Positions 1 to 64,000 of a stretch of DNA of 64,000 nt are shown here, in pieces; within the stretch, counting starts at the first letter, position 1, and the number at the start of each line of letters is the position of its first letter. The translations under genes were made by a program, and so were the position numbers. Source of the DNA: Owenia fusiformis. Lineage: Eukaryota. The DNA lies in the NCBI GenBank assembly GCA_903813345.2, contig CAIIXF020000001.1:930001-994000 (forward strand). Direction: 5' to 3'. The notes beneath the pieces are model-generated. The model saw only the letters and a list, made by a program, of their open reading frames with translations. It was not told the DNA's origin and ran no database searches.

Positions 1-126
1 GTAACCCTGAATGAAGGATGAGACTAAGAACCTGATTGGTGGGGTAACCCCAAGAAGGATGAGACTAAGAACCTGATTGGTGGGGTACCCCCAAGAAGGA
101 TGAGACTAAGAACCGGATTGGTGGGA
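1..126. repeat. 41-bp tandem repeat, about 3 copies (truncated by the window edge)
   Basis: gaaggatgagactaagaacc recurs at about 13, 54 and 95. Confidence 0.85.
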
Positions 127-208
127 TAATCCCATATTTATCACATTCAGACAAACATGAAATATAAAGATTGACATGCATGCCACATAAATCAGTGCAG
201 TGGCTCAC

Positions 209-373
209 CTGTGTCTTTCTGTTGGATTATTGTTACAGGAGGCACACTTTCCTGTCCATCTCCCTGACCTACTGTCACATTTATAGTCTCTATGTGGACC
301 CCTGTACCACCATTCTTATCAGGGGGCTCTGAGTTGTGAACTGTCGTAATGGGAGGCACTTCTGGTGTGCTTA
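209..373 (-). CDS. PHACTR: PHACTR internal exon (VSTPEVPPITTVHN...QQKDTG)
   Basis: Acceptor tttgttattgcAG, donor AG|GTGAGC; 165 nt, phase 1-1, in frame with the preceding exon. Confidence 0.8.
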
Positions 374-3300
374 CTGCAATAACAAATATAGAGTTCCCAG
401 CTTGGGTGCAAACAACTAACAAAATATACTAGACACAATATTTGATCCCGTTATTCTAATTTTATATTAAGCATCATAAAGCATTTGTTATGAGAGACAA
501 ATTAACTCATACTGCTATATAAACTGTACCTTGATTGTCTTTGGCCTGCGATACAACATCAGCTTCTGTAGTGACAGTTGTCGTTTTGGGTTGAGTGTCA
601 CCCTCAACACTGGGCTCCCCTGCCCCTCCACTCACCCGGGAATCTGCATTGTCTGGAACTGGACCAGCTCCATTCTTCTCTTTGGAAGACTCTGGAAATA
701 TGCAAATACATCAAATATTGTGAAATGAAAGAACATCTTGTACATACAATGTTAAACTGAATCTAAATGTACTTGACTGTTCTGAAGCTTAAAGCACAGC
801 TTTATCTAGTCTTATAAGTTTACCTGAACTCTTATGTTATTTTCATTATGACTTGAATCAATAATCTTTCATATAAACATTGATGATATGCTATTGTTAG
901 CAACAGATACTATCACTTCCCTATATACTGTATGATTATTGAAGTGCTTCATAAAATTAAACACTGAATCATTACTGACTACACTACACTACATGAATTG
1001 CTTGAAGTTCTTTGTATTCTTGGAAGCATTAACACAGAACAGGAACATAAGCAGTGAAATATGTGTGTTGCACTTTATATAATGATTAATACAAAATATA
1101 TTACGGCAAATAAGCTGTACATTAAATTATTGTGTAGGTTAACCTCTGCTTATGAAACAAAGATTTGATTGATAAATAATTAATTTCTCGCAGAAATGCA
1201 CCAGGGGGTCTTTAACAGAACTTTCGTAAAGTTACGAATTCGCAAGTCAATTGTTAATTTTACGAATTTGGTAAATGTGCATTAACAGAACTTTCGTAAA
1301 GTTACGAACGATTCGCAAAGTTACGAAAAAATGACGTCACGTATGCTTTCGTTCGTAACTTTAATAGCACCTCAGACCCTTTCATAACTTTGCGAATGAC
1401 ACATTTCTCATCCAATTCTTATGTAAGGTATACAGGTTGGCAAAAAGAAATTGTTCTCTATACGCATGCTGAGTTTCAAGCTAAAATATCTACCTATTCT
1501 TACATGATAAGCAAATATGTTCCTGAGCTGGGAATCTTTGAAATCGCGGAGACAGGTTTGATCACAGCGCGCAATGATATCAAATGACATCATATTTTTA
1601 TTTGTGCTAAATAATAATATAAGATGACGTCACAATTTGAAATTCGTTTACGAACAATAAAACTTATGAATGACTTACGAAAGTGTTCTGTTAATGGCCG
1701 ATTCGTAACTTTATGAATTCGTAAATCATTCGTAACTTTTTAAATATTTACGAATTTCATAAAGTTACGAATTACGAATTCGTAACTCTGCGAAAGTTCT
1801 GTTAATGACCCCCAGATTAAGATGTTGCAGTTACAACATTTGCTGGCACTATATCAGCTTGACCAGGCACTGAAAGCCATGCAGAGTCTAGAGGGGTAAT
1901 TAGAGGTTGGAATAAGGCAAATCAAGGCCATGTCTGCAAGTGAAGTTTACTGGAGACTGGACAGGTAATCTGTTGAGGCATTAAGAAGCTCCCTAATTGC
2001 ATGTTCTTGTGTATTCTGTCCACCATCATGCAATGAAAGACACTAATGGATTCCTGCCATAAGCAACAAGGCACCCTTTTAAAATGTTTGATTTTGCTTC
2101 TTTGAAAGAGAACTTTGTCTACTTGAAATATACTAGGCTCTTACCCTCTGTCTACTTAATATACTACAAGGCTCTTACCCTCTGTCTACTTAATATACTA
2201 CTAGGCTCTTACCCTCTGTCTACTTAATATACTACTAGGCTCTTACCCACTGTCTCGTTAATATACTACTAGGCTCTTACCCTCTGTCTACTTAATATAC
2301 TACTAGGCTCTTACCCTCTGTCTACTTAATATACTAGGCTCTTACCCTCTGTCTACTTAATATACTAGGCTCTTACCCTCTGTCTATTTAATATACTAGG
2401 CTCTTACCGTCTGTCTACTTAATATACTAGGCTCTTACCCTCTGTCTACTTAATATACTATGCTCTTACCCTCTGTCTACTTAATATACTAGGCTCTTAC
2501 CCTCTGTCTACTTAATATACTAGGCTCTTACCGTCTGTCTACTTAATATACTAGGCTCTTACCCTCGTCATAATATTTATGTAAAAATGCATTTTTGACT
2601 ACAGTTTCTACTCGAATTTTCAAACATCATAACGTCATGCAAATCTATATAAAATTAGTGTTGCGTCCAGCCCTTGTATGTACAGAAGTACATATGTTTG
2701 TTATAGAGAGAATATTGTAAATGTATAGGGGCCTTAATGCAACACTATTTTAAATGACATTGCTTTTTCATTTAAGGAAGTATTTTGTTAATTACTTCAT
2801 TTGCTATTATAATAAGGCATAAACATGTGGATTATCACCACCTGTCATTTGATACAGTGGCCACTTGTGGTGGTAATATAAAACATGTCACTTTTCAGGA
2901 AGGATTTGGAAGAGGGAACAGTAACCACCCCTCCCCTTGCAAAACACATTTGGAACAAGAATATTCAAAATTGCACCTGCTTTTTGTTTTAAGGAAGTAT
3001 TTTGCCAGACATCAATAAATTTTCTAAGCACTACTAGGTTTACACAACTTCATTATACAATGTACAGCCCTAAAGGGTACATGTGCATGGTTTGCAATGT
3101 TCCAGCCCTAAAGGGTACATGTGCATGGTTTGCAATGTTCCAGCCCTAAAGGGTACATGTGCATGGTTTGCAATGTTCCAGCCCTAAAGGGTACATGTGC
3201 ATGGTTTGCAATGTTCCAGCCCTAAAGGATTCATGTACATCTTTTGCAATGGTCAGAATACTTCCACATCACTTTCCAATTCCATCTGAATCTATATTTC

Positions 3301-6300
3301 CATTATCATCAAGACCCATCAAGAAACATATTACAAATGGACTGAATATTGTCTCTATAGTATGATAATGCTTTGTTTTGATAGTAGCATTCTGTGCCAA
3401 GTTGATTTTGAACAGACACTACATTTTATATGGCAAGATCATTAGTTTGACCCTAAAGCCTGTAAATCAGAAATATATACCACGTAATAAACATTTTATT
3501 TCAACTCCACCTTATCTCAAAGACTACAGTGTTTTCCTTTATACAAGAGTAGATCAAACAGTAGTAGAGTTGCTGTACTCCCTTCACAAAATTTAAGACC
3601 ACTAAGATCTTGTTTATTTTGAAAAATAAAAATTTTCAGAACTTGTATAGTAAATAATTGAATGATACATGATTGGTCAAAAAATAAGAGACTGGAATGT
3701 TAGAAGTAAAAAAGAGTAATTTACATTGAACATTCTCTGCACTATATTTACACAGCCTGTGGGTTACTTAGTCTTGTATCAAGTCAATGTCTTTTTGCAC
3801 TATATTTACACAGCCTGTGGGTTACTTAGTCTTGTATCAAGTCAATGTCTCTGCACTATATTTACACAGCCTGTGGGTTACTTAGTCTTGTATCAAGTCA
3901 ATGTCTTTTCTCACTATATTTACATTTTACACAGCCTGTGGGTTACTTAGTCTTGTATCAAGTCAATGTCTTTTTGCACTATATTTACACAGCCTGTGGG
4001 TTATTAAGTCTTGTATCAAGTCAATGTCTTTTCACACTTTATTTACACAGCCTGTGGGTTACTTAGTCTTTTATCGAGTCAATGTCTTTTCGCACTATAT
4101 TTACACAGCCTGTGGGTTACTTAGTCTTGTATCAAGTCAATGTCTTTTCGCACTATATTTACACAGCCTGTGGGTTACTTAGTCTTGTATCAAGTCAATG
4201 ACTTTTTGCACTATATTTACACAGCCTGTGGGTTACTTAGTCTTGTATCAAGTCAATGTCTTTTCGCACTATATTTACACAGCCTGTGGGTTACTAAGTC
4301 TTGTATCAAGTCAATGTCTTTTCGCACTATATTTACACAGCCTGTCTTTTCGCACTATATTTACACAGCCTGTGGGTTACCAAGTCTTGTATCAAGTCAA
4401 TGTCTTTTCACACTATATTTACACAGCCTGTGGGTTACTTAGTCTTGTATCAAGTCAATGTCTTTTCGCACTATATTTACACAGCCTGTGGGTTACCAAG
4501 TCTTGTATCAAGTCAATGTCTTTTCACACTATATTTACACAGCCTGTGGGTTACTTAGTCTTGTATCAAGTCAATGTCTTTTCGCACTATATTTACACAG
4601 CCTGTGGGTTACCAAGTCTTGTATCAAGTCAATGTCTTTTCGCACTATATTTACACAGCCTGTGGGTTACCAAGTCTTGTATCAAGTCAATGTCTTTTCA
4701 CACTATATTTACACAGCCTGTGGGTTACTTAGTCTTGTATCAAGTCAATGTCTTTTCGCACTATATTTACACAGCCTGTGGGTTACCAAGTCTTGTATCA
4801 AGTCAATGTCTTTTCGCACTATATTTACACAGCCTGTGGGTTACCAAGTCTTGTATGAAGTCAATGTCTTTTCGCACTATATTTACACAGCATGTGGGTT
4901 ACTAAGTCTTGTATCAAGTCAATGTCTTTTCGTACTATATTTACACAGCCTGTGGGTTACCAAGTCTTGTATCAAGTCAATGTCTTTTCACACTATATTT
5001 ACACAGCCTGTGGGTTACTTAGTCTTGTATCAAGTCAATGTCTCCGCACTATATTTACACAGCCTGTGGGTTACTAAGTCTTGTATCAAGTCAATGTCTT
5101 TTCGCACTATATTTACACAGCCTGTGGGTTACTAAGTCTTGTATCAAGTCAATGTCTTTTCACACTATATTTACACAGCCTGTGGGTTACCAAGTTTTGT
5201 ATCAAGTCAATGTCTTTTCGCACTATATTTACACAGCCTGTGGGTTACTTAGTCTTGTATCAAGTCAATGTCTCCGCACTATATTTACACAGCCTGTGGG
5301 TTACTAAGTCTTGTATCAAGTCAATGTCTTTTCGCACTATATTTACACAGCCTGTGGGTTACTAAGTCTTGTATCAAGTCAATGTCTTTTCACACTATAT
5401 TTACACAGCCTGTGGGTTACCAAGTTTTGTATCAAGTCAATGTCTTTTCGCACTATATTTACACAGCCTGTGGGTTACTTAGTCTTGTATCAAGTCAATG
5501 TCTCCGCACTATATTTACACAGCCTGTGGGTTACCAAGTCTTGTATCAAGTCAATGTCTTTACGCACAAATTTACACAGCCTGTGGGTTACTAAGTCTTG
5601 TATCAAGTCAATGTCTTTTTGCACTATATTTACACAGCCTATGGGTTACTTAGTCTTGTATCAAGTCAATGTCTCTGCACTATATTTACACAGCCTGTGG
5701 GTTACTAAGTCTTGTATCAAGTCAATGTCTTTTCACACTATATTTACACAGCCTGTGGGTTACCAAGTTTTGTATCAAGTCAATGTCTTTTCGCACTATA
5801 TTTACACAGCCTATGGGTTACTTAGTCTTGTATCAAGTCAATGTCTCTGCACTATATTTACACAGCTTGTGGGTTACTAAGTCTTGTATCAAGTCAATGT
5901 CTTTTCACACTATATTTACACAGCCTGTGGGTTACTAAGTCTTGTATCAAGTCAATGTCTTTTCGCACTATATTTACACAGCCTGTGGGTTACTTAGTCT
6001 TGTATCAAGTCAATGTCTTTTCGCACTATATTTACACAGCCTGTGGGTTACCTAGTCTTGTATCAAGTCAATGTCTTTTCGCACTTTATTTACACAGCCT
6101 GTGGGTCACTTGTCTTTTGGGGCATGTAAGAATAATCAAAGAACCAAGCACCAGTAGTGGGAGATTGGATACCAAAGTGTATAATTCTCAGTTTTAGTGA
6201 GAGGGTTGCACTTTAGACTAGAGTCAGAGTAAGTTATATCACATTCTTTCATATAGCGGAAGATAATCCTACATTACTGCCCCTGATTCATCTTCCACAA

Positions 6301-9300
6301 ATTTCTGTATATGAATGTAAGAATGTGGACTGATCATGGTAAGCATTTCTATATATCAAAGCAAACATCCATTGCCCTAGTGATCACTTTCATCTAGTAC
6401 TGTAGTAGCCTCTCTGTTTATTTTGGACACCATTCTCTTGTGAGCACCTTTCTGATTGAAATGAGCAGCTTTCTCAGGTGTACATATTCTTGAGTAAACA
6501 GCTTTCTATAGTGAACAGCTTTCTCTAGTGAACACTTTTTTCTTCAATATACATCTTTCACAAAGTAACCCAATAAAAGTCCCAATTCTTTAATTAATAG
6601 CTTTTTCCAGTAGACACATTTCCTAAAGTTAACTCTGATTAACACCTTAACTTTTGAGGAAGATTTGAGATTTTTATCACAGCTTTTCTTGGGAATCAAA
6701 GATCTAGGGCAGCATAAGGATCTGGTGTTATGTTTAGAAGACTAACAAGATGACATGTTATATTTAGAACTTAACAAGATGACACGTTATGTTTAGAACA
6801 CTAACTAGATGACCAATGTTACCCTAAATGACCAAAGATTGGTTGAAATATAATTGTAATTAATCACTCCCAGGCAACATTGATTCATTGCTAGTAGGAC
6901 TCCTCTCCTGTCCAACCACACACTACTGACATTCCTAGCCTCACATTCTGAATTCAGTCAGTGAGATCCAATCAACAAGAGCTGCATGTATATTGTCGAT
7001 AAGCCACTATCAGGTCAGGACATAGTTGATAATTGCCAGATTTAATAGCCACGTCTGGCAATGATTAAATATGAATTATGATCACAGAGAGATTCAACAT
7101 AAAACAACATAGGGCTGGATTGTTCATGAGCTTGGATGCACTAGTTTATACATGTTGCTGTAGTTTGTTGTTTACAAATAACTTAATCATTATTCATTAT
7201 TTGTGAAAGTAAAGCCACCTTACCCTGCTCATCCCTGGCAGTGCTCTTATTCACACAGCAACCCATGATGTCTCACATTTATATACAACTTCTACATTTA
7301 TATTTCCAGTGTAGTATTATCACCAAACATAAATCGCCACATGTATATTAAAGTCTGCCAAGTTACTGTGTATTAGCAGAGCATCTACTTCATCTAACTC
7401 TGTTCCAACTGTTCATTTACAAAGGTCAATTTTAACATTCCAACCTCATACCCCTTCAGTGGTAAGTTAACTTATCAACTTAGCAAGTAAAATAGCATAT
7501 ACATATTGGACTCACTTAATCTAGGGGGTGTTAGCTTGGGATTTTGGTCATGAATGTTTAACTAATCTACTGTGTAAATATACTGAAGTAAGATGACACA
7601 CTTGGTGTATATCATAAACTTCACACACTCATACTTTAAATGCATGATATTCACTGTACATTAATGTTTCACTGATTGTTGTCAATTCGATTAAATGTAA
7701 AACTGTTACAAATCAATGAAACTATATGCATACTTCAGGTTCAGTAAAGGACACACAAAAGACTATACACACATACATAGTACATACATACTATTAAGTT
7801 TTTTAATAAATGAACTATGTATGAAATGGAATATAGCTTTAGAAACAAATTAAAGTTAAAATATGAATCAAATACAATAAGGTTAAAATACATGCAATAC
7901 AATACATGCAATATAATAATGTACAGTATAAAGACATGCAGTACAATTCATGCAGTACAATACATGCAATACAATTCATGCAGTACAATACATGCAATAC
8001 AATGCATGCAATATAAAACTATTACATATGTAAAATACATGCAGTACAAAATATGCAATACAATACATGCAGTTCAATGCATGTTGTACAATACATGCAG
8101 AATGATTAGTATACAAGGACATGAACACTTCATCTACAACTTCATGTTCTTTGAATTGAGCAAATTGTCAAAAGCACACATTAATCCCAAATAGAATGAA
8201 TGAAGTGAACTGACCCTCTAGGTTCAGTAATCAATCAGTGGGGTGTCACTTTACTCTCACAGCATGTATTTGACCCATTTACTTATTAGTGATTTTAGTA
8301 AAAGTGTGCAGAGAGTACTAGTAAGTCTTAACAAGAGAATGGCAAGTCTACAGAGGAGCAAGTCCCAATGAATAATATATTCTTTCCTAAACATGAGGTA
8401 TGAATCAAAGAGACAAATAATGTTTGAAATATGCTCAAAATACATTTTATTCAAGACTGTACTTCAGAGATCTCAGCATTTATGAAAATTCCAGTCTTTA
8501 GGTGGCCACTTTGGATTGTATGAGGCACAATTAATCAAGGCATTAATATGACAAAATATCACCAACTCGTTGCTCACAATATTATGAGTTCAACTGATTG
8601 CGGATGATCTTGAAAAAATTTGTCGATTTGAAGCAAGTTGAAAAATACCTTTTTGACCTTGAGAAGGTCATTGAAGGTCAAATCTCATATCTAAAGTCAG
8701 ATTTCAACTTCTGACAACTTGTAGATGATTTTGAATAAAAGTGGTCAATTTGACACCTTTTTAACCTGTTTTACCTTGAGAAGGCCATTGAAGGTCAAGT
8801 CTTGAATCTAAAAATCAGATTTGAACTTCTGAGAACTTGTGGATGATTTTGAAAAAAAGTTGAAAGTTGAAAAAATACCTTTTTGACTTTTTGTAACCTT
8901 GACAAGGTCATTGAAGGTCAAATCGTAAGTCAGATTTAAACTTCTGAGAACTTGCGTCATGCAGTAATATTAATTTCTTTGATTAAATACATGTATTTAA
9001 AATAATTAAAATATTATATTCTTTAAGTAGAAGCCATTTTGAAGACATTTTTTGTAAATACTAACCATTTATACTTCTTTCCACCAAATATCAAGAAATT
9101 GGGTTATGTTATTGAGTTATGCTCTGGATAGATAGACTGATGGATATAAGGCTTCACTATTATCCCTATGAAACTTTATTCATTGGGATAATAACCACAG
9201 TCATGCAGGTCAATCGAAGGTTTCTATGTTTATCAATGATCATCAGGGGCATTATACAGGGTGCTCCTAAAAGTCATTCACACATCTCTTGAGTCAGCCC

Positions 9301-12300
9301 ATACATGTTAATATAAGGGAGTGTAGGGAGTGCAGTGTGCAGCATTGAGGGGTCTCACCTGTATAAGATAACACTTCACCGGCAGTTAGTGTGTGCGTGC
9401 AGTCGGGTTCAGGTTCCTTAAGGACACCTCGTTTAATAAGTTCTTCTCTACTGGTGCGAACAGAGATTTTACGTTCTAAATCTACAATAGAGGGACAGAC
9501 TTGGAACAACATGGTCAGGGGAAGACAGGGTGTTACATAAGTACAAGTAGCCACTTGATTTCAACTTGGCCAGATTATTTTGAAGCCTCAATTTTGGGCT
9601 AACTGAAGTAGCTTCAACCTTAACCACCTGATTTCCAGCATGTAGGAAAACAGGTGGTTTGAACTGAAATTTTGACCATAATAGATTTGCACTGCTTATG
9701 ACACACCCTGGTTATGGGAGCTTACATTAAGAGAGCTATGTATTACAATAGTAAGATTATGTGACCAAGTACACCTATAAAGGGACCTGAGAAAAAAGGA
9801 AAAAGTTTTATTTGGCAGAAACAGTGGTGCATTTCCATTTATCAATTTGATCAAACCCATTCCTTGTTAAAACAGATGTAGAATTTGATGAACAAGGATG
9901 CAAATGGGATTTTGAGTCAAATGTGAACTAATAATTGTAAGAATTTTGACCAGAAATTCCTGTATAAATAAGAAGCCAATAAAGAAGAATAAAACCCTCT
10001 GAATAAGAGAAAAATATAACAGCCTTAATATGAAAAATACCATCTTCCATCTACAAACAACCAGGAAACATAAAGAAACATATAAAAGACAAACACAGAT
10101 AAGGTGATAAACTTATCACACTGTGAAATAAAATTTGGAACAAATGATAATATTGTTGTTGATAATTGGTAACCATAGTGACAAATTCCTATCTGATAAT
10201 AGTAATACACAAAAGAAAGTTATCAAAAATACCACGAGACCAGAAACAATCATTATGGTATTATGAGTTGTTATTGTAGTGTATGTAGTAAAAATATTAT
10301 TATTGAGTTGTGATATTATCATTTTGGCAATTGAATTGCCATGGCAATATCTCTGCATGTTTTGTACATTCATTATTGATTACTTGAGCTTTATCGAAGT
10401 AGCTTGTATAAAGCTATTTTGGCAATCAATTTCCATATATGGATATGTATATATACATAATACATGTATGCGGTTGTATAGCACCTTTTGATTGGGTGCG
10501 GGTGGAGCCGCCGGGTGTGCAGATCTTGGTGGTAGTAGCAAATATTCAAACTGTTAACCTTCAATCAAACAATCAACAAGTGAAAAGAAGATGTCCATTC
10601 CATCAGATATAATCACATGTTGAAAGAACAAGACACAGAGTGATAAATATTACACTTTTAGAGGCAAAATGACCACCATATATGTTATCCAGGACACCCA
10701 AAACCCAATCAGATCTTGACGCTGCTATGTTTTTTCTGTAAAATTCAAGTCAACACACAAGCAGTTTTCCTGGTATTTTGATGAGGTTTATGTGGCACAA
10801 AAAAGATGACAATAAAAATATAACAACATCAGCATGACTGGCACATGACTGTCTGATAATGAACCATATGCTATAAAGATAGGTAAATAGATGGCAGCAC
10901 ATGTGTTGAGAGGGCCAGAATATCTTTCATAATATACAGACAACTGGCAAAAGGTCACTTAATTTATTGATTTATCAAGTATTTCCATTTGGATAAACTT
11001 AAAACACCATTGGAATATAACTTTATTAAATTGTTGATATGCAGATTGTGATCAAAATTGTGATGCCTAAAAGAGTTAATGAACTTGGTGCTCTCCCCAG
11101 GCTTTTTTCTTAGGTGGGTGCAAAATTCTCATTTTCACAATTCAGACAAAAATTGGTCGTAATATGCCAATTTTTATGAATTTTCTCATTTTCAAGTAGG
11201 TGCAAATGGATTTTCAAGTGGGTGCAAGCCTATTTTCAAAATCTCAAGTGGAAGGTGCACCCACTTGCTTTAATACTGGGGAGATCACTGGAACTTGCAA
11301 AGATTTTTAAAATGTAAATTGTGTCAAGTGGCATTTTTTCTGAAAACTCAAAAATCCTGGAAATTTGGATAAAGGTAGACAGGTGCAAATCAAGGTTGTT
11401 TTAATAAAAAATTACTCACAAAATACAGATATGTCATCAAAAAGAAGAAAATGATTGTCTTTGCTTAAAAATGCAGATCTCCTAAAATCTCATGAATACT
11501 AGACTTCAGCGAGATTTCAAAGCTATTTACCAAACCTTCTACTGCCACGAGTGCTTGGCCTTGTCCACTATACAAGTTAAGTTATATTAACGAACACACT
11601 CAGGCTTTCCATCACTGAGCCATGTTGTATGAACAACAAGATCCTTTAAGAATAGGAATACACCATATACTTAGCAGCAAGTTAGCCATTTTACAAGGAT
11701 GAAATGCTACCATGGTTACTAACACTACCTTGGTGATGTTACCCTGGTTACTCAATACAATCAGAAGAATTGTTATCAACCAAGGAACAAGGAAAACCTC
11801 TAAATACAAAATTTCATACTCTAGTTAGATCAATCAACTACTTTATATTATATACTGTTAGTGTACAAAATGCTACATTAAACCAAGACAAAGACAGAAA
11901 TCAAACAAGAACAAGTTACATTTAAAACTATACTATTAAAAAATGTTGAACATACCAACTGCAGTTTTTTCTATTTTATCACTTTTCTTTTTTCGCCTCC
12001 ATTTCCATGGTTTAAATAAATTCCTTAAATTGTATAATTTTCCTTTGTGTTCTTTCTGTTGCCCAGATGCCTTCATATTATCAATAGAACTGGACCTAGT
12101 AGCGCCATTCTGTTTCTCTTTTTCTGAAAATACAAATTTTACATATTTCACAAGAATCAATATAAATCAAAAGCATTAAATCAAATGCTATCAATGATCT
12201 CCAGGTTGTACATTGTGCCATTAACTAGCGCAGTTGGAGCATCAAATCCCATCAAAACTTCATCTTCTTTTATCTCAGCTTTTCATAATGAAAAATGAAA

Positions 12301-15300
12301 AAACTGATTTGTAATAATGTAATATAATACAATATGTATGGCTCTCCCGTTTGTTTCAAATTAGATTGTATTAACTGATCATTAAAACTTAGTGCCTCTG
12401 CATGAAGGATGCTTGACCAATCATACCTAGCAACATTCAGAAGATAATACTCTCAGATTTACTTTTATTTATTATCTTTTTATTTATTTCCGAATTACTT
12501 TCTGACAATTCCTTAAATGTTCAACAAATGGTTGAGAGACGTTAATTCAAAATTGTCAAATATTCAGTTGTTTGGTACATACTGAATCACATACTACTTG
12601 TAATTAACATACATATACATATTCTGTGATGTGGCATTCATTTATACTGTAACATCTGCCATTAGGTTAATTCCAGTTAAAATGCATTCAACCTACTCAA
12701 TTCAACATTTTCTAAAGCAATGCATTTATTCTATCAAAATATAACATAATACAACACTGATAAGTAGAGAAGCAAGGTGATTATATAGAATATGTGTAAA
12801 AAGTATGAAATATACATTCATGACAGAAAAACATTGTTGCCTCTTACTACCCATCCACCAAGCTGACGACAATATCGCACCTTTTTTAGGTACAATGAAT
12901 ATGAAATGCATTCATGACAGAAAAAAATTTTTGCATCTAATTAATTTGTTTTGAGTTTAAGTACTCTGCCAAATTCAGTTCATGTGGATCACATAATGAG
13001 ATGTACTTACTTAGCAACTTCATGTGTAAGATGAAAGAACCACAACAGTTTCCATGACAACAAAACACTATAATCATATACAATAGCAACATGCCAGGGA
13101 TCTCACATACACATGATACAGAACAACTATACATTTAGATGAAAAATGTACTTTTACAGAACAACAATAAAAAATGATACTGATACACAGAATGCATGCA
13201 CTAATACAGGATTTAAGCATGGCTCCATGTGTTCTAGATAATGCAAATGCAGTAGTTTCTTGGAAGCGGCCTTTATTTTAGTCAATTGATAATCTATATT
13301 TACTTACACAAAGGATTATATTCCCATTTTAGAAATCTAACACAAATGTGAAATTTCTATTTTTTGGCAAATTCACATAAAATTTTCATTAATTGATATG
13401 TTCAGTAAATGGAGGTCTCCTCTATCCATATAGCATAAGACAACCAAAAACAACTCAAATGTGAGACTCGAAAAGGTGGGACTGAGAAAGTTATATTTGA
13501 AACTTTTCCAACAACTAATGACTACATGTACTCATTACTGTTCCAGAGTTCCCAATCTCAGAAGTGATGCCAAAACTCCTCAATTAAAATACATTTAAAA
13601 TGAACCATAAATTTGGACAATTAAACATGAGTGTAGATACAGGACTCTGTTTATTCATTATTCCAGAAATATTTATATCAGAATGAATGCCAATAAAGAT
13701 AGAGGTCGGGTCAAATGAGGCATTACTCAATGTGGATTTTCCAAAGGTCAGGATGGTTTAGGCAAATATTGATTGATTTATGTAACAAATTCCTCAGCAT
13801 TTTTCTACTCAGGTATTCTTCCAATAAAGTCATAATCGTGTATTTTGGCCAAAATTGGTCAACAATGCTTAATTATAACCAACAGTTATAAGTGCAATCC
13901 CCTTTTGAAAATGTCAAGTGAATGCAGTGCCCACTTACTGGTGAGACCAAGTGCCTTTGCATTTTACCAATTTTCCTGATTAATATGGTGTGACAATATT
14001 GGATTGAAAGTTCCTATATATAATTAGACTCCAGATTGAAAATCTGGAGTCTATTGTTTTTGCCTGTTTTCTTATTAGACTCCAGATTGAAAATCTGGAG
14101 TCTATTGTTTTTGCCTGTTTTCTTATTATTATTATTCTTTTTTCTTCCTCCTTACCAAATTTCTCGTCAACTATAACAGCTTACTTAATCCAACTTACAT
14201 GGTTAACTTAAGACTGTATCCGGCTTTCTGGGAAATTAGGTCAAATTTTCATCTAGGTCAAAGGTCAAGAACTAGGTCAAATCCAGTACTTTGTCACTTT
14301 TTCCCATTTTCTCGGTCGTCCTTCAATATTTTTGATCCTGGTTTTTTTCATTGTGTTCCTCATAAAAAAGTAGAAAACCTAGGGTCGATTTAGTTTTTTG
14401 GTATCTCAAACCGATTTCGAGATATCAGTGTCCGAAAACTAGGTCCAAAAAATATTTCTCCGAATCCAATGTCCAGGATATCAGTCTTATAGGAAATTTT
14501 CTCAGGATTCCGAATCTGAAAACAAAATTTCGATCTGACTTCCGGTTCAGAAGTTATGGCGTTTTGAAAATTCAAAAATCGCTAAATTTGGTGCCCCATG
14601 TTAATTCAATGGGAAAAAATATTTTTTTGAAGTGTAAAATACGAGATATAGACTTAGCACAGCTAAACATAATGGAAGCCCATAAAAGAAAGGGACCACA
14701 AGACCTTGTTTTCATAAAAATTTGGACACCAAAATGCCTAGGTCAAAATCTAGGTCAAATTCAAAGTTTTTTTTTATTTTTGCGATTCTGACACTACATA
14801 TTAATTATATTCTTCGAAATTTTGTATACATGTAGCCAAGAGTGTGCTAATAGTGTTAGCCTTTTGCCGTCAGAAAGTATTTTGACCCACTTTTGAGATA
14901 TGGTGTCCGAAAAGTAGGTCAAACTAAAAAGTTCTCCAAATTTAACGTATGAGTTATGAATTAAGAGTAGATTTTTCTCAGGAATCCAAATCTGCAAACC
15001 AAATTTCAATCCGACTGCCGGTTCGGAAGTTATGTCGTTTTGAAAGCTCAAAAATCGCTAAATTTGGTGCCCCATGTTATGGCAATGGGAAAAAAGATTT
15101 CTTTGAAGTGTAAAATACGAGATAAAGACTGAGTACAGCTTCACATAATGAAAGCCTATAAAAGAAAGGGACCTCAAAAGCTAGCTAGCTTCACAATTTG
15201 GTCACCAAAATGACTGGGTCAAAATCTAGGTCAAATTTATAGTTTTAACTTATTTTTGCGATTCTGACACTACACTTTAATTATTTGCTTCAAAATTTTG

Positions 15301-18300
15301 TATACAGGTAGCAAAGAGTGTGCTAATAGTGTTAGCCTTTTGCCGTCAGAAAGTATTTTGACCCACTTTTGAGATATAGTGTCCGAAAAGTAGGTCAACA
15401 TGAAAGTTTCTCCAAATTTAACGTATGAGTTATGAATTAAGGGTAGAATTTTCTCAGGAATCCGAATCTGCAAATCAAATTTCAATCCGACACCTGGTTT
15501 GGAAGTAATGGCGTTTTGAAAAATTAAAAAATTGGTATTTTGATATCCCATGTTATGTCAATTATCTTTGTCACTATTCGGCATTATTCCTTTATCTTTT
15601 TTTCAGCATGTAGCTTAAAGACAGTCCTTTCATTATTGTAACTGTCTTTTTTGATTACTCTTACCGATTTTGAGGAATGGCGTCCGGAAAGTAGGTCAAC
15701 ATAAAAAGTTCTCAAAATTTAATGTATGAGTTATGACACAAACGTAGAATTTTCTCAGAAATTCGAATCTGCAAACCAAATTTCGACCCAAATTCTGGTT
15801 AGATAGTTATAGCTGTTTGAAGTCTCGAAAAGTCGATATTATGATATCCCCATGTTAAGCCAATGTAGACGAAGATAAGCTACTTAAGAGTTGTCTAAAT
15901 GTCTGTATTCTGGATGACTCAGCTTATTCTGAATGGCTCAGCTTACAGTATTTTGGATGACTCAGCTTAAAAAAAGTTTTAAATCTGGAGTCTTAAATTG
16001 AACTTGTTCAATTTACATGTCTAGTTATGTGTACAACATAAGAAACATTTCCAGAAAGCACAATTGAGAAGTTTATTGCTTTCTAACGTGACATGCAAAG
16101 CCAGGCCGCAGTCCTTTAAAAACCCTAATTATGACCTCACTCCCTTACAAATACCAAAGATAACTCAAAATGGTATCATAGTCTCATTTCCTCATGTTGA
16201 AGTCCTGCTGTACATATATGCAGCTAGCTTTGTGTTAAGATTCTCCCCCATACTTCATCCTTCCACTATCTTTTCTGTTCTCAGCAAATCATGAAGATGG
16301 GCAACAGAAGTGCTTAATGCAAGACTACATGAAGTGTTACATATAGTCCCTGATGTCCCCAGCAGTTACTCTAACCAAGAAGCTTGGTTCAGAGAAGACC
16401 TGATCATTTATAGATCAGCAAAGTGATTCAGCAAGCAAATCAAGGGTATCAATACCATGTACTTTAAGTATATGTTAACTTTGATGGAAATGCATATAAA
16501 TATATATGCATGATATGTGCATATCTACATATTATGAGAGAATAAGGCAATTTAAGAGTTTTGAGATATAGATGAAGTTCTTGAAGAAAGTTGCAAAGGA
16601 GAAGGAAAGGCAGTTACCGTATACAGAATGCAAATTGCATTTATAAAGTTAAAACAGGTTTTGGCTAAAAACCGAAATCACTTACACTAATACATTTCTG
16701 CTTCATTAAATCCCTATTTAGGAACAGTTCAGTTTTATTTGCACTATGAATAGCAGATTATTACAAAACATTACTAAAATCACATCCTTTTTTAATCGGT
16801 CCCTACAAAATAACTTATCATCATCTTGTATGAGGTGTGGGGTTCTAACGCTCATGTTTTCCACATAGTTTTGGCATCAGATGCAAATTATTAGTTAAAC
16901 CCAAAAATCAGTCTTACATTTCTTTTTCTTTTATGGAACTAGGGCTGATCCTTCCTGTATGCTTTTAAATCTTATAAATCTATCTTTCATGTAAACATTT
17001 GTCAGATTTGCTGAAACCTTACATTTCTAGTTGTTGAGTCAACTTTAATATATGACCTTACCATAAACAGTTAATGTTTCAGTATGTTAATGCAATATCC
17101 CACCAACATCATGCTGGGGCTTTAATTTTGAACATTATCTCATTGACACCATGACAGGGCTTTAATTTTAACCATTATCCCACTGACACCATGCCGGGGC
17201 TTTAATTTTGACCATCATCCCACTGACATCATGCTGGGGCTTTAATTTTGACCATTATCCCACTGACACCACATCTGGGCCTTAACCATTATAAAAAGGT
17301 ATATCTGGATTAAAAGTGATTTACTGAGCAACTAAATATAAAGTGAACTTGAGAAAATCGTAAAACACAATTTAGGCTCTTACTTGCTTATAAAATGTTT
17401 TTATGACTGCTCTTTAAACTTACAATGTGATCAAATCATGATATCAAACAAAAAAACAGTGTTAGAATATCCTCTTTTACAATATACCTTTTAATTTCTT
17501 TTCCTTTTTCTTGGATTTCTTTTCAGCTACCTCCCCTGTAGATTTCTTCCTTCTAAACTTCATTTTGAAAAATATCGATCATGAGTGTTCTATTACTGTA
17601 TACATTTCAATTTTAGCTACAGTTTCTTTTCAAACAGTCTTTTTAAAAGCCACTTTGATTTCTATAAAGCCTTGAACACATGAGATTTATCTATAACTTG
17701 TTGTAGTGTACTGTATAGTATACCTCCAATGAGGCCTATGTCACAAATCCACAAAATAACTTTTTATGTCAACTTTTAACAATTAGGTGACTTCTAGTGT
17801 TCTCCATCTCATATTTGAAGTAAATGTTTGTTCAGAGGTACAGCCAACTGATGAGGATGTTAATCTTGTATTTCTTAGTGAGTACACTCCCTGTTATGTC
17901 CAGTTAAACTTATGCATATTGGCAAAGAGTCAAGCCATCAATGAGCACTAGAGCCTCTAGAGGTGAAAGTTGAAGGCTAAATAAACAAACTAAATGATAT
18001 ATGGACTGAGATGGAGCTTTACTTGTTACGGACACTGACATGGATGAACCTAAAGATATCATTAGAAAGTTTAATAACAATGTGACCCTATAACTAATTA
18101 AATTATGGAGTGAATCCAAAACTGGGACAAATATAGATTTTCAACAATATTTAAATGATAAACATTCACTGTGGTCTAGCTCTGAACAACTGCAGTTTCC
18201 TCCTATACCCAAAATATACAACAAACAACTCGATATTGGTCATAGTTTACTAAATCTATTTTTATTTGATATCGTTTAAATTTGATTCATCAATTTGTTA

Positions 18301-21300
18301 ACTTCTCAGCCACTTATTTAAGATGTATGGTTTTGCAAATAACTGATCTCCAACCCAGAGTGTTAACCATTGAGATCACTTGACTTGAGGAATGTACTGT
18401 AAAACATTTATACACTTGAAAATCTCTTTTGAAGGGCTTTTTATTATCTTCATGTATTATACCATGTAAAGAGCAGCTTAAAAAGGGCATGTGCTGCAAA
18501 AATACTTTTGATTTAAGAAAACTGAGTTTGAGGGCATCGAGTGATCAGTTTGCAAACTATAGAAATTTTAATTCTGAACTGTTTATTTCAGAATATGAAG
18601 GTTTTACAGTATTTATATTATACCTGATCTTAGCCTTAGTGCAATACAGAACAAGTCTTCACAATTCACATGTCAATGAAATGTCAATTGACTCAGTTTC
18701 TATAAATAATCATATTAATAGGAAATGCAAAAAGGAACAGGTGAGCCTGCTTTTAATCAAAATTAATAACTTAAGTAGTTGCAACATACAAATTCAGTCT
18801 TCACATAACTTTAAAATGAATATACCTTAGAATATATGCCTTTTTAGACTTCTTTTAAAAAATGAAAGATTGCATCACATTATGTGACATTAGATGAGGT
18901 AAAACTAAATAGCAAAGGTAAACTAAGCTTGTATTCACAAATGCAACTTTTATAACTTAAATAGCTGAGGTAAACTAAGCTTATATTCACAAATGCAACT
19001 TTTATAACTTAAATAGCTGAGGTAAACTAAGCTTATATTCACAAATGCAACTTTTATAACTTAAATAGCTGAGGTAAACTAAGCTTGTATTCACAAATGC
19101 AACTTTTATAACTTAAATAGCTGAGGTAAACTAAGCTTGTATTCACAAATGCAACTTTTGGCTATCGGCTACCAGATTAAGCTACTATTTTATGACAAAC
19201 TCATATAAATATAAGTTAATCCAGTATCCAACAGAAAGTTGAAAGTTGCATTCGCGAATACAAGCTTAAAGAGAGGCAAAATAAAATAGGAGACACAAAA
19301 TGTAAGCCAAAGAAAAATATTTTTGCTCTTATGGGCTAAAACTTTTCAGAATTCAAAAGAAATCCCCAAAAGTTATTTTCTTAAAAGTTTTAACTGTGTT
19401 TAAAATCTTCTGCCACCCTCTAACTGCAGAACCTCAGCATCCAGAATATCTACTTTCTCTCTCATTGGGAAGAAAGAAGAATGAGTGATGCCCATATTTG
19501 AATGTCTAATGTTATCTTGTGTGCTTGCTATTACTCATGTGCTAATTAACACACATATAAGATATTAAATATCTATTATTAGAAGATACCAATCACTTCA
19601 TATTACTGATACCAAGTTATAGTACAAATACATACCATTTGAATTCATTACAGGTACAAATTCCAGAGATAGGACATATAATGAAAAGTAACTTAACAAA
19701 TGACATTATACTAAAATATCTTGACTGACATCTATTTTGGATTTCAGGAACTAATTGCATACTTCTCGGGTGATATTCTAAAAAATATTACAGTAAAGAG
19801 AATATAATATTATGACAAATGACAAAGAGCTTCTAATGTTGAACTTTAAAGTTGAGACTAAAATAAAAAGTATTTAGTCTCAGGTTAAAGGATTCACCTA
19901 TATGAAGGCATTTACTCATTGTGCAGAATTCCTTTGTCAAATCAACCACAGATCGATACAAGCAGAACAAGATTGAAATATCAAATGGACTGAATTCAAA
20001 AAGTACATTCATTCTATAAGATTAATAGCAGAGATTGTCATTGTGATTCTAAGTTAAGTCAACCTCCGTCTCAATAACTTAGTATCCCATGAATATCATT
20101 TGATTTTAGTTGCAGAGAAATGCCCACGTTTCTGAGAAGTCTTGTCTCAATATAAACGGTAACAATTAAAAACTGTGCCCTATTGAAGTGTTTAACTTAG
20201 GCCATAAGAAGTAGATTCTTTGTTTTGCGTCCCCTTGCTTGCACGATTTTGAGTAAATCAGAAAAAACAAACACATCAAAATAGCAATCACAAGGGTCTG
20301 AAAGTACCATTACATTTCGTTCAATCAGAATCAGACGAAATGGCGGATAATTTGATGTGCGTCAAAATTGACAGTGTTATAATTATTTTGGCATACATTG
20401 TGTATTTTCTTATTTTTTACCCTTGAAGTTTAAATATATTGTATAAAATGTATAGATATGTGTTTGTAATCACTGCAAATTGGTACCGGTATGTCATCCC
20501 TTCTTATGCCCATAAAATGTATACATTTCTCAGCAAACAAGTTTGTGTTTTTTCTTGAGTTTGTATTTGTTTTCCTTGTACCCTTGCATGATTTGGATTT
20601 TGCCAGGACGCAAAACAAAGAATCTACTTCTTATGGCCTTATATCAATTACAAGATAAGAAGAGAGCATGTTGACTGATTCAGATTGTAACTTTGACAAA
20701 ACATATTCTTTCTAGACTATGTCAGCTGATATGCATTACTTGGCTATGTTAATCACACTGAGATAACTAAAATTAACATTAAACCTAATAATGTTTTTAT
20801 ATATCACTGGGAATGAGTATAGATTTTTATAAAATGATTAAAAAATATTTTTAGCCTTACAAAGACAAACTAATCCAGTCTGCGAATGATTTATTTGATT
20901 AAATGATTGGCTGTCAAAAAATTGGATCTCTTTAGCTCTGAATATTGGGTCTTGTGTCATATTGACACTTGCGTAGAAATTGAAACTAGAAACGATGGAG
21001 ATCTTTTTGCCCTTGCTACATGGATTTAAAGAGCAATGTTTAATTCGGTTGAAATATTTACTTAGATTATTGTTTTCATGTTTTCTGCAACATTGGGAGA
21101 GTATTCCCATGTTTAAACGTAAACCATGATACCATGGTATACCATGGTTTACCATGGTCTATCATGATTAGCAATGAAATTACCATCAACTCTGACCATG
21201 GTGGCAATGATGTTTTTTTGGTCAATTTTTGACCATGGTATACCATGGTATATCATGTTATACCATGTTTCATGGTATTTCATGTCCAAAGTTTGCCATC

Positions 21301-24300
21301 AAATGCCATGGTATTTTATTGCCATGTTCCTGACCATCATTTACCATGGTATTACCATGGTATATCATGGTTGATTGCATTTCATGGCATTTCATTGTAA
21401 GGTGTGACAATCAAACGCCATGGTATTTCAATTCCATGTTCCTGACCGTAATTTACCATGGTATATCATGGTTGATGGCATTTCATTATAAGATATGACA
21501 ATCAAATACCATGGTAATACCATGGTATTTCATTGCCATGTTCCTGACCATCATTTACCATGGTATTACCATTGTATATCATGGTTGATGGTATTTCATT
21601 GTACAATTTGACAATCAAATGTCATGGTCATACCATGATATTTGATTGTTATGTACCTTACCATCATTTACTATGGTATTACAATTGTATATCATGGTTG
21701 ATGACATTTCATGGCATTTCATTGTACCGTTTGACAATCAATTACCATGGTCATACCATGTCATTTCATTGCCAAAATCATAACTCTCATTTATCATGGT
21801 TTTATCATTGCATTTCATGGTTGGTGGTATTTCATGGCATTTTATTGTCAAACCTGACCATCAAATACTATGGTCATACCATGGTATTTCATTATCCCAT
21901 CGAACGAAGTTCGGAGGGATATAGGGAACGCCTCCGTCCGTCCGGCCGTCCGTCCGTCCGTCCGTACGTCCGTACGTACGTACGTACGTCCGTCCGTCTG
22001 TCCGTCCGGGCAATAACTCAAATACCGTTGGCCCGATTTTGTTCATATTTTGTACACATATACCCTATGGGGGTAGAAGTTCTGCTCGAAAGCCGATTTT
22101 CAAAATTGCTGCTCATTTCAAAATAACGGCCATTTTAGTGCCGATTTTACAGTAATTTAGGTGCAATATGTAAAACTGTAATAGCAATATGTTTTAAATG
22201 TAAAAAAATTATAAAAGACATTAATAATGCTACAAATGTAGATATTAAAGAAGCACATGGCAGCCATCTTGAAAAATGGTCGCCTTTACTCGTCATTTTA
22301 TGATTTTTGCTGTAACTCAAAAAATAGTGGAGCGATTTTGTTCATATTTGGTATGTGAATACTATAAGCATTGCACACTGTCTAAAGACACTTTTGGTAG
22401 AAGGCGGCCATTTTGAAAAATGGCCGCCATTCTAACGTATTTTACTATAACTCGAAAAGTAGTGGAGCGATTTTGTTTATATTTGGTATGTGAATACTAT
22501 AAGCATGACACACTGTCCTATGACATTTTTGGTAGAAGGCAGCCATTTTGAAAAAAATTTTGAAAAATGGCCCCCATTTTAACGTATTTTACTATAACTC
22601 GAAAAGTAGTGGAGCGATTTTGTTCATATTTAGTATGTGAATACTATAAGCATGGCACACTGTCCTATGACACTTTTGGTAGAAGGCGGCCATTTTGAAA
22701 AATGGCCGCCATTTTAACATATTTTACTATAACTCGAAAAGTAGTGGAGCAATTTTGTTCATATTTGGTATGTGAATACTATAAGCATGGCACACTGTCT
22801 ATTTCTAATGACACTTTTGGTAGAAGGTGGCCATTTTGAAAAATGGCCACCATTTTAACGTATTTTATTATAACTCAAAAAGTAGTGGAGCGATTTTGTT
22901 CATATTTGATATGTGAATACTTTAAGCATGGCACATTGTCTAATAAAACTTTGGGGAGTAGTCGGCCATTTTGAAAAATGGCCACCATTTTTATGTGTGT
23001 TATTTTACAAGTACGTGTGTAATTTTTCAAAAATTTTAGAGGTAGCTACTTAAAAGCATATTATTTCTCCTAATGACAACTTGGCTAGTGAGCAACCATT
23101 TTGTAAATGGTGGCCTTTCTGGTGTGTTGTTTTATGATATTTGCTATTCGTTTGTAAAAATGCCAGCTATTTCTGTTCGATGGGATTCGCTACGCTTTGG
23201 CGTTGCCGTTGTTCTGGTTGCCATAATCATAACTATCATTTATCATGGCATATCATTGCATTTCGTGGTTGATTGTATTTCATAGCATTTCGTTGTCAAA
23301 CCTGACCATCAAATACCATAGTTATACCATGGTATTTCATTGCTAAAAAGAACTCTACAAGAGTCTCAAGTCTAAAATTGGTCAGAGTTGAAATGGATCA
23401 TGAAATGCAATGAAATACCACGTTTAACCATGAAATGCAATGAAATACAATGATTGATCATGATGTGCAATGTAATGCAATGGTCTTTCTTGCAATGCAG
23501 TGAAATACAATGAAAGGCCATGTTCAAAAAGTATTTTTTTACATGAAATATCTTTATTAATAAATGTTAATTAGATAACCAAATTATTATAATTAATGAT
23601 TCTGATATTCATCAAAATCAGAACTTTATATACTTTTGTTCCTTTATTTAATAAATTAATTTCTATTATGAATAATTAAGTTGATAACCCTAGAAACAAA
23701 TTTGTTTTTGTTAAACAAATATGCTTTACTTTTATTTGACTGTTGTCGGTTAAATAGGAGATCAACTTGGTATTTTGTAAGTCAAACCTCCAGTCTTCGA
23801 TTATATATCTTGACTGTACTTCATTGCATTTGATGGTTTGCAACCATGAAGTACTGCAAAATAGCAGTATTTTTAAATGCAAAATTTTAAGTATAGTTTC
23901 CACGGTATACCATTGTAGATCGTGATGATTAAATGGCTCCATTGCATATCATGGTTAAATGTCTAGACCATGGTATCACTGCATTGATGGTATTTGACCA
24001 TGAAATACTGTGAAACGGTGGTATTTTTTAGATACAAAATTACATGTTAATTGACCATGGTATACCATGGTATATCATGATCGTTAAATGGCACCATTGC
24101 ATTTCATGGTCAGGAGCATTTTTTAACATGGAGTTTCCCATTGAAAAAATACTGCCGTTTCACAGTATTTCATGGTCAGAAACCATCAAATGCAATGATA
24201 TCATGGCCGAGAACTTGACCATGATATCATTGCATTTGATGGTTTCTGACCATGAAATACTGCGAAACGGCAGTATTTTTTCAATGGAAAACTCCATGTT

Positions 24301-27300
24301 AAAACGCACTGTTAACAATGAAATGCAATGGTGCCATTTAACGTTCATGATCGGCCATGGTATTACCATGGTATTTCATTGCATTTCATGGCCATATACC
24401 TTGGTATACCATGGTCATACCATGGTATACCATGGTATGGCCATGGTCCATTTTAACATGGTATGGTATGATTGGAAATACAAGTTATTCTGCTGTGATG
24501 CAAAACTATGGGGTTCAGGATTGAGAGACAATGAGGGGGGGGGGTAGGGACTGAGGGAGGGGGCTGGATATGTTATTGTTGAAGAAATCAACTCAGGAGG
24601 GGGTCTGTATGTTATTCTTATTCCACCAGTCTTCTACCAAAATCAATACTATAAATATAAGATACCCAAAACAAGATGCAATTGGTCATTTCTTATCACA
24701 TGACGTTTTAGATGAGACCTTCTTTGTGAAATATCTCCACCTATGAAGATAATCATTTTAGAGTGATATGTGTGGTATAATTAAGTCAACAATTATTATG
24801 TGATATTCTGTTCAAGCTGAAGTGCATTACTCCCATTTTGGAGTTTCCTACTGACAAATTAAAACTCAAGACACAAAGATACAAACTATCTGACTGCAAG
24901 AAATGTTTAGATAAACAATAACATTTGGAACTAGTCAGGACTAACTAAATTTTTTTATTTACAATACAATATACAGAAATAATAACAATATTAGTGATCT
25001 CCCCAGCATTAAAGCAAGTGGGTGCAGCATCCACCTGAGATTTTGAAAATAGGCTTGCACCCACCTAAAAATCCATAATTGCACCCACTTGAAAATGAGA
25101 AAAGTCATGAAAATTGGCATATTTTGACTAATTTTGGTCTGAATTGTGAAAATGAGAATTTTGCACCCATTTGAGAACAAATCCTGTGGAGATCACTGAA
25201 TATGTCACCATATCTCTCATAGAACTAAGTACAATGTATTGAACAAGCATATCTGAACAAGTCACCAGGTAAATCTTATTTTTCAATGTTAAACCTATAC
25301 CTCTCTCCAAAACGCAATATATGAACATAAATTATTTTTCCATTTTTATACGACTGAAGAGATAATAAATGCTTAAATATAAATTTGACGTAGATATAAA
25401 CGTTTTTATGCGTAAAATTAAAGCATAACCATTAACTTAAAAAATAAAAAAAGAAGATGCCAGGATTCGAACCCGGACCGTCACAGTGACAGGCGAGGAC
25501 TTTGCCACTGTGCTACCTGGGCATTGGATATACATGCATGTAATTTAAGGGGATTTATTTAAACTTCTTTTTAGTAAGTCACGTGACATTCTAAATTTAG
25601 AAATCTTCGAAGAAATTTGTTTACCGGCGAACCTCTGAGCAAGTGCATGAACAATCGTCAAAATAACATCTTTATCGTGAGTATTTCTTCACAGTATTTG
25701 CTCCATTTGTTCATTATTGTATATGTTCTCATTAAAGCACAAAATATTACCAGGGACCCCAGGAACAACCTAAGATTGTGTTTTGGAGAGAGGTCCGGCT
25801 TTAACTGATTGCTACTTTTAAAGATTCTTAAAAAAGATTAGTTACCACTCAATCATTGTTTTGAAACTGTGAAAAAAGAAAAAAGAAATTTTGTAAAATT
25901 AAAACTGTTGAAGAACATTGACACTGCTCCATCTACAATGTAAATTCTTTAAAAAAACACTCACAATTCATAATATTGAAAGAACATATTCTCAGCGCTC
26001 TCTCTCCAGCTTAGTAGAAGTAGAAGTGAAAAGTACAAGTGAGATATAGTACCAAAGTGAATAACTGAGTAACCAGTGTCCAAATGCAGCATTACAGTGC
26101 CAATAGTGTCACACGGATGCTTAAAGGATCAAGAAGAAGAAAATATCACATATCCCCCCCTTTTTGGGCTCACTTCGCTTACAGTGATGCAAACACAAAA
26201 ATTAGCACCCCCTTAACAATTGCTGGCTATCTCCCTGACCATGTATTTAGTAAGATTAAACATTTATCATCATGATGCCATTGCAAATAATATTTGAATC
26301 CAAGGTGGTCATTAGCATAATTTGTCCCTCTTCTTTTACCATGTCCAATGAATATCAACCCATTGTACACAAATTACCCTCAGTGGGTGTTAAACACACC
26401 TGTTAGTTACTTTGTATTTGAAGGTGGGCATAAAATGACAAAAGGTGATTTGCCACATGATCACTAGGCCTAAAGGCTGAGGGTGTGGTGACAGTGTTCT
26501 GTTTGTTACAATAACATATCAATTCAACTTGATTTGATAAGTGCTTTTGGAAAATGGCACGTTTTATAATTGCATTCTTATAAAACTAGGAAATTATCAC
26601 TAAAAAAGAAAGCGTTTATCTACACCCTACTAGTCTATTTCTATTTCTTCACTTCCTGATTTTTTCTAAAAAAATGACAAAAAAGACAAAAAAAATGTGG
26701 ATGAATCGTAAGTCACCTGTCGAGAACTAATACTGAGAAAAATGAATGAATAAATACCGGCATCAATCTTTAAAGTATTCACAGCTTCTACTTGAGGATG
26801 TGGATCACTGGAACTACGCTCCCGCTCAATATTTGGAGAACCTTCCATTTCTGTTTTGGTCGCCATTACTGAAAATTTACATGACAAGGTGTCACAGAAA
26901 CTTTGATATGATTATTTTTGTCAAATATGAACTATTTGTCCTGTTTTTTAGATATACACCTAAGAATGATTTGTAGGAAGGATTTTCTCTAGCAATATTT
27001 TATGTGATTGTGTGGTACAATTTATATTTCACATCTAGATAGAGTCTAGTCAATTTGTAAAATAATCGTCGTGGATTAATTAGAGTGGTCTGAACGAAAT
27101 AAAACATTCCCCGGGAATGTGAACTGACCATAGCATGATCCCTCTAAACCCTAGATGCCCGGGCCTAGATGTGGGTCAATTTCATTGAAAAAAAATCACT
27201 GAAGATATTTTGAATTTCAACAATTTTGAAGTAGATTCATGTGGGAGAGTAGAACGTATTGATGGGAACTATATATATTGTGGGAAAATTTCATTTTTTG

Positions 27301-34923: not shown

Positions 34924-35431
34924 CTTGCGAAGGTAACGGCTGTTACTGACCAGTGAAAAGGTCCGAAAAAAGAACGCCAAAAGTAGCTGTCATGGAAGTT
35001 TGAACAGGAAGGCTAGCTTATTTACCAAAACTTATTCTGCAGGACTTGGACTACATCATAGGCGTAGCCAGGGGGAGGGGGATGCGCACCCCTATAACCA
35101 ATAAAAATAGAACCATTGGCACTGGCGGATCCAAAAACTAACAAGGGTGGGGGGCACATTTCAAACCACGCAGAAAAAATTCTTAGGCCCCTAAATCCAA
35201 AATTGGGCCCAAATTTTGAATTTCTTTCTGATGTGATCCGCCAGTAGTGATTATATAGAAGAAGAAGAGCTTTAAAATGATTCTATTTGAAGCTTCTAGC
35301 TCAATTTTGAAGGAATTTTCATCAAGGTTTGTAAAATTCAAAACAAAATAAAAAATCTTGCGTTGGTTCGGTTAGTTACGGTTTCACTGGTGATCAATTG
35401 GAAAGAAGACAATTGTATTCGTATTCGTACA

Positions 35432-35593
35432 ACCGGTGCCCCCCCCAGGAATTATGGTCCCCTTTCTTAGCGGCCCTTACCGGCCCTGATTGTGTAAAAG
35501 ATAATGAGGGAAAGAGTTGTATTTAGGTCACCATATAAATCAATGGAGAGTAGGACCATAATTTGATAGGACCTCCTACTTTTTTACACCTGG
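35432..35593. mobile_element. Unclassified MITE, copy 1 (homolog at 55218-55392)
   Basis: ccggtg...ttacacc termini; near reverse complement of 55218-55392. Confidence 0.65.
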
Positions 35594-35605
35594 CTTCCGA
35601 AAGCA

Positions 35606-36324
35606 AAAGGAGCACGTAAGTTATCGCAAACAATTTCAAACGATTCTAACTTGAATTATGAATATGTTCTGATCATGAACATGGGTGTATCTTTTAGATC
35701 CATTCATTATCTTCAAGAAAAGTATATATATAATGATAATTTAGTTAATCAGACTTAAGTGATATTGAAGGGGCAATGGACCAATCAACATACTTTTTCA
35801 AAAATGTTGACCTATTTTTCACCCAAAATGCAATCTTTTATTATATTGTTGAATGCATAATTAGAATGTTTTTTGAGACATGTTCGATTTCCTAAAAGGA
35901 ACAGTTGATTGCTCCAGGGACTTTAAAGATACTGAATTTAGATGACCAAAATGAACTGAAACCAATGGATAGCATGAGATTTTTCAATGGAGAAATAACA
36001 TGGGGAACACTTATCTTAAAGCAATTAAGTTTTTCTTTCAAGAACTATTTGATACATCAAAATAAAGAATAGTAATGCATTAAACATTATAAAATATGAT
36101 TGCATTTTTGGTGAAAATGGGGTCAACATCTTTGAAAACGTGTGTTGGTGGGTTGATTGCTAGTTAAATATCTCCAAGTTTGTTTGACTTTATTATTACT
36201 GTATATAATTTTCTTTGAAGTAATGAATTGATCTAAAAGATAAACCTGTCTTCATTGTCAGAAAATAGTCATAATCCAGTATATAACCTTCTGAAATTGT
36301 TTGCGATAACCTACGTGCTCCTTT
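35606..36324. mobile_element. Foldback MITE with long (about 300 bp) degenerate inverted arms
   Basis: aaaggagcacgta-gttatcgcaaacaatttca at the left and its reverse complement at the right; internal matching blocks (tttagatc-attcatta, caaaaatgttgacc, aaaatgcaatc). Confidence 0.7.
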
Positions 36325-36431
36325 GGTAAGATTTTTTGGTTTCTCGATTTTATTGTTTTTATCCTCCAAGTTTCAACTAGATATTTGCAAAGATATCAGA
36401 TTTTTTCCTAGGAAATACATAAATAAATACC

Positions 36432-37274
36432 ATTATCCTACACTTGGTGTACTAAACGTATAATAACAACAAAAAATAAATTTGATATTTATTGGCAAAA
36501 TGAATATCCGGAGGATATCGTAACGATATACTCCGGGCGGAGGATATCGTGACGATATACTCCGGAAACCCCAATACATGCGGTGGATATTGTGACGATA
36601 TACTCCGCTTGTTGATTTCCCGCCAAATTGACTCTATTTGGCATGAAATTCATTTTGCAATGATATTATACATTTAGTACACTCCTTGTAAGTGTAGGAT
36701 AATAAGAACATCCTATGATTTTTTTTCAGAATATCATTTTAATCTACTCGGTGATATTGATATATGCACTCGTTCGCTTTGCTCTCTCGGGCAGATATCA
36801 ATATCACCTCGTAGATAAAAATGATATTCCTCAAAATCATAGGATATCCTATAATTATCCTACACTTAGTGTACTAAATGTATAATAACATTAAAAAATA
36901 AATTTGATATTTATTGGCAAAATGAATATCCGGAGGATATCGTAACGATATACTCCGGGCGGAGGATATCGTGACGATATACTCCGGAAACCCAATATGC
37001 GGAGGATATTGTGACGATATACTCCGCTTGTTGATTTCCCGCCAAATTGACTCTATTCGGCATGGAATTCATTTTGCAATGATATTATACATTTAGAACA
37101 CTCCTTGTAAGTGTAGGATAATAAGAACATCCTATGATTTTTTTCAGAATATCATTTTAATCTACTCGGTGATATTGATATATTCACTCGTTCGCTTCGC
37201 TCTCTCGTGCAGATATCAATATCACCTCGTAGATAAAAATGATATTCCTCAAAATCATAGGATATCCTATAATT
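36432..37274. mobile_element. Head-to-tail dimer (about 422 bp x 2) of a hairpin-ended non-autonomous element
   Basis: Unit starts at 36432 and 36854; each has the IR tatcctacactt...aagtgtaggata and a ~65-bp-arm terminal hairpin around a cgttcgctt-gctc loop. Confidence 0.75.
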
Positions 37275-38343
37275 ATTTATTTGTGTATTTCCTAAGAAAA
37301 ATTCTGCCATCTGTGGATATTTGGCACGCCGTTATGTACGTAGTATGTACATTCCGGTTTCTGGAAATATCATTTCGCCTCAGAAATAGAATATACCATA
37401 TACCGTTATTGTTTGGATTATTTACTTTCTTTTGTCTTCATTTCATGCAGTTCATAATGACCAGTCAACGTTTCTCGGACTGTCTTCGTTTCCTAAACGA
37501 GAGAATTAATTGTAATTATCAAAACTACGCGATGTATTTCTGAGGTGAAATTATATTTTGAAACCGGACATGAATACCTGCGTTTGTCAAGGTTTGTTGT
37601 ATGGAGATGCCACATTGCACGTTCATCGTATAAAACAACAATATCATCAATTAATTGATCAAATGACTTTCTACATCTATCAATCAATTTATTGTTATCA
37701 GTATCACATAGACAAAGATACTCATTAAACAAGTTTCAACCATAGAATTACATTCAAAGGGAATTCATAAAAATGTTAAAGTTAATTATTTCATTTAAAA
37801 CATCTGGTAATAAAAGAAGTAGCATGCGTGAGCAGACTCATCAACGCTGCTCTCAGAAAACAAGAATGGCAACTTTGGGAAAGTGCAATCACAAAAATGT
37901 GTTTTCAAAATGTTTTCACAAATGCGAATATGCTATTCTAGTATACAGGAATGATGGGCCATTAAGTAGTACATTTACTGCAAACCTACCCTGCAACACC
38001 CAACATGCACTAATGACGGCAAAATCCCACTTGCCCAATTGAGTCCAATCGATTCCCACCGGCCACTTTGCCCAATCGAGCCCCATGAGCTAGGCCAAAG
38101 TAAGAAGTCCCACCAACATATAACTTTCACCATAGCATCAATAGGACATTGTAACGAACCTTTTATCTTATTTTAAGATCAAAGTGTGGAGAAACTGCGA
38201 TAAACCCCGCCATATTATTCAACACTAGAGAAGCTAGAATTTTATTTAATTATAAAAAATCTCTGTTTAACTCATGAAGCTAAAGGCGAATTCACTATTT
38301 TGTTAAATATCCTGAGTAAACCCTAAGACTTATGAAAATGGTA

Positions 38344-38762
38344 TATTCACTGGTACTCACGTAGTTACGCTGACGAAACGTCAGCGTTACAAGATGGAAG
38401 AACTTCCCTCGCTTTTGTTACGTTGACGATCTTCATGGATATTGCCAATGTGACAATATTCATACATTTAGCCCCTCTTTTTTGTTACATTGACGAAAGT
38501 CCGTTATATTACTAATGTCAATGTAACAAAAGCGATGGTCACTCTAAATGCATGAAATACAGCTTTATTTAAAAATCAAATTTCAAACCGAGAGCAATTC
38601 TAAAAGCTAGACTATATTGTCTACCTTTGTGCCAAATGATAATTCGCAACATGACTTATACGTAAGTTTAAATCGAGAAAACAAAAAAACTCGTATCCAG
38701 GAAGTTCATCCATTTTGTTACATTGACGTTCCGTCAAAGTAACTAGTTGTGAAACAGTGATA
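38344..38762. mobile_element. Degraded MITE
   Basis: Imperfect IR tagttac-tgacg-aacgtca-gt-acaa-atgga-gaacttcc at both ends. Confidence 0.5.
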
Positions 38763-40407
38763 AATGTAATTCCAGGTCATTTTCGTTTAATGTATTTTTT
38801 GTTGAACAGGCACTTCGGTTGGAAATCTAAATTTCAAACCAAAGTGATACCTCAAACAAACTACGAGATATATAGTACGCAACCGAGTGGTCTGACATTT
38901 CTACGGCCAATACCAATCCTATGGCCAGAGTAGAATTTCTTCTGCCATATCCTTTAGGAGTCACATTTGGTGGAGACAGTATTTCTACTGTTGCTGTACG
39001 GCCTTTGAAGTGCTGACGTATGGTCGCCCCAGGGCGTCCCTATCTGCCATGCTTTTGCGACCGAAAGACATCCGTAGTCTATCTCCGGTCGCTGTAGGTA
39101 TTTCTGTATTTTGAAAAATTACGGTTGCTTCGGCCAAACTTTTCCTTGGGCCTTTTAGAAACAGTAAATGATTAAATCCCTCATATATCCAACAAAAATA
39201 TTGATAAAAATCATAACTTATTTCACCTAAATAAAATTTACGAACATTTTGGGCTCACCCTGTATAATCGGATGTGCCGATCATAATGTAGAAGTTGTAT
39301 TGTTTGCAATAGCACGTGTAGAATGCGTAGGCAGAATGAAGACTATAAATGCTATACTCACAAGTTCCTCACATCGACTGTTCTTAACATCAGGTAAGTG
39401 ACATTACATGAAATCATGAACAATTATAAAGTATTTCACTCGACTACATTGAACGAAACGTAAGAGATTAAATATGGAAAAGAAAAGGGAATACAATTCA
39501 AATAAACCCATTGAGAAAATGAAAATTTTGAAAAAGGTGTAACTTTTTGAGAATTTTTTTTCCCAAAGTATGTTTTCACACAAGGAAACAATGACTATAT
39601 ACTCCAAAACCATTCCATGTGAAATAGATCAAGTTAAGAATTATTACAAAAACGCACTGATAGCAAAGCTATCTATTTACAAATGGTATATTGAAAAAGT
39701 GCGAGAAACATGATTCACACATGGCTAGGCATACCCTTTGCATTCGTTTGACTTCACTTCTTAAAAGAGAGCTTCGGCTACTTGTAGTTTAACTAGACTC
39801 TGCACGCAGGGTAGGCTAGGAAAGGTGTGTCCGATTCCAGCCAATCAGAACACAGTATTTTTACATGACAACAGTGCGTGAAATAATCAATAACGCATTT
39901 ATTGTGTATGGTTGTTGAGGTGATGATATTGTAATTGATGCTTTGCCAATACTTGACCCTTGAAAGTTTCATTGAAAATATGTTCTTTTAGGTGATTTTG
40001 TAGAAAATATTTTGCATTGTGTGAAAAGAATTTAAGCCCAATACTCAATGCAATTGTGGCTGCTTCATTCCACTCATGCGTTATTTCCTGAACAATGCAC
40101 TGAGTCCAGGGCTTAAATCTTTAAATTATACTTATGAGCTCGAACAATTATTCAGATTTTAAAATTGTATTTGTTACGAATTCAAATCGAGATCACAACT
40201 TTGTATCATAACTTAAAAATAATTAAGTTTAATCGAAATAGCTGATTTTATAAAAAACGAAAACAACCTAGCCATTCATTTATCAGTTTAACAAAAGCAC
40301 GAACCAAGTTATTAATGGCGTATTCGAATGTACTCACTAAAATTAAATTTTCTTTTTTAGATCTGTAACCAAGTCAATTCATCAAAATATTCGTCAAACT
40401 TTTAAAG

Positions 40408-41596
40408 ATGTCAATTGTCGTGTTTCTGTTTGGGTGCGCCCTCTTTATGTCAACATTAAGTGAAGGTTTGTTTCTCTGGTTTCTCGTTTCTGAGACATAA
40501 TTAAAGCTTGGGTCAACACTCAGTGCAACTCTAAATGAAAATATTTGTAGAATCTTTACAAAAGTCTCGAATCTATGATTTATGGTAAATATATGACAAA
40601 TATATGATCATAGTATCAAGTCGCGACTTTTAACAATGAACAGAAAAACCGTCAAACAATACGCCATGAGTCATGGCATCATAAACATTAATATATTTCT
40701 TTCTAATATTTTAGGCCTACCATTTTGTGCCTACCGGATTTACACACTGACAGAAAGGGGGAAAAATTCCAAGACTGATAATCCCATCTCTATTAAATTC
40801 CACATCGACGGTAGCACTTCACCTTGGCACAACCTAGATTCTGATGTAAATGATAGAGAGAGACAACAGTAAGTAGTTTCGTTCAGTGCCCAATGAGCTC
40901 CAACAGAGTCCCATGGGATCGGTGGGACTCTATGGGCGCCAAAAGGGCTGGTCCCTTGTACCATTTTGAAACGTAATTGATTCATTTCTTAATATAAACC
41001 ATAAAAGACATCAACATGACAAAATTAAATGTCATAATCTGCAAATTGTAACGTAATCTAGAAAGTACGAAAGTTTTTCTTGATACTTTTCAGTTGGGAC
41101 AGATACATTGTACCAAATTCAGGGAACGGTCATTTGACAGGTGTTACAGTTAGGAACCTAAAAACAGACGGCTGGGAGATTGAAGCGGTTAGAATATTAT
41201 TAATAGTACACAATAATGAGACACGCAGTGTGATATGACATGGAAGATTGTATTTTTGGATAATTTCCTTGAAATAAGATTGGGTTAAAGGCTTGAAGAG
41301 GGCGCACAAATGCCTTGATTGGTATACCAAATACTTAATTATGTGAGCTAAGAATTAAGATTAAAAGTTTTCTGAGCGCCATCTATTAAAACTTGTGTAT
41401 AAAATGCCTTTGATTATGTTAAGCAAGGATTGTTAATACAGTAATCGAAATATTTAATACACTTTTATATTCATTGCAGATATATGTGAAGAATCTATGT
41501 ACGAACCGAGTGTACGAGTTTTACTGTACTGGTAGTTGTTGGGTGGATAGCCCTGCCGCAACAACAAAATTCCTACCCAGATCCAATACAATCTAG
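40408..41596 (+). CDS. Secreted single PLAT/LH2-domain protein, 140 aa, 4 coding exons
   Basis: join(40408-40465,40715-40868,41094-41187,41480-41596) gives 423 nt, GT-AG introns and a TAG stop. Signal peptide MSIVVFLFGCALFMSTLSEG; PLAT-like motifs CAYRIYTLT...SKTDNPISI...WHNLDSDVNDRE...WDRY...DGWEIEAIYV...YEFYC...WVD. TATAAAA near 40249 and AATAAA at 41653. Confidence 0.85.
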
Positions 41597-41934
41597 TCAT
41601 GGACAAGTACAAGAAAAAATATGATAATTAATTGTGAACAAATAATTGAATTAATAAATTCTAGATAAATTGTAAGTGATGTAAATATTGTAATCTTTTA
41701 TATTATCAAACAAAATGCGGGGTATAAAGAGCACACACGTGTCATCTTTAGTTACTTCTCCAGTTACTTGAACGATAGATCTGTCTTTTTAACACTAGGG
41801 GGAGGGGGAGTTTCTTAAAGATATTCTACTATTATATAGTGATATTGTGCTCCGAAAGTGACATCTATAAAATGAAAATGTTTTATATTTACCTTCATGA
41901 ACGTAAACCAAAGGTATAATTAAGTGATTTTCGT

Positions 41935-42176
41935 AGACCATGGGACAAGTAGTAGCTAGTAAGCTTAATATAGAAACTCACGGGTTGACAACTTCAGTTG
42001 AAGATTTTTCAAAAACTTCTCCTTACTGGTAAAATTGTATTTCCAAATCTCTCCAAATATTCTTCAAAGTGTTTTTCAAACTCATATCATTGATAGCTAG
42101 GTTGTTTGCTACACAAATCCAGAACTGAAGTTGTTGGTTTCTATGTTGAGCTTACTACTACTTTTCCCTTGGTATA
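41935..42176. mobile_element. MITE with imperfect TIRs
   Basis: cca-ggga-aagtagtag...taagct-aa-atagaaac...caacttcagtt is matched in reverse at 42120-42175. Confidence 0.55.
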
Positions 42177-42687
42177 TGGTGATCTTTGTGTGATAAATAG
42201 GGGAAACACGTAGTTGTACATCCTTCTTCAAATGACTTCATTTATGCCTAAATTCTATACTTGTAAAATACCCTTGCAGCAAGGATGGTAGTTGTAACAA
42301 TCCTACCGTTTTTATCGATGTCAAAATCGCTGCATGTCACTGAGACATGTATGTATTGCACAGGATGGGCCACTATAGATGGCACAATTTTTGAAACTTA
42401 ATCACGCCCGGTGATCGTACAAAATGGATGGAGGGGGATTAGGCGATTTCTGCAAGAAAACTCAACAAATTTGGAAGATTTATTTTTTCAAGAGAAAATT
42501 TACAACTGAATTGCCAAATGAATAGGCGCAGTGCATGGCAAAATATGGTAGGTCATCTAGTATTTTTTTTGAACTGATACCCTTCTAAGATATGAGATCT
42601 ATAAAAAAAGGCGCATCATCACCAACGTGCAAAAGTCAATGTTTTTGCTATAAATCGGGCAACAATGGTCTACACGACCTGTAATAA

Positions 42688-43306
42688 ATACAGAATATCA
42701 CATCATTTTGAGTGATATCATTTTTATCGCCGAGTTGATATCAAATATCAACACGAGTGAGCGAAGCGAATGAGTGTTGCTATTTGATATCTACGAGGCG
42801 ATAAAATGATATCACGAGAAATTATGTGATATTGGGTTTATCCCATGAATACAATCACCTTGTGATGTTCTGATCCAATTTCCAGGACATTGGCAGAAAA
42901 TATAAACTAGAAATTAGAATATCAATTGAATATTTGAAACACTTTCTTTTAACAATAAAAAGTATGCACTACTTTCTGTACATGATATAGTTCGTCATAA
43001 ATACCTTTTTTAATCGTAAGTTAGCAGCCTTCTAATCAAATTATATACACAATCGTAATTCAATACACCAATGAAACTTAAAGAGAATAAATTAACGGAC
43101 CTATTTTCTCAAAAGAGAATAAATTATCTGACCTAATTTCCAACAATATTGTGGCGCGAAATGCAAATGTGATATCACACGGATATGCGTGAGATAAACG
43201 ATATCACACGCATATGATTTTCTGGAAAATATCACACGAATTTCAATAATATCAGAAATATCAATAGCTGTTATTGTACAGATAACACATTAATCGTGGG
43301 ATAAAT
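42688..43306. mobile_element. Hairpin-ended non-autonomous element, same architecture as 36432-37274 in the opposite orientation
   Basis: Long hairpin at 42694-42833 around gagcgaagcg, then IR tttatcccat...gtgggataaa; internal gatatcacacg repeats. Confidence 0.55.
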
Positions 43307-46300
43307 AGGTATAACACATTTGTCGTACGGAGTACGGAGGCCGTGCGTCGACCGCAGATCAATTAAATCGTAGGAAAACTACGCTCGCCTTGCGGCCTCC
43401 GTACGGCGTATCCAGTTTTTTACAGGCCGCAGGGTCACCGTAGAAATTATAACTCGGAGTTATAATATTTGTTCATTTCTGAGGTCCCCGTAGAAATCAA
43501 CTGGCTCAACAAGATTGAATCATTATTTGTCAATGTTTCACGATCACTTTTCATTTGATATTACATCCTAGCACTATGAATAACATTTATAAATTGTCCC
43601 GATGTAAATAAAATGAAAAAAGTATTATTTATCAACAGAAATTTAAAATTCACCGTGCAGCTCGTGGGAAATGTGACTGCAAAAGTATGAGAGCGCAGAA
43701 ATTCCACGGCGAGCGTAGAAATGTTACTGGCCGCAGAAATGATAGACCGCAAGGTCGCCGTAGGAAATGTGACTGGGGTGTAAGGGACGTTATTATCACA
43801 ATACTAATGACATTGCTTTTAAAAGTTGCTTTGAAAACATTTGTTCCTAGAGTGGAAAATCTAAAATGTTTGAAAAGTAATTGTATTAATTGATTCCGGC
43901 GTGTCACTGAAAGTTATGCAGTCACATGCGATTGTTTGTAAAACATTTGGTAAACTTAAAAAAACAATTTGTAAATAGATAAGAAAACGTGTTAACATTA
44001 ATACAGTATACTTTCGAAGCGTTTAATTCTACATGCCCGAAGCGTTTACTCTACGCTTCCCCATCGCTTCCTGTTGACAATAAAGATACGTTGATGTCAT
44101 CATGGTGTCCTTTCCTGATCGTTTACTCGACAATTAGCGCCAATATGTTCTTCAGAGTTTACTAAGTGAATTCTGTAACAACTTGAACAATGGATTGTTT
44201 ATTCAAATGTCTATAAATACGATAATGCAGATTCACTGCATTTTTGTTGTTTTTATTGACGATAAACATAAAGATGGCGTTATTGTCAAAATAGATCCAT
44301 GGTATGTCATGAAGAGGAATATCCTTGTTATGATTTAGTCAGATACAGTTCACCATTATCCTTTTTTCCATCATGATAAACCATGACATCTCATTTCTTC
44401 TCACCCCTGAGGTGAAACAGAAAGATGCTATGAGGATCAGAATGATTTTTCTCTATTCTGATGATTGTTACATTAACACTGTATCGAGCAATGAACAATT
44501 ATGATATGGAAGGAAATGACTTCCGAAGTATATTCCGTTGTCTCAGTACCCCGCTGTCCAATAGATGGCCTACGTATACAGTAAGGACTGTTAGTTAACT
44601 ACACGTGATATCTATAAAATGAAACAAAAATAAAATTTAAAATTTCTTTTTTTAATGCAACAAATAAAATAATAAAATAAAATACGTAGTTAAAATATTT
44701 TATTACTGACAGACGGAACTATCCAATTAGCGGAGTCAGATGTCCAGAAACAACCCCTTGATAGTTCAATCTTTTTCAGGAAAGGAAGTGAAAAATTATT
44801 TCAAGGCAAATGATTCGGGGTGGTGTTCATGGATTTTCTGACTCACTCCCCTATCAGGCGAGGAGGGGATAAATTATCAATAATAAATAAAAATGGTTTT
44901 AAAGTATTTTTTAATGAATTCATTTGGTGATAACTTTGAGCCTTAACAATGTGTAAAACCCATTATCCAGGTCAGGAATTCTCTTAAAAATTCATAGTTA
45001 TAGAAGTATTAAACAAATATTGTATAATATGGAGGGCAATACTGTTCATCGTTGAATGATGTTTGCAGTGTACATACAGTGTACAGGTGTTGCCCGAACA
45101 TAGAATGAAACATTTGTTTTATTATATTATTACTAGACATTCTCTATGATCACTTTGGATTACAAAGAAATATACAACCTATGGCCATTTACTTTAATCA
45201 ATAAATGTATCATAAACCCATAAGTTAACATAATTATAGTAGTATCATCTAGTATAGCTAGTATCATCGTATATAGCTGTTTATCACAGACAGAAAATAT
45301 AGCTTGGGTAGCTGATGTATTCATAGAGGAAATTTATCGACACTTTTTGGCGCTAGTGACTCAGGGGTAACGTTATTTTACCTTGATAATTTTTAAGATA
45401 TCGAATGTATGTATCTCATATGAACTCATGGAAAGATGAAAAATGGTGCACATAGTCTTGTTGCTAATTAAGGTATTATTGCTAATTAGATGTAAAAAAT
45501 GATTGGATTTTTTTTAAATTATTGTTTCTGAATGGCCAGGGGTAACCATATTTTACCTTAATTATTTTCAAAATATGTAATATATGCAATTGAAAATGTC
45601 ACTTTTTCAAATTTCCAATCATTTTTCACATCTCCCTACGAATAATATGCCAAAACAAGACTATATATACCATTTCAAGCTCATCTGAGATGCATATGTC
45701 TCACAACACAGAGCCTACAAAGGACGGACACTATCCAAAACACTTATAAAAATGATTTTAAAAAGACGTACTCTGATAATTTAACCTTTCATATAGTCAT
45801 ACTGAATCTAGTCTCTCATATAGGTCGACACCGGCCGGGCCAGACGATTTTAATATTATTGTTTTATAATTGTATGTATTTTAAATGGCGTGCCGAGACA
45901 TAAATAAAATATAACATAACATAACATATCTAATTAAGAATGATATGACAAAACAAGACTAGTTGTACCATTCTAAGTCCATAATATGCATACATTGCAT
46001 ATCTAAAACTATTTCAATTAGCAGAACTATTAAGAATTTAATACATGAAAAACATGAACTTGAATTGCTCTGATAAATAAAATAACATTTTCAAATTTGG
46101 CAAAAGGAAATTTGAATGTGACACTTTTATAGTCCCATAATTAACAGTTTCAAGTTGGAGCATGTGTATGTTGAAAACGGTATTTCAACTTTTGAATTTT
46201 TGGATTACCATATCGAATTTTCATAACTTGGCTAAAATTGAACAAACAGTGACAAGGAATAAGAACTTTTTCGGCCAAATCTTATATGGCAAAAATGTTC

Positions 46301-46976
46301 GTATATCAGAAATGCAATAACCCAGATGCGAGTAGAAATAATCTTGATTTACGCCATTAAAAATTCAAAATTCAGTCAAAGTAATATCATATTTGAAATC
46401 TACATGTAAAATTACATCTAGAAATGTGGTTTAAAGGTGTTTATCAACTTTGAAAAATTAATTTTCTTTGGAAATGTGACTTCTAGCTCGGGGAGATTCC
46501 CCATAGACCCCATGCTATAAAATCACAAAAAATGAAACATCTTTTCTTTTAGTGGACAGATAATATTTTGCTTTACTGGACATATTTTCATTAGTATAAG
46601 TATCAGACGCATAAGGGTTATATGAAAATTGAGCCACTTAAATTAATAATATTCAAGTTTAGGGGAGCTTTCTTATATAACTGCCATGTTAATTGACATG
46701 AATCAGCCACCTGGTGGTGAAACTGGTAACTACCTACTCGCATTTGGGTAATTCAAAGTATCTTTGTATCTCCTCAGTTTATGCTCATGTAAGTAAACAA
46801 TCTTTGTACCCCTTCAGCTTATAATGGTGGCTATGTCTATTGATACTAGAGATACATGAACAGACAGTAAAGATATCGCAAGGGGCGTTATATTTGCCAC
46901 TCAGATAATATGTGGTGATTATAAGGCAGGAAAATATTACCGAAGCTGGTGTTAACTGAACGGTAGAAAAATCGAC

Positions 46977-47472
46977 ATGGCAGGTATTTAAATGTGCTTC
47001 ATTAATACTTAAATATGTTCATTGTGTTATATTGTATTAATGTGTTTAGGGACATATTGAATATAAGTGGTCTGAGTGGTTTATTTGCCGAATGGTCAAA
47101 TTTAACCTTTTTCCTAATTTTAATCTTCCTAATGACAAGAAACTTCCCCTTGGATAACAATTATGAAGATGATATTTCCGCATTTAATTTTCCGAACCTG
47201 GTAAAAATTATAGGCAATACGCAAATTAAATGATTAGGCAAAAGGACCACGTATACAGAAGTTATCCCAGTCAAACCATGGCTTATGGAGATAACGAGCA
47301 AATCTAATTAAGAAGGGGAAATCTGGGTTGAAATATTACTCTTATAAGACTTCATTTTCACAAGCTTCAATTAAAAAATCTCTTGTATTCATATTTCGAG
47401 AGTTGACGTCTTCTATCTATATATATAATTTCATTTGAATTCGCTAAATATTCAAAGGCATTAGATGACTGC

Positions 47473-47505
<33 letters not shown>

Positions 47506-50500
47506 CATGCTTAATATATAGTAAACACAGAGGACGTTAAACTTTTGAAAGATTAAGAGGATACCTATTTATGTGACTGTATTGTATTACTGTTTACTGC
47601 ATTAAATGTCAAGTATAATATCTGCTATTTTACAACCGCGTATATTTCACTTATTAATGGTATACAAAATGTTAAATGATATTTTGAAACACATTTAGCA
47701 CTCTCACAATCATTACAATAACAAATCCAAGTGGCTTTCACGATTTAAGTTCCATGTACAATTGAAGAAGTTAGAAATAGACAAAGATAATAAATCTTAA
47801 CCTGAATTAAATTAAAAGTTTTAGATTTCCACACATATTACCTCATTTCCTATATACGTTATATTTAGGGTGAGGATTATGATCTAGAAACTGGGCATGT
47901 GTTAATACAGCCATTCTCTCTGGAATCTTAAAGTCACACTTTTGAAATATGACTAAGTCAGAAAAAGGCTTCTTACTGGTAGTAGAATGCAGTAATCTTG
48001 ATTTACTTCATCAAAGTTCAGTATTCAGTATTTTCATGTTTGAAATCAACATGTAAAATTACATCTAGATATATGGTTTCAAAAGGTGTTTTCTTCTTGC
48101 CATATTGAACAAATATCTTCTTTTATTGTATATATTTTAGGTTGTATAACTATCAGACATATAAGGGTAATATAAAAATTGAACCACTAAAACTGATAAA
48201 TATTCAAGTTTAAGGGAACTTTCTAATACCCTGCCATGTTATCTACCCCGAATTAACCACTTGGTGGTGACAATGGTAACTACCTACACACATCTGCCTC
48301 ATTCGCTTTGAATATTTGAGAAACAATTATTTTTCCAACTATTTTTTCATAATCTCTAAAACAACTTTTGGGAGTCACGAAGAATGGTCCCAATAGGTAT
48401 TAATAAAAATGAATTTGAAAAACGCATTTTGTAGCATTATGGGTCACTGCACTAAATGATCCCTATCTTAGTCTATCTGGGTTCAAACTCTTAATATTCT
48501 CCAAAGTATAGTTTGACATTGAATTTGTTATTGTAAACCTAAAAATAATCCATTCTGGCCATAGGGGTAATTGTCATATTGAAATTGATTTTCATGAAAT
48601 TCATAAATGACCCCTTGGGGATGAAAGGGTTAATATCTAATTTGGCATTCACTAAAAATTCAAATTGAGGTCAGATTCTTCCCATTCAGCTTTCCAACGG
48701 TGTATTGGAACCTTAGTTCAGAGGTGGTCATTTATAGCACCCTAGTTTGCTCTACTTATTGCATTATTGTAGAAATTGTTTTTAGTTTTCCTCAAATACA
48801 GTATACATTTTGTTCTTAGGGATAAAAAGGAATGATATGAGCCCAACAATTATAAAATTGAAACAATATTTTCAAGAGTACTCTGAGACTTGTGAGGCCC
48901 ATCTTGCTAGTCTGATACTACCTTTTTACATGGATTCTGTTATATTTTAGATGTACCTGTAGTCACGTTATTGCTGACAGTGATCATCATGGTTTTGATA
49001 TCACAGAGTGAAAGTATAACCATAGCAGATAAGACAAAGATTGATAAAGGCCTTACAGCGGGACATGAGATTTTCAATTATATAGCAGATAAAAAGTTTT
49101 CAGAATCCCTAACTAAAATTTCTTCCGCAATCGGACCATTCTTGGGGGCATTTGGTCCATTTGTCAGCTTGGTTCTTACGTTTGTCCCATCATCGGATAC
49201 AGCAGTTGTGCAATTGTTGACAGGGATGATGGACAGAATCGAGAACAGATTTGATCAAGTAGATTCACGTTTTGATGAAATAAAACGGCTGGTTGAATGG
49301 ACTGATGAAGCGGTGAACTTTGGGCAAATAGAACAGAAGATATGGGCGATGAATGTAGCATATAGGAGACTTTATCGTGGAAATGGAACTGGAGAAGCAG
49401 CAAATAGGAAACAGGCATATATTGATGAATTTGACAATAATTATCAACAAAGTGGAATAAACCTCTACCATGCAATAGTTAACAAACATGGCACGTTTCA
49501 GGAAAATCTTGGAGAATCAATAATGCGTTTCACTGACTACGACCGCAAGAAGACACAAGATTTTCTTCTTGGCATTTTGCGACTCATCTTGAATGCGGCA
49601 AAAATCGAAATCGCTTACTACAATGTGAAACAATTCAACTCGATTGCAGAGGAAAGGAAGTCTGAATGGGAAACAAAGATTCAAAGAGTGAAATCTGAAT
49701 TTGAACATATCGATAAGACAGTTATTCATCAGTGTCATTCTCAATCTAAAAAGGACATCAAAAAGATTTCTGCCGATAATTATAAAATGGGCAATGAACA
49801 ATTTAGTAGTAAATTGTATGACATGTTAACAGAGAAATACTATTGGCGTAATTGGTTGGTCGTTGTTTATGATGAAGTACGTGGTTTTGACAAGCATACC
49901 GTCAGCCAATGTGGTGGATATATAAAATTTCGAAAAGACGGACGAAATCTAGTTGTTGCAAGTTTGGACAAGAATCAGGATGTGCAACAAATGTCTAGGC
50001 AAAGCGCACGAACGAAGTTGATCAAAAATGGAAAGTATGCAAAGGAACTTGTAAAGGTGATGGTTTTGCCTGCTGGGTATCCCAAGCCTAAGATTCCATA
50101 TGCCAGGATACTTTATAAAAAGATCGATACAAAAAGCGCATGTAGCACCATTTCTATTATTTCAAGTGCGAATGTCTGGCACAGGGGTCCTGTGAGCAAA
50201 CTTGTTTTTCGCCAATATTATGGTAACCTGCAAGCAATTTTGTTTGGGAACTTTAATACTTCCAAAATAACTCCAAGCAGTAACTGGATGTCAATGTCTC
50301 GTCAAGACATTAAAGATTTAGCATCCGATTATGATCGCATAAGCAACAAATATTTTAGTAGCAGATTGTACGACATGTTAAAGGAAAGGTATTATTGGCG
50401 CGATTGGTTTGTAGTTGTATACGATGATATAAAGGGGTTTTCCAAGCATACAGTTCGGAAATGTGGTGGACATATTCTATTTCGGCAAAATAGAAGAAAC

Positions 50501-50770
50501 ATAATGGTGTCGAGCATTGACAAGAATAAGAGTGTTGGTACAAGGACATTGCAAAGCGCAAAGTCAAGCTTGAAAAACATTCCATGGAAAGGGACGGGAG
50601 ATACATTCGCAAAGAGAATGTATAACAAGATCGATAAGACAGAGGCGTGTGGTGTTGTTTCTGTTTTGACAAATGCGCATGTATCGTACAGAGGTGATAA
50701 AGACAAGATTGCTTATCGTAATTTAAAGGGTCACTTACATATGATCCTGTTTGGTAAATTCAAAAACTAG
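46977..50770 (+). CDS. Secreted 608-aa protein: rapunzel/SE-cephalotoxin-like helical N-terminal domain plus two tandem C-terminal repeats
   Basis: join(46977-46983,48951-50770): ATGGCAG|GT...tattttAG|AT gives the signal peptide MADVPVVTLLLTVIIMVLISQSES. An amphipathic segment ISSAIGPFLGAFGPFVSLVLTFV is followed by a coiled coil. Two ~155-170-aa repeats each contain FSS(K/R)LYDML.E(K/R)YYWR.W.VVVYD...GF.KHTV..CGG.I.FR. AATAAA at 50935. The family assignment is by recalled motif similarity only. Confidence 0.85.
47473..47505. repeat. (GATT)n microsatellite
   Basis: About 8 GATT units. Confidence 0.9.
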
Positions 50771-52163
50771 AAGTTTTCAGAACAGAGATTTTAGAGGACA
50801 CTGAACCCACAAATTGAAAACAATTAAAAAAGTGATATCAACGTAGGTTCTGTATTCAACTATTTTCTCAGATTGTAGTTTTTTAGCTAGATTAGTTCCT
50901 TATTTTGTACATGTCGTGATTTGATACTATTGTCAATAAAAGAAATTCATATAATTCAAAATATTCAAATCAGTGCTAATCGGCGGATTATCTAGTTTTA
51001 TTTCTCGATTTACATCTACTTATAAGTCACGATGTGGATTATAATTTGGCTCGAAGTTATGGGAGATAGTCTAGTTTGAGAATGTGTCGATGGTTTTAGG
51101 TTTGGTATGTTAACGAAGACCCATTTCACATATTTAGTCCCTCGCTTTTGTTACACTGACGATCGGCATTAATATTGCCAAAGAGGCGATAAGTGGAAAA
51201 TCATGGAAACAAAATTAAACAAATGAAACTGATGATTTTTTCCTTTAAATAAAATAAATGCCAATGGTATAACATTTCTTAAGACGAAATATTTAACCAC
51301 TGTACTGTATTGTAAAATTGTTAAATGTAGGTTTACCATGTCATTCCGAACTAATCGTATTAGAGCAAAAAGTACGAACAAGCAAGCCAATGTCATGGTT
51401 GAAAAAACCTTCTTTACTAGCTGTTGAAAATGCATTCTACCTATCCCATAAAAATCTACTTGTTGAGACTCGATTAACTTGACTTCTTCTGAGATAATAA
51501 GGATATCAGCAAGTGTTTTGACTTAACATGAGCCCGGGGATATACACAATTGAGTCAAAAGCTGCATATGCATAGGATAGACACAAAATTATCGTTATCT
51601 CAGGAGAACACAAGTTGATTGAAAGATGGCGAAGTTATTTGCATCACGTAATTCAATTATTTCTGATCAAGATGGTAAGCATATTTGTATATCGGGAATC
51701 CCAAAAAGTGAGGCGTTTTCTCAGTAACAAATTAGCTAAATCTTTGAAATTTTTTTATTGAGGAACTAGTGTTTCATAAGCAAGAGCCATATATAAGAAA
51801 GATATAAGTTATAGGGAGAGTATTGTTAAATTAAAAACAGCACGCAAAAATATTCAATATCAACGGAAAAGTCACGCAATCCAATCTGAAAGGAACTGAA
51901 AGTATTTTTTGAGCAATAGCAATAATTTGAACATTTGTATTGAGGAAATAAAGAGGGCATATATCTTTTATAGACTCAATAAACATTCCATGTAAATGAC
52001 ATATCAGTCACTACAGTGTACAAAAAACTAAAAACTACAACTACATACTACAAAACTACTTTACATCAGTTTCACATGTCAGGGTATGATATCAGTGTGG
52101 TGTATCCATAATACATGCGTTTTAAAAAAATGTTTACATAATATTTATCATTTTCCAAATTTT

Positions 52164-52490
52164 TTAAAGAGTGATATACAAGGCTAAATGTAAGTTAACA
52201 TGAAAGCTTTTACTAGACATAATAGTTTCAAACAGTTTATCTGGATCTTTGCACTGTTTCAGATCAGATTCTAAAGTTTCAAACAAAAGCTCTCTGTGTT
52301 TTAAGTTCTTTGTACAGCTTGTGATAAAGTGAAGCTCATCCTCAATTACCCCACATTCACAACACAACCTTTCACTTGTGGGTTTTGGCTTTGGTTTTGA
52401 GTACCGCCCAACTTCTATCTGTAATTTATGTGAACTCATCCTGAGCCTGGTTAATGCATGTCTATACTTTTTATTTTGAATGTTTAAATA
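52164..52490 (-). mobile_element. 5'-truncated non-LTR retrotransposon (CR1/L2-group ORF2 C-terminus)
   Basis: RHALTRLRMSSHKLQIEVGRY...ERLCCECGVIEDELHFITSC is the typical post-RT cysteine-rich C-terminal motif; no RT core is present. Confidence 0.8.
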
Positions 52491-53891
52491 TAATCCTTTG
52501 AATTGGTGAAAGTATTTTTGAAAAAAGTGCTATGAATATAAAAGAGATCGATTACAAACTTTTTAGTAAAATCTGAAAATACAATATAACCTAAAAGTAT
52601 TTTAAGATTCTTGGAAGAATTTTCATTGCTGGAAATGTTAACATAATATACTTGTTTCTTTTTAAATAGTCAGAAGAAACTGTCATTTTTTCTCTGACCT
52701 GGTAGCAATAACAAATGTAGACAGATACAGATACGAATTCGTAACGTTACGAGGTTTCTGTTTATGACCACCCGAATGTGACAACTCCAAGAATAAAAGA
52801 AGGTTGGGCTATACACGTTTTTCAGAGAATATCTACGTTAATGTGTAAAATTATGGTCCGTTACGTATGTCCGTTGTATTCATAGTATAAACTTGCCAAG
52901 CTGAGAGTAAAGCTATTAGGGAAATAGCTGCGTGTAGGTCCCTGTAAAACAATTGAGAGAGAGGGGGGAAGTAATTGATGGGTCATAATATTACAAGTTC
53001 ACCCGTAACTTAACCTCATATTATTAATGAAATTTCCGATTCCAAAATGGATGATTGGTGTAAGGATTAATGATTCCCTCTAATTAAATGCATATTTATT
53101 GTCGTTATATTGTCACTACGGACTGATCCGTGATGAAGACAAATGTCCATTGGCTTCTTAAAGCAGGTATTTTAACAATTACTATGCATCTGCGATCTTG
53201 TCAAATCCGAGATTTTACTGTCACAAGCAGCTTATATGCAAATGACCCGTTCTCATGGTATACAATCATGGTATTAATTTTTGCTGGAGTCACTTCTCGA
53301 GAACGTCTACTGCAAAGCTCGTTGTTCAAAATGGCGGACATAAGAGTCGTAGTGAATGTTTAATCTCCTTGATCCCGTGTGTACACTCCCCTCCATAAGT
53401 TTGGCAACCTTTTTGGATTTTTGTGTGATCAACATTTCAAATTGGAAATTTTGAGAGAACGTTTTGCCACATAGTTTCACTAATATATTATGTAAAGTCA
53501 TGAAATCTTGGCATTATGTTTGACTGATATTCAACAATCTTTACGTAGCGTTGGAATTGTAATTAAAATGTAGAATCGATGTTGTTAAGGCTAAATCTTT
53601 GAGAGGTTCATTTTTGTTAGTTTTTGTTGCTTTTTTGTGCTGAAAGTGCACGATCATAGCCCTGCGAGTTTTGCAAACATAAAAAGTAACATATTAAATT
53701 TATGATTGCCATGTCGCTTTGTTTTATTGTCCATTATCATATTACATTTTATATGCTTAACTGTGCCGTAAACAGGCAATTAATGAAAATCTGTCATTAT
53801 TTAACATGAAATTGCGCTCGTGATGTAACATACTTTAAATAAGCACAAATGTTATAAAAGTGATTTTAATATGAAGTCAACAAGTTGATTA

Positions 53892-55080
53892 TCAATATCT
53901 AGTGGGATAACCCCGACTTAGGATAAGGGCATGAACTCTTCTGGGCATGCTTTCAAAGAGTCTCCTGGTGTACTGCCCAGGGATTTGAACCCATGCTCTA
54001 TGAACGGCAATTTCCAGCTCGCGGAGGTTGTTCATTTGAAGATTCTGTATCTGGCGATCAATATAATGCCACATATTTTCAATAAGTGATTGGTCTGCTG
54101 AATATGGTGGCCATCTCATTTTGTTAACGCCGCTTTGAAAGAACCACTCTTCAACTTGATTCGCAGTATGAACGGGAGCGTTGTCCTGTTGAAAGACGCA
54201 GCGCTGCTCACTGTCACCAAGCATCTGTTCAATGGATGGTAGAAGTTTCTCCTGCAAAATATCTCTATGTACCCCTCTCGTGATGACTCCAGGGACCGTG
54301 ACTAGCTCCCCAACACCATGATACCCGACGCACCCACAAAACATGAGACCACCACGTCTTACAGTTCGTCCCATGTAGAGGCACTCTGGGTTGTATTTCT
54401 CAGCATTCGTGCGCTACACAATCGTCCTGCCATCATTTTCTCCAATATTGTATCTCGTTTCATCCGAAAAAACTACGTAAGACCAATGAGTATTGACATT
54501 CTAAAACCGGAAAACATTTGCCCATTTCAATCGTCGTTGTCGTATGATGGGGGGAGTAATAGGCTTTTCTTGGCTATTCGACCGTACAGACTTCTGTTAT
54601 GTAAACCGAATGAATAAAGACATTTTATAGAGCAAATAAAACTTTAAAACAAAACCAGCATTGTCGGCAATAGTTAGCAATTATTGCGTAAAGTTGATGA
54701 ATATTTTCGAGAAGTTCGTCAAAATTGAAGTAGGAAAAATAAAAAGTGACAATATCGCACCTTCTCCTGATAGTAGAGTAGCTTGCACGTATGTTAAAGT
54801 TCATCTGCCAGAAGGTTTTCAGTCTTGGGACTGTTGTCTTACGTTCTAGCAGGGTATGGTTGACAAGGGCGCGGTCCTCTCTCAATGTAGAAATGTAAGG
54901 CCTTCCAGAGAGGGGTCGGTCCCTGTTTGACCTTGTATTTCGAAATCGTTTAATGGTTTTTGATATTGTGCCCTTGCAGCGATTCAGCGTTAGACCAATA
55001 TATCGCAACGTCCGACCCTCATTGCAGAGGGCAATAACGGTTACCCGTTCATCACGAGTAAGCTGTCGTGCAGACTCCAT
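53892..55080 (-). pseudogene. Tc1 transposase (DD34E), disrupted, one intron
   Basis: The paired-like HTH exon 55080-54761 (…SGRP…TIRRR, donor AG|GTGCG) is followed by an intron to about 54606 with a degenerate acceptor. Catalytic motifs VFSDET, QQDNAPVH and SADQSLIENMW have 34-aa D-E spacing. One frameshift and two TAG stops. Confidence 0.88.
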
Positions 55081-55217
55081 GAGAAATGAGCGAAATGTTA
55101 ACGTTAACATACGTGTATCAAGACAGTGACCAAATCACTCATTCACTGTCATGCATGATGGAATCAATTGTTCAGAACTCATTTCACCAAAAAAGATAAA
55201 AAAATATATCTCATCAA

Positions 55218-55392
55218 ACCGGTGTAAAAGGGTAGGAGGTCCTATCAAATTATGGTCCTACTTTATATTGATTTATATGGTGGCCTAAATGCAACTCTTT
55301 CCCTTGTTATCGTATCCACAATCAGGGCCGGTAAGGGCCTTTAAGAAAGTGGACCATAATCCCCAGGGGACCATAATTTCTTTCACACCGGT
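55218..55392. mobile_element. Unclassified MITE, copy 2, nested in the Tc1 5' region
   Basis: accggtgt...acaccggt termini; homologous to 35432-35593. Confidence 0.7.
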
Positions 55393-55852
55393 ATTCTATT
55401 TTTAAAAAGGGCACTCCCAATATGTGACCAAATCATGTACCCTCGTCATAGCGAACGAAATAAGCCATTCAAATGCACTAATGCATTCAATAATTGTAGA
55501 TTATAAAGATCACTTATATCAAACATCCATCTTATCGAAAATATGATGAAAAATTTATTTCTGGAGAAATACTGATTTGAATCTTCTACCATGCGGAAAT
55601 TGTTTACAATTCATTTTTACATGTATAAAAAGGTTGCCAAACTTATGGAGGGGAGTGTATGGCCTACTGTTGGTACTTCAGATATTGTTAGTGCTTCACC
55701 TGAAATACTCGATTCTGATTGGTTGATTAGCAGTCAACAATATGTATTGTAAGTCGTTGGGTCATATGGTGGGTACTATGGTGTGATATTCACCCCCCCC
55801 CAAAAAAAAGAAAAGTTTGACAACCCTAGCTCCCTCATTGAACTACAGGGTA

Positions 55853-56503
55853 CGTGTTAAAGCCTCTTTATAATAGAGAGGTTAAGCAATTACAATTACA
55901 ATTGTAATAGGTCGAAAATTGATGATAAAAATGGATCTTTGAAAATCGTCATTCTCATGTAAACCAATGGGAAATGGTTTGTTCGGCGCAAATCAGATTT
56001 CACGATATCTATCCAGTAAAAGGTTTACCAAAAAGATTTTTAAATAGAAAATTGAATTGTCTAACTGTTTTTGTACGCTAAGTGTTTAGTTTACTTTATG
56101 AATACTAAAGTTACAGAGCTTCAATTCAATGGGAGGAGTTTTTTGAAAAATAATTTCCACTTTAAAGACCTATTATTTTTTTGAACCCGAAGAAACACAT
56201 CAATTGACAATTTCAATTGACTACCTAACTTGTATTTTTGCGAGAACTAGATAGATAGAGAGCTATTTTGTCATATGCCTTGCGACAACCCTATCATTTC
56301 CAATTTGTTTTAACATGGAAGTGTCGATTTTCAAAACTTCATCAGATTTGTCAACCATTTCCGATCTATTGTAATTGTTGAAAAAATTTAGAAAAATTGG
56401 AGGTATTGGAAATGATGTCAATTTATATTTCCAACCCTAAAAGTAGTTTTTTTCTTTATAGATTATGCAAATAGAAATACAAATATAAAGAGGTTTTAAC
56501 ACG
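55853..56503. mobile_element. MITE with TA TSD
   Basis: TIR cgtgttaaa-cctcttta, TA flanks and further internal degenerate inverted blocks. Confidence 0.65.
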
Positions 56504-59500
56504 TAGTTCAACAAACTCATAAAATAGTCTACAATAAATCAATATTTTCCTTGAAATAAAATCTTAGGCAACTTTTTTTTTAAAAGAAGATAACTCCCGT
56601 TACATGATTCTGGTTATAATTTCAGAAATAGAATCGGTTCAATTACATTCCTTAGAATATCAAATATATTTTGAGACCATGTCGGTATTTTGGATAAACG
56701 CATATGCCAAACTAACACAAGAACATGTATATCAACCATTGATGTCGCTTCATTCTACATGTTACTTTCATAACATAATAGTTCCATAACATTAATTTGA
56801 ATGGTCATAGTATTGAGAATATATGTTGTCATGAAGTAGCTTTTAAATTTAGAAATGCATGAACAGACTAAGTGATTAGTGCAACGATTTTTAAAGGTGG
56901 AATAATTAGTGCAGACATGGATAGAGCCCATGGTGCAGAGGGGTCATTCAACGATCATGGACCAGAGTCAAAATATATTTAAGTTTGGATATTTCATCAA
57001 GACTAACATCTATTTTTATTATCTACAAAGAAACCCCCTAGATTAACATTATTTTAGCTGATATTCTTAATGAAACATGGTGGATCTTAAAAATATAAAA
57101 GTGGAAGTCCCCTTTTTGAAGCTTTGAACTGAATTTACACTTCTTAATGCTGAAATTGATAATTTATCCATACATTTTAAGAAAATAGGTATGTCAAAGA
57201 AGATGTTAACCCAAATGTTGCCTTGATAGCTCAGAAAAAATGAAAAAAACATTCATATTTTCTCTACAGTCCTTATTGCCCCTTTAATGTTGGGCATGCC
57301 GGGTAATTTACAAGGCGGCCATTTTGCTTTACAAGGACCCAGTCTGCAACTCACGTCTTTTATTACACAATATTCCTTGAAATTAATTCCGGCGACTATA
57401 TTCCGCAAATAGCAGCTGCATTTCATGCCTCTACTATTTTTTGAGTAATTGGCAATATGGTTTTGAAAAGTGGAAGTTCTGCTCTCCAATTATACTGAAT
57501 TGCTCTGTCTTATGACTTCAATATCTGATCTCATATTTTGTTCAGGTATTTCATAATTCAGTCAATATGGTACAACGAAAATGGGACTTCTGCGCATGTT
57601 AAAAGTTTTCGTCAAAACTCAACTTTTGTTCAAGTTGATACGATTGTCTTTCGAACTAGAAACTTACCTCATTCGAAAGATCATAAAAGACTTTATCTAT
57701 ACTGAAAATCTTAGATCCAAGCATAGTAGAATACGCCGTCAGTCCGCATTTGATTTTTTGAAGTGAGTTTCGAAGATCGTCAGATTTCTCCGACTGATAT
57801 CGGGTTATCTCAAATTGGTTCGTTTATAAATACGAATTTCTTTACCGTTGTAAGGCGCATGCGCCAAATTGATTTATAAACGTTATTGGTCAATGGTTTT
57901 TCTACTGAGCATGCGTGAAGTCTGATGAACACTTATGACGAAGACCGGAGCAAACATTACTAGCTCTCGAACGAAATTCCAAGATTCAGATCATTTCGCC
58001 GTGTTTGCTAAGCGTGTATACGTGAATGACAAGCTGTTTTGAGTAGATCAGGTACCTGTTTTAGACACAACATTGATTTAGCTTGACATTGATGTGCACA
58101 TTGGCACTTTTGAGCATGTTAATACAAGTTTTTACACTCTTAGCACGAGACGGGTTTTCGAAAAATCTGATCTGATTATCTGATTCACTCGATTATCGTA
58201 TGGATATGTATTTCTGCTGACATTTCAACACCACATCACATAGAATTACGATGCAGAATGATAATAAAACACATAACAACTACTAAATTCCACTTGTTAT
58301 TTCACAGGAGATAAAAATGCAAACTGCCTAGATTCTTTGTATGGGTCGTCAGACATCGGATTGGCCGCCATATTTGAAATGAAAATATCACTAAATAGAG
58401 GTCTGAGCATGTCTCAACATTTCGACTGAATTGTAAGAACTACACTATCATTTTTATTTTAATTGGAAATAGATATTTCCTCCAACATTCTTCTACTCTG
58501 TAAGATCACTAGTACTCCTCCAGCCACATAAAGTTAAACCAGAATAACTACGCCCATAGCCAATAATTAGGATATGCTTTACAGAGTGGGCCAAAATGAA
58601 CAAATCGCCTTGTCACATTTAATTTTTCATATGAGAATCCAGTGACAGACCTGCAATTAGAAATGAGATTTGTTCTGCTCTTCTACAAAAACACTAATTT
58701 AGTTTTACGTCAAGTGTCATTCAGGTCCTCATTGTATCTATTTGACAAGTGTTTGTATTAACTACGATAGTTTATCATGCTATGTTGTACCAATTCCATA
58801 TATTAAGTTTACAGACAAACCGTTTCCATCAGTCAAATATTAGTTGTCACTGATTTGTCAGTTATACTACACCATTTTGCGCTATCAATGGAAATAAATA
58901 TATTTGACGTATTTTGAATCGCGTAGGCAAGTGTGACGACACGATGGTTACTGCCGTCATCGAAAAGCGCCGCAGTGTCGTGTTGAAAGTTATTTACCTT
59001 TGCTTTCGTGTCCGCTGATGAATTACTTAATGATGGACCTCTCAGTCGTCAGTTCTTTGAAATATAAATTGCATCAGTTGAATTGACATTAGTTAACTTG
59101 ATGAATTACAATTATACAGGTGTACGGGAACACAATCGACCGTCATGTCAAGTACAACTCAACATTGGCTCCTTGTTTTCGTACGGAAGGTAGCGTAAGA
59201 AGCTCTTAGCCTTTCGAGTGGTTGATGAAGGAGTTGAAGTTTGTGAAATACATCATTGTTGACTGAACCAGTTCAATTTATTCCGGGCTGTGGTGTTATT
59301 TCCATGTATTGAATAGAATCGATACTGCTTTCCCCGTTTATGAAAGTCCACATTTCTCCCCTGCCCGATCGTATCACTTTATCTGCTTGTGAAAACAATA
59401 TTCTTATTGTTAATCGTAGCGTATCCTGCAAATGAATATTCCTCACAAATCGCAGGATATCCTGAAAATAGGGAACGATAGTAGTTGGTTATTAAAAGAG

Positions 59501-59767
59501 GCTTGTAAACCAGTTTCAAATTAGAAGTCATAATGTACGATATTTTCCAAACGAATGCGTTGTGCTAAGATCATCTTACAGATTACAGCAGCTATTACAA
59601 CCAACTGTCATGTCAGCTCATCAATATTATCAGATACTTATAAAAGACTTAATGAGGATGTATAGTTATTTTGGATCAAGGTAAAGCGTTCTTGAGCAAC
59701 CAGGAAGCACACATGTCAAAGCAGCTCAGTAACAAACAGTTGCAGCTAACTGGGGCATCTAACCCCC

Positions 59768-60565
59768 TTATCACACCAAACTAGTTCTTGCCCGTTCTTG
59801 CCAGTCCTACGAAAACGTCGTAAAACGGGCTCAATCTGCCTGTGGTCGGGAAATATGTCTGAAATAATTAGCTTCTTCGTTCTTAAACAGTCTTCAATAC
59901 GTCCATCTCGTTTGCAGTTCGTTCAGGTCGCACCACGTCGGTGTGCAACGTCGCAGAACGCGTCCCTTAGTCTAGAAGGTCAACATGACCTGATTACAGA
60001 ACGGTATGGTCGCCATCGAATTTTGAATCGATTCAAAATTCTAAAATCACATTCCCGTCTGAGAACGTTCATAAAGTTCGTAAATAGACCTTAGAAAGTT
60101 GCAGCTACGTTCATTCCGTTCGCACACAGTTTCAAACCAGTTTTGAAGAACGCAGTGGCAACCTTTTTGGTGTGATAGCTATATTTTTGCTAACTCGTTC
60201 ATAAGCAGTGTTAAATACGTTCTTAATCAGTTTAAACCCGTTTGCAATTAGTGTTACCTCGTTCTCAACACGTCCTCAGACAGTTCAACCCGTTGTTAAA
60301 ACGTCCCTAGTAGGATTGAAGTACGACGGTTCCGTTCGTAGTACGTCCAGCTCGTCGTTAGTACGTTGTCACTCGTTCTAATTGTAGAATGTGACGACCA
60401 CGAGAACATTTTGAGCATTGTCTAAGTTCTAGAGGACCTACCCGTTCGAGTACGTTCGATGAAGTTTGTAAATAGATCCCAAACGGTTCTTAGTAGGTCC
60501 AGTCCGTTCGTACACAGTTGAAGCCCGTTTTCGAGAACGTAGTGAGAACTAGTTTGGTGTGATAG
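59768..60565. mobile_element. TIR element (MITE) with a duplicated right end
   Basis: TIR tatcacaccaaactagttct / agaactagtttggtgtgata; a diverged copy of the right terminal ~105 bp lies at 60073-60180. Confidence 0.65.
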
Positions 60566-61736
60566 TAGGGTTACTGCGGCAACAACCTATGCTTAATACA
60601 CACCTTTTTGGGTTGCGAAATAAACCAAAACAACCCAATAAAGTGTGTATTGAAGATTTAATTTCTGTTATCTCAAAATCTGCTTGGAACTGTACCATTT
60701 GATTTCTATGGGACATTCCCCAAAGAGAAAATTCTAGGGATTAAGAAATGGGTAGCATTTACACAGTTTGAGAAATTATTGGCATATGAAACCTATATAA
60801 AACAGCAATTATATTATTCAAAAACGAATAGGATCAATGATTCCCAGTCCTCTGAAGTTTGAAAAATTAAAATACCTGGGTGTTAATCCATAGATAATCC
60901 TTGAAAATGAGAAATAATTTTTTGGGATTATATGGTGCAATCTTATAGTCAATAAAATGTTTTAAAGTGAATTGATGTTTTTGGATGAAAAACATAAGGG
61001 AAATGCTTGAGAAAACTCCCCCAATTCATTTCATCACAAACAGCTCCCCCTCCCCCTGTCTGTAAAAGAAAAAAACAAAACAAAAATCACTATGAATGTT
61101 GAGATTCAAATGATGTTAATAATATTTACAAGATTTGGGTCCTATGAACCCCAAAACAGCATTCGGACGCTTGTGTCTTGCGCCTTGGTATTTCTAAACA
61201 TGCCATTCATACACGTTTACCATTACATCGCATACATTTGGAATTCTACTCAACTATAGAATCCATAACTCTCGTTTAATTCCCCTCGGTCCTGTTTTAT
61301 GGTTGTCTCTACAGAATTATCAATGTAGTATTTTGACTTTGGCCAACTTATGAAAAATAACACAATAAATTGCAGCTATATCCTGGCCTTCAATCAGAAG
61401 ATGGTGTCAACATTTCTGAATGAACAGCTTGTTGTATTTCAGGAGGGAATTATGTAGTTTAAAAAGAATCGGAGAACAAATTAAGACCTGTGGGAAACGT
61501 GACTCGTTTCAATGTGCGTATCTTGATCAGAGACACATTTGCTGGTTTGCACTTGATCAATTTCAAATCTAGTTACTACATATCAGTCCACTTATAAAAG
61601 TATTAATTATTTCAAGTGAAAGTATATGTGCGTTATTTGATTTGTTTTCGCAATATTGGAGAAATGTGATCGATGACGTTGGTATTAGATTGATATAGGT
61701 TCATTTGTGCGCGTAGCAAGGCTCTCGTGTTATCAA

Positions 61737-61802
61737 CCAATCATAGGCCATATCTTTATCATGTAACGCACTTCAGATACGATCCTTCCGCTGGATAAAT
61801 AG
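61737..61802 (+). promoter_or_regulatory. Putative core promoter (CCAAT box and TATA-like GATAAATA)
   Basis: ccaatc at 61737 and gataaata at 61794, about 95 nt upstream of the ATG at 61890. Confidence 0.4.
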
Positions 61803-61889
61803 TACCGGGAATTGTTTCATCTTCCTTTTATTGAAAACTCCACGAGAGGCAAATCCAGTCAACGAATATCACAAGCACAGATCACCGAC

Positions 61890-61994
61890 ATGGACACTAC
61901 CAGAGTTCTGCTAATCATAGGAATCGTCATACAATGTTTGACGTTGGCCCTGTCGGCACCGGTTGGCGGAGATGCAGTCATGGACCTTCCACCG
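61890..61994 (+). CDS. First coding exon of a secreted protein (signal peptide); no downstream exon identified in the window
   Basis: MDTTRVLLIIGIVIQCLTLALS|APVGGDAVMDLPP, gacATGG context, donor CCG|GTTAGT, phase 0. Confidence 0.7.
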
Positions 61995-62933
61995 GTTAGT
62001 TAAACAATGAATATAAAAATTAAGTTATATAGTTCAACACTTGTGAGAGAGATTTAATTAAAAATGGTACTTTTCACTAGAATATTTTATCTTTCAATGA
62101 TAATGGTATTTTGGGCAAGCTTTAAAAATAATTTAAAAGCGTTTTTATTCATGTGATGTGTTTTGCGAAACAAAATGTTAACGTTAATTAAAAAAGTATA
62201 AAAAAGGATTTCCAGCCGAACCTCGGAAAATTGAATAAAGGTTTAAACCTGCTTTTTGAGTTGCCAATCAGTCAGTAATCAACACTCGTTCCAAAACGCT
62301 ATCACATCTACCTAAAAAACTTTGTTAAATTGATATGGAAAATACAAAAATACAAGGTTCGTGTTATCGATCAAATAAATAGTGTAACTTCTTCGTTTAT
62401 TTCGAATATTTGAAAGGTCAAAAGGATCAGACCACGTACCTAATTTTGTCTCTCGTATTTTACAACAGGCCTACTTTGATGTAGAAATTATTGAATTTAG
62501 ATGCAGCACACAGAATTTAAGATGCCTATCTAGTATCCCGACACCTAAACGATTTCTTGTATGCTTAGATGAGCTGTGGATTATCCCGATTTTATACTCT
62601 TCCGTCGAAATGACTTTCTTTATTCCAAGATAAAAATAAAGCAGGGAATTAGCGATTGCACGTTAATCTAACGCATTAGTTTTTTACAACTCCCTTGATT
62701 ATATTTATAGTAAAATTCTATTCTGGGTGTCTCAAAATGAGTTAAGTTTTATTCAAGCTCACTTTTAATACTTCAAGTATTGCACACATAGGTACTATGA
62801 TATAACAGTTGATGAATAATTCAATCGTTCTAATAAAATGATATATAACATGATAAATGGATAAAAATATTATCTATAATGTAGTTTACCGCTGAGCCAC
62901 AAGGTTGTGGTAAATTTTACAGTAGTACATGTA

Positions 62934-63487
62934 CGAGGGGTTATCATAAAGTTCTCATAATATGTCTGTAAAACAAGCAATGGAATCGATTTTCGTGAAT
63001 TTTTTCACATTTTTTCACTTACCTATCTAGCGTACAAATAAAATTAACATAGGTTTTAGAACAAAAATGTTAGTGGGTTTTAACCAACATTCAATCTGCA
63101 CCCACGGGGCAAATTTTCTAAGGTGCAGTTTTACCTAAATTTTGCCAGACTTCTGAATTGTTGATTCACATATTCAGAATAACCCATTCCTTCAAAGTAG
63201 TTTCTCTTTGCTTTTGTGACACCACGTGTGTTGATATTTAAACTTATTCTATGACACATGTTTCTGAGCATTTTAGGGTGATAAAGGAAGTTTTCATATT
63301 GAATTGTACTTTGCCTCTGGTCACATGATTACTGCTTGCTACAGCAACCATATTTTATTTAATTCTCATATTAACATAAATATTTTATGATGAATCAATT
63401 CACCATTGATGCTAACACATCCCGTGAAAATATATAAAAAATAGTAATAAAAGAGAGGTATTATGATAACTTTATGATCACCCCTCG
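62934..63487. mobile_element. Mariner-like MITE
   Basis: TIR cgaggggt-atcataaagtt-tcataat; TA on the left flank and TG on the right. Confidence 0.75.
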
Positions 63488-64000
63488 TGATAATAATATA
63501 ATATAATAATATTATATAATAATAATAAAGAGAGAATCAGATATAGCGAGCAGGCTAAACAAAAAATTGTTTCAGTTTTAGAATATTTTTGGCTCATGTC
63601 ATTCCTTGTCATGTCTATTTTCTAAAAATCACAAAAGTGCATACTTTATTCCAGGAAAATTTAAGATTTTTACAATAATGTACTATTTATCTATAAGAAT
63701 GGTTACCATTCTTATTATTTGGGAGAATTTAAACATTTTTGACCCATTTTTGCACTTTGAATCATTAATAACTTCACCAATTTATAACATATTGTGAATC
63801 TTTTCGGAGATATTGTATTTGATAGTGTAAGGAATAGATTGGTAGGTCAATTATACATGTTGCTTGTAATTTTGTCACCCCCTATAGATCAGATTCTGCC
63901 TTTAATGTTAATGATTCTTTATTCACACATAGTTACACGGGTGTTAAAACACGAATATACCATGAGCACATGCTTTGAGGATCCGCGTTGTTTGAACCTA

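Follow-up and report, generated by a model that had tools for sequence, protein, structure and literature searches.

A candidate internal first exon in the PHACTR gene of Owenia fusiformis and the predicted lipid-anchored isoform that it would encode

PHACTR proteins confer on PP1 a specificity towards cytoskeletal substrates, and their location in the nucleus, in the cytosol or at membranes decides which targets are dephosphorylated. In the portions of the literature available for this analysis, the sole device described so far for targeting a PHACTR protein to membranes is a basic-hydrophobic KPWKW peptide. The locus described here raises the question of whether the PHACTR gene of Owenia fusiformis can also be expressed from an internal first exon, which would remove that peptide and put a very different N-terminus in its place. 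An earlier note on this DNA had proposed a hidden exon of this kind, with a Met-Gly-Cys-Cys start. The window referred to below is the whole stretch of 64,000 nucleotides that was analysed, and all exons of the gene discussed here lie on its minus strand.

The annotated Owenia gene belongs to the PHACTR family. Its annotated protein, P0001, contains RPEL repeats (Pfam PF02755, 85.7 bits against a cut-off of 23, in 3 stretches), and in the C-terminal RPEL/PP1-binding region, encoded outside the window, residues 440-610 are 66-76% identical to proteins named phosphatase and actin regulator. Exons 1-5 of P0001 map to the window with 92-100% identity per exon. The coding part of exon 1, the first exon of the long isoform (MATKTEMEGSPNIERERSSSDPHPQ...), is found at 26758-26866. 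Exon 2 (11956-12123) carries the basic-hydrophobic KPWKW motif, LFKPWKWRRKKK, and exon 3 (9359-9481) carries RPEL1, LERKISVRTSREELIKRGVLKE, and ends in phase 1 with CAG followed by the donor GTGAGA; the PHACTR N-terminal arrangement, with KPWKW in one exon and RPEL1 in the next, is therefore present. Exon 4 (530-691) has a phase-1 acceptor preceded by CAG, opens with an AG that completes a Glu codon, continues with SSKEKNG and is 100% identical to P0001. Exon 5 (209-373, V-STPEVPP...QQKDT) also matches P0001, and the remainder of the gene lies beyond the window. Phase 1 was found at 6 of the 6 exon ends examined in this gene. For Owenia, the records contain a single PHACTR protein, the long isoform P0001, which forms a cluster of one; searches of proteins of 29-93 and of 94-2000 residues with the exon-4 peptide found no record besides P0001.

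The candidate alternative first exon lies in the 8668-nt intron between the RPEL1 exon (ending at 9359) and exon 4 (starting at 691), on the gene's own strand, with its coding part at 7224-7266. Read on the minus strand from 7266, its codons are ATG GGT TGC TGT GTG AAT AAG AGC ACT GCC AGG GAT GAG CAG, where the ATG occupies 7266-7264, and its final base is the G at 7224. The 43 nt comprise 14 codons plus one base (phase 1); the codons translate as MGCCVNKSTARDEQ, and the extra base opens a split Glu codon. The splice donor, GTAAGG at 7218-7223 with AGG on its exon side, agrees with the consensus at -3, -1 and +1 to +5. When the G at 7224 is joined to the AG that opens exon 4, the product is Glu, which is the identical junction residue in P0001; the candidate is phase-1 compatible with exon 4, whose acceptor would be common to it and to the RPEL1 exon. 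The open reading frame, donor and phase match claimed in the earlier note are thus confirmed on the minus strand, and the exon positions bear out its statement that the candidate lies downstream of both the KPWKW exon (12123-11956) and the RPEL1 exon (9481-9359), the two exons that the candidate isoform would skip.

The immediate context of the ATG includes an A at -3 and a G at +4 (Kozak positions) and an in-frame TGA 3 codons upstream. The possibility that 7266-7224 is an internal cassette exon was considered and excluded, because of this upstream TGA and because the nearby AGs are not preceded by a pyrimidine tract. The flank is AT-rich and nearly devoid of CpG, and no clear promoter signature was found in the sequence flanking the candidate exon. 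TATA-like words upstream imply a start site very near the ATG, or even beyond it; such words are frequent in DNA as rich in A and T as this, and they stand at an awkward distance from the ATG. Upstream ATGs are found at about 7297 and 7279, each followed directly by a stop codon, and at about 7330 and 7342, and all of these would be upstream open reading frames if the start site lay further upstream.

The presence of several ATGs within 130 bases lends some weight to the idea that the stretch is transcribed without being a productive coding first exon, either as an enhancer- or promoter-associated RNA or as a transcript that is degraded or left untranslated owing to those ATGs. Ten small public sequencing runs whose library type is not recorded contain 0.08-0.92 of the words sampled from the 301 bases at 7150-7450, which include flanking intron; this serves as a lead only. 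No run recorded as RNA was listed for these bases, a blank that carries no information on expression. A noncoding role nevertheless seems very improbable, given that the two nearest ATGs are closed off at once and that the open frame, phase, Kozak context, donor and comparative pattern (see below) are as expected of a coding first exon.

A second alternative is that the exon is a chance open reading frame, in which the ATG, the Cys codons and GTAAGG are fortuitous and Owenia makes the annotated long isoform and perhaps others. Chance expectation was measured with 3000 first-order Markov shuffles of the intron that holds the candidate. Phase-1 mini-ORFs running from an ATG to a GTRAG donor numbered 7.1 on average in the shuffles, and the candidate is the sole one in the real intron. 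A mini-ORF of this kind with any MG start appeared in 14% of shuffles, one with a Cys at residues 3-6 and a fit to a PROSITE-type myristoylation pattern in 0.33%, and one starting with MGCC in 0.03%. On both strands of the real window, 187 ATGs have a frame that stays open as far as a GTRAG donor, whatever the phase; 11 of them have an MG start, and just one of the 187, the candidate exon, fits the myristoylation pattern. The sequence ATGGGNTGY occurs once in 128 kb (the window, both strands), at the candidate site, and the 301 bases surrounding the exon are unique within the window.

The rarity of this motif class in shuffled and real sequence argues against a fortuitous origin. On the other side, the motif was chosen post hoc from a very large scan, the flank offers no clear promoter signal, no Owenia transcript or protein record with the candidate N-terminus was found, and the Owenia peptide does not align convincingly with the 8-12-residue peptides of its relatives. 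An exact search of metagenome_contigs with the 43-base exon gave 0 matches. Evidence independent of the discovery route also speaks against chance: in six other lophotrochozoan species the same type of isoform has been modelled, with an MG start, an early Cys, the same junction and the same skipped exons.

Five of these models come from gastropods: Littorina saxatilis X2 (P0009, XP_070196011.1), starting MGSSCLSKESVKES; Haliotis rufescens X4 (P0256, XP_046364168.2), starting MGSACWSQESVKES; Patella vulgata X5 (P0322, XP_050402312.1) and Patella caerulea KAK6179651.1 (P0319, a non-RefSeq annotation), both starting MGCSCFSKEAVEEE; and Pomacea canaliculata X6 (P0344, XP_025111264.1), starting MGCSCLSKESVKEL. 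The sixth is from the nemertean Lineus longissimus, X10 (P0359, XP_064624258.1), and starts MGTGCCSKCLCRDSVKEE. In the gastropods 8 N-terminal residues are isoform-specific, and in Lineus 12, with the MG start followed by a Cys at positions 3-6. Past this unique N-terminus, 5 of the 6 models are identical to the long isoform of their own species from the exon-4 homologue onward. The P. caerulea model, which has no own-species sibling, was compared with the P. vulgata long isoform, and shows the same junction with one substitution shortly after it. Identity begins exactly at the homologue of Owenia exon 4 ([DE]-[SA]-V-[KE]-E), directly after RPEL1, so that both KPWKW and RPEL1 are skipped, and the acidic junction residue, E or D, is retained as in Owenia (Glu). 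An alternative start in Octopus, MGIFKLPHLSTICCGKKFN, gives N at the junction of the short isoform where the long isoform has D, exactly the difference that a phase-1 split codon predicts. This analysis collected 368 PHACTR relatives with a length of 300 aa or more. Of the 71 that lack a KPWKW-type motif, 6 start with MG and have a Cys within residues 3-7; of the 297 that have the motif, none does.

Isoform models from five gastropods and a nemertean, all with the same junction, thus support the claim that a hidden first exon would give a PHACTR protein devoid of RPEL1 and the basic motif. The exon is very likely real in Owenia, because its position, strand, phase and MG-Cys start match this lophotrochozoan isoform class. 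The Owenia isoform is a prediction, and the isoform type is already present elsewhere as uncharacterised automatic gene models; no published functional description of these models was found in the literature pairing PHACTR with acylation. The Owenia peptide differs from the others in being longer (14 aa versus 8-12), in having adjacent cysteines, Cys3-Cys4, and in being unannotated. What it shares with them is little more than the MG, a Cys and nearby Lys and Ser, and with 14 residues and so little in common its homology with the relatives' exons is not provable; the MG-Cys starts could be convergent. Among the matches listed, which represent 25 of 120 clusters, three large ones of them in part, the MG-Cys isoform was not seen in the bivalves Mya, Mercenaria, Ruditapes, Crassostrea virginica, Saccostrea, Mizuhopecten, Mytilus and Dreissena, in the annelids Ridgeia and Lamellibrachia, or in the chiton Liolophura, Biomphalaria, Tubulanus, Branchiostoma and Ixodes.

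The lack of an Owenia record for the candidate must be weighed against the state of the annotation, which a second exon shows to be incomplete. At 17488-17563, also on the minus strand, lies another unannotated candidate alternative first exon, MKFRRKKSTGEVAEKKSKKKEKKLK plus G, with the donor GTATAT and phase 1 towards exon 2. In type and in position it resembles first exons of the M(R/K)(L/F)RRKK kind, which occur in isoforms from molluscs, annelids and nemerteans, and it serves as a positive control: a conserved MKFRRKK-type exon at the expected place and in the expected phase is likewise missing from the Owenia annotation. This gap and the models from six other species leave a chance open reading frame a quite unlikely explanation. 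The single-isoform annotation of Owenia would then be without at least two conserved alternative first exons, a point of relevance to expression studies in this evo-devo model.

If the exon is real, does its N-terminus act as a lipid anchor? In the Owenia peptide Cys3 and Cys4 adjoin Gly2, and a Cys beside a myristoylated Gly is a typical palmitoylation site, for example in Src-family kinases and G-alpha-i/o. When the PROSITE-type myristoylation pattern G-{EDRKHPFYW}-x(2)-[STAGCN]-{P} was matched as a regular expression, both the Owenia sequence G2-C-C-V-N-K and the Lineus peptide conformed to it. The five gastropod peptides fail the pattern because their position 6 is L, F or W, and the Octopus peptides fail it as well. 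The gastropod failures suggest that the conserved function may be S-acylation alone, or something else.

These failures, in 5 of the 5 gastropod MG-Cys peptides, also favour an alternative in which the exon is real and yields a truncated PHACTR without KPWKW and RPEL1, and in which the N-terminus is no lipid anchor, or undergoes S-acylation only weakly or transiently. All that this N-terminus would then do is supply a start codon for a short isoform, the key property of which is the loss of the actin-gated module for nuclear and membrane targeting. Consistent with this idea, unrelated starts are found at the same junction in Littorina X3 (MLDKRMTD), Pomacea X5 (MVNINIRSGE), Patella X4 and Lineus X9, so that truncated forms as such arise repeatedly. 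The available text on the alternative start exons of human PHACTR1 likewise makes no mention of a lipid motif (PMC5994109). Against it, six species of two phyla, and Owenia as well, share an MG start with an early Cys despite otherwise free drift in this disordered region, which points to selection on exactly those residues. The confinement of MG-Cys starts to forms without KPWKW, and the fit of the Owenia and Lineus peptides to the myristoylation pattern, argue in the same direction. We regard a non-anchoring N-terminus as rather unlikely.

The explanation that we favour, and consider probable, is that a conserved, unannotated first exon gives rise to a 491-aa isoform in which an N-myristoyl/S-palmitoyl anchor replaces the basic, membrane-binding, actin-gated N-terminus. 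According to this model, the intron that separates the RPEL1 exon from exon 4 contains an alternative first exon, at 7266-7224, that the public annotation has missed. Transcription would start just upstream of it, and splicing would join 7224 to 691. The predicted isoform of 491 residues would consist of 14 new residues followed by residues 134-610 of P0001. It would lack the N-terminal 133 residues, including KPWKW and RPEL1, and retain the C-terminal part with its RPEL repeats and PP1-binding tail. After removal of the initiator Met, Gly2 would be N-myristoylated co-translationally, and Cys3 and Cys4 would then be S-palmitoylated at membranes. Lipids, rather than the electrostatic, G-actin-gated N-terminal module, would hold the PP1 cofactor on membranes and exclude it from the nucleus, and promoter choice would set how and where PHACTR/PP1 is targeted. 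We infer that the exon is transcribed in Owenia, that both lipid modifications occur and that localisation is affected; the lipidation is predicted from the N-terminal motif.

The earlier note had described this isoform as swapping actin-regulated targeting for constitutive membrane anchoring. The first half of that description stands, in that KPWKW and RPEL1 would be skipped. The second half needs amendment, because the KPWKW peptide that would be lost is itself a membrane-binding device, as in phactr3: the swap would be of one membrane device (electrostatic and actin-gated) for another (lipid), and not a gain from none. In addition, since the C-terminal RPEL repeats are retained, actin regulation of PP1 binding should persist.

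A broader possibility is that promoter choice constitutes an ancient two-way targeting switch in the PHACTR genes of trochozoans (annelids, molluscs and nemerteans), with upstream KPWKW/RPEL1 forms on one side and an internal, lipid-anchored MG-Cys form on the other. The upstream forms would bind membranes electrostatically under G-actin gating, and the form from the internal promoter would be permanently lipid-anchored while its PP1-binding C-terminus was still actin-regulated. This proposal is tentative, and we think it on balance doubtful. If it is true, the gene has PP1/PHACTR activity resident at membranes as a distinct and conserved output. Quite apart from the MG-Cys forms, MGQ-type N-termini were seen on 11 PHACTR representatives, 10 of which have KPWKW. 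Judging from these N-termini, N-terminal acylation may be more widespread in the PHACTR family than has been noticed. No report of an acylated PHACTR protein was found in the literature pairing PHACTR with myristoylation or palmitoylation, as judged mostly by title; in the portions of these papers that were available, the acylation terms concern different proteins or the absence of such a site from phactr3. The MG-Cys isoform, if real and acylated, would be a second, covalent route of PHACTR/PP1 to membranes, chosen at the level of the promoter.

The proposed anchor has well-known counterparts outside the PHACTR family. In Src-family kinases and G-alpha-i/o, N-myristoylation of Gly2 is followed by S-palmitoylation of a neighbouring Cys, which results in stable membrane attachment. 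Lck, Fyn and G-alpha-i/o resemble the Owenia peptide in that Met-Gly is directly followed by Cys. The likeness is restricted to this motif, and the Owenia candidate differs in that its cargo is a PP1 regulatory subunit and its lipidation is predicted.

Within the family, human PHACTR1 provides a precedent for N-terminal diversity: as far as the available text of Codina-Fauteux et al. 2018 (PMC5994109) goes, alternative start exons give rise to long, intermediate A and B, and short transcripts. The human and Owenia genes are thus alike in having several promoters or first exons that lead to differing protein N-termini, those of Owenia being predicted. They differ in that the Owenia candidate has an MG-Cys start, which has no stated equivalent in that text, and in that the start of the short human transcript (144 aa) lies far downstream of where the Owenia isoform would begin. 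An internal Phactr1 cassette exon in mouse brain (PMC13545012) is unrelated to the candidate first exon.

A functional parallel is with vertebrate Phactr3/scapinin and Phactr4. As described in the available portions of Itoh et al. 2014 (PMC4236165) and Fedoryshchak et al. 2020 (PMC7599070), these proteins are targeted to the plasma membrane via their extreme N-terminus, the peptide GRIFKPWKWRKK, and the KPWKW-type peptide of phactr3 is a direct membrane anchor that binds acidic lipids; the authors say that phactr3 is without fatty-acid attachment sites (PMC4236165). Owenia exon 2 encodes the same motif (LFKPWKWRRKKK). Plasma-membrane targeting of a PHACTR/PP1 cofactor through its N-terminus would be common to the vertebrate proteins, so far as these portions describe them, and to the predicted Owenia isoform, and it is from the membrane role of the phactr3 peptide that the functional logic of one anchor lost and a different one gained is drawn. 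In the same accounts, the vertebrate device is of an electrostatic and hydrophobic kind; it binds directly to acidic phospholipids and overlaps a nuclear import signal controlled by actin. The Owenia candidate isoform drops the KPWKW peptide and would use covalent lipids instead.

The window is AT-rich animal DNA (35.6% G+C), and the translated exon 689-531, used as a query, gave a single protein match at 100% identity. This protein, P0001, is the annotated long isoform of 610 aa from Owenia fusiformis; it carries the name 'Phosphatase and actin regulator' in its sources, is the sole member of its cluster and contains three RPEL repeats (Pfam). Alignment of P0001 to the window by tblastn, with boundaries read from the sequence, places five exons on the minus strand: E1 (26866-26758, MATKTE...), E2 (12123-11956, LFKPWKWRRKKK), E3 (9481-9359, RPEL1, LERKISVRTSREELIKRGVLKE), E4 (691-530, AG and then SSKEKNG) and E5 (373-209, V-STPEVPP...QQKDT). 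All of the mapped exon ends are in phase 1.

The earlier note proposed a hidden first exon at 7224..7266 with an MGCC start, and the sequence bears this out. On the minus strand, the ATG at 7266-7264 is followed by GGT TGC TGT, ten further codons and an extra G at 7224, directly after which comes the donor GTAAGG; the encoded peptide is MGCCVNKSTARDEQ. Around the ATG, position -3 is A and position +4 is G, and an in-frame TGA lies three codons 5' of this start. The exon sits in the 8.7-kb E3-E4 intron, and the exon map confirms the claim that it is downstream of the exons for the KPWKW motif (E2) and RPEL1 (E3). E4 begins with AG preceded by a CAG acceptor, so that the final G of the candidate exon and this AG form a split GAG codon (Glu), and the phase compatibility with exon 530-691 likewise stands. 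Splicing to E4 would give a predicted product of 14 + 477 = 491 residues, from which residues 1-133 of P0001 are absent. A search of protein records found no shorter fragment bearing the exon-4 peptide, and there was no exact match to the candidate exon in metagenome contigs. Among the sequencing runs listed for 7150-7450, none that contains the stretch is recorded as RNA. Ten small public runs from 4 studies, of 46-368 million letters and with no recorded library type, contain 0.08-0.92 of the sampled 7150-7450 words, flanking intron included, which could reflect open chromatin, RNA or plain DNA.

The E3-E4 intron also holds a 58-bp minisatellite at 3739-6110, with about 40 copies matching at 93% and with 174 and 230 as higher-order periods, and smaller arrays occur at 13-134 (41 bp), 2116-2566 (31 bp), 3058-3251 (38 bp) and 7887-8100 (28 bp). 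In the E1-E2 intron, minus-strand stop-to-stop ORFs form several families of short repeated ORFs around 21000-24000 and 18880-19160; examples are YSHTKYEQNRSTTFRVIVKYV, about four times at 22370-23050, and a repeat spaced 52 bp at 18883-19161. All are probably dispersed or tandem repeats. Farther away, a Tc1/mariner-like transposase remnant on the minus strand (53895-55134) is broken across two reading frames, with HTH_38/HTH_32 in one ORF and DDE_3 in the next.

By itself, the phase match to E4 is weak evidence, because all introns here are in phase 1. In 3000 first-order Markov shuffles of the E3-E4 intron, ATG-to-GTRAG phase-1 open ORFs numbered 7.1 on average, versus one in the real intron, the candidate exon itself, and an MG start of any kind appeared in 14% of shuffles. 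The start is much rarer when specified more closely: MGCC was found in 0.03% of the shuffles, and an early Cys combined with the PROSITE-type pattern for myristoylation in 0.33%. Across both strands of the real window, in any phase, 187 ATGs are open to a GTRAG donor; 11 of these have an MG start and one, the candidate exon, fits the myristoylation pattern. ATGGGNTGY occurs once in the 128 kb of the two strands, and the candidate-exon stretch is not repeated within the window. Because the motif was picked after the fact in a very large scan, these rarity figures alone are not decisive. A chance ORF nevertheless seems improbable when the isoforms of other species are considered.

A search for relatives with residues 440-610 of P0001, its conserved C-terminus, matched 5589 proteins at E-values up to 1e-10, and the comparison covered the best 120 cluster representatives; a full HMMER scan of representatives added 150 rows. 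Among the matches listed in the representative scan, the closest to the Owenia protein (E 7e-105) is P0004, a 639-aa JGI protein from a 2671-base contig; it has an identical RPEL1 stretch (KTAVDLERKISVRTSREELIKRGVLKE) and a start of the MRLRRKKK type, and probably represents an environmental transcript from a different annelid-like animal.

One cluster representative, Littorina saxatilis X2 (P0009), lacks KPWKW and begins MGSSCLSKESVKES. Isoforms of one gene are concealed within 90% clusters, and therefore 25 of the 120 clusters were opened, three large ones through 15/21, 15/18 and 15/16 of their members. Starts with Met-Gly and an early Cys (MG-Cys) were found in Haliotis rufescens X4 (P0256, MGSACWSQESVKES), Patella vulgata X5 (P0322) and Patella caerulea KAK6179651.1 (P0319; both MGCSCFSKEAVEEE), Pomacea canaliculata X6 (P0344, MGCSCLSKESVKEL) and the nemertean Lineus longissimus X10 (P0359, MGTGCCSKCLCRDSVKEE). 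Programmatic comparison with long siblings showed that only the first 8 residues (12 in Lineus) are isoform-specific; identity begins right after RPEL1, at the exon reading [DE]-[SA]-V-[KE]-E, homologous to Owenia E4 (E-S-S-K-E). P. caerulea, compared with the P. vulgata long form for want of an available long sibling of its own species, shows the same junction and one substitution soon after. In the opened clusters (25/120), the MG-Cys type was not seen in eight bivalve genera, the chiton Liolophura, Biomphalaria or Haliotis asinina, nor in Tubulanus, Branchiostoma, Ixodes or the annelids Ridgeia and Lamellibrachia.

In Octopus, isoforms X8 of O. bimaculoides and X11 of O. sinensis join a longer alternative start (MGIFKLPHLSTICCGKKFN in the former) to this exon junction, where the residue is N versus D in the long form, as a phase-1 split codon predicts. 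This start (P0055, P0118 and P0305; O. bimaculoides X8 and X2, O. sinensis X11) has MG, a Cys-Cys pair and then basic residues, and does not fit the myristoylation pattern.

The MG-Cys type exists in public protein records as uncharacterised automatic models from six species, so that the Owenia exon is a new, unannotated member of the set. Its absence from the annotation is uninformative, because the Owenia annotation, judging from comparison with other isoforms, omits one or more further conserved alternative first exons. Basic M(R/K)(L/F)RRKK starts joined to the KPWKW exon occur in many isoforms of molluscs, annelids and nemerteans, and a regular-expression scan found one ORF of this type on the window's minus strand, at 17563-17488 (MKFRRKKSTGEVAEKKSKKKEKKLK plus G, donor GTATAT). 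This candidate first exon sits in the expected place, the E1-E2 intron, is phase-1 compatible with the KPWKW exon, and resembles the corresponding exons in isoforms of Mytilus, Lamellibrachia, Lineus and others. The MGCC exon is very probably a real, conserved alternative first exon.

In Src-family kinases and G-alpha-i/o, the classical context for palmitoylation is a Cys beside a myristoylated Gly. The Owenia peptide fits the PROSITE-type pattern, G-{EDRKHPFYW}-x(2)-[STAGCN]-{P}, at Gly2 (G-C-C-V-N-K), as does that of Lineus; the five gastropod peptides fail it on account of L, F or W at position 6. Unrelated short starts also join the same junction (Littorina X3, Pomacea X5, Patella X4, Lineus X9), and these, with the gastropod failures, make the lipid reading less secure. 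What is conserved chemically may be S-acylation instead of dual acylation. Of the 368 PHACTR relatives of at least 300 aa that were collected, 71 have no KPWKW-type motif, and 6 of these begin with MG and carry a Cys among residues 3-7; of the 297 with the motif, 0 do. This distribution fits replacement of one module by the other.

Eleven PHACTR representatives (P0137, P0139, P0149, P0154, P0162, P0165, P0173, P0179, P0186, P0197 and P0209) have MGQ starts, resembling vertebrate PHACTR2/PHACTR4 N-termini. KPWKW lies about 50 residues downstream in ten of them, and two fit the myristoylation pattern; the available portions of the PHACTR4/PHACTR2 literature searched did not mention N-myristoylation of such N-termini.

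The exons bypassed by the candidate isoform encode the KPWKW peptide and RPEL1, and their skipping together with an acylation-type start suggests a module swap: the short isoform would exchange an electrostatic, actin-gated targeting module for a covalent lipid anchor and retain the C-terminal RPEL repeats and PP1-binding tail. The accessible part of one study reports direct binding of acidic phospholipids by the phactr3 peptide GRIFKPWKWRKK, which is needed for plasma-membrane localisation, and states that phactr3 has no palmitoylation, prenylation or myristoylation sites (PMC4236165). That the Owenia exon is real and also acts as a lipid anchor is, on balance, likely. No description of an acylated PHACTR was found in the available portions of the literature searched on PHACTR, PHACTR2 and PHACTR4 with myristoylation/palmitoylation. 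The predicted Owenia isoform would represent a conserved, testable and apparently undescribed route for targeting a PP1 cofactor. Human PHACTR1 is documented to use alternative start exons, as far as the accessible text of PMC5994109 goes, and a lipid-anchored PHACTR would be akin both to PHACTR alternative-promoter isoforms and to dual-acylation N-termini.

Follow-up and report, generated by a model that had tools for sequence, protein, structure and literature searches.

The locus at positions 27279-34145 (+ strand, 6867 bp) of the window, by which we mean the whole 64-kb stretch of DNA that was analyzed, has two LTRs around an interior that codes for Gag and a protease. It raises the question of what kind of element this is and how it might be copied when its single gene includes no other pol enzyme.

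Boundaries and cis signals of the element

Direct comparison and blastn of the two LTRs revealed 0 mismatches over 1681 positions, with the match breaking off exactly at both borders. The signals that accompany them, listed below by coordinates and strand, are those of an LTR retrotransposon, namely, TG..CA direct repeats, a TSD, a PBS, and a PPT.

27275..27278, no strand: TSD ATAT, 5' copy, by direct reading
27279..28959, + strand: 5' LTR, 1681 bp, with TG..CA ends
28327..28603, + strand: degenerate tandem repeats within the 5' LTR, with units of ~22, 42, and 79 bp, found with TRF
28741..28835, + strand: candidate TATA box TATAAA at 28741 and candidate poly(A) signal ATTAAA at 28830, from a motif scan
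28961..28978, + strand: PBS, beginning 1 nt past the 5' LTR and complementary to the 3' end of tRNA-Leu(AAG)
32453..32462, + strand: PPT AGAAGGGGGG, 2 nt 5' of the 3' LTR, by direct reading
32465..34145, + strand: 3' LTR, 1681 bp, the same as the 5' LTR
33513..33789: counterpart of the tandem-repeat array in the 3' LTR, found with TRF
34146..34149, no strand: TSD ATAT, 3' copy, by direct reading

The initial annotation had described LTRs that look identical, a 4-bp TSD, a tRNA-Leu PBS, and a PPT, and it was borne out on all of these: exact alignment of the LTRs gave 1681/1681 identical positions, ATAT flanks both of them, and the PPT is at its expected place beside the 3' LTR. The PBS is an 18/18 match to a tRNA-Leu(AAG) 3'-end probe given in the part of PMC6103689 that was available to us, the probe being human and not the host tRNA; ARAGORN found 0 tRNA genes in the 64-kb window. 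The 5' copy of the TSD lies inside a TATATATAT run, and the 4-bp match alone is therefore modest evidence. The candidate TATA box and poly(A) signal would jointly define the U3/R/U5 borders. Blastn recovered no further copies of the element in the window, the only hits being self-matches and the LTR internal repeats, and Rfam gave 0 matches across the whole window at the gathering score. Together with the coding capacity described below, these features support a structurally complete and very young LTR element whose sole gene is Gag-protease.

A single ORF with Gag, protease, and a basic tail

The interior is occupied by one ORF, separated from the 5' LTR by 46 nt and from the 3' LTR by 60 nt; no open frame elsewhere in the element exceeds 160 aa. 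Its parts are as follows.

29006..32404, + strand: single ORF, Gag-protease-tail, 1132 aa, stop codon counted in the coordinates
29330..29575, + strand: long helix, coiled-coil candidate, residues 109-190, from a single-sequence AF2 model
30512..31009, + strand: capsid (CA) with two lobes, residues ~503-668, from fold and homology to gypsy Gag
31190..31285, + strand: nucleocapsid (NC) with two CX2CX4HX4C knuckles, residues 729-742 and 747-760, by regex on the translation
31385..31705, + strand: retropepsin (PR), residues ~794-900, from fold and homology
31448..31456, + strand: PR active-site motif D815-S-G, by regex on the translation
31736..32401, + strand: K/R/S-rich C-terminal tail, residues 911-1132, from composition, with no Pfam match

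On the basis of homology and fold, we found that the core of the ORF (residues ~503-910) is a Ty3/gypsy capsid followed by two CCHC knuckles and a D-S-G retropepsin. Searched alone against PDB sequences, the ORF retrieves only weak zinc-knuckle matches, and its own Pfam CA and PR matches fall under the curated cut-offs (Ty3_capsid and DUF1759 for the CA), with zf-CCHC over its cut-off at 2.5e-6. Structural comparison of the two-lobed CA with VIA-align gave Z scores of 9.8 to the rat Arc CTD, 9.6 to the PEG10 CA-CTD, 9.5 to the copia capsid, 9.4 to the dArc1 capsid (158 aligned), and 8.8 to PNMA2. The best Foldseek matches of the PR are the Ddi1 RVP and the EIAV/HIV proteases (E ~1e-7), and VIA-align scores it against the EIAV PR at Z 14.9. 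Further, the family profile matches Ty3 Gag-Pol and retroviral-like proteases, the latter at 4e-22, and the active-site D and G are invariant across the 25-sequence alignment. The uninterrupted 1132-aa ORF, the capsid-like domain, the two CCHC knuckles, and the DSG protease that had originally been noticed in the translation are thus all upheld.

The N-terminal 500 residues consist of one long helix and apparent disorder. In the single-sequence AF2 model, the pLDDT exceeds 90 across the helix at residues 109-190, with a mean of 51.8 overall and low confidence outside the helix. The coiled coil that had been placed in this part accordingly stands as a confidently modeled helix, and its coiled-coil nature is retained as a candidate; coiled-coil-type Pfam matches to the ORF are weak. 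A comparison of residues 1-490 with a protein atlas gave a best score of 0.75, which is under any useful level. At the other end, the 222-residue tail occupies the position expected for RT-RH-IN.

Absence of pol and relationships of the ORF

Pfam searches (E<=1) detected no RT, RNase H, or integrase in the element, and tblastn searches of all six frames with full-length relatives as queries recovered no remnants of these domains at E<=10, in agreement with the initial annotation, which had noticed no pol enzyme other than the protease. The Gag-PR homology is confined to nt 30512-31735, and in no frame is there an alignment (E<=10) to the RT/RH/IN region of P0003, a full-length relative. There is no RT or IN elsewhere in the 64-kb window, and no autonomous partner was found in the window or in the protein and contig collections searched; a string made of the LTR end plus the PBS gave 0 matches among metagenome contigs. 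With no RT or IN, its cis signals kept, and a gag-containing ORF open, the element agrees in these features with protein-coding, non-autonomous deletion derivatives of the ATHILA gag-PR or IAP 1-delta-1 type.

Two relatives are full-length, P0003 (1964 aa), which matches 95% of residues 480-900 at E 1.7e-41, and P0045 (1666 aa); both follow the gypsy arrangement PR-RVT_1-RT_RNaseH-Integrase_H2C2-rve. The homology of its Gag (CA-NC) and retropepsin suggests that the element belongs to Ty3/gypsy, with the order of the pol domains taken from the relatives only. An affiliation with Bel/Pao, prompted by the sub-threshold DUF1759 match, was rejected because these relatives carry gypsy-type RT_RNaseH and Integrase_H2C2. 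The clade yields other pol-less Gag-PR proteins. In P0015, whose ORF of 848 aa lies on a contig of 2964 nt, Gag-PR is fused to the zinc-finger tail that follows the integrase in P0003, and P0029 from Mytilus edulis combines Gag-PR with only the integrase C-terminal SH3.

Searches with the tail (residues 900-1132) retrieved a sole relative, P0005 (NCBI CAH1788731.1), among proteins shorter than 622 aa. None of the 431 candidates among proteins of 622-1981 aa reached E<=0.01, and neither the 5 pattern matches in viral contigs nor the 98 in metagenome contigs were confirmed (0 in both cases). P0005 is a partial protein labeled as coming from Owenia fusiformis, an annelid; it has the end of the PR and both halves of the tail, with 64% identity to the ORF over residues 860-996 and 54% over residues 1012-1127, and it is without RT or IN. 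This combination of a common tail and no RT suggests that the open pol-less frame predates the present copy, with the proviso that P0005 is a partial and maybe spliced gene model, so that its absent RT could be an annotation effect. P0005 retains the post-PR linker domain, as judged by hhalign against the family profile (96%, E 4e-9), a homology that is invisible in BLASTP against P0003.

Copies and variants in public runs

Evidence for further copies comes from assembled contigs of three public runs, X1, X2, and X3, that were placed on the element; these contigs are short. X2 and X3 stem from other studies, and X1 may be the source sample of the window and is not to be taken as independent. 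The joint at which the interior meets the LTR (32464->27279) is reproduced in contigs of all three. The contigs point to other copies with the same interior: interior sequence of at least 85% identity, tail included, is multi-copy in X2 and X3, and in both runs, the summed contig depth, which is not a copy number, is greater across the whole interior than in the unique flank. In X3, the summed depth is 31-93 in the four flank bins (26239-27198), 414-1644 in the 14 internal bins, which is ~5-30x the flank, and ~2900-25000 in the LTR bins. The bins with the LTR tandem repeats have the deepest summed depth in the public runs, and the tail bins equal the N-terminal bins. The 1292 contigs placed fall into identity classes of >=99% (377), 95-99% (378), 90-95% (363), and <90% (174), with depths of 200-524 for near-identical internal contigs versus 31-58 for flank contigs. 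The initial annotation had set its reading against a deletion that arose in this copy after insertion. The multi-copy interior in X2 and X3 and the tail in P0005 support the conclusion that the pol-less form is not such a private event.

In X1, the best-matching run, a 1179-nt contig covers 30691-31869, from the capsid/NC through the PR into the first part of the tail, with 1 mismatch, and an LTR contig (1 mismatch in 470) continues from 28959 into a different flank, which points to another insertion or a solo LTR. The depths in this run (6.4 for exact internal contigs, ~4-5.5 in the flank, and 12-14 in the LTRs) suggest that the young variant is possibly present once or twice and that the other copies are possibly older. 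The short contigs of the runs revealed no other complete copy flanked by a TSD of its own.

The three internal-region joints listed skip 129, 39, and 351 nt, each a multiple of three, and the ORF indels among those listed comprise only a compensating -1/+1 pair, 2 nt apart, in one contig. Among the 17 internal variants listed (699 more exist), 6 are synonymous, 11 are non-synonymous, and 0 are stops, a distribution without a clear signature of purifying selection. A check of RNA-seq data had been proposed initially: the RNA-seq reads of run X21 give a depth of 0-1.3 over the interior, with ~6% of the run read. No RNA runs are among those listed as matching the element. As a separate observation, the flank at 26239-27198 has a depth of 0 in X2 versus 170-545 in the interior. 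This would fit RNA; the type of X2 is a guess, and we do not count the pattern as evidence.

Origin and mode of spread

The locus probably belongs to a family of non-autonomous LTR retrotransposons that derives from Ty3/gypsy and has only a Gag-PR-tail ORF, and its integration would be recent. The ancestral interior would have lost RT, RNase H, integrase, and the post-protease linker domain, which would have left one in-frame ORF in which a variable N-terminal region precedes the capsid, nucleocapsid, retropepsin, and basic tail. RNA would be transcribed from the 5' LTR, and an autonomous relative recognizing the same ends might provide RT and integrase in trans. We see an even chance that the element's own Gag-PR is translated and favors, in cis, the packaging of the RNA that encodes it, as mouse IAP 1-delta-1 does. 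The interpretation in the initial annotation is supported in part; its actively spreading family that makes and matures its own capsid and borrows pol from a partner is a prediction that may apply.

The same locus could instead be a passive defective copy, one of the internal deletion derivatives that form continually and are occasionally co-packaged. Its Gag-PR and tail would then play no part in its own spread, and its ORF would be open merely owing to its youth and to a deletion that by chance was in frame. The X1 depth, by which the exact variant would be present once or twice, is consistent with this, as are the 17 listed variants without a clear synonymous excess, the negligible RNA-seq coverage in X21, and the many unrelated pol-less derivatives in the clade, which fit frequent accidental deletion. 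However, the tail is open and recognizable in P0005 at 54-64% identity, 3/3 of the listed internal length variants are in frame, and X3 and X2 show multiple copies of the complete interior, and we regard a passive copy as rather unlikely. We consider it very improbable that a full-length element was collapsed in assembly or deleted after insertion, with the LTR identity stemming from polishing or gene conversion. Long identical repeats are classic sites of assembly collapse, and X1 may be the window's own source sample, but the joint 32464->27279 and coverage from the PR into the tail are present in X3 and X2 at depths far over the flank, the ORF stays in frame through the expected site of pol, and the tail is common to P0005.

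The capsid fold, which matches Arc, PEG10, and PNMA2, brings up a Gag-PR gene heading to Arc/PEG10-like host use or serving as a restriction factor against autonomous relatives. The frame conserved between two diverged lineages would accord with this, as would the presence of Drt2, a Gag-derived restriction factor of Ty1, among the fold matches (rank 11). Against it stand the intact identical LTRs, PBS, PPT, and TSD and the multi-copy family, which are the signature of a mobile element and not of a fixed single-copy host gene. The locus therefore differs from a domesticated Gag, i.e., a single-copy, LTR-less host locus, and we hold such a role to be highly unlikely.

The favored reading, a non-autonomous mobile family, can be extended, more tentatively, to a long-lived Gag-protease-only LTR lineage in annelids, perhaps spiralians, in which selection has kept the tail and architecture across ~40% protein divergence and which builds and matures its own capsid and takes RT and integrase from another element. 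This is possible and somewhat doubtful at present; if true, the lineage would be a stable capsid-bearing hyperparasite and a possible intermediate towards PEG10-like host genes.

Comparison with known systems

The initial annotation overstated the novelty of the element, since, as far as the available parts of the sources go, the gag-PR derivatives of ATHILA and wheat Fatima and mouse IAP 1-delta-1 were already known. A lifestyle with borrowed copying enzymes is known from plants and mice, and the element represents no new category. We found no description in the literature of a gag-protease-only LTR family in an animal; TE tables of annelid genomes (e.g., PMC9977687) may list such families. 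The element extends to animals a non-autonomous way of life with gag and protease that has so far been spelled out for the plant ATHILA and Fatima, and its nearest named relative is an annelid protein. The identical LTRs and uninterrupted ORF make this an unusually clean copy, well suited to questions such as whether such an element needs its own capsid and protease, how it finds a partner's RT and integrase, and whether it marks a step towards domesticated Gag-PR genes.

Non-autonomous deletion derivatives of ATHILA with Gag plus protease are described in the portion of PMC11735389 available to us. Like the present element, they are Ty3/gypsy elements with gag and protease only and are found in many copies; they differ in having a plant host and a known autonomous parent family, whereas none has been found so far for the present element, which adds a novel 500-aa N-terminal region and the in-frame 222-aa basic tail. 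According to the accessible part of bioRxiv 10.1101/363192, subfamilies 1.4 and 1.5 of wheat Fatima (RLC_famc1) have gag and protease ORFs only, and its authors put forward a two-component arrangement with RT and IN provided by another subfamily. Fatima shares the gag-protease-only content and the two-component proposal with our case, but it is a plant element of the Copia superfamily with an identified partner subfamily, whereas here, no partner was found in the collections searched.

Mouse IAP 1-delta-1 is a protein-coding non-autonomous animal LTR element, given in the consulted part of PMC6466679 as the most active subtype, with a fusion protein that acts in cis. It resembles the present element as an animal LTR element in which an internal deletion led to one in-frame fusion ORF; unlike it, IAP 1-delta-1 is a class II ERV whose deletion takes parts of gag and pol, with other pol parts staying. 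Trans-complementation is experimentally established for IAP, and for the present element, it is predicted from sequence. TR-GAGs, as defined in the part of Chaparro et al. 2015 (PMC4350172) available to us, are plant elements of <4 kb with a single Gag ORF and nothing that resembles aspartic protease, IN, RT, or RH. They share LTRs, PBS, PPT, one Gag ORF, the lack of RT/RH/IN, and a presumed mobilization in trans with our element. The initial annotation had drawn this comparison, but the label does not fit, because the definition excludes a protease and is limited to 4 kb, and the element has a protease and is 6867 bp long; we rejected membership on both counts. LARD/TRIM membership was likewise rejected, as the 1132-aa ORF fills the interior.

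PEG10, Arc, and PNMA share the capsid fold with the element (7lga, 7r24, 6s7x, and 8rb3 are among the fold matches). All three are LTR-less single-copy host genes, whereas the present locus is a mobile, multi-copy element with cis signals. PEG10 retains a protease, as does the element.

Structure and age of the element

Re-reading of the sequence, ORF calling, and blastn bore out the coordinates and features that the initial annotation had assigned to a young LTR element at 27279-34145.

Features of the element (window coordinates; residues refer to the ORF)
27279-28959 and 32465-34145: LTRs of 1681 bp each, 0 mismatches (direct comparison; blastn agrees)
ATAT abutting the element left and right: target-site duplication (read from the sequence)
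28961-28978: primer-binding site (PBS) of 18 bases, beginning one base past the 5' LTR and matching the 3' end of tRNA-Leu(AAG)
29006-32404: ORF of 1132 codons, starting 46 nt past the 5' LTR and ending 60 nt short of the 3' LTR
Residues 729-742 and 747-760: zinc knuckles (ORF translation)
D815-S-G: protease active-site motif (ORF translation)
AGAAGGGGGG, 2 nt upstream of the 3' LTR: polypurine tract (PPT; read from the sequence)
28327-28603 and again 33513-33789: degenerate tandem repeats of the LTR, unit about 22 bp
28741 TATAAA and 28830 ATTAAA: motifs in the 5' LTR (motif scan)

The LTRs begin with TG and end with CA, and by both direct comparison and blastn their identity ends precisely at the two borders. 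Since the left ATAT copy lies inside a TATATATAT run, the duplication by itself is weak evidence. The PBS was matched to the human tRNA-Leu(AAG) 3'-end probe printed in an excerpt of PMC6103689, which may differ from the host tRNA; no tRNA genes were found in the window. The positions of TATAAA and ATTAAA would fit an inferred U3/R/U5 layout of the LTR. No other open frame of more than 160 codons occurs in any frame of the element, and the 60 nt downstream of the stop codon lead directly to the PPT and then the LTR. The G+C content of the element is 44 to 48%, versus 30 to 38% in the flanks. Everything that reverse transcription and integration require in cis is intact. The LTRs show no difference over 1681 bp, and the copy is very young; if substitutions accrue at 5e-9 to 1e-9 per site annually, a rate assumed here rather than derived from the host, the first LTR-LTR difference is expected after roughly 60 to 300 thousand years.

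The single ORF encodes capsid, nucleocapsid, and protease

Pfam searches with the ORF alone were weak, the zinc knuckle being the sole domain above the cutoff, with Ty3_capsid, DUF1759, and Asp_protease_2 below it. Homology settles the identity of the core. Searching 1.84 billion representative proteins yielded 6847 matches at an E value of ≤1e-3; among the matches listed, the best-matching stretches fall within about residues 390 to 960, mostly 495 to 916, the exception being the top match, P0005. A word-indexed search recovered four relatives. Those of full length, P0003 (1964 aa) and P0045 (1666 aa), are arranged as in gypsy elements, with protease (PR), RVT_1, RT_RNaseH, Integrase_H2C2, and rve. 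A 25-member family profile run against the PDB retrieved Ty3 Gag-Pol, retroviral-like aspartic protease 1 (4e-22), DDI1, and HIV nucleocapsid, and in the underlying alignment the D and G of the protease motif are invariant.

An AlphaFold2 model of residues 480 to 915 built with this alignment has a mean pLDDT of 81.5. Its C-terminal domain is retropepsin-like, with Foldseek E values of about 1e-7 to the Ddi1 RVP domain and the EIAV and HIV proteases, and a VIA-align Z score of 14.9 to EIAV protease. Its helical N-terminal part (ORF residues about 503 to 668) matches two-lobed capsids, with VIA-align Z scores of 9.8 (rat Arc CTD), 9.6 (PEG10 CA-CTD), 9.5 (copia capsid), 9.4 (dArc1, over 158 residues), and 8.8 (PNMA2); these values lie under the safe level that VIA-align gives for helical proteins, and the capsid assignment draws on their mutual consistency together with sequence homology. 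The sole gene of the element codes for capsid, nucleocapsid, and protease.

P0005 aside, the remainder of the ORF is without known relatives or folds. Homology searches found no relatives of residues 1 to 500, a single-sequence model of the N-terminal region has a confident helix only at 109 to 190, the remainder being of low confidence, and the protein atlas returned nothing useful for it. K, R, and S abound in residues 911 to 1132, the tail C terminal to the retropepsin, for which Pfam gave no match.

Absence of pol in the element and in some relatives

Pfam searches at an E value of ≤1 detected no reverse transcriptase (RT), RNase H (RH), or integrase (IN) in the element. When the related proteins P0001 to P0004, including the full RT-RH-IN region of P0003, were compared with all six frames by tblastn (E ≤ 10), alignment was confined to nucleotides 30512 to 31735 in the frame of the ORF. 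To judge by its sequence, pol is truly absent.

In other animals, the related proteins P0015, P0029, P0140, and P0006 have Gag-PR fused to differing leftovers, namely, a post-integrase zinc-finger tail, an integrase C-terminal SH3 domain, an integrase N-terminal zinc-binding region (by eye), and an S/R-rich tail.

P0005 is a partial protein of 409 aa labelled Owenia fusiformis (annelid). It aligns with query residues 860 to 996, the protease end and the beginning of the tail, at 64% identity and with 1012 to 1127, the last part, reaching the C terminus, at 54%. Between these parts it has about 160 residues missing from the element ORF, which correspond to a conserved post-protease domain of the clade (hhalign 96%, E 4e-9), a homology not detected by BLASTP alone. 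No RT or IN was found in P0005. As it shares the tail and is without pol, the tail and the protease-to-tail frame predate insertion of the element and have stayed open across about 40% protein divergence, with the caveat that P0005, a gene model placed on a 39.8-Mb record, could be spliced.

P0015, whose 848-aa ORF runs without a break on a contig of 2964 nt, joins Gag-PR to the zinc-finger tail found after the integrase in P0003, and P0029 (Mytilus edulis) has Gag-PR with the integrase C-terminal SH3 only; several other clade proteins possess the protease and are missing RT. This suggests that in-frame pol deletions are recurrent in this gypsy clade.

A probable family rather than an accident at one locus

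Together with P0005, public sequencing runs offer a second, likewise indirect, line favoring a family over an accident at this locus. Four runs from the same organism were compared with positions 25279 to 32464 at ≥85% likeness. In X3, presumed to be DNA and from a different study than X1, the summed depth, which is not a copy number, is 31 to 93 in four unique-flank bins, 414 to 1644 in 14 internal bins, and about 2900 to 25000 in LTR bins. Near-identical internal contigs have depths of 200 to 524 versus 31 to 58 for the flank, the tail bins (533 to 862) match the N-terminal bins, and the 1292 aligned contigs fall in every identity class (377 at ≥99%, 378 at 95 to 99%, 363 at 90 to 95%, and 174 at <90%). 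The joint of the interior with the 3' LTR (32464 to 27279) was found in X1, X3, and X2, and a 1179-nt X1 contig with a single mismatch extends from capsid/nucleocapsid across PR and into the tail. Another X1 contig, from the LTR, continues past 28959 into a flank unlike the locus or the PBS and so comes from another LTR copy elsewhere. The three internal length variants listed skip 129, 39, and 351 nt, in each case a multiple of three.

On the other side, exact internal contigs in X1 (6.4) are hardly deeper than flank contigs (4 to 5.5), so the young variant may occur only once or twice there, and none of the run contigs revealed a further complete copy bearing a target-site duplication of its own. 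The LTR tandem-repeat block (28327-28603, 33513-33789) has by far the greatest summed depth (about 23000 to 25000 in X3 and 13000 in X2) and numerous length variants among contigs; this repeat may also be present outside the family. Taken together, that the element is a non-autonomous Gag-PR member of a multicopy family is well supported.

Other features of the window

53892-55134 (-): two neighboring open frames with a DDE_3 endonuclease (4.6e-11) and HTH_38/HTH_32 (2.5e-8), resembling a broken Tc1/mariner-type transposase gene
48911-50770 (+): unbroken 619-aa frame with 0 Pfam matches; protein atlas likeness of 0.88 to mollusc and nematode clusters with CTXL_M/DUF684, a lead only
4183-6197 (+): several overlapping open frames of 120 to 240 aa whose only Pfam hits are scattered and lack their own matched stretch, probably low-complexity or repeat sequence rather than a gene
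25279-26238 and 26719-26958: other repeats in the left flank, with mismatch-rich contigs and high summed depth

In X21, RNA-seq reads stack on short left-flank segments (e.g., 25649-25693 and from 26758), at least 40 of them continuing into other sequence; the run-off sequence at 26758 recurs in an X1 DNA contig.

Proposed mechanism and comparison with described elements

RT and integrase would be supplied in trans by an autonomous relative accepting the same PBS, PPT, and LTR ends. The genomic RNA of the element probably serves as the mRNA for its Gag-PR. By analogy with mouse IAP 1-delta-1, for which preference for its own RNA in cis was demonstrated (PMC6466679, in excerpt), Gag-PR may act in cis and favor its own RNA. 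Such a two-component mechanism, with a presumed partner, is plausible and rests on inference. In the RNA-seq run X21, about 6% of which was read, interior depth is 0 to 1.3. The 17 internal variants listed (6 synonymous, 11 nonsynonymous, 0 stops) are no demonstration of selection.

We rejected the label TR-GAG, the authors of which, in the excerpted definition (PMC4350172), demand that a protease be absent and that the element measure less than 4 kb. Among the papers listed by the literature search, none names an animal gag-protease-only LTR family; such a family may well be catalogued already in supplements or curated repeat libraries. As far as the excerpted sources go, two plant cases come close to the element: an ATHILA deletion derivative of Arabidopsis with gag and protease only, "found in high numbers" (PMC11735389), and wheat Fatima subfamilies with gag and protease ORFs only, for which the authors propose another subfamily as the source of RT and IN (bioRxiv 10.1101/363192). 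The closest described animal case is mouse IAP 1-delta-1 (PMC6466679). Against this background, the points of interest are the host group, the clean copy, and the conserved non-pol tail.
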